From the IMG/VR virus record IMGVR_UViG_3300043410_001381, positions 1 to 59,967 of that record: a stretch of 59,967 nucleotides of DNA; one strand, 5' to 3'. The notes under the pieces were generated by a model. The model worked only from the letters and a program-made list of their open reading frames with translations, was not told where the DNA came from and searched no databases. Of this stretch, positions 1 through 59,967 are shown one piece after another. This DNA comes from a virus. Lineage: Duplodnaviria; Caudoviricetes. The position numbers and the translations under genes are program-made. Each line of letters opens with the position of its first letter. The stretch's first letter is position 1.

Positions 1-691
<691 letters not shown>

Positions 692-695
692 TTTT

Positions 696-701
696 TATTT
701 A
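696..701 (-). promoter_or_regulatory. TAAATA late-type promoter for dnaK
   Basis: T4 late-promoter-like core motif recurring upstream of many genes here. Confidence 0.6.
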
Positions 702-1016
702 TGCCGATGGTTCAGAATTTTTAAAAATATTTGACCATTTTTTGAGCTTTTCAATCTTAGCTCGTTTTGCAACTGTTACATTGCCCCATGATGCAACATT
801 CATTTCCATGAGGATTTCAATCATGGCTTGCATGTCGCCCAATTCTTCTTCTAAATGTTCCAAGTTTGTTTGATTGGATGCTGGGTGACTATTGTCCCAG
901 CCAAATCTGCGAATTTTACTAACTGCTTGAATTACTTCAGCAGCCTCTTCTTGAAGAATATCTAGTACTTCCTGTACATTCTGTTCTTTAAATAGTCTAT
1001 TAAGTTCTTCGTCCAT
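699..1016 (-). CDS. MazG-like NTP pyrophosphohydrolase
   Basis: EEAAEVIQ...LEEELGD acidic helical motifs; start taken at MDEEL. Confidence 0.75.
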   Translation of the reverse strand: MDEELNRLFKEQNVQEVLDILQEEAAEVIQAVSKIRRFGWDNSHPASNQTNLEHLEEELGDMQAMIEILMEMNVASWGNVTVAKRAKIEKLKKWSNIFKNSEPSA

Positions 1017-1017
1017 A

Positions 1018-1599
1018 TCAACGTTCCTTAAAAAATGGTGTGATATATGTACCATCTGCTTTGGTACTTGTGCGTAGTGTATTGTACACGTTTTGAATCC
1101 CTACTGCTTGGTTCCATGCATCTTCCAAAGCATGGTGGGCTGTAATTGGTGGGCGTTGTGGATTGATGCCTAGATCAAACGCTGTGCGTACATCGCGGAT
1201 TTCCCAAAACTTCCATGGGATGGCTTTATTGATTTTACGGAATACGTGTTCACAAATAACGACGTCAAATGATGCACCGTTTGACCATACACGTTTAGCA
1301 CCCCAGCAAAATTTGTATAATTGATGGAATGCGTCAGTAATTGGAATTCGACCGTCGGGATCGAAAGCGGCATCTTGTGCTGCTTGTGTTTGGCTAGCCC
1401 ACCATGCGACTGTGTCATCACTTGTAACAAGTCCCAGGTCGTGGCAACTATCAATATCTACTTTGACATAGAAACTATCCATGGCTTTGTCTTCACTCTC
1501 CCTACCAAACGGATCAAATTTGACTGCACCAATCGTAAGAATGGCCGCGTCCGGAGTCGTGGCCAATGTTTCTAAGTCGATCATAATATCTGTATTCAT
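1018..1599 (-). CDS. DEDDh 3'-5' exonuclease (Rv2179c/ExoVIII-like)
   Basis: MIDLETL, WSNGASFD, RDVRT, HHALEDA motifs. Confidence 0.85.
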   Translation of the reverse strand: MNTDIMIDLETLATTPDAAILTIGAVKFDPFGRESEDKAMDSFYVKVDIDSCHDLGLVTSDDTVAWWASQTQAAQDAAFDPDGRIPITDAFHQLYKFCWGAKRVWSNGASFDVVICEHVFRKINKAIPWKFWEIRDVRTAFDLGINPQRPPITAHHALEDAWNQAVGIQNVYNTLRTSTKADGTYITPFFKER

Positions 1600-1628
1600 T
1601 GTATGCTCTTTCGTAAAAATGAGCTTTA

Positions 1629-1657
1629 ATTATAACAGATATTAATTACTTTGTCAA
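1629..1657 (-). promoter_or_regulatory. sigma70-type promoter
   Basis: TTGACA-17-TATAAT perfect consensus. Confidence 0.85.
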
Positions 1658-1887
1658 TACAATTTTGGTGGTAATGACTCGTTTCTGAGCTTCTTTTTCC
1701 AACGTGCTTTTGCTGCACCCTTTTTACGTTTGCGTTCTGTCGTTGGCTTCTCGTAAAACTCTTTAGCACGTAGGGTATCTAGTGTGCCAGCCTCTTCCAT
1801 CTTACGCTTAAAGCGTCTGAGAGCCTGGTTAATGTTCTCGTTATCCTTAACGGTAACACCAGTCCCTTTACTCTTGCGATACATCAT
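1654..1887 (-). CDS. rpsU: Ribosomal protein bS21
   Basis: [13 protein letters not shown]...[14 protein letters not shown]. Confidence 0.92.
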
Positions 1888-2287
1888 CGTCGTCTTCCTC
1901 TTCTTCTTGGTCTTTAAGTTGTTCTACAATCCAATCTAGGTTGTAGATTCTGTTTTTGCTAATTAACCCATAAGGTGTTAATTCGTCATTAGTTATATAG
2001 TGTGCGTTTGCCTGAGCAAGCATGAAAGTGATAAATTTCTGAGTAATTGGGTCACAATTATCAACATCAATAATAACCACATCAACTTGCTGTGCTACGC
2101 TCAACATCCAACTAATATCAGTTTCTTCCACATCAAAAATAAAGACATTTAAATCGTCAATACTCTGACTTAGAATTGTTTTGAACTGCTCTTTAACATG
2201 CGTTGAAGGCTTAACTAACAAGTAGCTAATGTTCAAATTGAATAACTTGTCCGGCGGTGTTATTACTGTAATGTTACCTAAGCTCAT
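1868..2287 (-). CDS. Hypothetical protein
   Basis: ORF coupled to neighbours, acidic tail; start at MSLGN. Confidence 0.7.
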
Positions 2288-2600
2288 AAATCCTTCTTGC
2301 AAAATATTCTAACTGTTCGTGTGGGAAATCATTGTATTTACGATTTCCTGACTTTATAGCTTCTAAAAAGTTATAAAGTTCTGGCTCTGTTTCTTGATTA
2401 ACGTGTATGCCTGTGAATTGATCTTTATTAAACTCGACGTATAAACGATCAATTGGTTTTAGTGGATCTGATGATGGTGTTTTAGATATGCGTTGCCAAA
2501 TAGAAGTTGGAGCACTTTGCTCTTCATTCTGAATATAGCCTACTACTCGTGGCTCTTGACTTGTGTCTTGCCCGTCTCGTCCTTCACCATGTAAGTCTTT
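2274..2600 (-). CDS. Start-less -1 frame extension (about 107 codons) of the upstream membrane protein
   Basis: Open -1 frame from the A9G slippery run to TAA at 2274; no ATG/GTG/TTG; fills the gap in the ORF track. Confidence 0.7.
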   Translation of the reverse strand, partial: KDLHGEGRDGQDTSQEPRVVGYIQNEEQSAPTSIWQRISKTPSSDPLKPIDRLYVEFNKDQFTGIHVNQETEPELYNFLEAIKSGNRKYNDFPHEQLEYFARRIYELR

Positions 2601-3859
2601 TTTTTTGAATCTTCCTCTGTAGGAGGAGTTATGTAATCACCTGGGCGTTCAAGACTTGCATCAAGGCCCGGGGCATTTGGGTTAACATATTGATCAATAT
2701 CAATCAACTCAACTTCTTCACCAGTTTGGTTAATATAAGATTCACCTCTGGCTACTCTATCTTGTACTGTATCTTCTGATGCCTTGGCTACTTCTGCCTC
2801 TGCTTCAGCAACCATTCTATTCCAACGATCTAAGTCAGTTTCTTGAGCAGGCTCTTGTGGTGTAATACCAAAGCGTTCTGCAGAACTAATGTCACCAGAT
2901 ATTGGGTAGTCTGGTTCATGGAACTCTTCAATGTATGAGTATGGGATTGGTTCACCATTGTCTAATGCACGAGCAACTTCTTTGCCTCTACGGAAGAATT
3001 CTTCAACTTCTGGGTCAGCACCCTCATCAGGATGTACTTCTGTTTCAGTATGTGGCACGGTATTGTGCAACAATGGTTCTTCTTCCTCTGCTAAAGGATC
3101 ACGCCCTTTGTTATGCCACATGAATGTCATTTGTGCGGCTAACAACATAATAACTGCTAACGGATCAAATACTACAATGATAGTAATAATAACCCAAGTA
3201 ACAGCACGTTCTAAAACTGATTCATCAGTTGCGCCATATACAAATGCCGCAATGTATTTTAGTGGACCTACTTCAGCTTCTACTTTGCGTACTTCTGCAC
3301 GAATTGGTGCGGCTTCGTCATTAAGAGATGAAATGATTTTCTGGTTGGCTTCGATGTCCTTCGCCAGGGCACTACGATCACGTTGTTGAGACTTACGTAT
3401 AGCAACGGCTTTGTCGGCACCTTTTTCATCTGTACTTCTGCCCATGACTTGGTCCACAGCCTCGTCCATTTGTTTGAGCTGCTTACGGTCGGCTTCGATA
3501 TTGTCTCTTGCAGTACGTATTTTTTCGTCATAGATTGCAATCTTGCTTTGCACATCGCCACTTACTAAACTTTGGTCGCTGTGTGCTTTTGATAAAAATC
3601 CAAAGATACCCATAGATGTGATTAACATGAGAACTGCGACCGCAGTAGTCATGTAAACCTTCATTAAACGGGGAGCTCTAGTCCAATTAGCTTTTAACCA
3701 ACTAGCACAAACAAGTTTAGCAACCTCTAACGCTGATCCCATCACGATGATAGGAATTACTGCGGCAGAGAAAATAGCGGCCAAACCTACTACTGAGTAG
3801 TAGATTGCGACCGCTGAAATTGTTAAACCTGTGAGTAGTAATAGATAAGCTAATAACAT
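2543..3859 (-). CDS. Membrane protein with coiled coil and acidic tail
   Basis: Three N-terminal hydrophobic helices, coiled coil, fourth TM segment. Confidence 0.8.
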   Translation of the reverse strand: MLLAYLLLLTGLTISAVAIYYSVVGLAAIFSAAVIPIIVMGSALEVAKLVCASWLKANWTRAPRLMKVYMTTAVAVLMLITSMGIFGFLSKAHSDQSLVSGDVQSKIAIYDEKIRTARDNIEADRKQLKQMDEAVDQVMGRSTDEKGADKAVAIRKSQQRDRSALAKDIEANQKIISSLNDEAAPIRAEVRKVEAEVGPLKYIAAFVYGATDESVLERAVTWVIITIIVVFDPLAVIMLLAAQMTFMWHNKGRDPLAEEEEPLLHNTVPHTETEVHPDEGADPEVEEFFRRGKEVARALDNGEPIPYSYIEEFHEPDYPISGDISSAERFGITPQEPAQETDLDRWNRMVAEAEAEVAKASEDTVQDRVARGESYINQTGEEVELIDIDQYVNPNAPGLDASLERPGDYITPPTEEDSKKKTYMVKDETGKTQVKSHE

Positions 3860-3866
3860 GCACTAA

Positions 3867-4475
3867 TTATGCATTAACTAACGTAGCTGTGTCAATTAAA
3901 GTGACTGTCACTGTGCCCAAAGTTTGAGCTGCTGTACCGCTAGCTGCAACTGTGATCGATTGTTGATCATCATTTGGACCTGTTGGGTCAAATACACGAA
4001 CGTTAGCAGTAGTAGCATCACGAACGCCTTGTGCTACGGCATTAGCAATAGCTTTAGCAACTGTATCCATTGCGCTGTTACCGATATCATTGCCAACAAC
4101 TGTAGTACCTTGGTATTGTCCAGTTAATGGAATGAATGCATCACGATCATACTTTACAGTGAATGTTAATGATGTTGCTTGAGCATCAGCATTAGCTTCT
4201 GTAATAGTTAAGTCTAGAATTTGGCAATCGCCCAATCCTGACAAACGATTGATTACGTTACGGAAACGCATATTTCCACGAGCACGAGTTTGTGACTTTG
4301 CTAATGTTGACGGTAAGTTAGCTGTGCTAAATGCGTCACTTGCAGTTGGGGTTACACCGCCACCAGTGTTACCTGATGTAGTTGTTGGGTAGTAAGTACC
4401 ACTGCTCATATCAATTACAACTCTATACAAATTTGGCTGTAATTGGTTACTATCTTGTTGAAATCCTGATGGCAT
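3867..4475 (-). CDS. Probable virion structural protein
   Basis: Thr/Ala/Gly-rich; AGGAG SD; TAAATA at 4498-4503. Confidence 0.55.
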   Translation of the reverse strand: MPSGFQQDSNQLQPNLYRVVIDMSSGTYYPTTTSGNTGGGVTPTASDAFSTANLPSTLAKSQTRARGNMRFRNVINRLSGLGDCQILDLTITEANADAQATSLTFTVKYDRDAFIPLTGQYQGTTVVGNDIGNSAMDTVAKAIANAVAQGVRDATTANVRVFDPTGPNDDQQSITVAASGTAAQTLGTVTVTLIDTATLVNA

Positions 4476-4506
4476 TATTATGCTCCTTAATATAAGGTAT
4501 TTATCG

Positions 4507-4842
4507 TTACTTAAACACGATAAGGGCTAAAAGGGCAGCTTGAACAAAGAAACCCAGCCCGATCGTAATGATATTAAGCAGATCTTTCTGAATGGTTGCT
4601 TTGATAAAGAAGCAGAACAGCCCAACCCAGCTGAAAAGTACCATATCAACTGGTGGCATCTTTTCAGTTAGCCCTGTCAAAACTGCTAGCATCGTTGGGA
4701 TTGTTGCTAGGTGCAGTAAAACTACTGCGACCCAGCCCATTGTTTCTGCACTGATTCTTGGGGCATGTTCTTTAATGTTTTGAACCCATAGATCCAGATT
4801 AAGAAAATCGTGTACTCCGGACTTGATTTTATTCATATCCAT
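4507..4842 (-). CDS. Small multi-pass membrane protein (possible holin)
   Basis: Three hydrophobic segments; directly downstream of cell wall hydrolase. Confidence 0.55.
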   Translation of the reverse strand: MDMNKIKSGVHDFLNLDLWVQNIKEHAPRISAETMGWVAVVLLHLATIPTMLAVLTGLTEKMPPVDMVLFSWVGLFCFFIKATIQKDLLNIITIGLGFFVQAALLALIVFK

Positions 4843-4851
4843 TTTGAATCC

Positions 4852-5382
4852 TTATTGATAGAAGATGTGGCGGCCGATTTTAACTAATGGCTTTTTGCCC
4901 CATCCTGGGTTAATGTAATCTCCATGGAAATACAGGGCGTTCTTTAAATCAGGAAGTCTAAATCCTTCTAGAAGCACTTTCTTTGCTACTTCCATTGACT
5001 CTGTGTAAACTGCGCCATTCATTGGCTTCTTTAATGAAGCTGAATCGCAATACCAGCTGAACTGGCAAAGAACTTTTTCATACACTACGTTCTTTTGATA
5101 TACTACTTGGCAGATGTCACTAGGGAATTGTCCCGATTCTGCACGATTGATTGTAACCTGGGCTACTGCGACCTTGCCTTCAAAAGGTTCATAGCCTGCT
5201 TCGTGGTAAATGTTGCGAGCTAGACAATCTAGTTGTTTTTGTCTTAGTTCTGCTGTAATTGGGCTTGCGTTCTCTCGCATAGCCTTCAAGTGGTCGAATT
5301 TGTAATTGACTGCACGAATGCTTACTGTTACCACTGCAATTGCCGCTAGGGCATATACTGCTGTTTTTATGATGCGTATCAT
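4852..5382 (-). CDS. SleB/Hydrolase_2 cell wall hydrolase
   Basis: CLARNIYHEA, GKVAVAQVTINR, CQFSW, IGRHIFY; N-terminal anchor. Confidence 0.92.
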   Translation of the reverse strand: MIRIIKTAVYALAAIAVVTVSIRAVNYKFDHLKAMRENASPITAELRQKQLDCLARNIYHEAGYEPFEGKVAVAQVTINRAESGQFPSDICQVVYQKNVVYEKVLCQFSWYCDSASLKKPMNGAVYTESMEVAKKVLLEGFRLPDLKNALYFHGDYINPGWGKKPLVKIGRHIFYQ

Positions 5383-5542
5383 TTTCTTTCTCCTTTACGC
5401 TGGATCAGGAATTGCTAGTTCCGTCATTATATGGCTCGATACATCTCCTCATGCGTTAAAGCCTTACTTCATTATGTACCAAAACCTTTTGGTACAATAA
5501 TTAATTATCCTCAGATCAATGGTAGAAAACATATACTTTAAG

Positions 5543-5932
5543 TTATCTACGCATTTTACTGATATCAATCGCCTCTTCGTCACTAAAAACAGGTACTGCA
5601 TTGCTTTTGTGCATCGTTGCGATTCCCTTAACCTTAGTGCCTGTATACACTTTCGGTTGTTGTTTTACAGCAACACCCCCACCAGAATCCCTACTTTTAA
5701 TGTGGGAAGTGGTATTTCTACCTTCTGGGATAGCAAGGGATGGAATCTTGCCATAAGTACTACTCGATGTTGCTTTCTTTGTTAGATCGCTAACACCGTG
5801 TTTCTTTTTTAATTCTTGCCAGCTTGCCTCTAGTTCTCTTGCTAGACGGGCTGCTTCAGCATTTCGATACTTGGTTTTACCCTTTTTCTTGCCTGTAGTA
5901 CTAAGCCACGGACCTTCAATATGCATTGACAT
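5543..5932 (-). CDS. Basic phage hypothetical protein
   Basis: Lys-rich, IATMHKSNAVPV motif; own sigma70 promoter. Confidence 0.7.
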   Translation of the reverse strand: MSMHIEGPWLSTTGKKKGKTKYRNAEAARLARELEASWQELKKKHGVSDLTKKATSSSTYGKIPSLAIPEGRNTTSHIKSRDSGGGVAVKQQPKVYTGTKVKGIATMHKSNAVPVFSDEEAIDISKMRR

Positions 5933-5963
5933 AAAACATACCAAAATTGTTTAACATGTCGCT

Positions 5964-5992
5964 ATTATAGCGCCAATTTTGGTACTTGTCAA
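5964..5992 (-). promoter_or_regulatory. sigma70-type promoter
   Basis: TTGACA-17-TATAAT. Confidence 0.85.
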
Positions 5993-5993
5993 C

Positions 5994-6302
5994 TTAGTTA
6001 GGAACTAAAGCAGGTTTATAACAATTACAACTTGGGTCAATTAATGCTTCCCAATGATATCCTGCGGGCTGTGGCCAAAGTGGTGCAGCTGGTGGTGGAT
6101 AAACGGGCTGAGGTTGAACTACAACGATTTCGGTACGGCGTTGTTGCGCTACTTCATACACTATTACCCCACCGATGACAGTTGGTACTACCCAACCGTA
6201 GTCAGGACGGTAAACATAATGTCCACCGCCATGACGCCAGCGGTCAGCATATGATGCTGATGAAACTAAACTTAACAATATGATTGCTAAGAGTTTTTTC
6301 AT
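5994..6302 (-). CDS. Secreted proline-rich protein
   Basis: Signal peptide MKKLLAIILLSLVSSASYA; Pro-rich segment. Confidence 0.7.
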   Translation of the reverse strand: MKKLLAIILLSLVSSASYADRWRHGGGHYVYRPDYGWVVPTVIGGVIVYEVAQQRRTEIVVVQPQPVYPPPAAPLWPQPAGYHWEALIDPSCNCYKPALVPN

Positions 6303-6303
6303 T

Positions 6304-6507
6304 TTACTTCTTTTGTTCTTTTGCTGCTTGACGAGCGGCCTTTGTATCAGTAACGTCTTTACGACCTTCCTTACACAATGCTGCTAGTGCTTGCAAATGC
6401 TTACGTACACGAGCACCTGCTGCGCCTACTTCTTTGTCATAAAACTTTTCGAAGTCACCTTCCATTTCTTCTACGATCTTTGTGAACTCTTTAAAATTGT
6501 TAGCCAT
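6304..6507 (-). CDS. Hc1/histone H1-like small basic protein
   Basis: FEKFYDKEVGAAGARVRKHLQ; AGGAG SD before MANNF. Confidence 0.7.
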   Translation of the reverse strand: MANNFKEFTKIVEEMEGDFEKFYDKEVGAAGARVRKHLQALAALCKEGRKDVTDTKAARQAAKEQKK

Positions 6508-6526
6508 ATAGCTCTCCTTTTGTTTT

Positions 6527-6554
6527 ATTATATAGTGTTTATTCTCCATGTCAA
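6527..6554 (-). promoter_or_regulatory. sigma70-type promoter
   Basis: TTGACA-16-TATAAT. Confidence 0.75.
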
Positions 6555-6590
6555 GAAATTTAGTTCATAAATATTGACGAGGAAAATGAT

Positions 6591-6914
6591 ATGCCAAAAA
6601 TAGCACGAGTTGGTGACACTGGTCAAGGAGTTTGCCGAGCTGGGCATCCTGGGATTCCTAAGGGCATTCCGAAACCGATGATTACAACGTTTGTAACAGG
6701 AACTAGCACAGTATTCTTGAATAATAAGCCATTGGCTCTTCAAGGAACAGTTGGTAACACAGATTGTGGACACCATACTGTTGCTGTATCATATTCACCT
6801 ACTGTATTTGCTGAGAATAAACCCTTGCATAGAGTAGGTGACACTGGGATAGTAACTGAAGATGGTAGCGGTGAATATGTTACTATTACCGCATCCCCCG
6901 ATACAGATGGTTAA
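6591..6914 (+). CDS. PAAR-like baseplate spike tip (T4 gp5.4-like)
   Basis: ARVGD, GTSTVFLNNKP, CGH, HRVGD; TAAATA at 6568-6573. Confidence 0.8.
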   Translation: MPKIARVGDTGQGVCRAGHPGIPKGIPKPMITTFVTGTSTVFLNNKPLALQGTVGNTDCGHHTVAVSYSPTVFAENKPLHRVGDTGIVTEDGSGEYVTITASPDTDG

Positions 6915-7201
6915 ACTAACTTAATTCCTGAGGTTGACTCTAGGAATTGTTTAGCGAATGCTTCATCAGTTGGTTCTGACACTGTAACAGTGATCTTAGA
7001 AAGTTTTACTTCACGATCTGGATTGACTGTGAACAAGTATGGCATTAAGCCTGGCCCTTGCTGGCCCATACCAATAACCATTGGCTTTGATAACTTATAA
7101 TAAGTGTCTGTCTCTTCTGTTAGTTTTGCAACTAACTCTTCGCCTGATGTGAGTTTTAATGTGATAACTTCGCCTACTGCGACGCCTTTCTGAATTAACA
7201 T
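6911..7201 (-). CDS. Phage hypothetical protein (possible Sm-like fold)
   Basis: LKLTSGEELVAK beta-rich start; coupled to glutaredoxin. Confidence 0.6.
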   Translation of the reverse strand: MLIQKGVAVGEVITLKLTSGEELVAKLTEETDTYYKLSKPMVIGMGQQGPGLMPYLFTVNPDREVKLSKITVTVSEPTDEAFAKQFLESTSGIKLV

Positions 7202-7202
7202 A

Positions 7203-7430
7203 TTATACCTTTTCTAAAAATGTTTTAAGTTCTGTAAATCCACCAATTAATTGATCATCAACAAAAATTTGTGGAACTGTACGGGCATTTGGAATTGCTT
7301 CTAACAACTCTTCCTTGGTGTACCCGTCACCAATTTTCTTCTCTTCAAACTCAATACCCTTTTGCTTTAGCAATGCTTTTGCTTGATCACAATACGGGCA
7401 GTGATACTTTGACCATACTACTGCTTTCAT
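7203..7430 (-). CDS. Glutaredoxin
   Basis: CPYC, TVPQIF, IGGF. Confidence 0.95.
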   Translation of the reverse strand: MKAVVWSKYHCPYCDQAKALLKQKGIEFEEKKIGDGYTKEELLEAIPNARTVPQIFVDDQLIGGFTELKTFLEKV

Positions 7431-7759
7431 TTGCTTACCCTATTACGTTGTTGTTCTTTCTCTAGTAGCTCTTTTAGGCGAGCAATTTCTTTGGATTCTT
7501 TAGCGTGTTTACTTTCTTCACGTGTGCGTGGTTCAACTTTGATAACGCACGGACTATCAATTTTAACACTCATCTCATGGCAGCGATTGCTCCAATTAAG
7601 CAACGTGTCACTTAGCCAGTCCAAAAATTGTACTCTAAGGCATCGATTCTTTTCTTCAATATCGTGAAATTTGGTTAGTAATCCCTTCATTTCCAAGCCT
7701 GCTGACGTGTGTTTAACACCATCTTTATGTAGTTCTATAGTTTTCTTTAGTGTTGTCAT
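7427..7759 (-). CDS. Hypothetical protein
   Basis: ORF with SD, overlaps glutaredoxin start. Confidence 0.6.
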   Translation of the reverse strand: MTTLKKTIELHKDGVKHTSAGLEMKGLLTKFHDIEEKNRCLRVQFLDWLSDTLLNWSNRCHEMSVKIDSPCVIKVEPRTREESKHAKESKEIARLKELLEKEQQRNRVSK

Positions 7760-7771
7760 ATATTCCCTCTC

Positions 7772-9238
7772 TTAAAATTTACCCATAATTCTAATATGTT
7801 CACGGTGTGTTAATAAACCTAAACGAGTATCATCACCCTTCCATCTATTAAAAGTATCTTCAATATCTTTTCTAGCATAATCTGGTTGGTTCATCCAACA
7901 ACGTTTAATGCTATCTATATCAAATAGTCCCAATCCATACATAACTGTAATCCAATTGGCATCCCTAAACATGTTGAATGGTCTATCAAAGTAGTGAATT
8001 GATGGCATTGAGTGCTTAAATGTCTCTAACGTTTCTTTATTGAAATCAGTAACTTCAAATTCAAACTCTCTCCAGAATTTTGTATCATCACGCTTTGTGA
8101 AATAGTGTAACTGAATAAAGTCAACAATATTACTGAACATACTATCCATTATGCTGTTGTACTTCTTCTCAACACCGAGGTCACCAGGGCGCCAGTTTGC
8201 TAATAAGTTGTTTAGTAGGAACACCTGCTGTAAACTAGCACCGATACTACTTGCTTCAAGTGGTTCTACAAATACTGCTGACAATCCAATGGCAACGCAA
8301 TTCTTAATCATTACTTTGTCAACACGCCCTGCACTAAACTTGATGTCTTTAGCCACTTCAATTTTATGCCCTAATGCTTGTTCAACCTCAGCAACAGCTT
8401 GGTCAGCACTAATAAAGTGGTCGCAGAATACATATCCATTACCATGTCTCTCTTGTGTTGGGATCTTCCATCTCCAACCCGCATCCATGGCAGTAGATTC
8501 AGTATAACTGTTTATGTGTTCTTCCCTACCAGTCGGAAATGCAATGGCGTGGTTCATTGGTAAGTATTTGCCGTAGTCTACCCACTTTGCACCAAGTTCT
8601 TTTATAATTACTTTACTGAATCCACTTGAGTCGATAAAGAAGTCTGCTGAGTGCGTATTGTTATTTTTGTCAACTAGACTTTCAACATATCCGTTTTCAT
8701 CTAACACTACCTTTTCCACAATCGCATCAGTAAACGTAATACCAATAGCATTAGCTACCTTATGCAAATATTTGTTTAACTTAAATGTATCAAAGTGAAA
8801 CTGATTAGTGCCATTCCAGTTTGGAACAAATTTACTATAAGGGATGTATGCTGATGTCATAGTCTCTTGTTCTAACTCATTGGCAACTACGTAAGTGTAA
8901 TATGAAGGTACTCTGTTAATAAAAACCGAATCCCATGGACTAACTACTGAATGGAAGTAATGTTTACCATCACCATTCCAGTTAGTAAACTTGATACCAG
9001 TCTTAAACGTGGCATCAGTTTCCTTTAATAGTTCTTCAAGTGGAATACCTACATTATCCATAAACTCACGCCAGTGTTCTGTACTACCTTCTCCAACACC
9101 GATGATGCCTAATTCTGATGACTCTAGCACTTGAATGTTAAGGTGTGGGTTAGAGCGTCTTAAAACAATGGCTGATACTAGTCCTGCTGTACCACCACCT
9201 ACTACGATAATTTTATTAATATCGTGTGCTTGCTTCAT
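7772..9238 (-). CDS. Flavin-dependent tryptophan halogenase-like protein
   Basis: GGGTAG, GVGEGS, ATFKTGI (catalytic Lys position), GWRWKIP, FVEPLEAS. Confidence 0.9.
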   Translation of the reverse strand: MKQAHDINKIIVVGGGTAGLVSAIVLRRSNPHLNIQVLESSELGIIGVGEGSTEHWREFMDNVGIPLEELLKETDATFKTGIKFTNWNGDGKHYFHSVVSPWDSVFINRVPSYYTYVVANELEQETMTSAYIPYSKFVPNWNGTNQFHFDTFKLNKYLHKVANAIGITFTDAIVEKVVLDENGYVESLVDKNNNTHSADFFIDSSGFSKVIIKELGAKWVDYGKYLPMNHAIAFPTGREEHINSYTESTAMDAGWRWKIPTQERHGNGYVFCDHFISADQAVAEVEQALGHKIEVAKDIKFSAGRVDKVMIKNCVAIGLSAVFVEPLEASSIGASLQQVFLLNNLLANWRPGDLGVEKKYNSIMDSMFSNIVDFIQLHYFTKRDDTKFWREFEFEVTDFNKETLETFKHSMPSIHYFDRPFNMFRDANWITVMYGLGLFDIDSIKRCWMNQPDYARKDIEDTFNRWKGDDTRLGLLTHREHIRIMGKF

Positions 9239-9269
9239 TCATTTACCTTTTTAGTTTTAATTTAGCCTA

Positions 9270-10370
9270 TTAGATTGATGGCAATGCATTGTAATCCAAG
9301 TTCTCTGACATTACACCGATAACATAGCTTGTTGATTCTGTTTCTTGTAATGCTGATTGCTTCTTACTTGTATCGCTATGTTTGTTGAACCATGGGATTG
9401 GTGTGCTCTTTGGTGCGTGACCAAGGTACTTAATACCAACATCATGTAATGCACTACGAGCTGTGTAGTCTACAAAGTCCTTTAGGATGTTAGCATTCAA
9501 ACCAATAACTGGTCCTTTGCTAAACAAATACTCTGCCCACTCTTTTTCTTCGCGAATTACATCTTCATACAGTGCGTATACTTCTGCTTCGCATTCTACT
9601 TTGATTGCAGCAAAACGTGGATCTTCTTTTACAACTTGATTAATCAAGTATGCAGTCCAACCTTTATGCAACAACTCATCTTGCAAAATCAAACTAATAA
9701 TGTTTCCATTACCAATAAAGATTTTGTTCTCAACCATTGCTAACGAAGTAGCAAATGATACCATAAAGCGGAAAGCTTCTAACGCATATGAAGCGTGTAG
9801 TGCTAACCAAATTGCTTTAATGTGTTCTTTCTCTGGAATTACTTCACCGAGTTCCTTACGACAGTTGATCTTGTGTAAGGCATCATAGTAATTTCCGACA
9901 CCAGAGGCCATATCAACGATCGCCTTTGTGTCATGGATAGTGTTAAAAACTTCTTTTGGAACGTTGTAGATGTTACGAATGATGTGACTGTAACTTCTGC
10001 TGTGGATGTTAGTTTCAAAGAATGTCCAATTGTAAATTAACGCTTCTAATTCAGGCAATGATACAACAGGTGTAAACACTTGGCTTGGCGCACGACCTTG
10101 TAAGCTATCCAATGCTGTTTGACGTAGTAAGTTACTTGTGAAGATATGTTTAACAGCTTCACTTGCTTCTTTAAAATCAACACCGTCCTTTGTTAATGTT
10201 ACTTCTTCAGGAATCCAAAAGAAGCCACGGGCAGTTTGTTCAAAGTCTACAATCTTTTTATATTTGACTTCTTCAAAACGTTGGATAGTAACTGGACCAG
10301 CTGGGTCCAGAAACATCTTACGATTCAAATAGTCTGTTTTAGTGTTTAAATTATACTGTGCTTGTGACAT
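9270..10370 (-). CDS. nrdB: Class Ia ribonucleotide reductase beta subunit
   Basis: QTALDS, ETNIHSRSY, ALEAFRF, QDELLH: iron ligands and radical Tyr. Confidence 0.95.
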   Translation of the reverse strand: MSQAQYNLNTKTDYLNRKMFLDPAGPVTIQRFEEVKYKKIVDFEQTARGFFWIPEEVTLTKDGVDFKEASEAVKHIFTSNLLRQTALDSLQGRAPSQVFTPVVSLPELEALIYNWTFFETNIHSRSYSHIIRNIYNVPKEVFNTIHDTKAIVDMASGVGNYYDALHKINCRKELGEVIPEKEHIKAIWLALHASYALEAFRFMVSFATSLAMVENKIFIGNGNIISLILQDELLHKGWTAYLINQVVKEDPRFAAIKVECEAEVYALYEDVIREEKEWAEYLFSKGPVIGLNANILKDFVDYTARSALHDVGIKYLGHAPKSTPIPWFNKHSDTSKKQSALQETESTSYVIGVMSENLDYNALPSI

Positions 10371-11590
10371 TAAAATTGATCCGCTTCTGTAGAATGTTTA
10401 TTTGCTACTGTACTACTTGCACCGACAGCTTCACTGATTAAATCAAAGTAACCAACGCCCACTTCACGTTGATGCTTAACTGTAGTAAAGCCACGTTCTT
10501 GTGCTGCAAACTCACGCTGTTGCATTTCGCTGTATCCAGCCATGCCACGTGCCTTGTATGCTTCAGCAAGTTCAAATGTTGCTAAGTTTACACTATGGAA
10601 ACCTGCTAGTGTAATAAATTGGAACTTATAACCCAATGCGCCTAGTTCGCGCTGGAATGTTTCACACTCGTCTTCGCTTAGGAACTTGCGCCAGTTAAAA
10701 CTTGGAGAGCAGTTGTAGGCTAACATTTGATCTGGGTACTGTGCGTGGATTGCATCAGCAAACTTTTTAGCCTGTGCTATGTCTGGAGTACTTGTTTCAA
10801 ACCAGAGCAAATCAGCATAAGGAGCATACTCCAAACCGCGACGTATACAAGCGTCCAGTCCATTACGAAACTTATAGAAACCTTCTTCTGTTCTTTCATT
10901 GATTACAAACTCCTTGTCTAGTGGATCGTGATCACTTGTAATTAGTGTTGCTGACTCAGCATCTGTACGTGCCATAATAACTGTGTCAACTCCTGCTACG
11001 TCACTTGCTAGACGTGCAGCTTGTAAATTACGGATTGCTTGGCTAGTGGGAATTAAAACCTTACCACCTAAATGTCCACATTTCTTTTCACTTGATAATT
11101 GATCTTCGAAGTGTACGCCTGCTGCACCCGCTTCGATCATTGCTAACATTAGTTCGTATGCGTTCAATGCACCACCGAACCCTGCTTCTGCATCTGCTAC
11201 AATTGGTAGGAAGTAATCAACGAAGTCATCATCTTCATTTATAGTACCTTCACTGTGTTGAATTTGATCAGCACGACGGAAAGCATTGTTAATTTGCTTA
11301 ACGATTGTTGGTACTGAATTAACTGGGTACAGTGATTGGTCTGGATATGTTTGTCCAGCTGTGTTTGCGGCTGCGGCAACTTGCCAGCCTGATAGATAAA
11401 TTGCTTGTAGTCCTGCCTTGGCGTGTTGTACTGCCATTTGGCCGTTGTATGCACCTAGCGTATTAACGTATGGTTCGTTGTTTAATAGATAACGTAGTCT
11501 TGATGCACCACGTTTTGCTAATGTGTGTTCAATTTGTAAACTACCTTGTAGTTTTCTAACTGTGTCTTGTGTGTAATTACGCTTTTTCAT
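10370..11590 (-). CDS. aceA: Isocitrate lyase
   Basis: [39 protein letters not shown]; start at MKKRNY. Confidence 0.97.
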
Positions 11591-11808
11591 TTTGTTTCCT
11601 TTAACCCGTGCTTTGCTTCCCATTCTTTTAGTGCATTTGGATTTACTTTGTCGTAACCAGTATGCCATTGTTTAGATACTTTTGAGTATCTAATCCTCCA
11701 CATACGGTTGCCAATTCTCAATACCCCACCTGCACTGTGTTCGTCTTTAGGGTGGTATATACTTATACCTTGACGAATATGCTCACCCTCTTTCTTCCAA
11801 TGTATCAT
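11587..11808 (-). CDS. Hypothetical protein
   Basis: ATGA overlaps at both ends. Confidence 0.6.
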
Positions 11809-14156
11809 AACTTACATGCCTCGCAGTCATCATCCAGCTCAACTTCAGTATAATTCATTTTGTTTGAATCATATGCACCATTTGTATATGACTTGGCAAC
11901 GTCAGCTGCTTCAACTTTTGCACCTTGCTTATTAATCAAGCTGTAGTAAAAAGTCTTCAGTCCCCAAATGTGTGCTTGCATCAAGTTCTTGGCAATTAAT
12001 GTAGTTGGTACTTTACGATCTGGGAACCATGCAGGGTTGTAGAAAGTGTTAGTACTTATACTCTGGTCAACGTATGCAGCAATAACTGCTGCCGTTTTTA
12101 GGTAACCATCACAGTCTTTTTGTTCCCACATCAATTGGTACTTGTTCTTAAGTTTGGTATACTCTGGAACAACTTGTACTAATGAACCAGCTTTTGATTC
12201 CTTAACGCTGATCAAACTCATTGGCATTTCGATACCATTTGTTGAGCTAATAACAACTGAGCTAGACTCAACTGGTGCGACAGCCATGTTTGTTGCATTA
12301 CGTACACCGTATTTGATCATTTCAGCACGTAGTGATTCCCAGTCAAGTTCAGGTGCAAAGTCTGTTAACTCGTTTACACCATTAGCACGGAGTTCCCATG
12401 GAAATTTACCTTGCCCGTACCTTGTATGTTCACTATGTGTACAAGAACCGCGCTCTCGTGCTAATTCAACTGATGCTTCTGTTAAGTAGTATGCTTGGTG
12501 TTCCATCCAACTCTTGACTTCAGCTAATGCATCTTTCTCACCATAAAGCATACCACGCTTGGCATGCCAGTAGGCTAAGTTTGTGATACCAATACCTAGT
12601 GGACGAATTTCGTCATTGCTTAACTTACTTTGGATTGAAAGAAAGTCTTGGTAATCCAAAATGTTGTTAAGGCTGCGATGAAGAATCCTACAAGCTCTAC
12701 GCATATCCTCAGGATTACGGAATGCTCCCCAATTGATTGAGCCAAGAGTACAAAGGGCAATGCGACCAGCGTCGTCGTCAAGACGCTTAAAAGGTTTTGT
12801 AGGTAATAGAATTTCACAGCAAAGGTTACTTTGATAAATTGTGTGGTACTCGGGATCGAATGGGCCTTGGTTCATTACGTTATCAACGAACACCAAGTAG
12901 ATGCGTCCTGTATCAGTTCTCTCCTTAAGGATACCACCTTTGAATACGTCTTCAGCATTCATTACTTTCTTGCGTAGGTCTTTACGCTTCTCGTACTTGA
13001 CATATAGCTCTTCGAAAAGGGCAGTGTTCTTATAGAACGCTTCATATAAGTCAGGTACTTCGTTTGGATCAAAGAATGTTATGTTTTCTTTGTTCTTGAA
13101 TCGTCTCCAGAAGAAGGCTGACAACACGACACCGTAGTCCATGTGTCTTACCCTAGTTTCCTCAGTTCCTTGATTGTTCTTAAGAACGATGAGATCATCA
13201 AACTGATGGTGCCAAATAGGATAAAAAACTGTCGCAGACGCATTGCGGATTCCTCCTTGAGAACAACTTCTTAAATCGCCAAACCATTTCTTCAAGAAAG
13301 GGATCATGCCTGTATGCATAATTTCACCACCCCTAATAGGGCTACCCAATGGGCGTAGGCGTCCAATCTCGAGTCCAATACCAGCACGTTTACTGGCATA
13401 CTTGGCCATCATTTCTCCAGAAGCAAAGATACTATCAAGATCGTCATCAGACCTAATGAGTACGCAACTAGAAAATTGTTTAGTGGGTGTTCCGAGGCCA
13501 GCAAGCACAGGTGTAGCGAGAGTGAAAAGACCGTCGCTACTAGCATGGTAGTAATCTTTGATATAGCGCATACGAGCTGATTGAGGCTCTTCTTTATGCA
13601 TAACGGTAGCTGCTGCGACCATATAACGAATTTGTGGAGTTTCATAAGTTTCCTTTGTAGCACGATTGCGTACCAAGTACTTCTCAATTAACTGCTCAAT
13701 GGCCGCGTATGAGTATCCCTCATCTTTTTCATGGTCGATGATTTCATTCATCTTGTCCCATTCTTCTTTTGTATACCATTCCAGTAGCTCTGGGGTATAC
13801 ATACCCAATGCGACATTCTTAACAACAACATCGTAAAGGTGAGGAACTTGATAGTCCCCATATACATCTTTACGCAACATACTTAAACGTTGCTTGCCTG
13901 CTACATATTGGTAGTTAGTATGCCCAACGTCTGGATTGTGTTCAACGTCAATTAAGTCAACAATCGCTCTTAGTGTAATCTCATCAATTTGCTTAGTGGT
14001 AATGCCATCATAAAAATGTGGTTGACTTTTAATCTCAATCATGGACTGACTAACGTCTGCAATCCCCTGACATACTTTTGTTATCTGTGCTTGCCATTTT
14101 TCTACTGCTAATGGTTCACGTTTTCCGCTTCTTTTAATAACTGTTATATTGTTCAT
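11805..14156 (-). CDS. nrdA: Class Ia ribonucleotide reductase alpha subunit with ATP cone
   Basis: VIKRSG cone, FSSC, SNLCCEI, KTFYY, C-terminal CEAC. Confidence 0.97.
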   Translation of the reverse strand: MNNITVIKRSGKREPLAVEKWQAQITKVCQGIADVSQSMIEIKSQPHFYDGITTKQIDEITLRAIVDLIDVEHNPDVGHTNYQYVAGKQRLSMLRKDVYGDYQVPHLYDVVVKNVALGMYTPELLEWYTKEEWDKMNEIIDHEKDEGYSYAAIEQLIEKYLVRNRATKETYETPQIRYMVAAATVMHKEEPQSARMRYIKDYYHASSDGLFTLATPVLAGLGTPTKQFSSCVLIRSDDDLDSIFASGEMMAKYASKRAGIGLEIGRLRPLGSPIRGGEIMHTGMIPFLKKWFGDLRSCSQGGIRNASATVFYPIWHHQFDDLIVLKNNQGTEETRVRHMDYGVVLSAFFWRRFKNKENITFFDPNEVPDLYEAFYKNTALFEELYVKYEKRKDLRKKVMNAEDVFKGGILKERTDTGRIYLVFVDNVMNQGPFDPEYHTIYQSNLCCEILLPTKPFKRLDDDAGRIALCTLGSINWGAFRNPEDMRRACRILHRSLNNILDYQDFLSIQSKLSNDEIRPLGIGITNLAYWHAKRGMLYGEKDALAEVKSWMEHQAYYLTEASVELARERGSCTHSEHTRYGQGKFPWELRANGVNELTDFAPELDWESLRAEMIKYGVRNATNMAVAPVESSSVVISSTNGIEMPMSLISVKESKAGSLVQVVPEYTKLKNKYQLMWEQKDCDGYLKTAAVIAAYVDQSISTNTFYNPAWFPDRKVPTTLIAKNLMQAHIWGLKTFYYSLINKQGAKVEAADVAKSYTNGAYDSNKMNYTEVELDDDCEACKL

Positions 14157-14312
14157 TCTTCTCTCGATGTGCTATGGTTACCAATTTTTTTAAAATATTA
14201 GGAAAGTATTTAGTGAGTGACAATCCTACGACGACCTATATCGATCGCTGTTCTTCATTGGTTCCTGCGGGGAATTTAAAAGTAAATCACCGTTAGCACA
14301 ATAGCATTAGAA

Positions 14313-14341
14313 ATTATATGCTAACTTAATGCTATTGTCTA
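14313..14341 (-). promoter_or_regulatory. sigma70-type promoter for nrdA operon (TAAATA also at 14207-14212)
   Basis: TAGACA-17-TATAAT. Confidence 0.65.
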
Positions 14342-14350
14342 ACGATTTGA

Positions 14351-16309
14351 TTACATTATTGCTTTATATGAGTATATAAAGTAACCGTCTACTGCGGTGT
14401 TATTTGTATATGTTAAAACGATTGCGTATGGTTCGCCACCGCTTACTGATGGGTCTCCACCAACAGCATCAACTAGTCTTGCAGAGAATTCTAGAGCAAC
14501 TGCAATCTCGCCAATATTAACATCGGCACCTGCATAGTTGTATTCATCACTCAATTGTGTGTAACCAGTGTCTGAGTTTGATGTTACAAGGATTGTTCCT
14601 GCTCTTGTAAACAACTTGCCACTTGCAGTATTCTGAAATACATAGTCAATGTGGTAAACAATCGAACCACTTGGTACACCATATGCATCTGTACGTGTTG
14701 GTAAACGTAAGAAGTCGGATGTTGATTGACCACAGTAAATGCTTCTTGTGCCATTTGATTTGAATACACCGTGGCCAGTTACAGTTGGTGCATAGATAAT
14801 GTATGGGTCATCATTAATGTGAGCATCTTCTAAATCGTCATTTCTATCAGATTTAAGATTTGTCACACTGTTGTTATGCTTACCAAAGTATACTTGTGGG
14901 AAACGGTCAATGTCGCTACCTGAGTGTGTATTTGACGCACCGTCTACACCAACGTTCATGAATGAACAGTCAAGTACTGAATTGTGTTCACCGTGGTCAC
15001 AGAAGATACCTTGCTTTTTAATGTTGTAGAACTTTGATCCAACAATTTGCATTTGTCTTGGGCCGTATGTTTGACCGTCACTAATACCATCAGCTAAAAT
15101 ACCCATTCCAAAACCAATACGTGAATCAGTCAAATAGCAGTTTTCAAAAATGTTATTAACACTATCTTGCTTTGCGTATACACAGTATGAGAATCCACTG
15201 AAGTGGATATTTCTAAAGATATTGTTCTCTGTTGTGACTAATGTACTGTGCGAGTTCAATGAGAACCCTCTACTTCCATCACTCAATGTTGTATATGATC
15301 CATTTAATGAACCAATGAGGTTAAGGTCTTCAAACAAACTATTCTTAACAGCGTCTAATTGTAAACATGTATTGACACCAGATGCATCTTGGATAGTCAA
15401 TCCTGAAATTTGAATGTTACGAGGCTGTGTAACACCTTGTGTACTGTCAATAGTACTTGGTGATCCAGCAATACTAGAGTCGTTAACGAATTGAATTGCT
15501 GGCTTCTTAGGTGTAACTTGGAAGGATGCACTTGATGCAGTGCTTAACACTTCGCTTACAACTGCGCTAACGCCAGGGTTTACTGATACTAGCGTTACGT
15601 TTTTATTTGCACCAGTTCCAGTTCCCACAATGTATGCTCCAACCATATCAGCTGTTAAACCAGTTGACATGAGTAGCGTATTTCCAGTACCAGGATCTTG
15701 TGTTACTGAACCAGTAATTGTAGTTACAATTGGGTCAAAGTAAATGATAGTTTTATCAGCACCAGCGCCAATTAAACTTGCATAACTTGGTACATACAAT
15801 GTGCTTCTTAGTCTATAAGAACCCTCTGGGATTTCTAGCACAACTCTAGCTTGAATACTATCTGGTCCAGATAGTGATGCTTTACTTGATGCATTTAGGA
15901 ACAGCTGATTGATAGCAAACTGTAACGCATTTGTATCGTCTGCACCTGATTGATTGTCTGGGTTGTAGTTTCCGAGAGTACCAAAGTCAGTAGTGTTTAC
16001 TCTATCATCCAAACGCTGTTGTAATGTACGTGCTACTGGGGCATTGTCCTGAACAGTAATGCCTTCATTACTCTTATAAACGTATTGAACAGAGCCAAAT
16101 AAGTTACTTTCAGACGCCAAGTCTTTTGACGTGATAATCTTAGTATTACCAACAGCTGGCGCACCTTCAAATACAGAACCGTTACCAATAAACAACTCTT
16201 GAGTATCTACGGCCCATGCCATTTCACCACTTGCAAGCTGTGGTAAGCCTGAGCCGCTATTACGCTTTCCACGGCGAATTTGAATTCTAGAAATCTGGAC
16301 TACTGCCAT
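14351..16309 (-). CDS. Virion protein with pectin-lyase-like beta-helix (tail/baseplate spike)
   Basis: MAVVQISRIQIRRG...LASGEMAWAVDTQELFIG N-terminus; DDTNALQFAI, IPEGSY, LIGAG; TAAATA at 16330-16335. Confidence 0.7.
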   Translation of the reverse strand: MAVVQISRIQIRRGKRNSGSGLPQLASGEMAWAVDTQELFIGNGSVFEGAPAVGNTKIITSKDLASESNLFGSVQYVYKSNEGITVQDNAPVARTLQQRLDDRVNTTDFGTLGNYNPDNQSGADDTNALQFAINQLFLNASSKASLSGPDSIQARVVLEIPEGSYRLRSTLYVPSYASLIGAGADKTIIYFDPIVTTITGSVTQDPGTGNTLLMSTGLTADMVGAYIVGTGTGANKNVTLVSVNPGVSAVVSEVLSTASSASFQVTPKKPAIQFVNDSSIAGSPSTIDSTQGVTQPRNIQISGLTIQDASGVNTCLQLDAVKNSLFEDLNLIGSLNGSYTTLSDGSRGFSLNSHSTLVTTENNIFRNIHFSGFSYCVYAKQDSVNNIFENCYLTDSRIGFGMGILADGISDGQTYGPRQMQIVGSKFYNIKKQGIFCDHGEHNSVLDCSFMNVGVDGASNTHSGSDIDRFPQVYFGKHNNSVTNLKSDRNDDLEDAHINDDPYIIYAPTVTGHGVFKSNGTRSIYCGQSTSDFLRLPTRTDAYGVPSGSIVYHIDYVFQNTASGKLFTRAGTILVTSNSDTGYTQLSDEYNYAGADVNIGEIAVALEFSARLVDAVGGDPSVSGGEPYAIVLTYTNNTAVDGYFIYSYKAIM

Positions 16310-16335
16310 AATAATATCCTCTTTGTGGATATTTA

Positions 16336-17052
16336 TCAGTTTTCGCGGTAGTACTGTTCCACTCTATCCCACCATTTACGTTCCCAAAACTCGAACTTAT
16401 CGGGAGTAAGGATAAACTCTTGATATTGTGGTTTGCCCCACTTTCCAGGGGCGATTTCTGGTGGTTTAACACACATTAATACAACACCCTTGCGAATATT
16501 TGTTTTGTGTACTTCATTATGTGCGAGTGCGTATGCAGTTAATTGAAGGTAGTAGTCCTCAATGTACTCTTCTTTCTTGGGCTTATTGCTTTGTTTGTAG
16601 TCAAGAATGGCTTCTTCGTTAAGATGCAATCCTAGACCGTCAGTAGTACCTGCATAGATACCTGGAAAATACAATCCTACTTCAACACCCCAGATTTCGT
16701 TTACGTTGCTGAGACCTTCAGCAATAACAGTTTGTGCCATAAGATGGCTTTGGGCACTAAATGGATTGGATCCTGGTGTAGCAATTGCACCAGTTTTGAC
16801 ATAGTCTTCCAAGTACTTGTGCATTCGTGTACCACGTCCTGCTGCCTCAGTAGTAATCTGCTGTGCTTTTTCTGCACCAACTCGTTTCTTCCACTCCATA
16901 AGAGCTTGGATTTTTTCAAGTGGTTTAGTTTTATCTAGGATTGTGGTTACGGATGGAACTTTGCTTCCATCAGGTGTTGCGTATAAACGCTTACCTTCTA
17001 CGCTTTCACGATTGATTGGGGTATAGTTGTATTTTTCAATTAAAAGGGACAT
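16336..17052 (-). CDS. PD-(D/E)XK exonuclease (Cas4/MGME1-like)
   Basis: PSVTTIL, RGTRMH, AGTTD, ILDYK, QLTAYA. Confidence 0.88.
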   Translation of the reverse strand: MSLLIEKYNYTPINRESVEGKRLYATPDGSKVPSVTTILDKTKPLEKIQALMEWKKRVGAEKAQQITTEAAGRGTRMHKYLEDYVKTGAIATPGSNPFSAQSHLMAQTVIAEGLSNVNEIWGVEVGLYFPGIYAGTTDGLGLHLNEEAILDYKQSNKPKKEEYIEDYYLQLTAYALAHNEVHKTNIRKGVVLMCVKPPEIAPGKWGKPQYQEFILTPDKFEFWERKWWDRVEQYYREN

Positions 17053-17058
17053 ACTATA

Positions 17059-17086
17059 ATTATACAGTATGTCCCTAGTATATCAA
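17059..17086 (-). promoter_or_regulatory. sigma70-type promoter, probably leaderless, inside an inverted repeat
   Basis: TTGATA-16-TATAAT, 6 nt before ATG; 11 bp IR arms at 17045-17055 and 17066-17076. Confidence 0.65.
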
Positions 17087-17095
17087 GTTATCTGA

Positions 17096-17440
17096 TTACT
17101 TGCCAAAGTTTGCGGCTGCACGTTTAGCGGCTGCGGCCATCATAGGCTTTCCTTCTTTAGGACCTTGAGGCATTGCTGCTTGTTCTTCACCTGCGTTTGA
17201 CTTAATTTGGATTCCGTTCTGATCAAAGTTATCGATTAAACCTTGGATAGTTGGGTCACTATCAAATAGTTTTGCAAAGCGGTTGTAATCGATTGATGGA
17301 GCACCGTAAGAACGCATTGCGCGATTTAGTGCGTCCCAGGTTAATGCTGGGCTTGTGTTTTGTTCAGGATCGTTATTTGCTTGGGTTTGTAAATCCGTTA
17401 GTACTGCTACTAACGGATCTATACTTTCCCTAATTACTTT
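17096..17440 (-). CDS. -1 frame extension (about 113 codons) of 17434..18441
   Basis: Frame open from the A9G run (VIRESIDPL...) to stop at 17096; first ATG only at 17317, without SD. Confidence 0.7.
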   Translation of the reverse strand, partial: KVIRESIDPLVAVLTDLQTQANNDPEQNTSPALTWDALNRAMRSYGAPSIDYNRFAKLFDSDPTIQGLIDNFDQNGIQIKSNAGEEQAAMPQGPKEGKPMMAAAAKRAAANFGK

Positions 17441-18441
17441 TTTTTTGAGTTAAGTAACATGCCTAATCTACGGCTGTACTCGATGCTTTCACGCTTTTCA
17501 CGGCCAACATCTGCTACGCCTGGAGTAGGTGCGCCCATTGGTTCTTCACCTGGCATTGGTTCTGCACCTGCTTCTGGTGGTACGCCGCCTACTTCTGGTG
17601 CGCCTGGTGCTGCACCACCTGGTGTTGCGCCCATCATCTCGCCTTGATCGCCTGTAATGATTGCTAAACCATTGTTTAGGCCTTGACGGCTATTCTCTAA
17701 TGCTGAATAAATTGCTTCTAGTGCTGGCTTAACTGCGTCTTGATATTGTTGTGCAACATCATTACCTTGTGATGCTCTTATAGAGTCCAATAATTCTAAT
17801 AGTTGTTCTGCTTTCATAGCAGCAACGTCTTCTAACCAGCCTGTGATACGGCCAACCATGTCTTTCGTTGAAATAATGATCTCGGCCTTATCTGCTTCAC
17901 CTTCTGATAGATACACGATATTACGTGCAACTGATTCTTTTAGATCGTATCTTAATGTTAATTCTGCAACCAATTCTTGTTGGTCACTTTCGCCTAAATT
18001 GATGCGGTTAATTGCTGATTCAATCCAGCCTTCTGGAACCTTATGATCCATTGCCTTTTTACGGATAGTGGCAAAGTAGATACTCTTGCCTTCATTTTTA
18101 CCATATTTCTTTTGCATGTTCTTTTTCATCCCTGACTTGTCGTACTTGCCTTTGAGCTTCTTCTCTTCAGCTTTCTCTTCACCAGACATTTCACGTTCCA
18201 AGATTGCTTGGTTAACAACGTCAAGTAAAGCACGAGTCTTTTGGTACTTAGCGTTTGTGTGAAGAGCGTCGAAACTTTCATTGACCTCGAATTGGCTCAT
18301 TTCAGTACGTAGTTTGTTACGCACATCTTCTAGTTGAACGTCTGTAAACTGTTCTAAATTTAGTTTGTAGCCAAACTGTTTAGCCATACTTTCGTTAAGT
18401 ACGCTACTTGTAATCGGCTGTGATAAATCTCTAATTTGCAT
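17434..18441 (-). CDS. Probable head/core structural protein
   Basis: Helical with Pro/Gly/Glu linker; TAAATA at 18467-18472; ends SKKK on slippery site. Confidence 0.6.
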   Translation of the reverse strand: MQIRDLSQPITSSVLNESMAKQFGYKLNLEQFTDVQLEDVRNKLRTEMSQFEVNESFDALHTNAKYQKTRALLDVVNQAILEREMSGEEKAEEKKLKGKYDKSGMKKNMQKKYGKNEGKSIYFATIRKKAMDHKVPEGWIESAINRINLGESDQQELVAELTLRYDLKESVARNIVYLSEGEADKAEIIISTKDMVGRITGWLEDVAAMKAEQLLELLDSIRASQGNDVAQQYQDAVKPALEAIYSALENSRQGLNNGLAIITGDQGEMMGATPGGAAPGAPEVGGVPPEAGAEPMPGEEPMGAPTPGVADVGREKRESIEYSRRLGMLLNSKKK

Positions 18442-18472
18442 GATGGCTTCCTAAGCTATTTGTATGTATTTA

Positions 18473-18916
18473 TCAAAAGGTCCATTTAAACATCCTGGAA
18501 ATTTCTTCCTTAAAGCGTGACGACTGTGTTTCGCTTTCTTCTAGTCTGTTTAATAGTATAAGATACCTGTCGAAATTCTGTACTTTCTTAATATTATTAC
18601 GGAAAACCATTGAATCGCTGTGGTTTGACCAGTAATTATTATCCAAACGCTTGATTTCTAGAAACTTTTCAATTTGTGCGCCAGCATACGCTTTTGCAGC
18701 CATTAGGGCACATGTTTTTAAAAAGAACTCATCGATCTTATCTTTAGATCGAATGTGGTATAATCCCCAATTCCCGTTCTTTTTAACTTTTATATAATAG
18801 TCCTTGTAGACTAGGCTACCATCTGGGCGGACTGTTACTGGCAAAGTTTTATTAAGCTCTTCTTCAAACTGAGAAGCTAATGCTTTAACTACTTTTGCCT
18901 TGGATTGTTTCTTCAT
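18473..18916 (-). CDS. Hypothetical protein
   Basis: ORF coupled by ATGA overlap. Confidence 0.65.
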   Translation of the reverse strand: MKKQSKAKVVKALASQFEEELNKTLPVTVRPDGSLVYKDYYIKVKKNGNWGLYHIRSKDKIDEFFLKTCALMAAKAYAGAQIEKFLEIKRLDNNYWSNHSDSMVFRNNIKKVQNFDRYLILLNRLEESETQSSRFKEEISRMFKWTF

Positions 18917-19542
18917 TTTAATCCTGATAAACGTTTAATGCTTTCTAATAAGGTGTCAGTAGGGTCAACACTTTCTCGGTATTCCTGGTGATGGGCAATG
19001 ATTTGCCTTTCGATTTCTTCAGTATCGACAACTTTAGTGATGTCTTCACCAGTGTCAAGGTCTACTACACGTCTAATGTACACCTCGTCATCACCGCCTT
19101 CTTCAGGATGATCGTAATCATCATATCTAATACGTGCTGGGATATATGGGTCTTCGTGATAATCATAATCTACGCCAACATCAATTAATTCTGGTTGGTA
19201 ATTAGGATCTTCTTCATCATCTGTACCATTTGGATCATAATAAGGATTTGGGATTTCTTCAAGAGTGGTATCAAATCTACCATGGCGCTCTTTATGCTTT
19301 GCATATTCAGCTGATTGTTTCTTAAAATGCTCTGAGCTAGCTGCTGCATGAGCTTTGCCTTGCTCGCTACTGCGCCAATCCATATACTGCTGGCTAAGTG
19401 CTGGCTGTGTACCAGGTGGATTCCAAACATTTTCTGGCTCACCATATTCTTTAGGATCTGGTCCATTCTGAAATTGAAAACGTTTCGGCTTATGGTTGTG
19501 CTGTGCTTCAGATTCAGCAAGGTATTCTTTAAATGATTTCAT
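18913..19542 (-). CDS. Probable head internal protein
   Basis: N-terminus MKSFKEYLAE resembles T4 capsid-targeting sequence. Confidence 0.55.
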   Translation of the reverse strand: MKSFKEYLAESEAQHNHKPKRFQFQNGPDPKEYGEPENVWNPPGTQPALSQQYMDWRSSEQGKAHAAASSEHFKKQSAEYAKHKERHGRFDTTLEEIPNPYYDPNGTDDEEDPNYQPELIDVGVDYDYHEDPYIPARIRYDDYDHPEEGGDDEVYIRRVVDLDTGEDITKVVDTEEIERQIIAHHQEYRESVDPTDTLLESIKRLSGLK

Positions 19543-20381
19543 TATTTTAATCCTGCAATAGTTAACATTTTACTAAGCTCATCATTCTCGCCTAATTTCT
19601 TAGAACGCCCAGCAAATCCTTCACGGCCACCACGTTGAGCTTTTTCAAACTCTTTATCTTTAACTTGACTGATAAACATGTCGGTTGCATCGCCACCAAT
19701 GTCGTGGTTATGACCAGATCCCATTAAGTCAGGATCAGTCTCAGTATGAATGCCGTTATCATCTGGTGCCACTGGCATTAATTCATATTCAAGGTCTTCA
19801 CTTGTTTCAGTATCTTGTGTTACGGTTGCGCCTGGCTTCATTTGATTTGGGTCAGCTGGCTTCATAGTAAATGTGCCTGGCTCTTGACCAGGTGTTAGAG
19901 CATCAGCAGTTGTTTTGATTTCCTGACCACCTTGATCAATAGTTACGTCATTGCCGGCAACTGCTTTGATCTTCATTGGCTCGCCTTCTTCTGATACAAC
20001 ATGACCTGATTGGCTATGTGCCCTCATGTCAGCAAATGCGTTGCCTTTGATTTCAGCAACTTGCTCACCATCAACTAATGCAATCCAGTGATAGCTACCA
20101 TCTTTTGGGAAGGCATGTCTTGGATCTTTAAATTGTGCATTAGGATACTTGGCCAATATTGCCTGTTTCCAATGGCCCACTTTATGTCCAGGTTTATGTA
20201 CAGGCTTGTGTTCACTTTCAGACATATCATATTGCTTGCCTTTGTGCTTTTCCTGACCTTGCTTTTGTTCTTTCTTTTTATCACGGTGTGCGCCTGCGCC
20301 ACCAGTGGTCATGTTCTTAGCTACAAAGTTGCGTGGCTTAGATGGCTCTATTTTCTTATTTGTGACTTCATTGATCTTCAT
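19542..20381 (-). CDS. Probable head internal protein
   Basis: Start at MKINEV with GGAG SD and TAAATA at 20426-20431. Confidence 0.55.
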   Translation of the reverse strand: MKINEVTNKKIEPSKPRNFVAKNMTTGGAGAHRDKKKEQKQGQEKHKGKQYDMSESEHKPVHKPGHKVGHWKQAILAKYPNAQFKDPRHAFPKDGSYHWIALVDGEQVAEIKGNAFADMRAHSQSGHVVSEEGEPMKIKAVAGNDVTIDQGGQEIKTTADALTPGQEPGTFTMKPADPNQMKPGATVTQDTETSEDLEYELMPVAPDDNGIHTETDPDLMGSGHNHDIGGDATDMFISQVKDKEFEKAQRGGREGFAGRSKKLGENDELSKMLTIAGLK

Positions 20382-21069
20382 TTTGTTCTCCGAGGCTAAG
20401 TTCAGCACTCTGTAGTTTATTAATATATTTACGCAACTTGTCGATTTGCCCACGAGCTCTTAGAAGTTTAAATGCTAAGTTCTCTACACTTTCCTCACCA
20501 TTGGATTCCAATCCTGCCTTGCGTAAGCGATAGATTTCTTCCATTGTTTCCTGCGCCTTCTCTAAACTAGATGAACGCAAGGCTTGGTTAATTTGACCAG
20601 CGTAGTTACGTGCTTTACTTTTGATCTCTTCAGGTCTAACCTTTGGTGGATTGTGTTGTGGTTCACTGATCCACTTGTTACGTAAGACGCTATAAATGCC
20701 TGCTGAGAAATGAGTATCTTTTGCTTGCTGTACATAAAGCTCAACATCGATACCATGTATCTTGATGTCGTGTACAAAGTTATAATTGTTCTTTTTAGCT
20801 GTGAATAGTTCAGCTTGTGTTGGGTGGTAATCAGCTACGATATGCAAATCAATATCTGAATACTGTGAGTAGTTGTAACCAGCATTACTACCACTGATAG
20901 TAATATCTTTAACTTCTAAGTCTGGTGTTTTTAGGAATTCGACAAAGTGTTCAGCTATTTGAATTAGCTTTCTGCGAACTTCTGGAATTAGCTTATTATC
21001 TTCCCAAATCTCTGGATTCAGAGTGGCGTTATAAGATAGTGGCTGTACGGATAATTCTTGGAAGTTCAT
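20368..21069 (-). CDS. Pol-beta superfamily nucleotidyltransferase
   Basis: GSN...SDIDLH motif, VELYVQ third acidic strand. Confidence 0.75.
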   Translation of the reverse strand: MNFQELSVQPLSYNATLNPEIWEDNKLIPEVRRKLIQIAEHFVEFLKTPDLEVKDITISGSNAGYNYSQYSDIDLHIVADYHPTQAELFTAKKNNYNFVHDIKIHGIDVELYVQQAKDTHFSAGIYSVLRNKWISEPQHNPPKVRPEEIKSKARNYAGQINQALRSSSLEKAQETMEEIYRLRKAGLESNGEESVENLAFKLLRARGQIDKLRKYINKLQSAELSLGEQNEDQ

Positions 21070-21084
21070 TCATTATTTAACTAA

Positions 21085-21402
21085 TTAGATTCCAAGGAAT
21101 TTTAAAACCTGGGGGATTGTTGTGGCGTGGATCCAACCTGCGCCTGCTGCAAATGCTAGGGCGATCATGCCCCATTTTGTCCATTTGTTTTTGACTGTTT
21201 CTAAGTCTTTGATCTTATTGGCAAGCTCACTGTGTTGTATAGTAGAAGCGGTACGCATTTCGGTTAATGTGTTTGTTAAACTGACAGATAGGTCTTTAAC
21301 GTCATTCTTGATATCATCAAGTTTAACATCTACGTTGTCCATCTTTACTTCTAAAACGCTCACACGTTCAGGAAGCGTAGCTAATGCGTTATCTCTAGCC
21401 AT
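21085..21402 (-). CDS. Coiled-coil protein with C-terminal TM (XhlA/holin-like)
   Basis: ERVSVLE heptads then hydrophobic tail; TAAATA at 21477-21482. Confidence 0.55.
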   Translation of the reverse strand: MARDNALATLPERVSVLEVKMDNVDVKLDDIKNDVKDLSVSLTNTLTEMRTASTIQHSELANKIKDLETVKNKWTKWGMIALAFAAGAGWIHATTIPQVLKFLGI

Positions 21403-21479
21403 TGTGGCTTCTCCTTAGAATCAGTATTACTCTATACTGTGCTTGAGCCTAAATCGATGTGCCTTTGTTCTAAGTATAT

Positions 21480-21884
21480 TTATTGTTTTACGTGAAAAAC
21501 AATGTTGGCACCAGGGTTAGCAGTATTAAAAACTGCGTAGTTTTGCTCCATTGCTTCGTCAAGACCGTTGATATAGGGGACTAGATGGAAGTCCTCTTTT
21601 AGTGCTGCAACTGGGTCACCGCCGAGTTCATACACAAAATCACGATCTGTGTAAAAATCAAAGCGCCATACACGAATAATATCGTCTGTATTAAACCCAA
21701 CCAATCTTCCTTTTACTTCTGTGACTACTGGGTCATGTTTAAAGGAAATATTTGAACGCATACCCAACGTCTGTAATACTGTATTGAAGTTTTGTTCTTT
21801 CCATCGTAGGTTTTCTTTACCTACTTCAGGTCTATGTTGCTTTGTGTGGCTTATATCAACCAGCGTGTATAACTTGTATTCCAT
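21480..21884 (-). CDS. Phage hypothetical protein
   Basis: YTLVDI...EQNFNTVLQTLGMRSN; start 4 nt after TAAATA. Confidence 0.65.
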   Translation of the reverse strand: MEYKLYTLVDISHTKQHRPEVGKENLRWKEQNFNTVLQTLGMRSNISFKHDPVVTEVKGRLVGFNTDDIIRVWRFDFYTDRDFVYELGGDPVAALKEDFHLVPYINGLDEAMEQNYAVFNTANPGANIVFHVKQ

Positions 21885-21903
21885 GCTGTATTTAACAGTC
21901 ATG

Positions 21904-21928
21904 AAAAAGGGCGGAATAAATCCGCCCT
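21904..21928 (-). terminator. Intrinsic terminator
   Basis: AGGGCGGA-loop-TCCGCCCT followed by T run on minus strand. Confidence 0.85.
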
Positions 21929-21948
21929 AGTCTTCCCATCCCTGAGAA

Positions 21949-22416
21949 TTATAGTGTTGTACCGATAGCGATAGTTGGAGTTGTAACTGCAACTGTTGCG
22001 CTAGAATTTAAGCTAGCTGCAATAACTGCTTCAACCAAACCATAACCTGTACCGATAGCACCGTCAGTGTCACCGTTACCGCTGTCTGAGCTGTTAGCTG
22101 TATCTAAAGCAACAACTGCTAAGAAACCACCAGCTACTGGTGCATAAACTGCATACACTTCAGCATAAGTTTGTAGTGCGCGAACTGCTTTAGCGAACAA
22201 GCTACCAGCTGCTGTGTAATCAGCACCTGAAGAACCGTCTGCGTAACGCATGTCGTTTGTACCACCAGAAACTGCTACCTTGATGATAGACAATTGACGT
22301 GTACCAAAGTTTGTGTACTTCTCACCAATACCATAAGATTGTTGTGATGGCATTGCATTGTAGTTAGCTGCTACGTTAACGCCTGAACCAGCGTCTGCTC
22401 CGATTAATGAAGGCAT
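21949..22416 (-). CDS. Probable abundant virion protein (decoration-like)
   Basis: Ala/Gly/Thr-rich, monocistronic: TAAATA 22468-22473, AGGAG SD, own terminator. Confidence 0.55.
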   Translation of the reverse strand: MPSLIGADAGSGVNVAANYNAMPSQQSYGIGEKYTNFGTRQLSIIKVAVSGGTNDMRYADGSSGADYTAAGSLFAKAVRALQTYAEVYAVYAPVAGGFLAVVALDTANSSDSGNGDTDGAIGTGYGLVEAVIAASLNSSATVAVTTPTIAIGTTL

Positions 22417-22484
22417 AATATTCTCCTAATTTTGTTTAAACCTACACTCTGTAGGCCTTTGTATATGTATTTAGTATCTAGATG

Positions 22485-22511
22485 AAAAAACCCAGTCAAA
22501 TGGCTGGGTTT
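22485..22511 (-). terminator. Intrinsic terminator
   Basis: AAACCCAGCCA-TT-TGACTGGGTTTTTT. Confidence 0.75.
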
Positions 22512-22531
22512 CGTTATTTCGGAAAGGCTGT

Positions 22532-22783
22532 TTATTGCTTGTTTTCTTGTATTTTCTTAATGCCACGTTTAAATTTGGTGCCATCGCCAGCTTTAATACT
22601 GTTAAGAAAGCGTCTTTCTAGCTCAGTTGCAGTTTCGATGTCATAGTTTTCCTTGATCATCTCTAAAAGGTTGATGGCACTCTGAATGATATTAGAGGCT
22701 CTCGCCTCAATAATCATGTCAGTGTCACGACTCAACCCAATGTCGCTTAACTCTTGTAGAATACTTCGTGTGCTTTTTCGCAT
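22532..22783 (-). CDS. Phage hypothetical protein
   Basis: TRSILQEL...ELERRFLNSIK...KFKRGI. Confidence 0.7.
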   Translation of the reverse strand: MRKSTRSILQELSDIGLSRDTDMIIEARASNIIQSAINLLEMIKENYDIETATELERRFLNSIKAGDGTKFKRGIKKIQENKQ

Positions 22784-22800
22784 ATAAACTCTCTATACAT

Positions 22801-22883
22801 TATTTATTTGAATTATACGTCTATTACAATTAAAAGTCAAACTACTTGACTTTTGCTGCACCCGCACATAAAATTGCTAAATA
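22801..22883. promoter_or_regulatory. Mirror-symmetric divergent promoter pair with PhaR-box-like spacer
   Basis: Minus: TTGACT(22840)-17-TATAAT then TAAATA; plus: TTGACT(22846)-17-TAAAAT then TAAATA; plus spacer contains TTGCTGCACCCGCACA. Confidence 0.7.
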
Positions 22884-22933
22884 TATCAGTAGAAACCATG
22901 AGTTACTACACACACATTTACAGAGGATATCAA

Positions 22934-23095
22934 ATGTTAAAACTATTCACAAGATGGTTTAATCAGCCATCGCATCAAACTGATTTAGATGAGTTTATCT
23001 CATCTAAGAATCCTACAACAGTAGCTGAAGTAGACTACTGGACTAGAGAATTCGATAAAAAACAACAAGACTTTGTTTGGGCAAGAGGTTTATGA
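22934..23095 (+). CDS. Small protein, DUF3563-like
   Basis: GAGGA SD; LDEFISSKNPTTVAEVDYWTREFD. Confidence 0.55.
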   Translation: MLKLFTRWFNQPSHQTDLDEFISSKNPTTVAEVDYWTREFDKKQQDFVWARGL

Positions 23096-23187
23096 AATTC
23101 ATCCAAGCAATCAAGAAATTCTTCGAAGCATACGCAGAGGCAAGGTATGAGTACCTTAAAAAGCACAGAAACAACGCCTGGTATTAA
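23092..23187 (+). CDS. 31-aa hypothetical protein
   Basis: GAGG SD, ATGA overlap; MKFIQAIKKFFEAYAEARYEYLKKHRNNAWY. Confidence 0.55.
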   Translation: MKFIQAIKKFFEAYAEARYEYLKKHRNNAWY

Positions 23188-23260
23188 GACGCCGCTCGGG
23201 GAAAGGATCGCACTATGGCTTATTGTTGCTATAGTGATTTACTTATTCTGGAATCAATAA
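23147..23260 (+). CDS. 37-aa single-TM protein
   Basis: MSTLK...IALWLIVAIVIYLFWNQ; stop 1 nt before GNAT start. Confidence 0.5.
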   Translation: MSTLKSTETTPGIKTPLGERIALWLIVAIVIYLFWNQ

Positions 23261-23261
23261 A

Positions 23262-23831
23262 ATGTATACTATCTATAAACTACCCGTAACTGAGTTGGAT
23301 AGATATAGGGCTCATTTATTAATGTTAGATACTGAAAGCCGCTATATGCGTTTTGGCTTTCATATTAGCAACGATGTTATTAACCAGCTTATTGAGAAAT
23401 GGAAGTTAAATTCACATAAGCATAAGATCTTTGCTATTGAAGACGATAACTTGGAAATCGTCGGAGTTGCACACGTCAGCTTAGAAGACGACGTGCCAGA
23501 ACTTGCTTTCAGCGTGTTTAAAGACCACCAGGGCAAGGGCATGGGTGATGCTCTAATGAAACGTGCTGTTGAGTACTGTCAGAACAAGGGCATCAAAGCA
23601 GGCTGCATGGTCTGTTTGGGCACTAACGATAAAATCAAACGTCTAGCACGTAAGAACAACGTACTAGTTAAAACTGAAGACGGTGACAGTGTTGGGGAAA
23701 TTACTATCCCTAAACCTACCCCTGTTAGCTACTGGCACGAGTACTTTGAAGACAGCGTGGGTAAATTGGACCACTTGGGCAAAGCACAAAGAAAATTTGC
23801 TCAAATGTTCAGATTTCCATTGACTTTTTAA
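23262..23831 (+). CDS. GNAT family acetyltransferase
   Basis: SRYMRFG, ELAFSV, HQGKGMG acetyl-CoA motif. Confidence 0.88.
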   Translation: MYTIYKLPVTELDRYRAHLLMLDTESRYMRFGFHISNDVINQLIEKWKLNSHKHKIFAIEDDNLEIVGVAHVSLEDDVPELAFSVFKDHQGKGMGDALMKRAVEYCQNKGIKAGCMVCLGTNDKIKRLARKNNVLVKTEDGDSVGEITIPKPTPVSYWHEYFEDSVGKLDHLGKAQRKFAQMFRFPLTF

Positions 23832-23848
23832 GAAGTAGGATATATAAT
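23820..23848 (+). promoter_or_regulatory. sigma70-type promoter
   Basis: TTGACT-17-TATAAT. Confidence 0.75.
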
Positions 23849-23905
23849 AGACAATGTACACACATACATTGTGACACACAAAAACATACACACAGGAGAA
23901 ATAAT

Positions 23906-24109
23906 ATGTTTAATCAAGTAATCGACGCCATTCAAGATGGCAAAAAGCAAATCGTTAACACTTTTGTTAAGGATGAATCATTTAAGTCAGAACTAACCAA
24001 GTTGGTTGATGCTCAAACTAAGTTCGCTAAGGGCTCAGTGCAAAGCACATTGGATATCGCTCAAGCATTCGTGAAGAACGCTTCAAACGCATTTTACAAG
24101 AAGGCTTAA
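23906..24109 (+). CDS. Small amphipathic helical protein, phasin-like
   Basis: AGGAG SD; VIDAIQDGKKQIVNTFV...LVDAQTKFAK. Confidence 0.5.
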   Translation: MFNQVIDAIQDGKKQIVNTFVKDESFKSELTKLVDAQTKFAKGSVQSTLDIAQAFVKNASNAFYKKA

Positions 24110-24113
24110 TATC

Positions 24114-24377
24114 ATGTCAGATACTCCAAAACTACCTGAAGTTAAGTTTAACAAAAACGGTTACGAAATTCGTACAGACATTTTAGCAATGGCTAAAGAC
24201 GTTGTTATGCAAGATTACCAAGTTAAGTTCGCAGGTTGGCAAATGTCAGCCCAGAAGGATCTTTCAACTGGTCAAATTGTTACACAAGTCGGAATGCCAG
24301 AATTCCCAGGTATGGACAAAATCTTGGAAGCTGCTGAAAAGTTTTACGGTTTTGTTAATACCGGAAACAAGAAGTAA
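24114..24377 (+). CDS. Phage hypothetical protein
   Basis: KNGYEIRTDILAMAKD...AEKFYGFV. Confidence 0.7.
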   Translation: MSDTPKLPEVKFNKNGYEIRTDILAMAKDVVMQDYQVKFAGWQMSAQKDLSTGQIVTQVGMPEFPGMDKILEAAEKFYGFVNTGNKK

Positions 24378-24427
24378 TTATTAAAGAGTTTATATTACTC
24401 CCATAGGGAATATTATATGTTAGATGG

Positions 24428-24450
24428 AAAAGGGCCTTCGGGCCCTTTTT
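24428..24450. terminator. Bidirectional intrinsic terminator
   Basis: AAAAGGGCC-TTCG-GGCCCTTTTT between convergent genes. Confidence 0.92.
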
Positions 24451-24451
24451 C

Positions 24452-24859
24452 TTATTCTATACTTTCTTGAGCAAATAACTGCGGATGTTTCTTACCCCAT
24501 TTCCGCATAATGACTGCGGCTGTGGCATTTGCTTCATTTTCAATTGGACTACCGTCTGCACCTGGATCTTCCATTTTGTCCAAATCACCATTCAAGTCTT
24601 GCTTGTAATGCACAAGCTCGTGTGCCAGTGTACGGCATACATCCATTATGTGACGATTTTTAACAGTGATATTGATGTCCTTGTTGCCGTATCCACCAAA
24701 ACTACTGTGCTTAATTGCACGTTCATTATCAAATGTAAAGTTTAATTTTGGTAAACTTTTCAGTTCTAAATGTTCAGCCGCAAATCTAACAAACTCGTGA
24801 AGAATGTCAAAAGTTTGTTTTTTGTTTAAGCCTTCAGTTAATAGTTCTTTTACTTTCAT
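24452..24859 (-). CDS. HExxH zinc metallopeptidase-like protein
   Basis: RTLAHELVH...ENEANA; TATAAATA 4 nt before ATG. Confidence 0.75.
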   Translation of the reverse strand: MKVKELLTEGLNKKQTFDILHEFVRFAAEHLELKSLPKLNFTFDNERAIKHSSFGGYGNKDINITVKNRHIMDVCRTLAHELVHYKQDLNGDLDKMEDPGADGSPIENEANATAAVIMRKWGKKHPQLFAQESIE

Positions 24860-24866
24860 ATTCTAT

Positions 24867-26585
24867 TTATAGCTTAATGTATACACCACTAACTGTTGAA
24901 TTAATCGATATAATTTCCATAAACACCGTTGATCCAGCGTTAACAGAAACGGAAGTGCTACCCGTTGATACTTGAATAGCTGTAACTCCGCCTAATGTAA
25001 GAGAATCAGTTCCGGTTCCTGCTGATTTAGTTGCCATAACCTTAACAACTCTACCAGCAATATAGTTTGAATAGGTAACAGTCATGCCGTTGCCCCATGT
25101 ACAATAAACAATGCTATCCGCAGTAAAATCAATATTCAATGTGCCACCGTCTGCAACAGTTCCAGCATCGCGTACTTCACGATATAGTTTACCGTATAAA
25201 TTACCTGCTTGAACTGAGCCAGTGACATTCAAACTGCCCAGTGTACCTACACTAGTTAAACTACTTGTGACTACTGTTGAGTTTAATGTTGTGCCAGTTA
25301 GTGTGCCTGCGGCTGCTGTGACTGTGCCACTAGCACCTAGCGCAATACTAGTTCCGTTGACTGTGACACTGCTATTGGCTAGTTTGTTATTGGCAATACT
25401 ACCAGCTAACATTGTGTTAGTCACTGTGCCAGTATCAGTAGTATAAACACCGTTTGTGACTGTGCCAGCATTGCCACTAACATTACCAGTGACGTTACCA
25501 GTTAAGTTGCCTGTAAATGTTGCGGCTGTAATGCCTGTTGAGCGAATAGTTGCGGCCACTACACCTGTGTTAGATCCAATGGGTGCTAGTCTAAATTGAG
25601 CATAGGTTCCTGTAGCAGTTGAGCTAGAGAATGTTTCTGCGGCAAAGAACTGTAGTCCAGCAACTTGTCCCGGACTGTATCTAGCACTACTTGCTACCCA
25701 ACCTAGAGCAGAGTAGTTGCCAATTAAGTCATCTGCTAATACTGGTAGTGGGCTTGCGGGTGTGCCACGAGCAGTTCTCATAGCAATAGTTCCATAGCCC
25801 GCAGCAGCACCAAGAGCGGTTTGTGGACCAGTTGCGGCTGTTAAGAATCCGTCAATGGTCACACGAACAAGAGTATCTGGGTTACCAGTAATGTGTAACA
25901 TGCCACCAGGGCCCGTCACTGGCATATAAGTGCCGTCAGCACTACCAACAATGTTTAATGCGCCTTCTGATCCTGTTGGAACATTAGGTGTACGGATTGT
26001 AATATACCCATCAGTACTGACCTTAAACACGGGATCAATTTCTAATTCTGTTGTCACGTCACCGTCTAGTTTATGGACATGGAACTCGCCCAGAATGTTA
26101 ACTGTGCCTGTGCCGTTTGATGCTATAACAATATCTTCGTTTGGATTGATGCTACCCAATAGGGCATAGTCAGCATTGTTAGTATAGGAATCCACTAAGG
26201 CATAAAAATCACCAAACGAAAAACTTAATCCTTCTGAATTGATAATGAGCTGCCCTTCTCCGTTTGTAGTAACACCCGGGCCTAATTTAATACCACCTAT
26301 TTTATTTGCTGTGGCAGTATCAATAGTAGGAAGAAATTCACCATTGTTATAGCACCATAATTCGTAAGTTGTGGGATTAAACCACATCTGACCTGTTGCA
26401 ACCACTGTTGGTTCTGTGGTACTAACTAATGTAGTGGGAGTGATAGGGAATCCACCTGGTGTTGACCCGTCACTAACTCTTAATACTTTTTCAGCTGGAT
26501 CGTAAAACAGTCTACCTGCATGTCCAACATAGTTAGAAATAGTAGGACCGTTATTGCGGCTTAACCATAAATCATAGATGGCCAT
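24867..26585 (-). CDS. Tail fibre-like protein
   Basis: Gly/Thr/Ser-rich; GNLTGNVTGNVSGN and SSLTSVGTL fibre repeats. Confidence 0.75.
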   Translation of the reverse strand: MAIYDLWLSRNNGPTISNYVGHAGRLFYDPAEKVLRVSDGSTPGGFPITPTTLVSTTEPTVVATGQMWFNPTTYELWCYNNGEFLPTIDTATANKIGGIKLGPGVTTNGEGQLIINSEGLSFSFGDFYALVDSYTNNADYALLGSINPNEDIVIASNGTGTVNILGEFHVHKLDGDVTTELEIDPVFKVSTDGYITIRTPNVPTGSEGALNIVGSADGTYMPVTGPGGMLHITGNPDTLVRVTIDGFLTAATGPQTALGAAAGYGTIAMRTARGTPASPLPVLADDLIGNYSALGWVASSARYSPGQVAGLQFFAAETFSSSTATGTYAQFRLAPIGSNTGVVAATIRSTGITAATFTGNLTGNVTGNVSGNAGTVTNGVYTTDTGTVTNTMLAGSIANNKLANSSVTVNGTSIALGASGTVTAAAGTLTGTTLNSTVVTSSLTSVGTLGSLNVTGSVQAGNLYGKLYREVRDAGTVADGGTLNIDFTADSIVYCTWGNGMTVTYSNYIAGRVVKVMATKSAGTGTDSLTLGGVTAIQVSTGSTSVSVNAGSTVFMEIISINSTVSGVYIKL

Positions 26586-26589
26586 TTCT

Positions 26590-26922
26590 TTATCCTACAA
26601 TATCGTTGTCTTCGCCTGCAACGTGTTGAACTACTGCTTTAATACCAGTTAGTTTCTTAATATCGTCTAACTCATCACTGCCTTTACTGTCATAAGCATT
26701 ATCCATGCCTGCTGACTTCTTGAGAATTTCAAGTTTTTGCTGTAATGGTGGGATCATAACGCCAGTTAGTTCAACATCTTGATCACCAGAGTCTGCTCCA
26801 GCTTCAACATCATGTTGGAAATCATCTGCCGATTTTTCCATATTTCCAGCACCTTGTTGCTCTTCATCACCTTGTTGATCCAACATGTCTGCAACGTTGC
26901 GTAAAATATCTGCCATTTTCAT
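26590..26922 (-). CDS. Acidic hypothetical, probable virion protein
   Basis: IPPLQQKLEILKK; GAGG SD. Confidence 0.6.
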   Translation of the reverse strand: MKMADILRNVADMLDQQGDEEQQGAGNMEKSADDFQHDVEAGADSGDQDVELTGVMIPPLQQKLEILKKSAGMDNAYDSKGSDELDDIKKLTGIKAVVQHVAGEDNDIVG

Positions 26923-26934
26923 ATATTAATCCTC

Positions 26935-27111
26935 TTAAGCCTTGGTCCATGGATGCCCTTTTACTGGGCTTACTGTGCCTGGGCTCGTGTAAATGTTGTA
27001 TGGACGATATCCATTGGTGCCCGCAGCTTGACGCTTGGTCTGAGCTATTGCCAGCTTTAAGTCTCTTCGTTCAGATTTTGGGGAATGTGTAGAAACGCCG
27101 TTCGCAGCCAT
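26935..27111 (-). CDS. 58-aa basic protein, probable virion protein
   Basis: Manual ORF MAANGVST...KGHPWTKA; AAGGA SD; TAAATA at 27130-27135. Confidence 0.65.
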   Translation of the reverse strand: MAANGVSTHSPKSERRDLKLAIAQTKRQAAGTNGYRPYNIYTSPGTVSPVKGHPWTKA

Positions 27112-27132
27112 AGATATATCCTTTAGATATAT

Positions 27133-27336
27133 TTAGCTTTTGCCCCAGCGTATGCTATCCCAAATTCGTTCGTGAAAATAATAGAGGATTGTGTTGATCG
27201 TTACTTGAATTAACGCTATTGACGTAGCGACACCGAGACTACCCAGTATCAAGTAAGAAATGAGGAAAGTGCTGGCGCTTCCTGTAAAACGCCAGCTGAT
27301 TGTTTTTGCTAAACTACGTTGTGGACTATCACTCAA
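27133..27336 (-). CDS. DUF2061-like membrane protein
   Basis: RSLAKTISWR...YYFHERIW; TTG start overlapping upstream stop. Confidence 0.8.
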   Translation of the reverse strand: MSDSPQRSLAKTISWRFTGSASTFLISYLILGSLGVATSIALIQVTINTILYYFHERIWDSIRWGKS

Positions 27337-28126
27337 GGCCCATTTCTTTGCGAATTTTTGTAGCACTAATACTCGTTATTGTTTCGTCAAAGCTCTCTTG
27401 TTCAATCCTGTAGCCTACATCACGTCCGTATGTAATGTTGGTAATGTTTGGAACTAGCTGTATCATAAACTGCCCTTGATACACTGGTTCCAAGTCACGT
27501 TTAATATTGTGTACCACTTGGTGGAAATCAAATGGGTTGCTATCTTGCCATCCCTGACAGTCACGTACCATAATACAAACTTGTCCAGTTTTAGCGATGG
27601 CACGTTCAAACAATGCTCGGTGGCCTTTGTGCCAAGGTTGCCAACGTCCTAACATCTGTACCGTTTCTTTCTTGTTATCCCACTTGGGACGTCTACGGTT
27701 ATCCGCGATGTGGTCTGCAATAAATGGAGCCCACTTTTCAGCCCATTGCTCAGTTATGCGGAAATCGTAAATCTCTGGCTCTACAAACATCTTATTAGTA
27801 TCCTCGTATCGACCTTCATCGATACTATCTACCCAAATAGTCCAATCTGCTCTAAAGTTGTTACGCATCTCAACGAGTGGTGCAACGAAATCTACAATAC
27901 AATAATCAGTGTTGCTTGTATCTGCTAACTCACGCATACGATGGCTTTGTCTAATACGACCTTCACGACTAAAGTCCCAGTCATCGTAATGTCTACGAAC
28001 TTCATCAGCATTTAACCAACCAACAGTCTTACCGTGTTCTTCTAATTGCTTCTTTAATTGTTCTGCCAAATAGGTTTTACCAGCACCTGGTAAACCCATG
28101 ATTAAGATACGTTGTGCTTGCTTCAT
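27329..28126 (-). CDS. APS kinase-like domain fused to HxGH nucleotidyltransferase domain
   Basis: GLPGAGKT P-loop, LNADEVR, DFSREGR; GRWQPWHKGH...ISATKIR. Confidence 0.8.
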   Translation of the reverse strand: MKQAQRILIMGLPGAGKTYLAEQLKKQLEEHGKTVGWLNADEVRRHYDDWDFSREGRIRQSHRMRELADTSNTDYCIVDFVAPLVEMRNNFRADWTIWVDSIDEGRYEDTNKMFVEPEIYDFRITEQWAEKWAPFIADHIADNRRRPKWDNKKETVQMLGRWQPWHKGHRALFERAIAKTGQVCIMVRDCQGWQDSNPFDFHQVVHNIKRDLEPVYQGQFMIQLVPNITNITYGRDVGYRIEQESFDETITSISATKIRKEMGLE

Positions 28127-28428
28127 ACGCTGAAGCTACTTCCACAACCGCAAGTGGTTTGTGCATTTGGATTCTTAATTACAAATTGGCTGCCCATTAG
28201 GTCTTCTACGTAGTCAACAACGGCTTCGTCTAGGTACATTAGGCTCATGCTGTCAACTAATACTTGACCAATCTCCATATCATCTTCGTTCTTTGTTTGC
28301 TCAAAGTCGAAAATGTATTGGAATCCACTACATCCACCACCCTGTACACTGATACGTAAATAGGGTTCATTGTTTTCTTCAAGACCCATTTTAATTTCTT
28401 TTACTGCATTTTCTGTGATAGTAATCAT
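28123..28428 (-). CDS. erpA: A-type Fe-S carrier, ErpA-like
   Basis: GGGCSGFQY, NPNAQTTCGCGSSF. Confidence 0.85.
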   Translation of the reverse strand: MITITENAVKEIKMGLEENNEPYLRISVQGGGCSGFQYIFDFEQTKNEDDMEIGQVLVDSMSLMYLDEAVVDYVEDLMGSQFVIKNPNAQTTCGCGSSFSV

Positions 28429-28802
28429 TTGTGTTTTTCCTTGTAATCTGCCACGGCGGCTTTTATAGCATCTTCAGCAAGGATGCTACAATGGATTTTG
28501 ACTGGTGGCAATGCGAGTTCTTCAGCAATTTCTGAATTTTTAAGAGCTGCGGCTTGGTCCAACGTCTTGCCTTTAACCCATTCGGTAACAAGAGAGGACG
28601 ATGCGATTGCACTACCGCAACCGTACGTTTTAAATTTTGCATCTGTAATGATTCCGTCCTCAACTTTAATTTGTAGCTTCATTACATCACCACAAGCAGG
28701 CGCACCTACCATCCCAGTACCTACATCAGTATCGTTCTTATCAAACGAACCAACGTTCCTTGGATTCTCGTAATGATCGATAACTTTCTCTGAATATGCC
28801 AT
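28425..28802 (-). CDS. iscU: Fe-S scaffold IscU
   Basis: GAPACGD, YGCGSA, LPPVKIHC. Confidence 0.97.
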   Translation of the reverse strand: MAYSEKVIDHYENPRNVGSFDKNDTDVGTGMVGAPACGDVMKLQIKVEDGIITDAKFKTYGCGSAIASSSLVTEWVKGKTLDQAAALKNSEIAEELALPPVKIHCSILAEDAIKAAVADYKEKHK

Positions 28803-28804
28803 AG

Positions 28805-29125
28805 TTATACCCTAAAACTTTCGCCACATCCGCAGCGATCACGTTCGTTTGGATTATTAAATTCAAACCCCTCGTTTAAACCATTTCTAACATAGTCCAT
28901 AGTTAATCCAGACAAATATGCTAAACTCTTTGGGTCAACGAAAATCGTGACGCCACTACTTGTGTATTCTACATCATCTGGGGTGGGATTGTCAACGTAT
29001 TCGAGTACATACGCTAGTCCGGAGCAACCTGTGGTTTTTACACCTACACGAATACCTAGCCCGTGACCTCTTCGCTGTAAAGTGGCGATCACTTTACTCG
29101 CAGCTTTTTCTGAAAGTGTTATCAT
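28805..29125 (-). CDS. iscA: Fe-S assembly protein IscA
   Basis: [16 protein letters not shown]. Confidence 0.93.
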
Positions 29126-29161
29126 ATTGGGGATCCTACGGTTAATTAGTGCCAACGAGAA

Positions 29162-29174
29162 TATTTATTAAATA
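29162..29174. promoter_or_regulatory. Back-to-back TAAATA late-type promoters
   Basis: TATTTA-T-TAAATA between divergent iscA and sulfotransferase genes. Confidence 0.65.
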
Positions 29175-29180
29175 CTGATC

Positions 29181-29849
29181 ATGACGATACACTTTGCTGA
29201 TATCCCTGCTACTTTTAGAAATATACCCAGAACTGGGTCTACTAGCTTTAAGGAATGGGCTCGAAAGAACACTGCTACTCGTGAAATTTTGGTTGACCCT
29301 GATCACCCTAATATGCTTGCACATCGTAGCATGGATCAAATTGCGGAAATTTGGCCCGATTATGGGACAACTTTTGCATTTGTGCGAAACCCGTATGATC
29401 GTTTAGTGAGTATTTTCCACTTTACTGGGCAGGATGCAAAGCGTCGATTAAACAAGCGAAACTCTAATGCAGATTTTGCTGATATTGCTAGTATACCAAT
29501 TGAGTCAGATTTAAAGATATACTTTCAGTATACTCGCGGATTTGAGCATTGGATTAAAAACACTAGATTTGACGACAATGCCTTTGCTGCGTTGAAAATG
29601 TTAAACAACAAACACATTGAGACCCAAACTCGATGGTTGTCTGGAGTAATGCCTGATATCGTGGTTAGACTAGAACACATGGATACAGAATTTGTAAAGA
29701 TACAAGATTTGCTAAAGTGTTACGCACCACCTATACATACTAACACTAGCATACACGGTGATTATAGAGATTATTATAATGCTGAGACTCGTGCGATTGC
29801 TACACAGTGGTTAGAGGAAGATTTGGATAATTTTAAATATGTGTTCTAA
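29181..29849 (+). CDS. Sulfotransferase family protein
   Basis: IPRTGSTS (5'-PSB), FVRNPYDRLVS (3'-PB), YRDYY. Confidence 0.8.
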   Translation: MTIHFADIPATFRNIPRTGSTSFKEWARKNTATREILVDPDHPNMLAHRSMDQIAEIWPDYGTTFAFVRNPYDRLVSIFHFTGQDAKRRLNKRNSNADFADIASIPIESDLKIYFQYTRGFEHWIKNTRFDDNAFAALKMLNNKHIETQTRWLSGVMPDIVVRLEHMDTEFVKIQDLLKCYAPPIHTNTSIHGDYRDYYNAETRAIATQWLEEDLDNFKYVF

Positions 29850-30348
29850 ACCAGTACTGATGATCCACAATATTACTGAGGACATCTTTGATTTACCATT
29901 AGCTGATTACGTTTTAACTTTTGATGATGGTACACTTGACCATTTTGAGTATTATGAACGCTTTAAGGCAATCAACACCCAAAAGAAGTATTTTATAATT
30001 GCTGATTGTATAGGCAAACCAGGGTACATGGATATCCAACATCTGGAAGCGATGAATCTTGACCCACTAGTAACAATTGGTGGACACAGTTACGATCATA
30101 CTGATATGCGTCATATGAAATTAATACACACTGTGGCACATATTAAGCAGGATACTGAAAAGATGCTAGAATGGTTTAAGACCCACATGGGCTTTGAGCC
30201 ATCTGAGTTTTGCTTCCCATACAATTATAATCCACACGGAATGTATGGAAAGTTACTAGAGCACTATGGGATTATTCACCTTTACGGTCATGAGAGAATA
30301 CCAGTTGAAATGCTTCTGCAAAGTGACTACCAACCTGCTTTCCTCTAA
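29839..30348 (+). CDS. Polysaccharide deacetylase (NodB-like)
   Basis: LTFDDG, GGHSYDH, FCFPY. Confidence 0.85.
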   Translation: MCSKPVLMIHNITEDIFDLPLADYVLTFDDGTLDHFEYYERFKAINTQKKYFIIADCIGKPGYMDIQHLEAMNLDPLVTIGGHSYDHTDMRHMKLIHTVAHIKQDTEKMLEWFKTHMGFEPSEFCFPYNYNPHGMYGKLLEHYGIIHLYGHERIPVEMLLQSDYQPAFL

Positions 30349-30937
30349 ATTCTGCCATCACTTCCATGCTCTTCACGCTACGTGCATCAGGGAATTCATA
30401 AGTTTCAGTTTCGTATAGTTCAAGAGCTTTGCGTTTCATGTGCATGTATTTGGATACGTCTTTGAATACATTGGGTGTGAACACTGGGCTAACCATACCA
30501 AACGCCCATTCAGTGCTTGCTGGAATTTCACACATTAGTAACTGCTTAACAGTGCATTCAGGTTTTGGTCTACAAGCAACTACACATGCTTCAGCTACTG
30601 CGCGATGATCTTTATGCAAATCTGATATGTTGTGCGTATAAACAATATCAGGTTTAAACTCATTAACTACATCCATAACATCTTTGTTTGCTGATATTGG
30701 ATCTAGGAATACATCACTATGCTTGCCAATGATTGGTGTAGCGCCAAAAATGGCACATGCTTGTCTAAATGCATCTTGGCGTGGTACTGCAACATTGTCT
30801 GTTCCTGGTCTGTTGCCCTTGCATAGGACGAACACACTAACATTATCTCCCTGATCCACATGCTTGGCAATAGTACCTGCAGGACCAAAGGACTCGTCAT
30901 CCAAATGTGCGAACACGAATAAAACATTAGAACTCAT
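30272..30937 (-). CDS. PIG-L/LmbE family deacetylase
   Basis: AHLDDE, DLHKDH, FAEAF. Confidence 0.9.
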   Translation of the reverse strand: MSSNVLFVFAHLDDESFGPAGTIAKHVDQGDNVSVFVLCKGNRPGTDNVAVPRQDAFRQACAIFGATPIIGKHSDVFLDPISANKDVMDVVNEFKPDIVYTHNISDLHKDHRAVAEACVVACRPKPECTVKQLLMCEIPASTEWAFGMVSPVFTPNVFKDVSKYMHMKRKALELYETETYEFPDARSVKSMEVMAEFRGKQVGSHFAEAFQLVFSHDRKGE

Positions 30938-31637
30938 AGTGGAACTCATTTAAAAAATCTGTAGTGTCAGCAACTAACTGACGAGTTTGATCAGTGTAAT
31001 ACGACTGATAGCTATCACGAACTGACGTGATATTGAAAGGTGGACTATCAATGATTCTGCTTCGCATTTGATCATCCAAGTCGCCACACTCAGCAGTCAT
31101 ACTGAGCACCTCTTGTGTTAAATCCTCGTACTTACCAATTCGTGTAGCGTGTCTAGTATAAGTGCTAGCTATTTGCTCGTAATAGCTGTTGTCGTTAGTC
31201 ATCCACTCAGTGAGTATAATACCCTCTGGGTCTTGCAACATACGCTCTGATACGTTGTTTAATTTAGACTCGCTGGATAACTGCTCCATAAATTTTATTT
31301 TATAGATTGCGAACACTCGTTTTTTGTACTCTTCAGTTGGTTTGCACAACATAGTAACAAAGTTGTCAAATGACTGGTCAGCCAATGCTTGTAAGACTGG
31401 TGGTCTAAATGAGTTTGAGAAACTAAACTCTTCAGATCCGTATTTTAGGAAGTTATACATGCTCACATACCAAGACCATGGGTTGCGAACTAATGTATAT
31501 GTATGGGGGCGTACTATATTACCTTGTGGAACACCGTGTGACTCATAACTAACAGTAATTGGTTCCATCACACGACGAAACCACATGCCTGCGGTTTTTG
31601 GTATATGTAAGTACACGGCGTTCTTAGTTACTATCAT
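30927..31637 (-). CDS. Sulfotransferase family protein
   Basis: HIPKTAG, VRNPWSWYVS. Confidence 0.8.
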   Translation of the reverse strand: MIVTKNAVYLHIPKTAGMWFRRVMEPITVSYESHGVPQGNIVRPHTYTLVRNPWSWYVSMYNFLKYGSEEFSFSNSFRPPVLQALADQSFDNFVTMLCKPTEEYKKRVFAIYKIKFMEQLSSESKLNNVSERMLQDPEGIILTEWMTNDNSYYEQIASTYTRHATRIGKYEDLTQEVLSMTAECGDLDDQMRSRIIDSPPFNITSVRDSYQSYYTDQTRQLVADTTDFLNEFHYEF

Positions 31638-32554
31638 AGCATGTCTTTAATGATGTCGTCCAGCGTGTATTTAGGTTCGTAGTCAATTGCTTGACGAATT
31701 TTTGCCAAGTCTGGGACTCTGCGATTTATATCACCGTGTTGGTCACTAAACGCATTTTGGTATGGTACAACTTCAATAGTGCTAGAACTGCCAGATAGCT
31801 CAATCACACGCTCAGCCAATTCCATAATAGTGGTGGGCTCATCATTACCAATGTTGAAAGTCTCACCTGGAATTTTGCTTACTTTAATCAGTGCTTTGAT
31901 GGCATCGTTTACGTGGCAGAAGCTACGCACTTGACCACCATCACCGTATACTTTGAGTGGTGCGCCAGTCTTTGCTGCTTGTACGAACCGTGGCAGTACC
32001 ATACCATAGTCGCCCAGTTGACCTGGACCAACCACGTTGAAGAAACGAACAATAGTGGTGGGATGAGTATTAGCACGTAGCATGAACTCAGTCAGTAGTT
32101 TTGCTGTAGCATATCCCCATCGAAGTTTATCTGTTGCAATGTTAGATTGATCGCTTTCAGCAAATGGGCCTTCGCCGTAAATTTCACTTGTGCTGGCAAA
32201 TGTTACTGGGCGTCTTGCCTTTTGTAGCAATGGTACTAACTTGTGTGCTAGGGATATATTATTATACATCGTATCGCCTGGATTCTTATCGATGTATTCT
32301 ACACCCACACTACCAGCAAGGTGATAAACTTGATGGTGTTTCTGTACTATGCGTACGAACTCGTTCTCGTCAACTGTGGTTAAATCTGCTTCAATGAATT
32401 CAAACAGGTTTTTATATTCAGCAAAATCATCCAAGTTGATGTTGGACGTTTTTAAGTTATCAATAATTGTGACTCTGGCTTGCCTTGTTTTGAGCAGCTC
32501 ATGTGCTAGATGTTGGCCGATGAAGCCCGCGCCGCCCAGAATTAAATTGTTCAT
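31634..32554 (-). CDS. NDP-sugar epimerase/dehydratase/decarboxylase (extended SDR)
   Basis: GGAGFIG, STSEIYG, YATAK, RFFNVVGP, RSFCHV. Confidence 0.92.
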   Translation of the reverse strand: MNNLILGGAGFIGQHLAHELLKTRQARVTIIDNLKTSNINLDDFAEYKNLFEFIEADLTTVDENEFVRIVQKHHQVYHLAGSVGVEYIDKNPGDTMYNNISLAHKLVPLLQKARRPVTFASTSEIYGEGPFAESDQSNIATDKLRWGYATAKLLTEFMLRANTHPTTIVRFFNVVGPGQLGDYGMVLPRFVQAAKTGAPLKVYGDGGQVRSFCHVNDAIKALIKVSKIPGETFNIGNDEPTTIMELAERVIELSGSSSTIEVVPYQNAFSDQHGDINRRVPDLAKIRQAIDYEPKYTLDDIIKDML

Positions 32555-33122
32555 AAATTTCGCCTAATGTAATCTCTTCTATATCAACTGGTCGTAGTGT
32601 AGCTAAAGCGTCTACTACTTCAGTTATGTGTGCAACGTAGTGTAGCTTGTTGGGTTCTTCTGGATAGTATGCAACTTTATCAATACAGCGTTTGATGAAC
32701 GTGTCATCATGCACCCCGGGCCCATATACACTAGGTAGTCTGTAGTTTAGATATGGACGATTCGAATGTGCGAGATAAGTCTCCATACATCGTTTTGCAA
32801 CATTATAGCACCCCTGTATACTGTTGTCAATGGTTAATGCACCCATGCTACTAGCATTTACAAACATCGCATCTGGGTCAATCATCATTGCGCTGCGAGT
32901 AACATCCATAATGATGTCCATAATGCGGCATGGGTCAGTTTTGATTTCTTGAGTAGTGCTAGGGCAAGCCAAATGATAGATAATATCGCATTTTACTGGT
33001 TGCATGTTGCGTCCAATCTCGTACACAGTATGCCCATCCTGGCGTAGACGGTCAACCAAATGCCGCCCAATGAATCCTGTGGCGCCGGTGACTGCTATCT
33101 TAGAAGGTGTATTTGAACTCAT
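32499..33122 (-). CDS. Short NAD-dependent epimerase/reductase
   Basis: TGATGFIG, YNVAK, RLPSVYGP. Confidence 0.8.
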   Translation of the reverse strand: MSSNTPSKIAVTGATGFIGRHLVDRLRQDGHTVYEIGRNMQPVKCDIIYHLACPSTTQEIKTDPCRIMDIIMDVTRSAMMIDPDAMFVNASSMGALTIDNSIQGCYNVAKRCMETYLAHSNRPYLNYRLPSVYGPGVHDDTFIKRCIDKVAYYPEEPNKLHYVAHITEVVDALATLRPVDIEEITLGEIYEQFNSGRRGLHRPTSST

Positions 33123-33753
33123 CTAGATCTTCTTCAATCAATTTCTCAGCGATGCTACGAGTTTCGTCAGTATAATAGTCTCGATAGTCAGTGTGAATGG
33201 TTGAATTGCGGCAAGTAAATCGTTTATCACAGCCCACTAGCTCTTGTATCTTTACAAACTCGGTTGACAGTTCTTCTAGCTTGACCACTAGGTCAGGACG
33301 CACGTGGTTAAAACAAAACATTTGCGTTTGTTCTGGGTTATTAAACAGCGCCATGTTAGTCCTGTCTTTGGGACTCTTTATAATAACTGGTCTGTTGCGT
33401 ATCCAATTATCAAACCCTTTCTGATACAGGAAGAACAATTTTAAATCGTCTTCCTTTGTGCCATACGGTGATGGCAATTTATTCTCTAGCCTATGTTTGG
33501 CTTTTTGTCCAATAAAATGAAATACACTAACCAACCGACTGTACGGATTTCTAACAAATCCAAAAGTGGTACCAGGTGTCTGCCATTTACTGTGTATCTC
33601 AGATATACTTAGATTGCGTAAACCATTACTTACATCGTCTAGCACTACTTCAGCAGTGGGTATATTCTTGTAACACCAAAATTTAAAACTAGTGGAACCA
33701 GATCTAGGGCACATCCTAAATGTTGCTGGAACATCTTTAAAGTGTATAGTCAT
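33100..33753 (-). CDS. Sulfotransferase family protein
   Basis: CPRSGSTS, FVRNPYSRLVS; paralogue of 29181..29849. Confidence 0.8.
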   Translation of the reverse strand: MTIHFKDVPATFRMCPRSGSTSFKFWCYKNIPTAEVVLDDVSNGLRNLSISEIHSKWQTPGTTFGFVRNPYSRLVSVFHFIGQKAKHRLENKLPSPYGTKEDDLKLFFLYQKGFDNWIRNRPVIIKSPKDRTNMALFNNPEQTQMFCFNHVRPDLVVKLEELSTEFVKIQELVGCDKRFTCRNSTIHTDYRDYYTDETRSIAEKLIEEDLDEFKYTF

Positions 33754-34226
33754 TTGCTCCACACCTCATTATCCCAACCTAGGCGCACAAAGCGAACACC
33801 AGTGCTTTGTAGTCCCTCCTTAACAGTTCTTAAGAATGTTTTCCTATCAGGTGGGTCGTACAGTGGTATTTCTAAGCCCTGCATTAAGATATGATCATCA
33901 TGAACAAGATGCCCACGACCGCAAATACTATAACATCCATTGTGACCCGCATTAACGAATACAATACTACCATGATGCTCAGACCAACCTTTGATATTAA
34001 GTTTAATTTGCTCATATGCTTTGTATATGACGAAACCCGCCACCCCGTAGATTACTACACCTTTACCCTGGCTTGCGAGTCCTGCTGCAATGTTAACCAT
34101 GTTAGTTTCTTGAACGCCACAGTTAATTACATTACCACCAGTGGGAAAACCCCACATGTCTGCATGTAACAAATACACGTCTGGATGGTTTAATTTAGTC
34201 AAGAACTTGTGTAGCGTGGCTCTCAT
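33750..34226 (-). CDS. Split transketolase, pyrimidine-binding subunit
   Basis: NCGVQETNMVNIAAGLA, KAYEQIK. Confidence 0.85.
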   Translation of the reverse strand: MRATLHKFLTKLNHPDVYLLHADMWGFPTGGNVINCGVQETNMVNIAAGLASQGKGVVIYGVAGFVIYKAYEQIKLNIKGWSEHHGSIVFVNAGHNGCYSICGRGHLVHDDHILMQGLEIPLYDPPDRKTFLRTVKEGLQSTGVRFVRLGWDNEVWSK

Positions 34227-35536
34227 GCTTCTTGTCCGTTGGTTGCATGAATGTGACGTAGCCATTCGCTGTACTTAACATTGCCCTTGCAGATTTTTAA
34301 CATCTCCATAGCACTTAATCTGTATTCCTTTTCTTCTTGTCCCATACCAGCTAAGATTAGATTCCAGCTGCGTGGTGGGAAAATACTATTGCGGTTGTGT
34401 TTTTCAATATCCAACGTTTTATAGTGATCCCAATATTCGTTGCTGTGCTTGGCATACTTGTAGAACGATAACACGAAGTCACACACTGCGTCAAATTCTC
34501 GGTTATACTCATCGTTATACTGCTGCTCAGATATCTGATCATCTAACAACTTGTCTAGTAGCTCTATACCATATGAGCTCAAATATAAACCAGTTGCTTC
34601 AATTGGTTCAATAAAATAAGAGCTTAGACCAATAGAGTAGATTGTTTTGTTGTCTTGGTGACGAACGTGTTTAATGTTACGTCCAGTAACCATCTTAATA
34701 TTCTGTATCTTACTCTGGTCAATTTTGTAGCCTAATGCTTCTTCAACGAAGTCAATGTACTCTTGTTTAACATCGTACTTGTCATCATAGACGTAACCAA
34801 ATGTTATGACATCCTTTAGTGGGTTAGACCAAATCCAGCCATACTTTGCTGCTGTAATTTTTGTGTAGACGAGTTGCTGTTTGTCTTTGTCGCTATACTC
34901 TGCACGATATACATACGCACGATTGTTTGGGATAAGATGTTCAATACTGTGGAAGTTCTCGGGCTGGCCCTTGTTGATCAATGTCTTGGCAAACCCAGTG
35001 GCATCAATGATGTGATCGTCCGCAATCTCACTTGCATCAGTGATAGTTCTACGCTGAATGCTCAAGTTTGGGAAAGTTACAAAAATAGTATCTAGGTATT
35101 TGCACAATTCACGAACATCAAAATTTGTGGCAAACTTTGGATAATCGTCATTTTCTACACCGTGATTTTCTGGATAACTTTCAAGAATGTCTAACGGTAG
35201 TTGCTCATGCTTTAGAAACCATTCCATAGACATACACGCTACGTCATTGCCACCAAACGGGTGGAAAAATGAATCACAAGTTGGGGACCAATTCTCAAAT
35301 TTGGCACCAAGTTTTAAGTTGGCATTACAATGCAGAATCATATCCTCTACGGATATTCCTAGTCTTCCTAGGAAACGCTGTACTTGTGGAACAGTTGCTT
35401 CGCCAACACCAATTGGTTTATTAACTTCTGGGTAAATCCATGTGACATGCATATCAGGGTATGTACGGCAGAAATATAGCACACTGAAATACCCCGATGT
35501 GCCACCACCTACCACTGTTATATTCTTTGGTCTCAT
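34223..35536 (-). CDS. Flavin-dependent tryptophan halogenase-like protein
   Basis: GGGTSG, GVGEAT, NLKLG, GWIWSNP, FIEPIEATG. Confidence 0.85.
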   Translation of the reverse strand: MRPKNITVVGGGTSGYFSVLYFCRTYPDMHVTWIYPEVNKPIGVGEATVPQVQRFLGRLGISVEDMILHCNANLKLGAKFENWSPTCDSFFHPFGGNDVACMSMEWFLKHEQLPLDILESYPENHGVENDDYPKFATNFDVRELCKYLDTIFVTFPNLSIQRRTITDASEIADDHIIDATGFAKTLINKGQPENFHSIEHLIPNNRAYVYRAEYSDKDKQQLVYTKITAAKYGWIWSNPLKDVITFGYVYDDKYDVKQEYIDFVEEALGYKIDQSKIQNIKMVTGRNIKHVRHQDNKTIYSIGLSSYFIEPIEATGLYLSSYGIELLDKLLDDQISEQQYNDEYNREFDAVCDFVLSFYKYAKHSNEYWDHYKTLDIEKHNRNSIFPPRSWNLILAGMGQEEKEYRLSAMEMLKICKGNVKYSEWLRHIHATNGQEA

Positions 35537-36225
35537 TTTAGCTCTGCTTTCAATGATTGAAGCTCTTCCTCTGATTCAATTTTCTTGTAATGCCATTTCT
35601 TAATGTCATTTTCCATTGATTTTACACCATTGCCCTTGGAAGTGTGCAAAATGTACACTGTGGGCTTAGTACCAATCTCAAAGTCATCTATCGCATATTT
35701 AACGTCCCAGCCATAATTATGGAAGAAACTTATCACTGGATCGACACCCAAAATATCACCAGTTTTGCCAGTAACTTGTGCATTGTTGTAATCAACAGTG
35801 ACCATAATATTAGCAAGTTGATGATGTCCAATAAACTGTATGGCTTCTAAAGTTGCACCCATTTGCAACGTGGCATCAGTTAAATTAACCCATACTTTGC
35901 GGTCAGTAGTCATAGCCACGCCTGTTGCTACGCCCAAGCTGTCACCGATCGTTTCTTCTGAAAAATCAACAAATGGAATCTCATCGTGTTTAACTGCGAT
36001 TGACAGATTGTCAATATCGTCAAGGTATCCCAATGCTTGCCATATAATGTAGTAAGTTTGGGCACCAAATGGTTTGCCTATAATAATTTTATCGTCTGGT
36101 GTAACCTTTTTGTTCACAAACAGATCATGTACGTAGTCAAACATGGATAACGCTGATGGAATATGCCCCAGCTTCTTTTGATACGAATATTCTAATAATT
36201 TAGACTTTAGATCTTTGATATTCAT
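35533..36225 (-). CDS. Split transketolase, N-terminal TPP-binding subunit
   Basis: GHIPSALS, LGVATGVA, DATLQMG...DYNN, TSKGNG, WHY. Confidence 0.82.
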   Translation of the reverse strand: MNIKDLKSKLLEYSYQKKLGHIPSALSMFDYVHDLFVNKKVTPDDKIIIGKPFGAQTYYIIWQALGYLDDIDNLSIAVKHDEIPFVDFSEETIGDSLGVATGVAMTTDRKVWVNLTDATLQMGATLEAIQFIGHHQLANIMVTVDYNNAQVTGKTGDILGVDPVISFFHNYGWDVKYAIDDFEIGTKPTVYILHTSKGNGVKSMENDIKKWHYKKIESEEELQSLKAELK

Positions 36226-37033
36226 CTCTAACATTTTCCCAGTACCCTACTTGGTTAATTACGGGTACATTTAAAATACGTTCAAAAAACGTTTTGTATT
36301 GCGTGTACACTTTTGGATGAGTAGTCTCTAAGTGATACAATGTGCCAGCATATCCTAAGCTATCATAGTGATAGGCTAGCGAATCCTTAGTTAGTGGTTT
36401 GACGCAGTGATAGCCGCCCATAGTTTGTTCTATGAGTGTTAAATCAGATGCATGTAACCTCTCAGATACTATAATATCTGCCGTGTGCTTATGTAGTATG
36501 TTCTTGTCAGTGTAGTCCATATCAAAGATATGCAGATTGTGTTTGTTAACGATATCAAACCAATTGTATAACAGTGGCACTGACAAGTCGTGCATGTATT
36601 CCTTAAGGAAGTCTGTTACCCACGGTGGCATAGTATCTATAACAGCTATTGGTCCACTGGCATCAAAGCTAAACTCAAATGGTGCTAATGCTAGGACATC
36701 TATATCAACATACACTAGGTAATCGTAACGAGCTAGTAGTAAGTTACCAAAATAGTATTTGGTAAATGAGCGCAAGAACATATAAGAATCGTCATTGCCT
36801 ACATCGTTAAAGATGCAGTCTTGTACTACGTTGACATTGAACTTCTCAAAGTATCCACGTGCCAAAGGGCTTACACTGTTATTAGTGAATGAGCCACAAT
36901 AGATATCAATATCAGGCATGTGCTGCCTAATACTGTGTGCGAGTGCGATCGACATCTTCTCAAATGTAGAACTCTCGTCAGGGGATATACCGTCCCGTTT
37001 GTTCTCAACTGAGAATACTATTGCCGACTTCAA
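36200..37033 (-). CDS. GT-A fold glycosyltransferase-like protein
   Basis: LAHSIRQH, YDYLVYVDID (DxD), YHY. Confidence 0.6.
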   Translation of the reverse strand: MKSAIVFSVENKRDGISPDESSTFEKMSIALAHSIRQHMPDIDIYCGSFTNNSVSPLARGYFEKFNVNVVQDCIFNDVGNDDSYMFLRSFTKYYFGNLLLARYDYLVYVDIDVLALAPFEFSFDASGPIAVIDTMPPWVTDFLKEYMHDLSVPLLYNWFDIVNKHNLHIFDMDYTDKNILHKHTADIIVSERLHASDLTLIEQTMGGYHCVKPLTKDSLAYHYDSLGYAGTLYHLETTHPKVYTQYKTFFERILNVPVINQVGYWENVRDEYQRSKV

Positions 37034-37883
37034 TTTGTTGAATCTCTTTTAAGTGCTTGGGCAACTGATGCTCAAACTCCACGTCTTCTAAATCTCTACC
37101 ACTTATTTTAAAGTGGCGCACTCCTAAGTCGTAGAACTGTTGCAGAATAGTATGCCCAACATCGTCCTGCATACAGTTACCCTCGTGTGTAATAACTGCT
37201 TTTGTCTTAGGTTTAATTTCAACTTGGTATGCCTTCTCTGGAATCTCTTCCCATGGCGCACGTACTGTTTGGTTGATATAAGACATCTGTGACCAATGCT
37301 CTTGGTAGAACTGGCAAGTGACATTACAGTTATCGTTAATTAATATCTCGTACTTCGCTGGGTTTAATTTACCAGCCTTGAGCAACTCAGTAACTTGTGT
37401 CAAATGTGAGTACTTGGGTACAATGTAATCGTACTTAGCTTCTAGCTCTTTATAGTAGCCTTCAAAGTTTAATTGATCAGTAGTTGGGTGACCAGTGATG
37501 CTGTATGTTAGTTTTAAATCAGGATAGTTCTTTCTAATATATCGACGAAGCGTTTCGCTTTGTAATACTACACCATGCAACTTGTGTGGGTTATTATCAC
37601 CCGACACCATTTTTAACAAGTTGTTACCAACTTCGTCACCAACATCGATAACCACGTTATTTGTGAAACCCAAACAAAACCCGTATTTTAGTTTGTTGAA
37701 TGTTGTTATGATATTCTCTGTGAGTTCAATAGTGCGATTGATGCGTCCACCGTTCCAAGCACAGTTATTAGGCATATCATAATACGTTGGTTGCAAGCCG
37801 TTAATCAAACCTCTGTTCTTAACATTCCAGATTAGAATGAGTTCATATTTCTGTACGGCGCCACCAATTTTAACATTAATCAT
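37005..37883 (-). CDS. U32-family-like Fe-S protein
   Basis: WNGGRINR, NDNCNVTC, GNC, FKISGR. Confidence 0.65.
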   Translation of the reverse strand: MINVKIGGAVQKYELILIWNVKNRGLINGLQPTYYDMPNNCAWNGGRINRTIELTENIITTFNKLKYGFCLGFTNNVVIDVGDEVGNNLLKMVSGDNNPHKLHGVVLQSETLRRYIRKNYPDLKLTYSITGHPTTDQLNFEGYYKELEAKYDYIVPKYSHLTQVTELLKAGKLNPAKYEILINDNCNVTCQFYQEHWSQMSYINQTVRAPWEEIPEKAYQVEIKPKTKAVITHEGNCMQDDVGHTILQQFYDLGVRHFKISGRDLEDVEFEHQLPKHLKEIQQIEVGNSILS

Positions 37884-38463
37884 TTTTAGTCATCCTAATT
37901 AATTCGGACAATTTTAGTGTAACCAGTGGATATTCAAGTATGCCAGTAGTTTGATTCTTGATAGCATCAATAGTGTGCTTCTTGAAAGTGTCAACGTCTA
38001 AGTACTCATCCGTTAGTGGAATGTTAGTATAGTCGCCACGTAATATCCTAGGTTGTATACGATCATCTCGCATTTGATTAACATCAAAATGACTGCTTGA
38101 TATAACAGTCCCTATACGCAAGATTAGATATTTATCGCAGTGATTGACGATGTAATTCTCAAGATACAGCTTTGCTAAATTGTATGCTGTTGAACCAGTG
38201 TGATCCATCTTAATGTCATCAACACCAGTGCTGCTGGCAAAGATTATGTACTTGTCGCACCTATCAATTTCCTTGATAGTCTGTCGCACGTATTGGTGTA
38301 TTACTTGTGCATCGTGTACATCAAGTTCATGATGCGTAAAAGTGGGACTACCCATTAACAACAAAGCATCACAATTAGTGACGCTTTCTTGCCAATTTAG
38401 TTCTGTGGATTCACGTAACTTATGTGCTAGGAACCCACCCCATCCTGTTAACCCTATATTCAT
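37876..38463 (-). CDS. Short NAD-dependent epimerase-like protein
   Basis: TGWGGFL, FASS, YNLAK. Confidence 0.7.
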   Translation of the reverse strand: MNIGLTGWGGFLAHKLRESTELNWQESVTNCDALLLMGSPTFTHHELDVHDAQVIHQYVRQTIKEIDRCDKYIIFASSTGVDDIKMDHTGSTAYNLAKLYLENYIVNHCDKYLILRIGTVISSSHFDVNQMRDDRIQPRILRGDYTNIPLTDEYLDVDTFKKHTIDAIKNQTTGILEYPLVTLKLSELIRMTKND

Positions 38464-39059
38464 TTTAGCATGAACTTCTTGATATTCGCCAGTCCCTTGA
38501 GTTCATAGTTACCAGCGATACTGATACGATTTCTGTCAGTTGTGTTAGGATAGATACCATGTTGCACCCAACTTGGGAAACATACTAAATCACCAGTGCG
38601 GCCATCAAACTCAAAATAGCGATGATGTGGATCGTATCTACGTGATGTGTTTAATGGCTGAGTTTGTAGCAATAGCTCATTGGGGTCTGCAAAGAACAAG
38701 TTTCCTTCTTCTGCGCTATTCTTGTCAACATAAAACACAACTGTGACTGTTGCAGGACTATCGCTTTCCAAGTTATGTGGATACTCTGCTGCTCGTCCAT
38801 ACATATTTGCCCACATTTGACTCATTTCAATTGGGTATGTTGGATCGTAATCAAGAGCCAGCCAGTATTCAGCAACTGTGCGATTCATGTACTCCAACAA
38901 TGGTGCGAATATCTTCTCTTTGTGCAGTGTTCTAACAATGACGCCATCACGTTTTTGCTGTTCAAAATAGTCAGCAAGTCTTGTCATTACCTCGTCTCTG
39001 TTCCAGTCTACATCAATAGTTGTAGTGGAAATTTTAAGTGGAAAAATATCACGTATCAT
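38460..39059 (-). CDS. 2OG-Fe(II) oxygenase-like protein
   Basis: WAN...H, FPSWVQH, RISIAGN. Confidence 0.75.
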   Translation of the reverse strand: MIRDIFPLKISTTTIDVDWNRDEVMTRLADYFEQQKRDGVIVRTLHKEKIFAPLLEYMNRTVAEYWLALDYDPTYPIEMSQMWANMYGRAAEYPHNLESDSPATVTVVFYVDKNSAEEGNLFFADPNELLLQTQPLNTSRRYDPHHRYFEFDGRTGDLVCFPSWVQHGIYPNTTDRNRISIAGNYELKGLANIKKFMLK

Positions 39060-40129
39060 TTTGGTTTCCTGTTCAAGTAAAAATCGCCGCCACAGTAATC
39101 CCATTTACAAATAGTGCCGGTTCTGTAAAGTACACCCAGTTTAATCAGTGCCTGTTTGTCAGTCACTAGATTAGTATATGGAACTTCTGGAGTACATGCC
39201 CTGATAAAGTTGGTCATGTGTATGCCACAATGGAATACATTGCCATCACCGTTGATTGTTATTGACTCTGTACCAGCAGCGCAATGCCATCCCCGTGCAT
39301 CAATGCCTTGCTTAAACAAGTCGTTAGTAGTGTAGATAGTACCGTCAATATCGTAACGCTGTTCTGTCTTGTTAAACTTCTTGTAGAACTCCATGTGCTT
39401 ATTAGCAATATCTTCAGGATACTCGTAGTGACAAAATCCGTAGATCATTTCACTATTAACGATTTTATCATACTCTAGATATTTTAAGATTCTTTCATAG
39501 AAATCATCTGAATCGATTTTGATTTCTCTACCAGCATAATACTTGTGATCACGCTCTACGTTTTCCAACATGATGTCGAAGTTATGTAGCTCTACTCCCT
39601 CGTCCATCAGGATTTGCCAGTTTCTATCAAAGTCTTTTAATTTGTTACGTACTAGCAATTCCAAGTAGTGGAAGCTCACGTTAAATGCATCACAGTGTTC
39701 AAGAATAGCTCGCAGCTTTTCTTCCTGGATGGTTAAGTTAGTCTGCATTTCGTTGTATGCACGAATGCCCAACTCTTCACCACGATCGTGGATGTATTTT
39801 AAAATGTCTACTACTCTAGGGTGGCGAGTTGCTTCACCACCGTGGTAGTAGAATAAAATTGATTTGAAGTTTTGCTTTTGACAGAATTCGAATAACTTGT
39901 CAATGCTAGTAATAATATCTTCGTAAGTATAGTGTTTGCCACTGTGCCAGTGACAGTAGTTGCATTTTAAATCGCAGGCTTCTGTAATTCGAAAGGTAAC
40001 TACGTATTCAGCATCTAATCCACTGTTGTCATTCAATACTAATGGAATGTAGTGCCGTTGTGGCTTAATTTGCCCAACTTGCATGTCTTCCTTTTTACGG
40101 ACGACTCTAATCCTTTCCCAATCTGCCAT
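39056..40129 (-). CDS. Radical SAM protein
   Basis: CDLKCNYC, GGEAT; C-terminal Cys (GWHC, FHC, CKWDYC). Confidence 0.92.
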   Translation of the reverse strand: MADWERIRVVRKKEDMQVGQIKPQRHYIPLVLNDNSGLDAEYVVTFRITEACDLKCNYCHWHSGKHYTYEDIITSIDKLFEFCQKQNFKSILFYYHGGEATRHPRVVDILKYIHDRGEELGIRAYNEMQTNLTIQEEKLRAILEHCDAFNVSFHYLELLVRNKLKDFDRNWQILMDEGVELHNFDIMLENVERDHKYYAGREIKIDSDDFYERILKYLEYDKIVNSEMIYGFCHYEYPEDIANKHMEFYKKFNKTEQRYDIDGTIYTTNDLFKQGIDARGWHCAAGTESITINGDGNVFHCGIHMTNFIRACTPEVPYTNLVTDKQALIKLGVLYRTGTICKWDYCGGDFYLNRKPK

Positions 40130-40150
40130 TATCCTAATCCTAAATAGTTC

Positions 40151-40963
40151 TTATTTTAACATAGCTTCTCGGCTACGGTCAATGAATCTGGTTAACTCAC
40201 GATAGTACTCATCGTCTGCCATTTCACGCCCAGTTATTTTAAAACTAGACACACCCATATCAAGCAATCGTTTCATAGCATCTGGTTTAATGTCCATACA
40301 TTCGTATTTGCTATCCCTGCTAGGATCAAATTTTGGCAACCAACACTCTTCTACTTCTTTGCTATATGGTCTACCAGCAGTATTCTCATCGGCGATTGCC
40401 TTGAAATGTTGGTCCCAGTATTTGCAGCCCCAGATGCAAGTATCGTTTAACATTACTTCCCACTTTGAATGATCTAGCTCATTAGCACGTGGATCAAATA
40501 TGTGTTCAAATCTAGGAACAATCCAATCATACTTGCTCTCTAAATCCTTGTAGAAAGCAATATCGTTGTCTTGCATAGGTATGTTTGTTAAGCCCAACCC
40601 AGTAATACTGTAAATTAAATCATACTTGGGGAAGTTGTCACGCACGTATTGACGCAACTGGTCATTAACAATAATAAGTGCATTTCCTTCCCTGTGAAAC
40701 TTTTCTAGCAAGTCATTGCCAAGTGGATCAGTGAGGTCAATCTTATGATTGCTAAAAGTAAGTGCAATGCTTACACCCTTGTTATAATAGTATTCAATCA
40801 ACCCACTATTATAAAACACATCGCGGTTGATACGCCCGCCGTTCCAACGGCATTTGTTGATGCCATCGTATACAACAATTTGTGTATTATCAACTTTATT
40901 CAAACTTAAAAATTTGATAATTGGTAGCGATTTACTAAATGCGCCTGCTATTAAGTATCTCAT
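40151..40963 (-). CDS. U32-family-like Fe-S protein
   Basis: WNGGRINR, NDTCIWGC, EECW, FKITGRE. Confidence 0.65.
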   Translation of the reverse strand: MRYLIAGAFSKSLPIIKFLSLNKVDNTQIVVYDGINKCRWNGGRINRDVFYNSGLIEYYYNKGVSIALTFSNHKIDLTDPLGNDLLEKFHREGNALIIVNDQLRQYVRDNFPKYDLIYSITGLGLTNIPMQDNDIAFYKDLESKYDWIVPRFEHIFDPRANELDHSKWEVMLNDTCIWGCKYWDQHFKAIADENTAGRPYSKEVEECWLPKFDPSRDSKYECMDIKPDAMKRLLDMGVSSFKITGREMADDEYYRELTRFIDRSREAMLK

Positions 40964-41406
40964 TTCTTCTTCTTTAAAATATGATCTTCCATCGTTGATA
41001 ATACTAACCCACGTTTAATTGGGTTTAAATTTAATGTACCATAACGACTAAAATGCGTGTCTTTAATGCGGTCAAAGATATAATTTACTAATATCTTTTC
41101 CCTGTCCTTGTCTACACCAACGTATTTTATAATGTTATATGCTATTGCTAAATCACTGGTGTGTTGCTCAGTTTTATTCATAACATATTTTTCAAAGTCT
41201 TTATAGATGCGTTCTCTCTGACTTGCATGAAAATATGTTCTGTAATTTAATGCCATTTGTTTGAATACGTTGATGCCCATTTGCTTAACAATGTCGCGTC
41301 TATTTGCAACCAGATAATCAAACGATTCTTTGGCTGTTAAGTTACTTGTTTCAATGTAGTCTTCTAATAACTGGTTCACATTAAAAAGCATTTGTTTTTT
41401 GGACAA
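40960..41406 (-). CDS. Hypothetical protein
   Basis: ORF within coupled operon; start uncertain. Confidence 0.6.
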   Translation of the reverse strand: MSKKQMLFNVNQLLEDYIETSNLTAKESFDYLVANRRDIVKQMGINVFKQMALNYRTYFHASQRERIYKDFEKYVMNKTEQHTSDLAIAYNIIKYVGVDKDREKILVNYIFDRIKDTHFSRYGTLNLNPIKRGLVLSTMEDHILKKKK

Positions 41407-42131
41407 ATACCGTCAGTTTTAATTCTATAGCAACAATTATACAACTCTAAATTAGGACCGTAAAGGAAGTACTTGTCTTTGTATAGACATGGTTTACCTT
41501 TTGTGCTAAATGCAATGTTAGCCCATAGCTCTGACCTAGACTGTCCCAATCTCTTCTCATCTTCAAACTGTACAACTTTGTTAATGTTGGGGTCGTTTTT
41601 AAGTTGATTAAACTTGTGTAATATGTTGTCACTAACACCATCACCAAAGTCTGTAATAGGCGTCATGTATACATGCTTGCTACCAGTCATCTCTTTTACT
41701 TTGAAGTAATAGTAAAGCGCATTTTCTTGGCTATACATGATGTCGTATCTGCGTACATTGTTGTGTGGCGACTGAAAGACTTCGTTCATTTCGTCAATTG
41801 ACATCTCACTTGGGTGTATGCTTGCTTGCATTGTAAATGGCTGCTTAATACCCCTAATGACTTTTGCGCTGTAAGAGCTCAAGTTGGTCTGAATAACAAA
41901 TGGAACATTAAGCTCATTAAAACACTGTATGATATATTCAATATCTGGATGCACAAATGGCTCACCACCAAATACAAACACTTCTACGCCTGGGTACGTT
42001 TCCCCCAGCATCTTTACAAAGTTGCGTATAGTTTCTCTATCCAAGTTAGGATGGATACTTTTGTCCAAGTTAGTGCAATAGTTGCAACTATAATTGCACT
42101 TCATAGTTACTTCCCACTCAACTTGCATCAC
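41376..42131 (-). CDS. Radical SAM protein
   Basis: CNYSCNYC, GGEP; C-terminal Cys cluster. Confidence 0.92.
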   Translation of the reverse strand: MMQVEWEVTMKCNYSCNYCTNLDKSIHPNLDRETIRNFVKMLGETYPGVEVFVFGGEPFVHPDIEYIIQCFNELNVPFVIQTNLSSYSAKVIRGIKQPFTMQASIHPSEMSIDEMNEVFQSPHNNVRRYDIMYSQENALYYYFKVKEMTGSKHVYMTPITDFGDGVSDNILHKFNQLKNDPNINKVVQFEDEKRLGQSRSELWANIAFSTKGKPCLYKDKYFLYGPNLELYNCCYRIKTDGICPKNKCFLM

Positions 42132-43017
42132 GCACCTTTAATTGTTTTAGTAGTCCATCACAGTTGCATGAATTGTGTGGGCATGTCATTGGTACAGTGC
42201 TTGTAATGTCTTTAAAGAAGTCTGGATTCTCTAGTAAACTAGCTCTGCTGTTATCCAAGCAAAATTTAATAACTCTACCGTCAACATCAACTTCATAGTT
42301 GTTGTTATAGCAACTCCAGCCCTGGAAGTTAGTCAGCTTCTCTGAGAAGATTTCGTAATCATTCTTTAAATCTGTATCGTACACTAGTTCCTTTTCTCTA
42401 TCCTTTAAGAAAGCAAAGTATTCCCAGAAGTCTTTGCGATAGTGGAATAGTGTATGTACGTTCTTGCCGTAGATGAAATGCGGGTGTACTTTTACACCCA
42501 TTGCATCACACTTCTCAATCATGTCTTTAATTAATGGCCAATACTGCTTGCCGTGGTGTAGCATTACGTTGACCTTTACTTGCCAACCTTTATCATGTAC
42601 GTGTTTTAGGTTACGTAAGAACTTATTGACATCAGTACAATCAGCTGGATGGTAACTGAACAAGAATGCAAGACCTTTGTATTCAGGATGACTAGTTAAA
42701 TCGCGCTCTGCGTTAGTAACCACATATACTTTATTAAAGTTATCCATTGTTACCAAGTTGTCTAGCACATAGAAATAATGCGGGCTTAGTGTTGGCTCTC
42801 CACCCAATAGCCCTAGATTAAACGACAAGCTGGATCTACGCAATGATTCAATGACACCGTCTACCACATCACGCTTGCTTAACTTACCCCACTTCTCACC
42901 GTATTCGTTGCGAGCGTAACAGTATGAGCAGTTGAGTTGGCAAACCGTGAGCAAGTCCCAGTGTATATTAATATGATCTGGATCTTGATGTATATGGTGC
43001 TGTCTGCTGTAGTTCAT
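42118..43017 (-). CDS. Radical SAM protein
   Basis: CQLNCSYC, GGEPT; GWSC...FC...CPHNSCNC. Confidence 0.92.
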   Translation of the reverse strand: MNYSRQHHIHQDPDHINIHWDLLTVCQLNCSYCYARNEYGEKWGKLSKRDVVDGVIESLRRSSLSFNLGLLGGEPTLSPHYFYVLDNLVTMDNFNKVYVVTNAERDLTSHPEYKGLAFLFSYHPADCTDVNKFLRNLKHVHDKGWQVKVNVMLHHGKQYWPLIKDMIEKCDAMGVKVHPHFIYGKNVHTLFHYRKDFWEYFAFLKDREKELVYDTDLKNDYEIFSEKLTNFQGWSCYNNNYEVDVDGRVIKFCLDNSRASLLENPDFFKDITSTVPMTCPHNSCNCDGLLKQLKVRDAS

Positions 43018-44582
43018 TTTGTTTTGTAGAAGTTAATCAACCGTTTACTTGGGCACTGCTCTTGAGGGCATCGCTCAGTGACTACTAAATTCTGATGATT
43101 CAGCTGCAATGGCACTCGTCTACTAGTACACGTATTTTCTATATTACCATTCATTTGAATTTGGTAAGATTTTGGTGTACAGTTATAGCCCTTTAGCTTA
43201 TTTAATCCTGCAGATTCTATCTCGTAGTCTTTCAGATTCTCTATTGTTCCGTCAGTGTACACAACTGGAATATCTTTGAAGAAGTCGCGACCAGAACGAT
43301 TTTTACCAGTAGCTGACAGCAGTTCACCAAACTCTTTAAAAAAGTTATCGCCGTAGTTTGGTTTATAGTGCTTTGTGCGTGAAAGCAAACATGGTTTGTA
43401 TTTGACACCATGCTCACGTAATACGCTGATTAGCAATTTAGTCTGTTCCCAGAACTCAGCTCTATCTGATATAGTTACGTGTACTGAAAAATTCAAAGTA
43501 TCTTTTAGCGCAATGCATTTCTCAGTAAACTTGTCTGTAGCATATTCAGGGTGGTATGATGCAAATAGTGTAATCTTATTAGAACCAATTTGCACTAGCG
43601 GCTCATAAAAACTCACTGGTCTAGAATTATTTGTGAATATAGATATATCCTGCGAATTATTCATTGCACACAACTCTGATACAATCTCTACAATGTTAGG
43701 ATGCAGCGTTGGCTCACCCCCAGTAATACACATATTAAACTGATACGGCACTTGCTTTAATTTAGCCAGTGTAAACTTATATTGTGTAGTATGATTGTCT
43801 GTCTTAAAGTCAGTTGATAAGTCGTCAATTACTGGGCAATATGTACACTTGTAATTGCACCAGTTAGTTAATGGCCAATCGAAGAATATAGTATCATCAG
43901 ATTGGTCTCCCATGCTTTGTACTACTTTGTACTTTCGCATAAAATCCATTGACTTGGTCACTTCCACGGATGGATCAGTGTCGCTAAATGACACATTATC
44001 ACCACCATCTTTAGTTTGGTAGAAGAAAACTTTCTTGTGTGTCTGAATGCTATTACATCTACGCAACGAAAACATCATTAAGTTGATGTCGTTGTGTACG
44101 TTGTTGTCCATGGGAAAGTCAAACCCAGCGATAATATCACGTCTAAAGATAAACTGTGAAAGCTGGAGGTGCTCTAGATTCACTTGTTTGTAGAATTCGT
44201 CACGATCGTAATACAGCTGATCAATGTATTGCTTCAAGTACTCCATTGGATTCACGTCATACTTGGGATAGTAGTTACCTACAATCATGTCAGCTTGACG
44301 ATCCATTTCTAGGAAACCATTAGCCAAGTAATCGTCATCTTCTAAGAAGTAAACGTAGTAGCCAGATGCCCTGTTTAGTAGTGACTGATAAACTTGACTC
44401 ATGTTGTCAAATTTGTCGTAGTAATACGTTACTTGTGGGTGTGGAATCTCAGTAATATCGTTACTGTCATTGTTGACAATAATCTCCACGTCAGCAGGCA
44501 AATCCTTTAACACAGAATTTAAGCATCGTGTAAAAAGGTGTGGTCTGTTATGCGTTGGTATTAGTATGCTTAGTCCTGGCAT
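43014..44582 (-). CDS. GT2 glycosyltransferase-radical SAM fusion
   Basis: SILIPTHNR, FLEDDD; then CNYKCTYC, GGEPT. Confidence 0.9.
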   Translation of the reverse strand: MPGLSILIPTHNRPHLFTRCLNSVLKDLPADVEIIVNNDSNDITEIPHPQVTYYYDKFDNMSQVYQSLLNRASGYYVYFLEDDDYLANGFLEMDRQADMIVGNYYPKYDVNPMEYLKQYIDQLYYDRDEFYKQVNLEHLQLSQFIFRRDIIAGFDFPMDNNVHNDINLMMFSLRRCNSIQTHKKVFFYQTKDGGDNVSFSDTDPSVEVTKSMDFMRKYKVVQSMGDQSDDTIFFDWPLTNWCNYKCTYCPVIDDLSTDFKTDNHTTQYKFTLAKLKQVPYQFNMCITGGEPTLHPNIVEIVSELCAMNNSQDISIFTNNSRPVSFYEPLVQIGSNKITLFASYHPEYATDKFTEKCIALKDTLNFSVHVTISDRAEFWEQTKLLISVLREHGVKYKPCLLSRTKHYKPNYGDNFFKEFGELLSATGKNRSGRDFFKDIPVVYTDGTIENLKDYEIESAGLNKLKGYNCTPKSYQIQMNGNIENTCTSRRVPLQLNHQNLVVTERCPQEQCPSKRLINFYKTK

Positions 44583-45640
44583 CGATAAAAGTTCACTTGT
44601 TTAATTTTATCACCAGGTTCTGGAAATACAGGTGTTGAACCAGCAACTTCCTTTTCAACACCGTCACAGATGTAAAAGTGTTTGCATGTTAGACACGTTA
44701 ATTGCTTTTGGTAGAATCTATTACGATATGAATCACATGCATTGTATGCATTTTGTACTTTCTCTTCGTACGTGTATTGTTTGTCTACGTCTAAAACGTA
44801 GGTGTACATTTCTTTGTTCCAGTCACGCACGTCATAAATGTTCTGGAACGCACCAGATACATATTTCTCGTACCCTTTCATATAGCAGTAAGGTGTGTAG
44901 CGTACATTGATTTTAATCGCAGGATTCATCTTGTCTACACATGCCTTGATGGCATCTGTCATGTCTTTGTAACTGGCATTCTCAAACTCAATTACGTTGA
45001 AATCTCCCCAGTAGTTTAAACTGATGAAGTTTGCCTCTTCAGGCATAATTGAGTTGATTAACTCTGCGTGTATTGGTAACTCATGGTAGTTTCTGTAATA
45101 CACTGTTGTATTAGTGCGTACAATCATGCCTAGCTCTTGAGCATTGGCAATGCCCTTTAAGATGCGATCAAACGAGCCCTTGCGTCCCGTGATAGCATCG
45201 TGTACTTCTGCTGTGGCACCATGCAAGCTGAATAGTATCTCACGGAGGCCATGCTCGTATGATTCACGAGCAAAGTCCATATTGGCAAACTTGCCACCGT
45301 GGCTTAGGCAACTAATGCTAGTGAACTTGTCACGACAGTAGTCTAGTATTTTAAACCAGTCTGGGCTTACGCTACTTTCACCACCACTTAGATCAACTTC
45401 AGTAATTCCGTATTTTACCAAATAGTCAATACGTTCCTTGACAGTTTCCCATGGTGTTTTAACATCCAACTGATCCTTGTAATAACAGAACTCGCAATCG
45501 TAGTTACAAAACGTACCAGTGTCTAATCTAGCTCTGTTGCTTTTGGGTGTAACTAAATCAAGCTCAAGCCCAGCCACACTCATCTCATTGATTGACGTTT
45601 GTGCTTTGTTTCTAAATTGTACTGGGACTGCTTTAGTCAC
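44570..45640 (-). CDS. Radical SAM protein (HxsC-like C-terminus)
   Basis: CNYDCEFC, SGGE, PYC, CLTCKHFYICDG. Confidence 0.9.
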   Translation of the reverse strand: MTKAVPVQFRNKAQTSINEMSVAGLELDLVTPKSNRARLDTGTFCNYDCEFCYYKDQLDVKTPWETVKERIDYLVKYGITEVDLSGGESSVSPDWFKILDYCRDKFTSISCLSHGGKFANMDFARESYEHGLREILFSLHGATAEVHDAITGRKGSFDRILKGIANAQELGMIVRTNTTVYYRNYHELPIHAELINSIMPEEANFISLNYWGDFNVIEFENASYKDMTDAIKACVDKMNPAIKINVRYTPYCYMKGYEKYVSGAFQNIYDVRDWNKEMYTYVLDVDKQYTYEEKVQNAYNACDSYRNRFYQKQLTCLTCKHFYICDGVEKEVAGSTPVFPEPGDKIKQVNFYRCQD

Positions 45641-46565
45641 TGATATATTTCCTTACATAACTTACAAAGAAGTCATCCTTAGTTAGAAGCAAATCGTTTA
45701 CATCTTTCTCTATTGCTACCTGTCTGCATCGTACACCAGGATCAACATAGTCGATTTCATATATTACTTCTTTACCAAAAACAGCACACTCAACAATAAA
45801 ACGTGGACTGCAATCTGCTTTTAATGGCGTAGCTGTATATATGTAGGTGTCAAAGCAATCAAAAATATTATTGACTGGTGCCTTAACTATTGATACTTTA
45901 TCTGATGCAAGAGCTTCATATACATCAGTAAAATTTGTTACTATAGTATAACGTTCAAACGAGTGTTTGTCAATTAATAGTTGTATGTCTTCAACTGGCA
46001 AAGCTCTGCAATTTGTAGTTAGATAAAACATTGCAGTGTTAGTTTTGATACCTTTTGGTTGGATGTATTTTGTCCACAGTATCTTTTTAACGTAATCGAT
46101 AACTTCAATGTCTAACTCTTCAAAACGCTCAGGATACAAGTTGAAGTCCTGCATCAAGTGGGCACGTTTGATTGTCTTATGCCCGTGAAAGCGTTCAAAC
46201 TCTGTTTCGCTGCATCGTAGTAAGAATATGTTGTCAGTGTATATGATGCAACTTTTAAAGCGCCAGCTGCCGTCTACAACACAGATATTCTTTGCCATTA
46301 GGATACGTGGACTATCAACAGCATACGTATTGTCCATCATGTGATCCAACTCTGCATTAGTAAAACTGTATTTGTCAGTGACAGCTTTCTTTAACAACTC
46401 TTTTGATGTACCATCACTTAAGAATATAGCTGACTTGATTCCACTGGTTGAGCAAATGTAAAAATAGTCAATCATTTCGTACAAATGCCCGCTAATTCCA
46501 TGCGGGCATTCAAAAGACGAAGTGAAGACGAGATCGTAAGATTTTAAGTCAACAATTTTTGACAT
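45633..46565 (-). CDS. Hypothetical protein, possibly glycosyltransferase-like
   Basis: FDTYIYT...SPRFIVECAVFGKEV resembles GT-B C-terminal motif. Confidence 0.5.
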   Translation of the reverse strand: MSKIVDLKSYDLVFTSSFECPHGISGHLYEMIDYFYICSTSGIKSAIFLSDGTSKELLKKAVTDKYSFTNAELDHMMDNTYAVDSPRILMAKNICVVDGSWRFKSCIIYTDNIFLLRCSETEFERFHGHKTIKRAHLMQDFNLYPERFEELDIEVIDYVKKILWTKYIQPKGIKTNTAMFYLTTNCRALPVEDIQLLIDKHSFERYTIVTNFTDVYEALASDKVSIVKAPVNNIFDCFDTYIYTATPLKADCSPRFIVECAVFGKEVIYEIDYVDPGVRCRQVAIEKDVNDLLLTKDDFFVSYVRKYISD

Positions 46566-46568
46566 CTA

Positions 46569-47549
46569 TCATGCCTTTGGGGCCATGACTTCTGCTCTAG
46601 TCATTTTGCTATAACCTAATGCTCCAAAGATGTCTTTAGGTAGCTTGTCGCTTTGACCAGCTATACCTGCATCATCACAGAATTCGTGCCACAATGCTAG
46701 TCTATCGTCGCCAATAAGACCCAAGTTAAGATGGTCTACTTCAAACTCAGTAATCCAGTCGTTATATGGAGTGTGTTCTCTTGGTAGAGTGATATCAGTG
46801 CTATCAATAGTGATAGTTTCACCAGCAAGGATATCTTCAAATTTGATAGTTGTTACTTCATCAAATCGTTTTAGGTTTACACAGTTAACAGTACTCTGCA
46901 CAAGTTTCTTTTCATCAATTTGTGCGTTTAATGGTGCTTTTACTGCGTATACTTCAGGAGTGCGCTCATGTAACAATGCTACAACTGTAGGATTGCGGAT
47001 GATGTTAAACACCTGTACATTCTCTGCACCAATGTCTTTTTTAATTTCATCGATAAAGGTTTTACCAAAACTACCTGTAATAACGTGGATTGGGAACTTG
47101 CTATTTCTGTAATTGTTCAACACGTCATCGTATGTGTGTGGATGTAGCAATTGCTTTGGCTTTTCTTCCCACTCATAACCAGGCTCTGATCTGATACCAA
47201 AGTCGTTCTCAATGTCGGTGAAGAAATTTTGAAAGTGGTTATCCCTGACGCCTGTCAATAATATATCAGTATAATATTTCTCAGCTTCGTCTAGGATCTG
47301 ATGTCCGTGGTCATTCTTAATGCCTTCTTTGTCTTCATGAATTAGAAGAGTATTAACGCCAGGTTCAGTATCTGAGCCAGAACGATAAACAACTTCACCA
47401 GCTGGGTCATACACTTGATATGGATGAACTTTAAAGTCCATAGAATACCCGTCTGATAGATCAAATCTAGGAATTAGTTTTGAAAGAATATGCCTTGCAA
47501 AAAACTTCTTGTGAATTGTCTCAGCACCACTTAAAATTACTAACATCAA
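46569..47549 (-). CDS. Hypothetical protein (possible degenerate sulfotransferase/P-loop fold)
   Basis: NIIRNP and IKFEDI resemble sulfotransferase motifs. Confidence 0.5.
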   Translation of the reverse strand: MMLVILSGAETIHKKFFARHILSKLIPRFDLSDGYSMDFKVHPYQVYDPAGEVVYRSGSDTEPGVNTLLIHEDKEGIKNDHGHQILDEAEKYYTDILLTGVRDNHFQNFFTDIENDFGIRSEPGYEWEEKPKQLLHPHTYDDVLNNYRNSKFPIHVITGSFGKTFIDEIKKDIGAENVQVFNIIRNPTVVALLHERTPEVYAVKAPLNAQIDEKKLVQSTVNCVNLKRFDEVTTIKFEDILAGETITIDSTDITLPREHTPYNDWITEFEVDHLNLGLIGDDRLALWHEFCDDAGIAGQSDKLPKDIFGALGYSKMTRAEVMAPKA

Positions 47550-47948
47550 TTATCTCCTAAGATACGATTCCACGATTGAATTAACCGCAGCTTCATCATT
47601 TAGGTTACTTAACATACGTAACTTGTTAATGATATCACTGTACTCAGTTTTCTGAGATTCAATTACTTTGATACTGTCTCTTAATTCAATATATTTTTCT
47701 AAGTCATTGATTAAACTTTCATCACCTGACTCGATTATCTTGATGTAACCTTCTTCTTTGGTATCATCAGTGATAATAATTCCCTTGTTGAGAAATTTGT
47801 TATTGATCATGATATAAGAAACAAAATCAACTAATTTAAAAATTAGTAAATCGTCACCCATAACTCCACGTGCTTTAGTCTTAACTGCCATGGCAGCTTT
47901 GCCTGCATATGAACTTGCGTCAATACCTTCAATCTCTTTATAATCCAT
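47550..47948 (-). CDS. Hypothetical protein
   Basis: Coupled directly downstream of the Cys-repeat gene. Confidence 0.65.
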   Translation of the reverse strand: MDYKEIEGIDASSYAGKAAMAVKTKARGVMGDDLLIFKLVDFVSYIMINNKFLNKGIIITDDTKEEGYIKIIESGDESLINDLEKYIELRDSIKVIESQKTEYSDIINKLRMLSNLNDEAAVNSIVESYLRR

Positions 47949-47949
47949 T

Positions 47950-48648
47950 TTATGCCTCTGTCATGTTAACTGGTAATTGTGAATAGTCTACATAGTAGAA
48001 ACCATTCTTATCGAGTCCAAGTGCGGACTCATACTTGGTGCCAATTAACTCTTGAGCTAGTACACCAATGTATGTTTTTGCCTTATTCCAGATATATGAA
48101 TATGAATACACATTCAATCCATCTCTGGTTTCGACTAGTGTAATGTTTGCCTTCAATCTTTCATCGCTGTAGTTACAGTTACAAGTACATGAGTAGTTAC
48201 AGTTACAAGTACAGTAGTTACAATTACATGTGCAATAGTTACAGTTACAAGTACATACTTGACCAGCAGAAACGATTGACGAAATTAGGTTATTGATTGC
48301 GCTCGCAGTAATCAATGCACCTGCACCAACATCAGGTGGAACAGCAGGGGCTCCTACTTGTGGGTATGTGATAACATCAACAGTACCATTATTATTGTAA
48401 GCCTGTGTTGTTCCTGGACCTGCAACTGATAACAATGATGTAAATGTGTTATAGTCAAGGTGGTTAATTGGTGATGATAATGAGTATGGGTAGCTTGATG
48501 AACCGCGTCTAACTCGTTCAGAATTAATGTTATTCAATAATTCGTTGAACTTGTTAGCATTGATCATTCCGCCACTGCTTACTGCACCAATACTGTATGT
48601 TACAGCATTTGATGAGTTTGACCCATATACCCCTGTTCCTAATGCCAT
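47950..48648 (-). CDS. Cys-repeat fibre-like protein with C-terminal S74 intramolecular chaperone
   Basis: (CTCNCNY)x4 then SDERLKANI...GVLAQE...VDY; AGGAG SD. Confidence 0.85.
   Translation of the reverse strand: MALGTGVYGSNSSNAVTYSIGAVSSGGMINANKFNELLNNINSERVRRGSSSYPYSLSSPINHLDYNTFTSLLSVAGPGTTQAYNNNGTVDVITYPQVGAPAVPPDVGAGALITASAINNLISSIVSAGQVCTCNCNYCTCNCNYCTCNCNYSCTCNCNYSDERLKANITLVETRDGLNVYSYSYIWNKAKTYIGVLAQELIGTKYESALGLDKNGFYYVDYSQLPVNMTEA
48169..48255 (-). repeat. Four CTCNCNY coding repeats (12 Cys in 29 aa)
   Basis: About 21-nt unit GTAGTTACAGTTACAAGTACA on plus strand with synonymous variation. Confidence 0.95.
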
Positions 48649-48657
48649 GTTCGCTCC

Positions 48658-49026
48658 TTATATTGACTTAGATAAAAAGTCTAAATCACTCTTTGCTTTA
48701 TTTTGTGCAACAAACTTTTCATAGTCATCTAGATCAGATGTGATGAAATCCAGAGTATTTTGGTCTGGTGCTTTGTCGCTTTCAGTGTTATCGCCCTGCA
48801 TAGCTGCCATGACTAAGTCTTTGATTGAAACATTCAAAACTTTGGAAACTATCTCTAAGTGTTCTGAAATGTCAATGTCTTTTCTTGCACCGTTTTTAGA
48901 TACAGTGTCAATTAAGTTCAATGATAATCCGAACCCCTCTACTAAAATAGCTGCCATACCTGGATCTTCTGATTCGATCTCTTTGATGGTTTGTGCTATT
49001 AAGTTTAGTTTATCGATTACACTCAT
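48658..49026 (-). CDS. Hypothetical protein
   Basis: ORF between radical SAM gene and Cys-repeat gene. Confidence 0.65.
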   Translation of the reverse strand: MSVIDKLNLIAQTIKEIESEDPGMAAILVEGFGLSLNLIDTVSKNGARKDIDISEHLEIVSKVLNVSIKDLVMAAMQGDNTESDKAPDQNTLDFITSDLDDYEKFVAQNKAKSDLDFLSKSI

Positions 49027-49028
49027 TT

Positions 49029-49904
49029 TTATTCCTTTTCTTTAAAATCGTGAAATTTGGGGGCATTTTCATAGTTACCATACGTAGTGACATTGCCTTC
49101 GTCAGTAAAGTACGTTTTTAATTCTTTGCGTTCCCCGCATCCGTTGCACATATCGCAAAATAATTCGCATATAGGTGCTGATATAGCTTTATTTATCCAG
49201 TCTTTTCTGAACAGATTTTTTGCTGATTCCAGCTTTTCCATGTCACTGGTTTCAAGGGTGTCCCAAGCTACTGAAGTGATTACCCTTGTTGGCTTAAACG
49301 CCTTAATAATCATTGTAATGTCTTCGTAGTAATTGTCAATGTTCAGCTTCTGTATAGTATATCGTATTCTATACTTTAGACCATTTTTTAACAAGTTCTT
49401 AAACACTTGAAACATCAGTGGAGTTGAGTCTTTACCATTGTGTGTTACACGCTCAGTATTACCAACTCCATCAAAACTTATATCAATACTCAGGAAACCT
49501 CTCTGATAGAAGAAGTTGTTCTTAGTTTGATCAATAAAGTCTTGCTTTAAGTACCTGATACCATTTGTTGTTAAGTTGAAGTGGATATTCTTCTTTTTAC
49601 TGTATGCGTACTCCATACAATAGACTACGTTATCCCACTCCATTGTTGCTTCACCACCAAACAATACGATTAGTGTCTGCGAATCAGGAGATTCTCGTTC
49701 AATAATGGTATCAATACTCTTGCGAATATCTTCCTGCGTCATTATCTGCGGTGGGCGTCCAGGTAAGTCCTCATAGCAGTACGTACATGCTAGGTTACAT
49801 TTATTTGTAAAGTAAATTACGTTGACTCCTGAGCCAGCAGCAACTGGCTTGTCAGTTTTATCACCGACAAAGAAATCCATAAATGTGCCTGAAATTGATG
49901 TCAT
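49029..49904 (-). CDS. Radical SAM protein (peptide-maturase-like)
   Basis: CNLACTYC, FGGEAT, TTNG, ISFDG; CELFCDMCNGC. Confidence 0.92.
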   Translation of the reverse strand: MTSISGTFMDFFVGDKTDKPVAAGSGVNVIYFTNKCNLACTYCYEDLPGRPPQIMTQEDIRKSIDTIIERESPDSQTLIVLFGGEATMEWDNVVYCMEYAYSKKKNIHFNLTTNGIRYLKQDFIDQTKNNFFYQRGFLSIDISFDGVGNTERVTHNGKDSTPLMFQVFKNLLKNGLKYRIRYTIQKLNIDNYYEDITMIIKAFKPTRVITSVAWDTLETSDMEKLESAKNLFRKDWINKAISAPICELFCDMCNGCGERKELKTYFTDEGNVTTYGNYENAPKFHDFKEKE

Positions 49905-50218
49905 TGGATAATCATCTCATGCGAGTTTTTGTATCTATTCTCACGTGGGCGTGATTTTGCTTCCCTAATAACGTGTGACATATTTTCCAAGAAACGTGGG
50001 TAATCATACTTGTACTTAAACAAGTGACCGCGCTCGTCTAATTTAAAATTAACATACTCGTTATCAACTTTAGCTTTGCCCTTACGTGCTTCTTCAATTT
50101 GCTGTTGAAGCTCGTCCGTAGTTAACACACGATCGCTAATATGCTCTGCTGGAGCATACTCTACTTTAATTGGGTGAGCAATAATGCTCTTAAATGATTT
50201 CTTTTTTAGTTCCGACAT
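49901..50218 (-). CDS. Hypothetical protein
   Basis: ORF overlapping both neighbours. Confidence 0.6.
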   Translation of the reverse strand: MSELKKKSFKSIIAHPIKVEYAPAEHISDRVLTTDELQQQIEEARKGKAKVDNEYVNFKLDERGHLFKYKYDYPRFLENMSHVIREAKSRPRENRYKNSHEMIIQ

Positions 50219-51330
50219 TCTACACCCTCGCTTTCAACACCTACATTCTCAATGTAGTGCAAAATTAGATCCTGGAATACAGGAACATCACGGCATTCTT
50301 CTACCACACGCATTGCTTGCTCGTTTGTAATGTGGAAGAGTTCACAAATACTGTCCAGTGGCTTGTTGTCATTCATAACTTGGCTGTACGTACAACCTGC
50401 ATTACAAACTTGCTTTAAGTCACATGGTTGGCACTTGTCATAGTTCTCTGGCTTGAACATTTCTTGGTAGTACTTGAAGTCATACTCACTGTCCATCTTC
50501 ATGATCTTCTTACTTGCAAATCGAGCACATGGGTAAAACTCACCACTGCTCATTAATACACCACCGTTAGTACCAGCAAAGCATCCAAATGGTCGCTTGC
50601 CTTTAACAAGCCCATAGAGAATGTCTAAGATAGCTAGACGCAAGAAACCAACACTACATGGTATGCCTGCTTTAAGTTTGGCAATGTAGGTATCTGTCAA
50701 GCGAATAAGCTCTTTGCGATACTCAATGATATCATCACGTGTCCACACGTCATCACGCACAAGGCTAAAGTCAGGATGCTCAATGCCCCAGCTCAACAGG
50801 AACTCAAAGTTCTCTGTCATGTCTTTTACGTTACCAGGCCAAATCATTACTTTGCAACCGTTAGTTAAACCTGTAATGATATCCTTCTTGTAGTTGTACA
50901 TATCAAGGATACCATCAAATAACTCACCAGTCTCTGGGTTTGTATTCTCTAGTAATGGTAGTAATGGACGAGTCTCGTTACTGCTCATACCGTCAAACGA
51001 CCAAGACACGCCAACCCCGTTCTCTCTTAGATACTTGGCTTTCTCTTCATCAATCATTGTAAGGTTGGTAATAACACCAATACCCTTACACTTGGGATCT
51101 GCGCGAAGGATAGGAACAGCGTGTCTAATCAAGTCAAAGTTAAGCAGTGGCTCCCCACCAAAGAAGCTCACGTGGTACTCAGCATCACCACTTCGGTCCA
51201 TTAAGTTGTACAACTCTGGCAATGCATTATCAAATACTTCAGGGGTCATCCATGTTGGACGATTTGCCACGTAACAGTACGGGCACCCTAAGTTACATTT
51301 TTCTGTTACGCTTACTTCTAGAGTGAACAT
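50206..51330 (-). CDS. Radical SAM/SPASM protein
   Basis: CNLGCPYC, FFGGEPLL; GCFAG...YPC...CQPCDLKQVCNAGC...C. Confidence 0.93.
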   Translation of the reverse strand: MFTLEVSVTEKCNLGCPYCYVANRPTWMTPEVFDNALPELYNLMDRSGDAEYHVSFFGGEPLLNFDLIRHAVPILRADPKCKGIGVITNLTMIDEEKAKYLRENGVGVSWSFDGMSSNETRPLLPLLENTNPETGELFDGILDMYNYKKDIITGLTNGCKVMIWPGNVKDMTENFEFLLSWGIEHPDFSLVRDDVWTRDDIIEYRKELIRLTDTYIAKLKAGIPCSVGFLRLAILDILYGLVKGKRPFGCFAGTNGGVLMSSGEFYPCARFASKKIMKMDSEYDFKYYQEMFKPENYDKCQPCDLKQVCNAGCTYSQVMNDNKPLDSICELFHITNEQAMRVVEECRDVPVFQDLILHYIENVGVESEGVECRN

Positions 51331-52424
51331 TGTTCCGCCTCAAATTTAATAACTGGCTTCTTGTATGACTTTAATGCAACACGCAATGCATGGTGAACAA
51401 CCTCATTGGTTTTAAACACTTTACACACTTGCCAGTTGGATGTGTGGTCACTCCACTTTTCCAAATACGTTTCTTTCTCTGATTTCTCATAAGTGGCAGC
51501 ATTACACTTCATGCAGAATTGGCTGTCACAGTTTAAGCAATCAAGTGGTTGATTCTTTAATGCGCCCTTGTACATTTCAGTACGCTCTTGTACGAGCTTG
51601 TCTAAATCAGCTTCTTTAAAGATGTTGCCCATAACGTGGGCATGGCTTTCTTTATACATACAGCCGTGACATGGACTAATATCACCGTTTAAGTCAACGC
51701 TGATGTAGTTGATGCCTGCTGCACACAATGCACGACTTTGTTGGAACCATCCAAACTTCTCTGGTGGTAAACCATTCTTGTAGATGTACTTGGCAATCTT
51801 AGTTAAGCCTTCTTTTAACACTTCTAGTCTAGGCATAAACTCTTCTTCAGTTAACTGACTATACATATCTGGTGTTGGGAAATAGTTATCGTCCATTTCA
51901 ATAACATCTAAGAACGCTTCGTAAATTTTATCAAAGTGTTCAGCTGTTAATACAGACTTCATTCTGACATTAAGTCCAGCTTTCTTGGCAGCGATGTAGT
52001 TGCTCTTGACTAGACTAGAGCTAGGATTTCCTGCTTTGTCGATACGTGTGATGTCGTTTACTGGCTTACCATCATAGCTTACTTGGATGCTCAAACGACC
52101 TGGCATTGCTTCATGGAATGCAACTAAGTCGTGCATGTACTTCTTTAAGTACACACCGTTTGTATAGAAGAAGAAACTGTAGTTAGGATTGTCTTTAAAC
52201 TTATCCATAACACCACGGCAGAATTCGTAGTTAACGAATGGCTCACCGCCCCAAAAGTAGATATCACGTTTTGGATCGTCGAACTTAGTCATGAACTCGT
52301 CAATGTTATCAAGCGTAACTTCTGTGTTTTCTTCGTATGCTGTTGATAAGCCACATTCAAAGCCTTCTGAGCAATATGTACATGCTAAATTACATGTACT
52401 CGTTACGTTTAAATCAATTACCAT
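51318..52424 (-). CDS. Radical SAM/SPASM protein
   Basis: CNLACTYC, WGGEP; CAAG...SPCHGC...CLNCDSQFCMKC...C. Confidence 0.93.
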   Translation of the reverse strand: MVIDLNVTSTCNLACTYCSEGFECGLSTAYEENTEVTLDNIDEFMTKFDDPKRDIYFWGGEPFVNYEFCRGVMDKFKDNPNYSFFFYTNGVYLKKYMHDLVAFHEAMPGRLSIQVSYDGKPVNDITRIDKAGNPSSSLVKSNYIAAKKAGLNVRMKSVLTAEHFDKIYEAFLDVIEMDDNYFPTPDMYSQLTEEEFMPRLEVLKEGLTKIAKYIYKNGLPPEKFGWFQQSRALCAAGINYISVDLNGDISPCHGCMYKESHAHVMGNIFKEADLDKLVQERTEMYKGALKNQPLDCLNCDSQFCMKCNAATYEKSEKETYLEKWSDHTSNWQVCKVFKTNEVVHHALRVALKSYKKPVIKFEAEQCSL

Positions 52425-52432
52425 ATGAATCC

Positions 52433-53176
52433 TTATTTGGTTGCTCTATACTTATCATTTAGCTGAAGTACAGTTTTTAGCAATTCTACGTCATACTCGT
52501 TTACGAGTGCTTCTGTGTCTTTTGGCAAGCAAGGTCCACCGAACCCACGATGTCCATCTGGTCCAGGAACAGCAAAATGGTGAGTTCCCATCCATGGCTG
52601 CATTTTGAATATCTCAGTCATTTCGGTGTAGTTTGCACCAACATCGTTAGCCAAGTCGTACATTGCATTCATGAACGTTACTTTGGTTGCATAGAAGCTA
52701 TTCATAGCATACTTTGATAGACTAGCTGTTTTGATATCAGTAAACTTCACACAGTCCATTTTAACATGAGATTGTGTTCTATAAATGTCTGCAAGACGCT
52801 CTGCTTTATCCCGGTCCCCACCAATTAGCACAAATGGTGGATTTACAAAGTCATCCAATGATGTTGCTCTGCTTAAAAATTCTGGGTTATACAATACATC
52901 GTATTTTTCTATATACTGTGGCAGCACTGTGCTCTTTACTACTGTGATTCCATCGTAGTTCATGTCTTTAATGGTATCAAGTACGTTGGTTAGCACTACA
53001 TAGTTGTTGCCATCAGTTGGTGTTGGCACACAAACGAAAATGGCATCTGGTTTGGCACGGCAAACATCTTCAACAGTCAAAGTGTTGTGCTGTGGATCAG
53101 AAATGATTGATTCGGTTTTTGCAAAACCGTATCTAACCGCCTTTCCCACCATCCCGTAGCCAATAATACCAATCAT
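52433..53176 (-). CDS. UDP-glucose/GDP-mannose dehydrogenase family (lacks C-terminal domain)
   Basis: GYGMVG, VCVPTP, KSTV, NPEFL, GFGGPCLPKD. Confidence 0.9.
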   Translation of the reverse strand: MIGIIGYGMVGKAVRYGFAKTESIISDPQHNTLTVEDVCRAKPDAIFVCVPTPTDGNNYVVLTNVLDTIKDMNYDGITVVKSTVLPQYIEKYDVLYNPEFLSRATSLDDFVNPPFVLIGGDRDKAERLADIYRTQSHVKMDCVKFTDIKTASLSKYAMNSFYATKVTFMNAMYDLANDVGANYTEMTEIFKMQPWMGTHHFAVPGPDGHRGFGGPCLPKDTEALVNEYDVELLKTVLQLNDKYRATK

Positions 53177-53197
53177 AGAAACATCCTGAAATAAGTA

Positions 53198-53225
53198 ATT
53201 ATAACAAACACGACGGGAAAGTCAA
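53198..53225 (-). promoter_or_regulatory. sigma70-type promoter at head of modification operon
   Basis: TTGACT-16-TATAAT. Confidence 0.65.
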
Positions 53226-53229
53226 ATAT

Positions 53230-54426
53230 ATGATAGACAAACAACCATTTACTAAGTTAATTCAAAATTTAAAGGATTCCGGAAAGTATAGGGTTTTTAA
53301 TGACATTTTGAGAGAAAACGGAAAGTTTCCAAATGCTATTTGGTACGGGCCATACAATATTAAAAATATTGTAAATTGGTGTAGTAACGACTATTTGGGA
53401 ATGGGTCAGCACAAAGTTGTGCTAGACGCGATGCATACAGCATTAGACATGACTGGTGCAGGATCTGGTGGTACTCGTAACATTGCGGGTACTAGCCATT
53501 ATCACGTAGCACTAGAACATGAGCTTGCTACATTGCATAAGAAAGAAAAAGCATTGCTATTCAGCTCTGCGTATGTTGCAAATGAATGGAGTTTGATCGC
53601 TTTAGCTAAGATCATTCCAGATATTCACTTTGTTAGTGATAGTAAGAACCACAATAGTATGATTGTAGGTATGAGTCACAGCAAGGCTAGCAAAACTGTC
53701 TTTAGACACAATGACTTAGAGAATCTAGAAGAGATTTTGAAATCGGTTACAATGGCTAAAGAAACTCCTTGCATTGTTTTTGAATCAGTGTATAGTATGG
53801 ATGGTGATGTAAGTTTGCTTGAAGAGATTTGTGATTTGGCAGACAAATATGGTGCAATTACCTACTTAGATGAAGTACATGCGGTAGGACTATACGGTGA
53901 CACAGGCGGTGGTAAGTCAGAGAAATATGGCTTACAAGACAGGATCGATATAATCAACGGAACCCTGGGCAAGGCGTATGGTGTCCAAGGCGGCTACATT
54001 GCTGCCGATGCAGAGGTAATTGATGCTATTCGTAGCGTTGCTGCGGGCTTTATCTTTACAACAAGTATGAGTCCAGTGACGTGTGCTGGTGCATTGGCTG
54101 CTGTAAAATATTTGAAAGACCACAATGATTTGCGTGAAGCACATCAAGAACGTGCTCGCAAATTAAAATACAGAATGCACAAGGCTGGTATACCTGTTAT
54201 GGAAAGCACAACTCACATCGTTCCTGTTTTAGTAGGTGATGCCAAACGTGCCAAGGCAATGAGTGATGCACTCTTAAATGACCATGGCATTTATGTACAG
54301 GCCATCAACTACCCAACAGTTTCAGTTGGTACTGAACGTTTACGTTTTGCACCAACACCATTACATGATGACGGGATGATTGAAGATCTAATCTCGGCAC
54401 TTAAAATAGTTTTTGCAAAGTATTAA
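53230..54426 (+). CDS. hemA: 5-aminolevulinate synthase
   Basis: [39 protein letters not shown]. Confidence 0.95.
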
Positions 54427-54427
54427 T

Positions 54428-55051
54428 ATGACAACAATTTACGCACACCAGTTTGATAGCCCAGGATACATTACTGCTATGTTACCTGATGACATTCTTG
54501 CCAAATTAAGGGAAGAAACTGAAAAGATTAAAGAAGCAAATTATACAGGATACAAGAATGTTGACGAGCAATTAGCTGGCCATTTAAAGTATCAATTTGA
54601 TTTGCCACAATGCAGAGATACTCTAAAGAACTTTGTATTAGGTATGGTTGGTGAATACGAAAGATCGTTTAGATACTTACGTGACTTGAAACAAGACAAG
54701 CAATTGGATCTTGTGCAACTATGGATTAACTTCCAAAAGAAGCATGACTTTAATCCAGTACACAATCACAATGGCGTGATGTCATTTGTTATATGGCTTA
54801 AAATCCCTTATGACATTGAAACAGAAATGACTGTGTACAAAGGTGCTGGTAGTGAAACGAACTGCACTAGTATGTTTGAATTTGTGTACACTGACTCGAT
54901 TGGCAATATCTGTAACAAGCCAGTGCCAGTTAATAAGAATTGGGAAGGGGTTATTTGTATGTTCCCAGCTAGAATGAAACACTGTGTTCAGCCATTCTTT
55001 ACGTCAGACGACTTTAGAATTTCAATTGCTGGGAATATAGATTTTATTTAG
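54428..55051 (+). CDS. 2OG-Fe(II) oxygenase-like protein
   Basis: WINFQ, NPVHNH, FPARMKH, RISIAGN. Confidence 0.8.
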   Translation: MTTIYAHQFDSPGYITAMLPDDILAKLREETEKIKEANYTGYKNVDEQLAGHLKYQFDLPQCRDTLKNFVLGMVGEYERSFRYLRDLKQDKQLDLVQLWINFQKKHDFNPVHNHNGVMSFVIWLKIPYDIETEMTVYKGAGSETNCTSMFEFVYTDSIGNICNKPVPVNKNWEGVICMFPARMKHCVQPFFTSDDFRISIAGNIDFI

Positions 55052-56108
55052 GATTCTTAGCTAAATGTTGTTGTACCTTGCTAGGCGCTTGTTTAGCTTG
55101 GTACATTTGAACGTCCTTGTAGACATCCTTGATGAACTTCTTCCACAAGTTGTTTCTATCAGTGTTTACTTGGACTTCGTCATCAAATATAGTGTTGTAA
55201 TAATGACCTAGGGTCGTCCAAACTGGCACACCATTATATACATACTCCTGTCCCCCTGCTATTGCATTAATATATGCTTTTGCAGACTCAGTGTCGCTAC
55301 CAAAGATATTGTTAATCTCTGCCGCGGCATTAGCTGACCAACTATTCATTTCATCAGCATTCAACCAGTAGCCTTCTTCTCCTTGAGCATATAAATCGCT
55401 CTTATAATCAGGATAATTCTCAGGGTCATTTAGTTTGTCTACATCACCAGTGTGGTATTTGTTAACATCTGCATTGTAGCCAAAGTTAGCTATTACACTT
55501 GTGCTTTGGATAAAGTGTTTAACCTCGTGAATAATACCACCAATGATGTTGTTAGTCAACAAGTCTAATCCAGCTGTTACAATCTTGGTGTCTTCCATTA
55601 GGAATACATAATTGGCAACACTTGAGCCTCTAACGTCCATGTTAATTAAGCCGTTATGCGTATCTTCTTCATAGCTAAATTGTGCTTCACCAGTTAATGC
55701 TGAATAGCTGCGTAAGAACATAGCAGTTGTTTCAGAACTAGGTTTAAAATCTTTGTCAGGGTATGTGGCACTCAATTGCTCAACCGCATGAGCGTTTAAC
55801 CCATCAATGTCCAATGATCCCATTGGCTCATCAAACCTTACATTGAAACTCATGAGTAAGTGTCTTACTTTGATTTTATTACCCTCATCATCTGTGATAG
55901 TGATTGGGTTTGCTTTAAGTAATGGTGCAAGAACCTTTGCATCAATGTCATGCTGTATGTCGTAGAAGAACTGATTTACTTTGCTTTCTGGATCGTATAG
56001 ATCTTCGTCACTGTTAATACTATAAAATGTATTCTTAATGATACGTTTTAGTACTGGCAAATAATCCGAATAGTCCAGACGTTCAGTTATAAATTCTTTT
56101 GCTCTCAT
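55044..56108 (-). CDS. Hypothetical HExxH-containing protein, probable head internal protein
   Basis: MRAKEFITE N-terminus; IIHEVKHFIQ...Y...DEMNS. Confidence 0.55.
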   Translation of the reverse strand: MRAKEFITERLDYSDYLPVLKRIIKNTFYSINSDEDLYDPESKVNQFFYDIQHDIDAKVLAPLLKANPITITDDEGNKIKVRHLLMSFNVRFDEPMGSLDIDGLNAHAVEQLSATYPDKDFKPSSETTAMFLRSYSALTGEAQFSYEEDTHNGLINMDVRGSSVANYVFLMEDTKIVTAGLDLLTNNIIGGIIHEVKHFIQSTSVIANFGYNADVNKYHTGDVDKLNDPENYPDYKSDLYAQGEEGYWLNADEMNSWSANAAAEINNIFGSDTESAKAYINAIAGGQEYVYNGVPVWTTLGHYYNTIFDDEVQVNTDRNNLWKKFIKDVYKDVQMYQAKQAPSKVQQHLAKNPK

Positions 56109-56253
56109 TCTTGTTCTCTGTTAGTTGTTTTAAAAAAGAATACTTGGCATCATTTTCTAAACTATGCCCACCTTCCATTAAAGCAATCTCCATTTCTGTG
56201 AATTGCTTTTTAGGTTTGCCCCAGAAGCTAACGTATACATCATCAATTGTCAT
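56083..56253 (-). CDS. Small hypothetical protein
   Basis: MTIDD...FTEMEIALMEGGHSLE. Confidence 0.5.
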   Translation of the reverse strand: MTIDDVYVSFWGKPKKQFTEMEIALMEGGHSLENDAKYSFLKQLTENKNESKRIYN

Positions 56254-56257
56254 AAGG

Positions 56258-56361
56258 TATTCCAGCCATCCCGCAACCAAGGCGGGCTACACCCTCAATG
56301 AGGGCTGTAAGGATTAAGAGGGCGATCCCACTCTCCTTCTTGTTCGGGGTAGACTGGGTAT
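56258..56361 (-). ncRNA. Candidate structured RNA of unknown class
   Basis: GC-rich intergenic stretch with nested complementary segments. Confidence 0.4.
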
Positions 56362-56364
56362 TCA

Positions 56365-57189
56365 TTATTCGCCGGACCCGCCGCATTTAGCACGTTTTGC
56401 ATTTGTAAGAGCTCCATAGTTTACTGGCCATTCTTGTCCAGGTGGTAATTCTACAGCATTAGCTGGGAACTTGTAAACAACTCCGGCTGTTTGTTGTATT
56501 TGTGCAACAGGCATACGGAACTTGGTTAAATCATTGCCTAAATTAACATAGGGCTTTGTGTGTGGAAATGCCCAACCAGCAATTTGGCCAGTTGCATTGT
56601 TGATAACAATTTTGTAGTAACCATGTGGAACAATAATGTCTTTGCTCTTGCCAATGAACTCGTCACCAGCGCCATAGAAGGCCCCCACGTAAATGGTAAA
56701 AGCCTGATTCTGCTGCACCGCCCACCCACGGACCGAAGTTTCTAGTAGTTTCCAGATTCCACGATTTAATGACCCGTGTTGCGGATACATATTTGTCATC
56801 AAAAAACTTTCATACTCCACTTGTTGAGACCAACTTTGGTCACCGTCTGGGCTTGCATGGCCCTTGTCGTAACCAGTACTTGCATAGTCAGCTGGAGTAG
56901 CACCCGTGCCACCTAAAGACTGATCAGCAACGAACGCATTAGTGCGTGGGAAGCATCCTAAAGCATTTTGTGGAAGCAATGTGTATGCAACATATACTGG
57001 AATTTTAACCGGCGCATCGTATGCTACTAAGTAACCCTCGCGGCAGATTGGTTGAGCAGTGCGTGTTGTTTGAGCAAAGCCATATGGGCTGTGAACTTTA
57101 CATGCATCTACTGGAGCAGGGGGTCTTTGGTCCCATGCATAAGAAAGGCTCGCTGTAAACATTAGCAGAGCCGCTAGAAACTTCTTCAT
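56365..57189 (-). CDS. Secreted DNA/RNA non-specific endonuclease (NucA-like)
   Basis: Signal peptide; YDKGH, ESFLMTNMYPQ, LNRGIW. Confidence 0.92.
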   Translation of the reverse strand: MKKFLAALLMFTASLSYAWDQRPPAPVDACKVHSPYGFAQTTRTAQPICREGYLVAYDAPVKIPVYVAYTLLPQNALGCFPRTNAFVADQSLGGTGATPADYASTGYDKGHASPDGDQSWSQQVEYESFLMTNMYPQHGSLNRGIWKLLETSVRGWAVQQNQAFTIYVGAFYGAGDEFIGKSKDIIVPHGYYKIVINNATGQIAGWAFPHTKPYVNLGNDLTKFRMPVAQIQQTAGVVYKFPANAVELPPGQEWPVNYGALTNAKRAKCGGSGE

Positions 57190-57218
57190 ATAATACCTCG
57201 ATATCAATCGAGTATTTA

Positions 57219-57656
57219 TTATATGTAGTTATTAAACCATCCCACTTTCTTGCCGTCAGCAATGCGCTTATCGTGCTCTTCTACGCTAGAAGGATAACGC
57301 CACGCCCACACGGCTACGCAGGCCATGAAAATTCCTGTATAAATTACACCTCGTAGAGGCACGGATCCTAAGCTCATTAGGATCAAGCTCAAGCTCATCA
57401 TGCCTAGCATGAAGAACTTCATTTTTAATGGGAATACACGCTTCTCATTCCAGTTAGTTAAGAATGGACCAAAAATCTTATGATTATAGATCCACTTGTG
57501 CATACGTTCACTACCTTTGCTAAAGCAATATGCTGCGAAGACGACAAATGGGCTATAGGGGATGCCAGGTGTGACAACCCCTATATAAGCCATTCCTAAA
57601 CTAAGAAGGCCCGCTGTCGTCCATAGGACCTTCTTTAACCGATGAATTGTAACCAT
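57219..57656 (-). CDS. YbaN/DUF454 membrane protein
   Basis: GVVTPGIPYSPF...CFSKGSERMH...FGPFL. Confidence 0.85.
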   Translation of the reverse strand: MVTIHRLKKVLWTTAGLLSLGMAYIGVVTPGIPYSPFVVFAAYCFSKGSERMHKWIYNHKIFGPFLTNWNEKRVFPLKMKFFMLGMMSLSLILMSLGSVPLRGVIYTGIFMACVAVWAWRYPSSVEEHDKRIADGKKVGWFNNYI

Positions 57657-58153
57657 TCTGAAAACCTTACGTTATGGAAGCCTTGCTTCTTTCTCTTGTT
57701 CACAAGTTCGTAGAAGTCTGGCTTGTAAGGTGTAAGTTTTGGCTTCCAACCCTTAGTTTGGTCAGCCTTGTCAGCGTTACATGGACCGCAAGCAGTCGTA
57801 CAGTTTTCCCAGGTAGTCTTACCACCTTTAGAAACTGGCAGCACGTGATCTAGGGTTGACTCTTTACGTTCAATCCCTTCACCGCAATACTGGCATGTAC
57901 CATTATCACGTAGATATACGTTGCTGCGGCTAAAACGCACGGCTGACTTAGTCTTCATGTACTCACGTAACATAATGACTGACGGCACGGGTGTTTCCCA
58001 CGAAGCTGAATGCACGATCCAATTATCGTGCCATAGCAATACATCGGCCTTATCAAGGACCATGTATTTGATGCTTTCTTCCCATGTTATTGTGCTCAAC
58101 GGCATGACCGAAACTGGCAAACCATCTGCATTTAAAACAAGTGTATCTGACAC
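57635..58153 (-). CDS. HNH endonuclease
   Basis: LVLNAD, RDNGTCQYCG, TLDHVLP, WENCTTACGPCN. Confidence 0.92.
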   Translation of the reverse strand: MSDTLVLNADGLPVSVMPLSTITWEESIKYMVLDKADVLLWHDNWIVHSASWETPVPSVIMLREYMKTKSAVRFSRSNVYLRDNGTCQYCGEGIERKESTLDHVLPVSKGGKTTWENCTTACGPCNADKADQTKGWKPKLTPYKPDFYELVNKRKKQGFHNVRFSEWLQFIG

Positions 58154-58235
58154 TTTAAACCTCTTTCTTAGTTGTGTTTACAGACCCAACCGAAATTGTG
58201 ACACTATCTGGACATAGTGTACAGTATGTATTTAC

Positions 58236-58784
58236 CTATGTCAAGATGGTTTGTGCAAATTCTAGGCCAGAACGATCAAGGGCGTTGCACCACTGATCTT
58301 TATTATCGGAACCGAATACTAGTTCTGGGTCGCTTTTGGCAGTACACCAGCTAGTGTTTTCCTGCCAGGGCGGAATGCCCTTTATTTCCCCGATTAGCTG
58401 TTTTGGAGCCCAACCGGCCATTCCTAGGAATATTCGCCACTGGAATGGACAATCGCCCATTGATAATCTGGGGAGTATATCGTCAGCACTGCTGATACTG
58501 AAGTGTGGATTAATCTGTAATGTATTTTTACAAGACCACTCAGGTGTATGCAAAAGTGTTAAACTTTTACTATTAAGTGGTCCACCTTGGTAAACAAATC
58601 CAGGTATATCCAATTCGTACCCAAGCTGCTCACCGAATGATTTTAATGATAATTCGCTACGTTTATTCAGTACAACCCCAACACTGCCACTTGAGTGATG
58701 TTCAGTTATCATAATAACTGTTTTGTACCAAAAATTACCTTTTACTGACGGTGGTGCGATTAATAAATTGCCAACTAAATCCAT
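58236..58784 (-). CDS. YqgE/AlgH family protein
   Basis: LLIAPP, GVVLN, YQGGP, GMAGWAPKQL. Confidence 0.88.
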   Translation of the reverse strand: MDLVGNLLIAPPSVKGNFWYKTVIMITEHHSSGSVGVVLNKRSELSLKSFGEQLGYELDIPGFVYQGGPLNSKSLTLLHTPEWSCKNTLQINPHFSISSADDILPRLSMGDCPFQWRIFLGMAGWAPKQLIGEIKGIPPWQENTSWCTAKSDPELVFGSDNKDQWCNALDRSGLEFAQTILT

Positions 58785-58788
58785 GCAA

Positions 58789-59751
58789 TTATTTATTATG
58801 GTGTTGTTTGTGTCTACCAGGAACTGGCTCGTGTTGCTTTTGTCCCAAGTCTTGTGGTAGGGTATTTGAATCGTCTGGTGCAGGCAACGCTAAAGGTTCT
58901 TGCTGTTGCGCTTGGCCCATATGCTTAACTGTTGGCTCTGGTGTATGAACCTTGTTGATAAGGTCACGCATCGTCTTCATTACAGAACCACGAGCGATTG
59001 AATTTCCAACATCAACACCCGCATGTTTCTTAATTGTGTCCAGATCATTAGTACCTTGAACGTTAGCCGCAGTGTGTGCTGTTTGGCCGCCGTAAATTCC
59101 ATCTAGATACTGTTTAATACCACCTGCATTGACGATGTTATCGACCATGCGATCAGTATCTGCAACGTCAGCTTCTTCTACAGTAGTATCTGTGTCTGTA
59201 TTGCTGTAGTGATAAAATTCATCTGGCAAATTGTTAGCGTTTACTTCTCTGTCGAACTGAAATGCAAACTCGCCTTTGCCTGAGTCTTCTGGAACGCCAA
59301 TATAATTTTGTAGATCAAATGGCTTATTTGTCTTTGGATCATTGATGACTAAATGTCTGTCACCGCCAGCATCGTTCATATCATAAACAATGACATAACT
59401 ATTGCCGTTTGGTGTCTTGCGAACGTGAAACTCGTCACCGTTTGGGAGAGATCCATAGCCATGTTGGCCATCATATGAACTAAGGTCTATACCTGGTTTC
59501 CAATCATCACCAAATTCGTATTCGGTGTCATCAACGTTATCAGTATTCAACGTTTCCATGTGTGGCAATAATACTGAAACCATTGCTGCGATCTCTGGAC
59601 TTAGGCCTGCTAATCCTGCTGCTCCTGGAATTGCCGCCGCTGCTGGTGCGGTTAAAATATGCTTTGCAATACCACCTGGCGTTGCTGCGGCTGCTGCGCC
59701 GCCCAACATTCCTTTTAGGAATCCACGTCTTGAAATCTCACTGAGTCTCAT
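58789..59751 (-). CDS. Hypothetical protein, probable head internal protein
   Basis: MRLSEISRRGFLKG N-terminus; acidic body. Confidence 0.55.
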   Translation of the reverse strand: MRLSEISRRGFLKGMLGGAAAAATPGGIAKHILTAPAAAAIPGAAGLAGLSPEIAAMVSVLLPHMETLNTDNVDDTEYEFGDDWKPGIDLSSYDGQHGYGSLPNGDEFHVRKTPNGNSYVIVYDMNDAGGDRHLVINDPKTNKPFDLQNYIGVPEDSGKGEFAFQFDREVNANNLPDEFYHYSNTDTDTTVEEADVADTDRMVDNIVNAGGIKQYLDGIYGGQTAHTAANVQGTNDLDTIKKHAGVDVGNSIARGSVMKTMRDLINKVHTPEPTVKHMGQAQQQEPLALPAPDDSNTLPQDLGQKQHEPVPGRHKQHHNK

Positions 59752-59967
59752 TATGCAAACCTCTGTACTGCGCTCTTAACGTCAGCCACTGTGATTGCAC
59801 CGTTTCTATCGCGATCCAATCCCTTGTTTTGTGCGTATACTTTACCACTAAAACCACCGTCACCAGCTTGACCTAGGACTGTACTATCTGGTTTGCCCAT
59901 GTGTGCTGGCATGAATACTGCCATGTATAGGTCACCAACATCCATGCCAGGTTTAACACCTACCATT
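59751..59967 (-). CDS. C-terminus of a lytic-transglycosylase-like protein (partial)
   Basis: DLYMAVFMP...YAQNKGLDRDRNGAIT; 5' end outside window. Confidence 0.55.
   Translation of the reverse strand, partial: MVGVKPGMDVGDLYMAVFMPAHMGKPDSTVLGQAGDGGFSGKVYAQNKGLDRDRNGAITVADVKSAVQRFA

Follow-up and report, generated by a model that had tools for sequence, protein, structure and literature searches.

Sequence comparisons point to an undescribed, possibly enzyme-stapled Cys-repeat protein in T4-like phages

The SPASM radical SAM enzyme QhpD works on a protein subunit, not on a released peptide, and forms Cys thioethers within that chain; the needle of T4 gp37, with its HxH iron sites, carries a short repeated metal-ligand motif near the end of a trimeric fibre. 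The intramolecular chaperone auto-processing (ICA, Peptidase_S74) domain normally follows a trimeric beta-structure whose folding it assists. In the ranthipeptide/SCIFF systems PapB-PapA (freyrasin) and CteB-CteA, a SPASM enzyme is encoded beside a ribosomal product with a repeated Cys motif, and PapB is described as making links from Cys to a residue C-terminal of it, from i+1 to i+7, in a crosslinking chemistry so far restricted to acidic acceptors (PMC12373016). ICA domains are known from trimeric phage fibres and spikes, require a Ser/Lys catalytic pair and cleave in dependence on trimerisation (PMC11058221). Timms et al. 2010 report 11-12 radical SAM genes of unknown role in the Campylobacter group II phages (PMC2853527).

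The locus described here lies in a stretch of 59,967 nucleotides of viral DNA (the window), and it places radical SAM genes, a Cys-repeat protein gene (fib) and an ICA domain in one run of genes. We found no published description of such a fib/radical SAM system. The features are listed below in order of the run, operon head first.

52433-53225, minus strand: UDP-glucose dehydrogenase-like gene at the operon head (Pfam UDPG_MGDP_dh), with a promoter match (53198-53225) upstream of it
51318-52424, minus strand: rS_51318, radical SAM/SPASM enzyme of 368 aa (Pfam Radical_SAM, Fer4_12, SPASM)
50206-51330, minus strand: rS_50206, radical SAM/SPASM enzyme of 374 aa (Pfam Radical_SAM)
49901-50218, minus strand: p105, small ORF of 105 aa between radical SAM genes, assigned to no family, conserved in closer relatives
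49029-49904, minus strand: rS_49029, short radical SAM enzyme of 291 aa (Radical_SAM, Fer4_12) with a 4-Cys C-terminal motif
48658-49026, minus strand: p122, small acidic helical ORF of 122 aa directly upstream of fib, assigned to no family, kept in closer relatives
47950-48648, minus strand: fib, Cys-repeat protein of 232 aa (N-domain, (CxCxCNY)4 array, S74/ICA tail)
48244-48618, minus strand: N-terminal folded domain of fib, residues 11-135, with an ERxRRG motif in which R47-R48 are invariant, and with IxAxxINxLI helices
48169-48255, minus strand: Cys heptad array of fib, residues 132-160 (CTCNCNY three times, S, CTCNCNY), the proposed modified core
47953-48168, minus strand: ICA (Peptidase_S74) domain of fib, residues 161-232, with an S161/K166 dyad
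47550-47948, minus strand: p132, helical-bundle protein of 132 aa (phrog_25260, function unknown), the most constant downstream neighbour of fib
43014-47549, minus strand: downstream cassette of p326, p310 (phrog_24441), a radical SAM gene (44570-45640) and a GT2-radical SAM fusion (43014-44582)

Between 52424 and 43014, neighbouring genes either overlap or are separated by 0-9 nt, a spacing that would suit a single coupled operon. Homologues of p105 occupy the same position in thirteen related loci, and in 31 of 41 loci fib has a p132 homologue no more than 500 bp away; the AF2 model of p132 is all-helical (pLDDT 91.9) and finds no match in the PDB. The p122 protein has no detectable homology (hhalign probability 1.7%) to the small helical ORFs found at the analogous place in distant loci. 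The order of p326, p310, the radical SAM gene and the GT2 fusion is the same in twenty loci, and p310-like, rS_44570-like and GT-like genes also occur within 10 kb in five others.

Translation of the 232-aa ORF bears out the preliminary description of a (CTCNCNY)x4 array with 12 Cys: residues 132-160 read CTCNCNY three times, then S, then CTCNCNY, with GQV preceding and SDERLK following. A six-frame scan of the window for C.C.C.[YFHW] arrays of at least two heptads returns the fib array only, and the shuffle control gives arrays in 0 of 100 shuffles. The four 21-nt units, of which units 3 and 4 are identical at the nucleotide level, have 4 differing positions, all synonymous (TAT/TAC, TGC/TGT, ACA/ACT, AAT/AAC). 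Across the family (801 heptads, 156 distinct proteins), Cys occupies C1, C3 and C5 throughout (100%), Asn makes up 76% of position 4 and 94% of position 6, and Tyr makes up 94% of position 7. The heptad repeat is under strong purifying selection, in line with the selection previously read from the synonymous variation, and the array is extremely conserved while the remainder of the protein diverges. Variation at positions 4 and 6 is limited to N/D/Q/E/A and at position 7 to Y/H/F/W, as expected for donor and acceptor residues. In the AF2 monomer, residues 136-159 fall below pLDDT 50 between two confident flanking domains, and residues 11-135 form a compact domain of helices (31-47, 63-73, 115-129) and a hairpin (81-95) at pLDDT > 90. 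The N-terminus, which had been described as fibre-like, is thus modelled as globular; its R47 and R48 are invariant in the homologue alignment, and a comparison with PDB folds gives no match at E 0.001 or better.

The linkage of fib with radical SAM/SPASM genes is real and specific, and it is seen in both search directions. In an IMG/VR search seeded with fib, a homologue of at least one window enzyme lies within 2.4 kb in 40 of 41 loci (29 of 30 counted by distinct fib sets), the sole exception, L034, starting at a contig end; homologues that commonly lack radical SAM neighbours, the pattern that the preliminary description had set against its own proposal, are therefore not what is found. 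Within 5 kb of fib all three enzyme types are present in 34 loci, two in 3 and one in 3. An enzyme of the rS_49029 type lies no more than 5 kb from fib in 35 of the 41, and the rS_51318 type, the one most often directly beside the repeat protein in distant loci, directly adjoins fib in thirteen. In the search seeded with rS_50206, matches of at least 32% identity define 35 loci, and 28 of these have a CxCxCx[YFH] array. Among the seven without one, L052 retains a 71-aa fib remnant, L062, L068, L082 and L113 are contig edges or partial matches, and L072 and L073 have fib elsewhere on the same contig (at L028 and L041, respectively). Where the match does not exceed 31% identity (43 loci), the array pattern appears in none; inspection by eye shows a diverged CTCNVD array at one of these, L075. 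Gene order is changed in three loci, where fib stands upstream of the enzymes and the repeat is CPCNCNF, and a minimal core of SPASM enzymes, fib and p132, with no adjacent GT, is found in three distant ones (L011, L025 and L071). As in RiPP systems, a precursor-like gene with a Cys-rich core lies beside maturase genes and is conserved in this arrangement across relatives.

All three enzymes carry the CxxxCxxC radical SAM motif and match the Radical_SAM profile, and Pfam and NCBIfam find no domains in them besides radical SAM/SPASM. In the case of rS_51318, the CxxxCxxC motif and seven SPASM Cys (C234, C252, C296, C299, C304, C307 and C334) are invariant in 23 orthologues, the TIGR04085 SPASM model scores 32.1 bits against a cut-off of 27, and this is the only one of the three with a Pfam SPASM match (E 1e-4). 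In the case of rS_50206, the radical SAM residues C12, C16 and C19 and a 7-Cys SPASM set (C250, C268, C300, C303, C309, C313 and C329) are invariant in 14 orthologues; SPASM is assigned there by this pattern, Pfam SPASM giving no match at E 0.01 or better. The rS_49029 enzyme has four C-terminal Cys only and not the full set, in keeping with the earlier count of three radical SAM genes upstream of fib, two of them with full SPASM Cys. The best NCBIfam match for all three is the PapB ranthipeptide maturase model (NF047865 equivalog), with 126.9 bits for rS_50206 (E 9.5e-37 over residues 4-319), 85.2 for rS_49029 and 77.3 for rS_51318 against a cut-off of 340, and the peptide-maturase models among their best matches are PapB, nif11, QhpD, SCIFF, CcpM and YhhB. 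No NCBIfam equivalog cut-off is reached by any of the three, which by these scores are relatives, not members, of the PapB family. The likeness to QhpD-QhpC is of the same kind, TIGR03906 being among the best matches of all three (E 1e-15 to 1e-20), but the scores fall far short of the 453-bit cut-off, the locus has no amine dehydrogenase context, and the proposed substrate, fib, is a repeat array. Compared with ranthipeptide systems, the fib cassette is phage-encoded, its enzymes score far below the equivalog cut-offs and no RRE is found; fib itself is not a short leader-core peptide but a protein of 232 aa whose N-domain of 125 aa is folded and which ends in an ICA tail, and its candidate acceptors are mainly Asn instead of Asp/Glu, with three Cys per 7 residues.

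Linkage in both directions, its persistence in rearranged loci, the maturase best matches, the conservation of the array, its low confidence in the AF2 model and the presence of tandem fib paralogues together suggest that the two or three radical SAM/SPASM enzymes encoded by these T4-like phages have, on balance, fib as their dedicated substrate. We put the probability of this reading, in which the enzymes introduce crosslinks into the Cys array of a phage protein that forms trimers, at roughly 0.55. While the array is still unfolded, before assembly or in the course of it, the enzymes would join its residues by covalent crosslinks, the likeliest being Cys thioethers to side-chain carbons of Asn/Asp at positions 4 and 6 (C1-x-x-N4 and C3-x-x-N6), with a possible third link per heptad involving the aromatic residue or Thr. 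The CxxN spacing fits the i+1 to i+7 range of PapB, yet the Asn-rich positions 4 and 6, set beside acidic PapB acceptors, count against the crosslinking reading, and thioether chemistry on the array is in our estimate doubtful. Also counting against this reading are the sub-equivalog enzyme scores, an N-domain with neither a fibre-like nor a known fold, and the negative Pfam and NCBIfam searches for an RRE or other leader-binding domain in the three enzymes, p105 and p122.

The same array could instead bind metal or form disulfide bonds in the core of a trimeric fibre, with three-Cys layers along the axis and no covalent modification by the radical SAM enzymes, which would be engaged elsewhere in the island, in sugar or cofactor chemistry for instance; we consider this improbable. 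The CxC spacing would put C1, C3 and C5 on one strand face, and the ICA domain, the usual companion of trimeric beta-structure, is present; however, a strict 7-residue period would flip the Cys face at each repeat of an extended strand, and positions 4, 6 and 7 (N/D, N, aromatic) are also strongly conserved, where a metal site would need only Cys. In T4 gp37 the corresponding ligands are His and radical SAM partners are absent. Some family members do have extra Cys/His-rich N-terminal motifs (for example MACxGH...C..H), and the window does hold many other radical SAM and sugar genes, but a metal or disulfide core would leave unexplained both the PapB-like SPASM enzymes that stay beside fib despite gene-order changes and enzyme identities of 30-88%, and the absence of the array at loci with other SPASM enzymes.

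The S74 assignment made in the preliminary description holds by profile, by residues and by fold. Pfam Peptidase_S74 (PF13884) matches residues 161-202 with 25.7 bits (cut-off 22, E 1.4e-5), and S161, D162, R164 and K166, which include an S-x4-K pair at the start of the domain, are invariant across 105 aligned homologues. The fold has 5 matches in BFVD at E 0.001 or better (probability 1.00, rmsd 1.1-3.1 Å over 65-76 columns), of which the best are ICA-domain proteins (1.1-2 Å over 65-76 columns); the named matches are ICA-domain proteins and one LysM-domain protein, and proteins of the tail, tail fibre and neck appendage are among the matches. The PHROG structural matches of fib cover the S74 part only, and neither phmmer nor profile searches match the tail to solved CIMCD sequences. 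The fib protein thus shares with endosialidases and phage tail fibres and spikes a C-terminal Ser/Lys-dyad domain, the Pfam match and the fold, but what precedes the domain is the Cys heptad array and not a known triple beta-helix or spike. Nor is the domain a generally built-in part of the system, as had been supposed: among the best 150 cluster representatives it is fused in 28, reduced to a stub of about 12 aa in 55 and absent in 47, and in many relatives the form is split, with a 12-aa stub on the substrate and S74 as a separate, stand-alone ORF. We know of no description of this stub and stand-alone ICA arrangement. In homologues that lack the tail, the last residues are precisely ...CNCNY or ...CNCNYS, as would be left if the tail were cut away at S161, and it is rather probable that the fused form trimerises and cleaves itself.

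In the crosslinking reading, the ICA domain would then trimerise the fib chains and cleave itself off at S161, so that a trimeric, fibre-like phage protein would end, at its C-terminus, in the crosslinked array. A trimeric structural protein is favoured by the retention of ICA, fused or as a stub with a separate ORF, and by the Gly_rich_2 domain, typical of phage tail fibres, that lies N-terminal of the array in longer relatives. A location of fib in the virion is still only slightly less than an even prospect, and more tentative again is the picture of an appendage tip in widespread T4-like phages built as a ladder of radical-SAM crosslinks, up to three per CTCNCNY heptad. If it is correct, this would be the first RiPP-type maturation of a phage structural protein, with a self-cleaving, trimerising chaperone as the follower, fused or in trans.

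Alternatively, the modified protein may not be a virion part at all but a RiPP-like or proteusin-like product that acts within the infected cell or outside it, whether to take over the host, to compete with other phages or to evade defences; the N-domain would then be a large leader, and ICA or Hint modules would be self-removing followers. We regard this as unlikely. The best sigma-70-like promoter match stands at the operon head (53198-53225, TTGACT-16-TATAAT with TG, 11 of 12 matches), in an operon region whose total of promoter-like sites is not above chance, and near fib there is no TATAAATA, the T4 late promoter motif. That the only strong promoter-like site is sigma-70-like is unexpected for a late structural gene, which counts against the crosslinking reading as well, and the cassette lies among enzyme genes behind it, away from the recognisable structural genes of the window. 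The modelled globular N-domain without a known fold and the tandem paralogues (up to four, in L010 and L006), which resemble multi-precursor RiPP clusters, would also suit such a product, as would the self-cleaving Hint-like modules after the array in 4 of 25 longer homologues. Against it, ICA domains are known from trimeric fibres and spikes (PMC11058221), the BFVD matches include tail fibre proteins, Gly_rich_2 precedes the array in relatives, the Campylobacter homologue is located among tail genes, and no export gene or leader protease gene was noticed, nor an evident signal peptide.

The cassette is embedded in a larger island with GT2, sugar-nucleotide enzymes, a sulfotransferase and at least five further radical SAM genes, and the linkage could in part belong to the island as a whole, which again counts against the crosslinking reading. 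Those radical SAM genes and the sugar-nucleotide set share the operon with fib, and had been overlooked in the preliminary description. It is conceivable, though very unlikely, that the array is a glycosylation target, through Cys S-glycosylation by the island GT2 or N-glycosylation at N-Y-C/N-Y-S, with the radical SAM enzymes tailoring sugars: N6-Y7-C1' reads as N-x-C and the last repeat gives N-Y-S, GT2 domains, a UDP-glucose dehydrogenase, epimerase/dehydratases, a PIG-L deacetylase and a sulfotransferase are encoded in the same operon, and distant loci again have GT2-like genes no more than 10 kb away. The minimal core found in three loci dispenses with an adjacent GT, however, and the three enzymes resemble peptide maturases, not sugar-modifying radical SAM families.

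The fib family comprises 214 clusters at 50% identity, with 3 to 28 heptads per chain, carried by T4-like phages of about 200 kb from freshwater and other metagenomes and by the cultured Campylobacter phages CP220, CPt10 and CP21. A homologue of rS_50206, 36% identical, occurs in 15 Campylobacter phage records, and the group II phages CP220, CPt10, CP21 and IBB_35 share both this homologue and a CxCxCNY protein; compared with fib of the window, the Campylobacter protein lacks the ICA motif and has a 200-aa Cys-rich C-terminal extension, and the enzymes are dispersed. The accessible text of published Campylobacter phage papers yielded no connection of the radical SAM enzymes to the CP21_105-type protein. 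The 534-aa CP21_105 has six CxCxCNY heptads and a rS_51318-like gene about 2.3 kb away, and it is annotated as a 'putative N-acetylneuraminate pyruvate lyase'.

The Cys-repeat protein, fib, is encoded on the same strand as three radical SAM genes, which lie upstream of it with ends overlapping or nearly abutting, and between these genes are two small ORFs, p105 and p122, the cassette being arranged as follows.

51318-52424, minus strand: rS_51318, radical SAM gene with CxxxCxxC and the SPASM-type seven Cys
50206-51330, minus strand: rS_50206, radical SAM gene with CxxxCxxC and the SPASM-type seven Cys
49901-50218, minus strand: p105, small ORF
49029-49904, minus strand: rS_49029, shorter radical SAM gene with CxxxCxxC and four C-terminal Cys only
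48658-49026, minus strand: p122, small ORF
47950-48648, minus strand: fib, ORF of 232 aa
47550-47948, minus strand: p132, ORF downstream of fib

Residues 132-160 of fib consist of three CTCNCNY heptads, a Ser, and a fourth CTCNCNY, together containing 12 Cys, and SDERLK follows immediately after Y160, as the preliminary description had read this ORF; its claim that the repeat varies synonymously also holds, with every one of the four variable positions among the four DNA units being synonymous. The array is unique within the window when all six frames are scanned, and no such heptad array arose in 100 shuffles. In an AlphaFold2 model built on an alignment of 105 sequences (A2), the N-domain (residues 11-135) is compact with pLDDT above 90, containing helices at 31-47, 63-73, and 115-129 and a hairpin at 81-95, and it does not look like a fibre, which counts against a fibre reading and departs from the fibre-like N-terminus proposed earlier. 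The array coincides with a stretch, residues 136-159, where pLDDT is below 50, and the C-terminal domain is again confident. This domain had been assigned to S74, and the assignment is borne out by a Pfam Peptidase_S74 match at residues 161-202 over the curated cut-off, by the invariance of S161, D162, R164, and K166 in the 105 aligned homologues, and by superposition of the modeled S74 part on predicted viral "intramolecular chaperone auto-processing" (ICA) domains with probability 1.00 and rmsd 1.1-3.1 Å (five matches at E 0.001 or better). When the modeled fib was compared with PDB structures by Foldseek, there was no match at E 0.001 or better and no relative of the N-domain, and PDB sequence searches, whether by the fib family profile or by the S74 region, gave non-significant matches only, the N-domain weakly matching the Emb/Ebh helical repeat (E-value 0.49).

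A large protein collection holds 648 fib relatives at E 0.001 or better, and an exhaustive search with residues 1-160 gave 214 clusters at 50% identity, 116 of them at E 1e-10 or better. Each of the 156 distinct sequences examined contains at least three adjacent heptads, four being the commonest number and 28 the maximum. Across 801 heptads, positions 1, 3, and 5 are Cys without exception, T occupies position 2 in 79%, position 4 is N (76%), D (18%), or Q (4%), position 6 is N in 94%, and position 7 is Y (94%) or H (4%), with F and W rare. Five related records each contain a T4-type major capsid gene, and three of them are complete genomes spanning 202-214 kb. In a set of 185,579 species genomes, matches were limited to four MAG contigs, with the enzymes alongside in three; the cassette has no megablast match in GenBank phages, and tblastn of fib against phages matched the S74 part only, in Brucella and Microcystis phages. 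Tandem fib paralogues occur at two loci, four copies in L010 (8045-10609) and three in L006 (9404-11461), where the N-domains differ and the arrays are nearly identical, and in L006 only the middle copy carries a full S74 tail. Distant members (L025:9896-10966, L037:9401-10276, L075:10430-10897, and the protein P0121) have an N-terminal Cys/His-rich motif, MACxGH...C..H...C..H, and some members of this kind reach 83-90 Cys in about 350 aa.

For each of the three enzymes, NCBIfam ranks the PapB ranthipeptide maturase model first (E 9.5e-37, 4.7e-24, and 1.2e-21), followed by other Cys-peptide maturases and QhpD, and the cyclophane-forming relatives YhhB and AmcB are also among the matches. All scores are far under the equivalog cut-offs, and the three enzymes are therefore, by sequence, relatives of peptide maturases that fall outside any named family. 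The seven further Cys in SPASM arrangement are invariant in 23 orthologues of rS_51318 and 14 of rS_50206, in agreement with the earlier observation of three upstream radical SAM genes, two with full SPASM Cys sets. Pfam and NCBIfam scans of the enzymes, p105, and p122 did not find an RRE, a result that counts against the proposed modification of the array.

The linkage between fib and the SPASM enzymes is specific, runs in both directions, and is kept through a change of gene order. A fib-seeded search of IMG/VR gave 41 loci, whose ORFs were called and compared with the window proteins; in 40 of them a homologue of one or more of the three enzymes lies within 2.4 kb of fib, which answers the co-occurrence check suggested in the preliminary description, and once loci that share an identical repeat protein are merged the figure becomes 29 of 30. 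The only miss, L034, starts at a contig end without upstream DNA. Within 5 kb of fib, all three enzyme types are found in 34 loci, two in three, and one in three. For the reverse search of IMG/VR, an alignment of 50206-type enzymes was the query because rS_50206 alone retrieved just four close loci, and it gave 78 loci, which were scanned for heptad arrays. Among the 35 with a 50206-type enzyme at 32% identity or more, many being contigs already in the fib-seeded search, 28 have an array on the same strand within about 4 kb, and 8 of the 13 contigs new to this search have one. The seven array-less loci comprise one with a fib remnant (L052), four that are partial or at a contig edge (L062, L068, L082, and L113), and two, L072 and L073, with the repeat protein elsewhere on the same contig (L028 and L041, respectively). 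The other 43 loci, whose SPASM enzymes are more distantly related (31% identity or less), all failed to match the array pattern; one of them, L075, has a diverged CTCNVD array between rS_51318-like and p132-like genes. In L059, L061, and L063 the gene order is changed, with fib upstream of the enzymes and a CPCNCNF heptad. The 71-aa remnant of L052 (10665-10880) sits in an otherwise intact cassette of a close relative and could reflect deletion or assembly collapse of the repeat.

In 31 of the 41 loci a p132 homologue lies downstream of fib, no more than 500 bp away; the p132 model is a confident helical bundle that had no match in the PDB by Foldseek. Homology of p122 to the small helical ORFs found in distant loci was rejected, hhalign giving a probability of 1.7%. 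The idea that the three enzymes each serve one of the three heptad Cys is weakened by loci with the same 3-Cys heptad and two enzyme types, either within 5 kb (L011 and L032) or detected (L071).

The Campylobacter phages CP220, CPt10, CP21, and relatives encode a 50206-type enzyme at 36% identity and, among their tail genes, a 534-aa protein with six heptads, about 2.3 kb from a 51318-type gene. In CP21 (locus L042) the heptad protein is CP21_105 (8992-10596), which is annotated as "putative N-acetylneuraminate pyruvate lyase" and is actually a Cys-heptad protein; its 534-aa homologue P0127 contains no Pfam family. The 51318-type gene is two annotated ORFs in CP21 (CP21_110/111, L042:12846-14016) and a single ORF in the CPt10 record (L028:13121-14290). 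The sections available to us of Timms et al. (2010, PMC2853527) give 11-12 radical SAM genes without a known role in these phages, and the present proposal, if true, would supply the first concrete role for some of them, in CP220-type phages that can be cultured and so allow the idea to be tested directly.

The region C-terminal to the array is variable. Among the best 150 of the 214 cluster representatives, 28 carry S74 fused as a tail, like the window protein, 55 have only an 8-20-aa tail retaining S-D-x3-K, 47 stop 0-7 residues after the last heptad (some maybe cut by contig ends), and 20 have other forms. In short-tail loci fib ends about 12 aa past S-D-x3-K, and directly downstream is a separate ORF of 90-100 aa that matches a profile of the S74 remainder (window residues 173-232) with E 2e-9 to 1.7e-3; such ORFs are as follows.

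L011:10561-10842, L031:10489-10788, L032:10394-10705, L035:10563-10838: S74-remainder ORFs directly downstream of fib
L040:10504-10800, L122:8606-8890, L125:2751-3050: S74-remainder ORFs directly downstream of fib

An ORF of this type is located elsewhere in L034 and L039, and in L010 a similar one (E above 0.01) follows the last of the four tandem copies, its ATG overlapping the stop codon. The split S74/ICA domain looks like an intramolecular chaperone that has turned trans-acting, and if so, this arrangement, in which the substrate keeps a catalytic stub and a coupled ORF supplies the remainder, would inform the evolution of trans-acting intramolecular chaperones. Tail-less forms terminate at ...CNCNY or ...CNCNYS, which is the predicted cleavage point. 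In the tail-less variants L015-L023 (about 10540-11000), an ORF of roughly 150 aa with hydrophobic stretches stands between fib and p132 in place of the ICA remainder. Of 25 longer homologues, four (P0130, P0131, P0139, and P0141) have directly after the array a module starting with C[FI][LA][AP]GT.V, which we take to be a Hint/intein-like motif; Pfam Hint_2 matches P0131 only, just under cut-off. This module looks like a second, unrelated self-cleaving domain at the position of S74. Two other longer homologues have a Gly_rich_2 domain before the array.

That the array is the substrate of the PapB-like SPASM enzymes, a reading to which we assign a probability of roughly 0.55, is suggested by its linkage to them, which is specific, runs both ways, and withstands gene rearrangement; by its disorder in the model; and by its conservation pattern (invariant Cys triad, Asx/Glx at positions 4 and 6, aromatic at 7). 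Less confidence attaches to the chemistry and to the virion location than to the enzyme-substrate relation. As described in the portion of the source available to us, the residue that PapB joins to a Cys is acidic and lies one to seven positions further toward the C-terminus (i+1 to i+7; PMC12373016). Links of the form C1-x-x-N4 and C3-x-x-N6 would have a spacing within PapB geometry. The acceptors in the fib array would be mostly Asn, in contrast to the acidic residues used by PapB. We know of no demonstration of Asn as an acceptor for PapB itself. Given the matches to YhhB and AmcB, a crosslink through the aromatic residue of the heptad is possible. The ICA domain, whether fused or split, suggests that the chains would trimerise and that the tail would be removed at S161; the extracts at hand of a study of ICA domains make self-cleavage dependent on trimerisation (PMC11058221). 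A trimer of this kind could instead bind metal through its Cys, the alternative put forward in the preliminary description, which we regard as rather unlikely.

A SPASM enzyme paired with a Cys-repeat substrate is a known kind of system; the way this substrate is built, its phage setting, and its ICA follower, whether fused or split, are not known from elsewhere, and full-text literature searches returned no account of fib proteins or of radical SAM enzymes modifying structural proteins of phages. If the enzymes modify the array, phages apply RiPP chemistry to their own proteins, and the array would represent a new class of radical SAM/SPASM substrate, a protein-sized precursor with three Cys per seven residues and Asn-rich acceptors, as well as a new route to harden or functionalise a phage appendage. 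For peptide engineers, the heptad array and its enzymes might offer a dense, repeatable crosslinking module.

Several features of the surroundings count against the proposal. The operon's only strong promoter-like site is sigma-70-like, a promoter-motif scan found no T4 late motif near fib, and the cassette belongs to a long operon that also carries sugar-nucleotide, GT2, sulfotransferase, halogenase-like, and further radical SAM genes, which include the following.

44570-45640, minus strand: radical SAM gene
43014-44582, minus strand: radical SAM-GT2 fusion
42118-43017, minus strand: radical SAM gene
41376-42131, minus strand: radical SAM gene
39056-40129, minus strand: radical SAM gene

Judged by predicted gene content, 39056-45640 and 30272-37033 are a large modification island, with at least five radical SAM genes besides the three of the cassette, a 2OG-Fe oxygenase, transketolase-like pieces, a sulfotransferase, two epimerase/dehydratases, and a PIG-L deacetylase. 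The window also contains two tryptophan-halogenase-family genes (7772-9238 and 34223-35536; phrog_2928, Pfam Trp_halogenase), and at 53230-55051 two genes are transcribed divergently from the operon, one with a class I/II aminotransferase fold (398 aa) and the other a 212-aa ORF.
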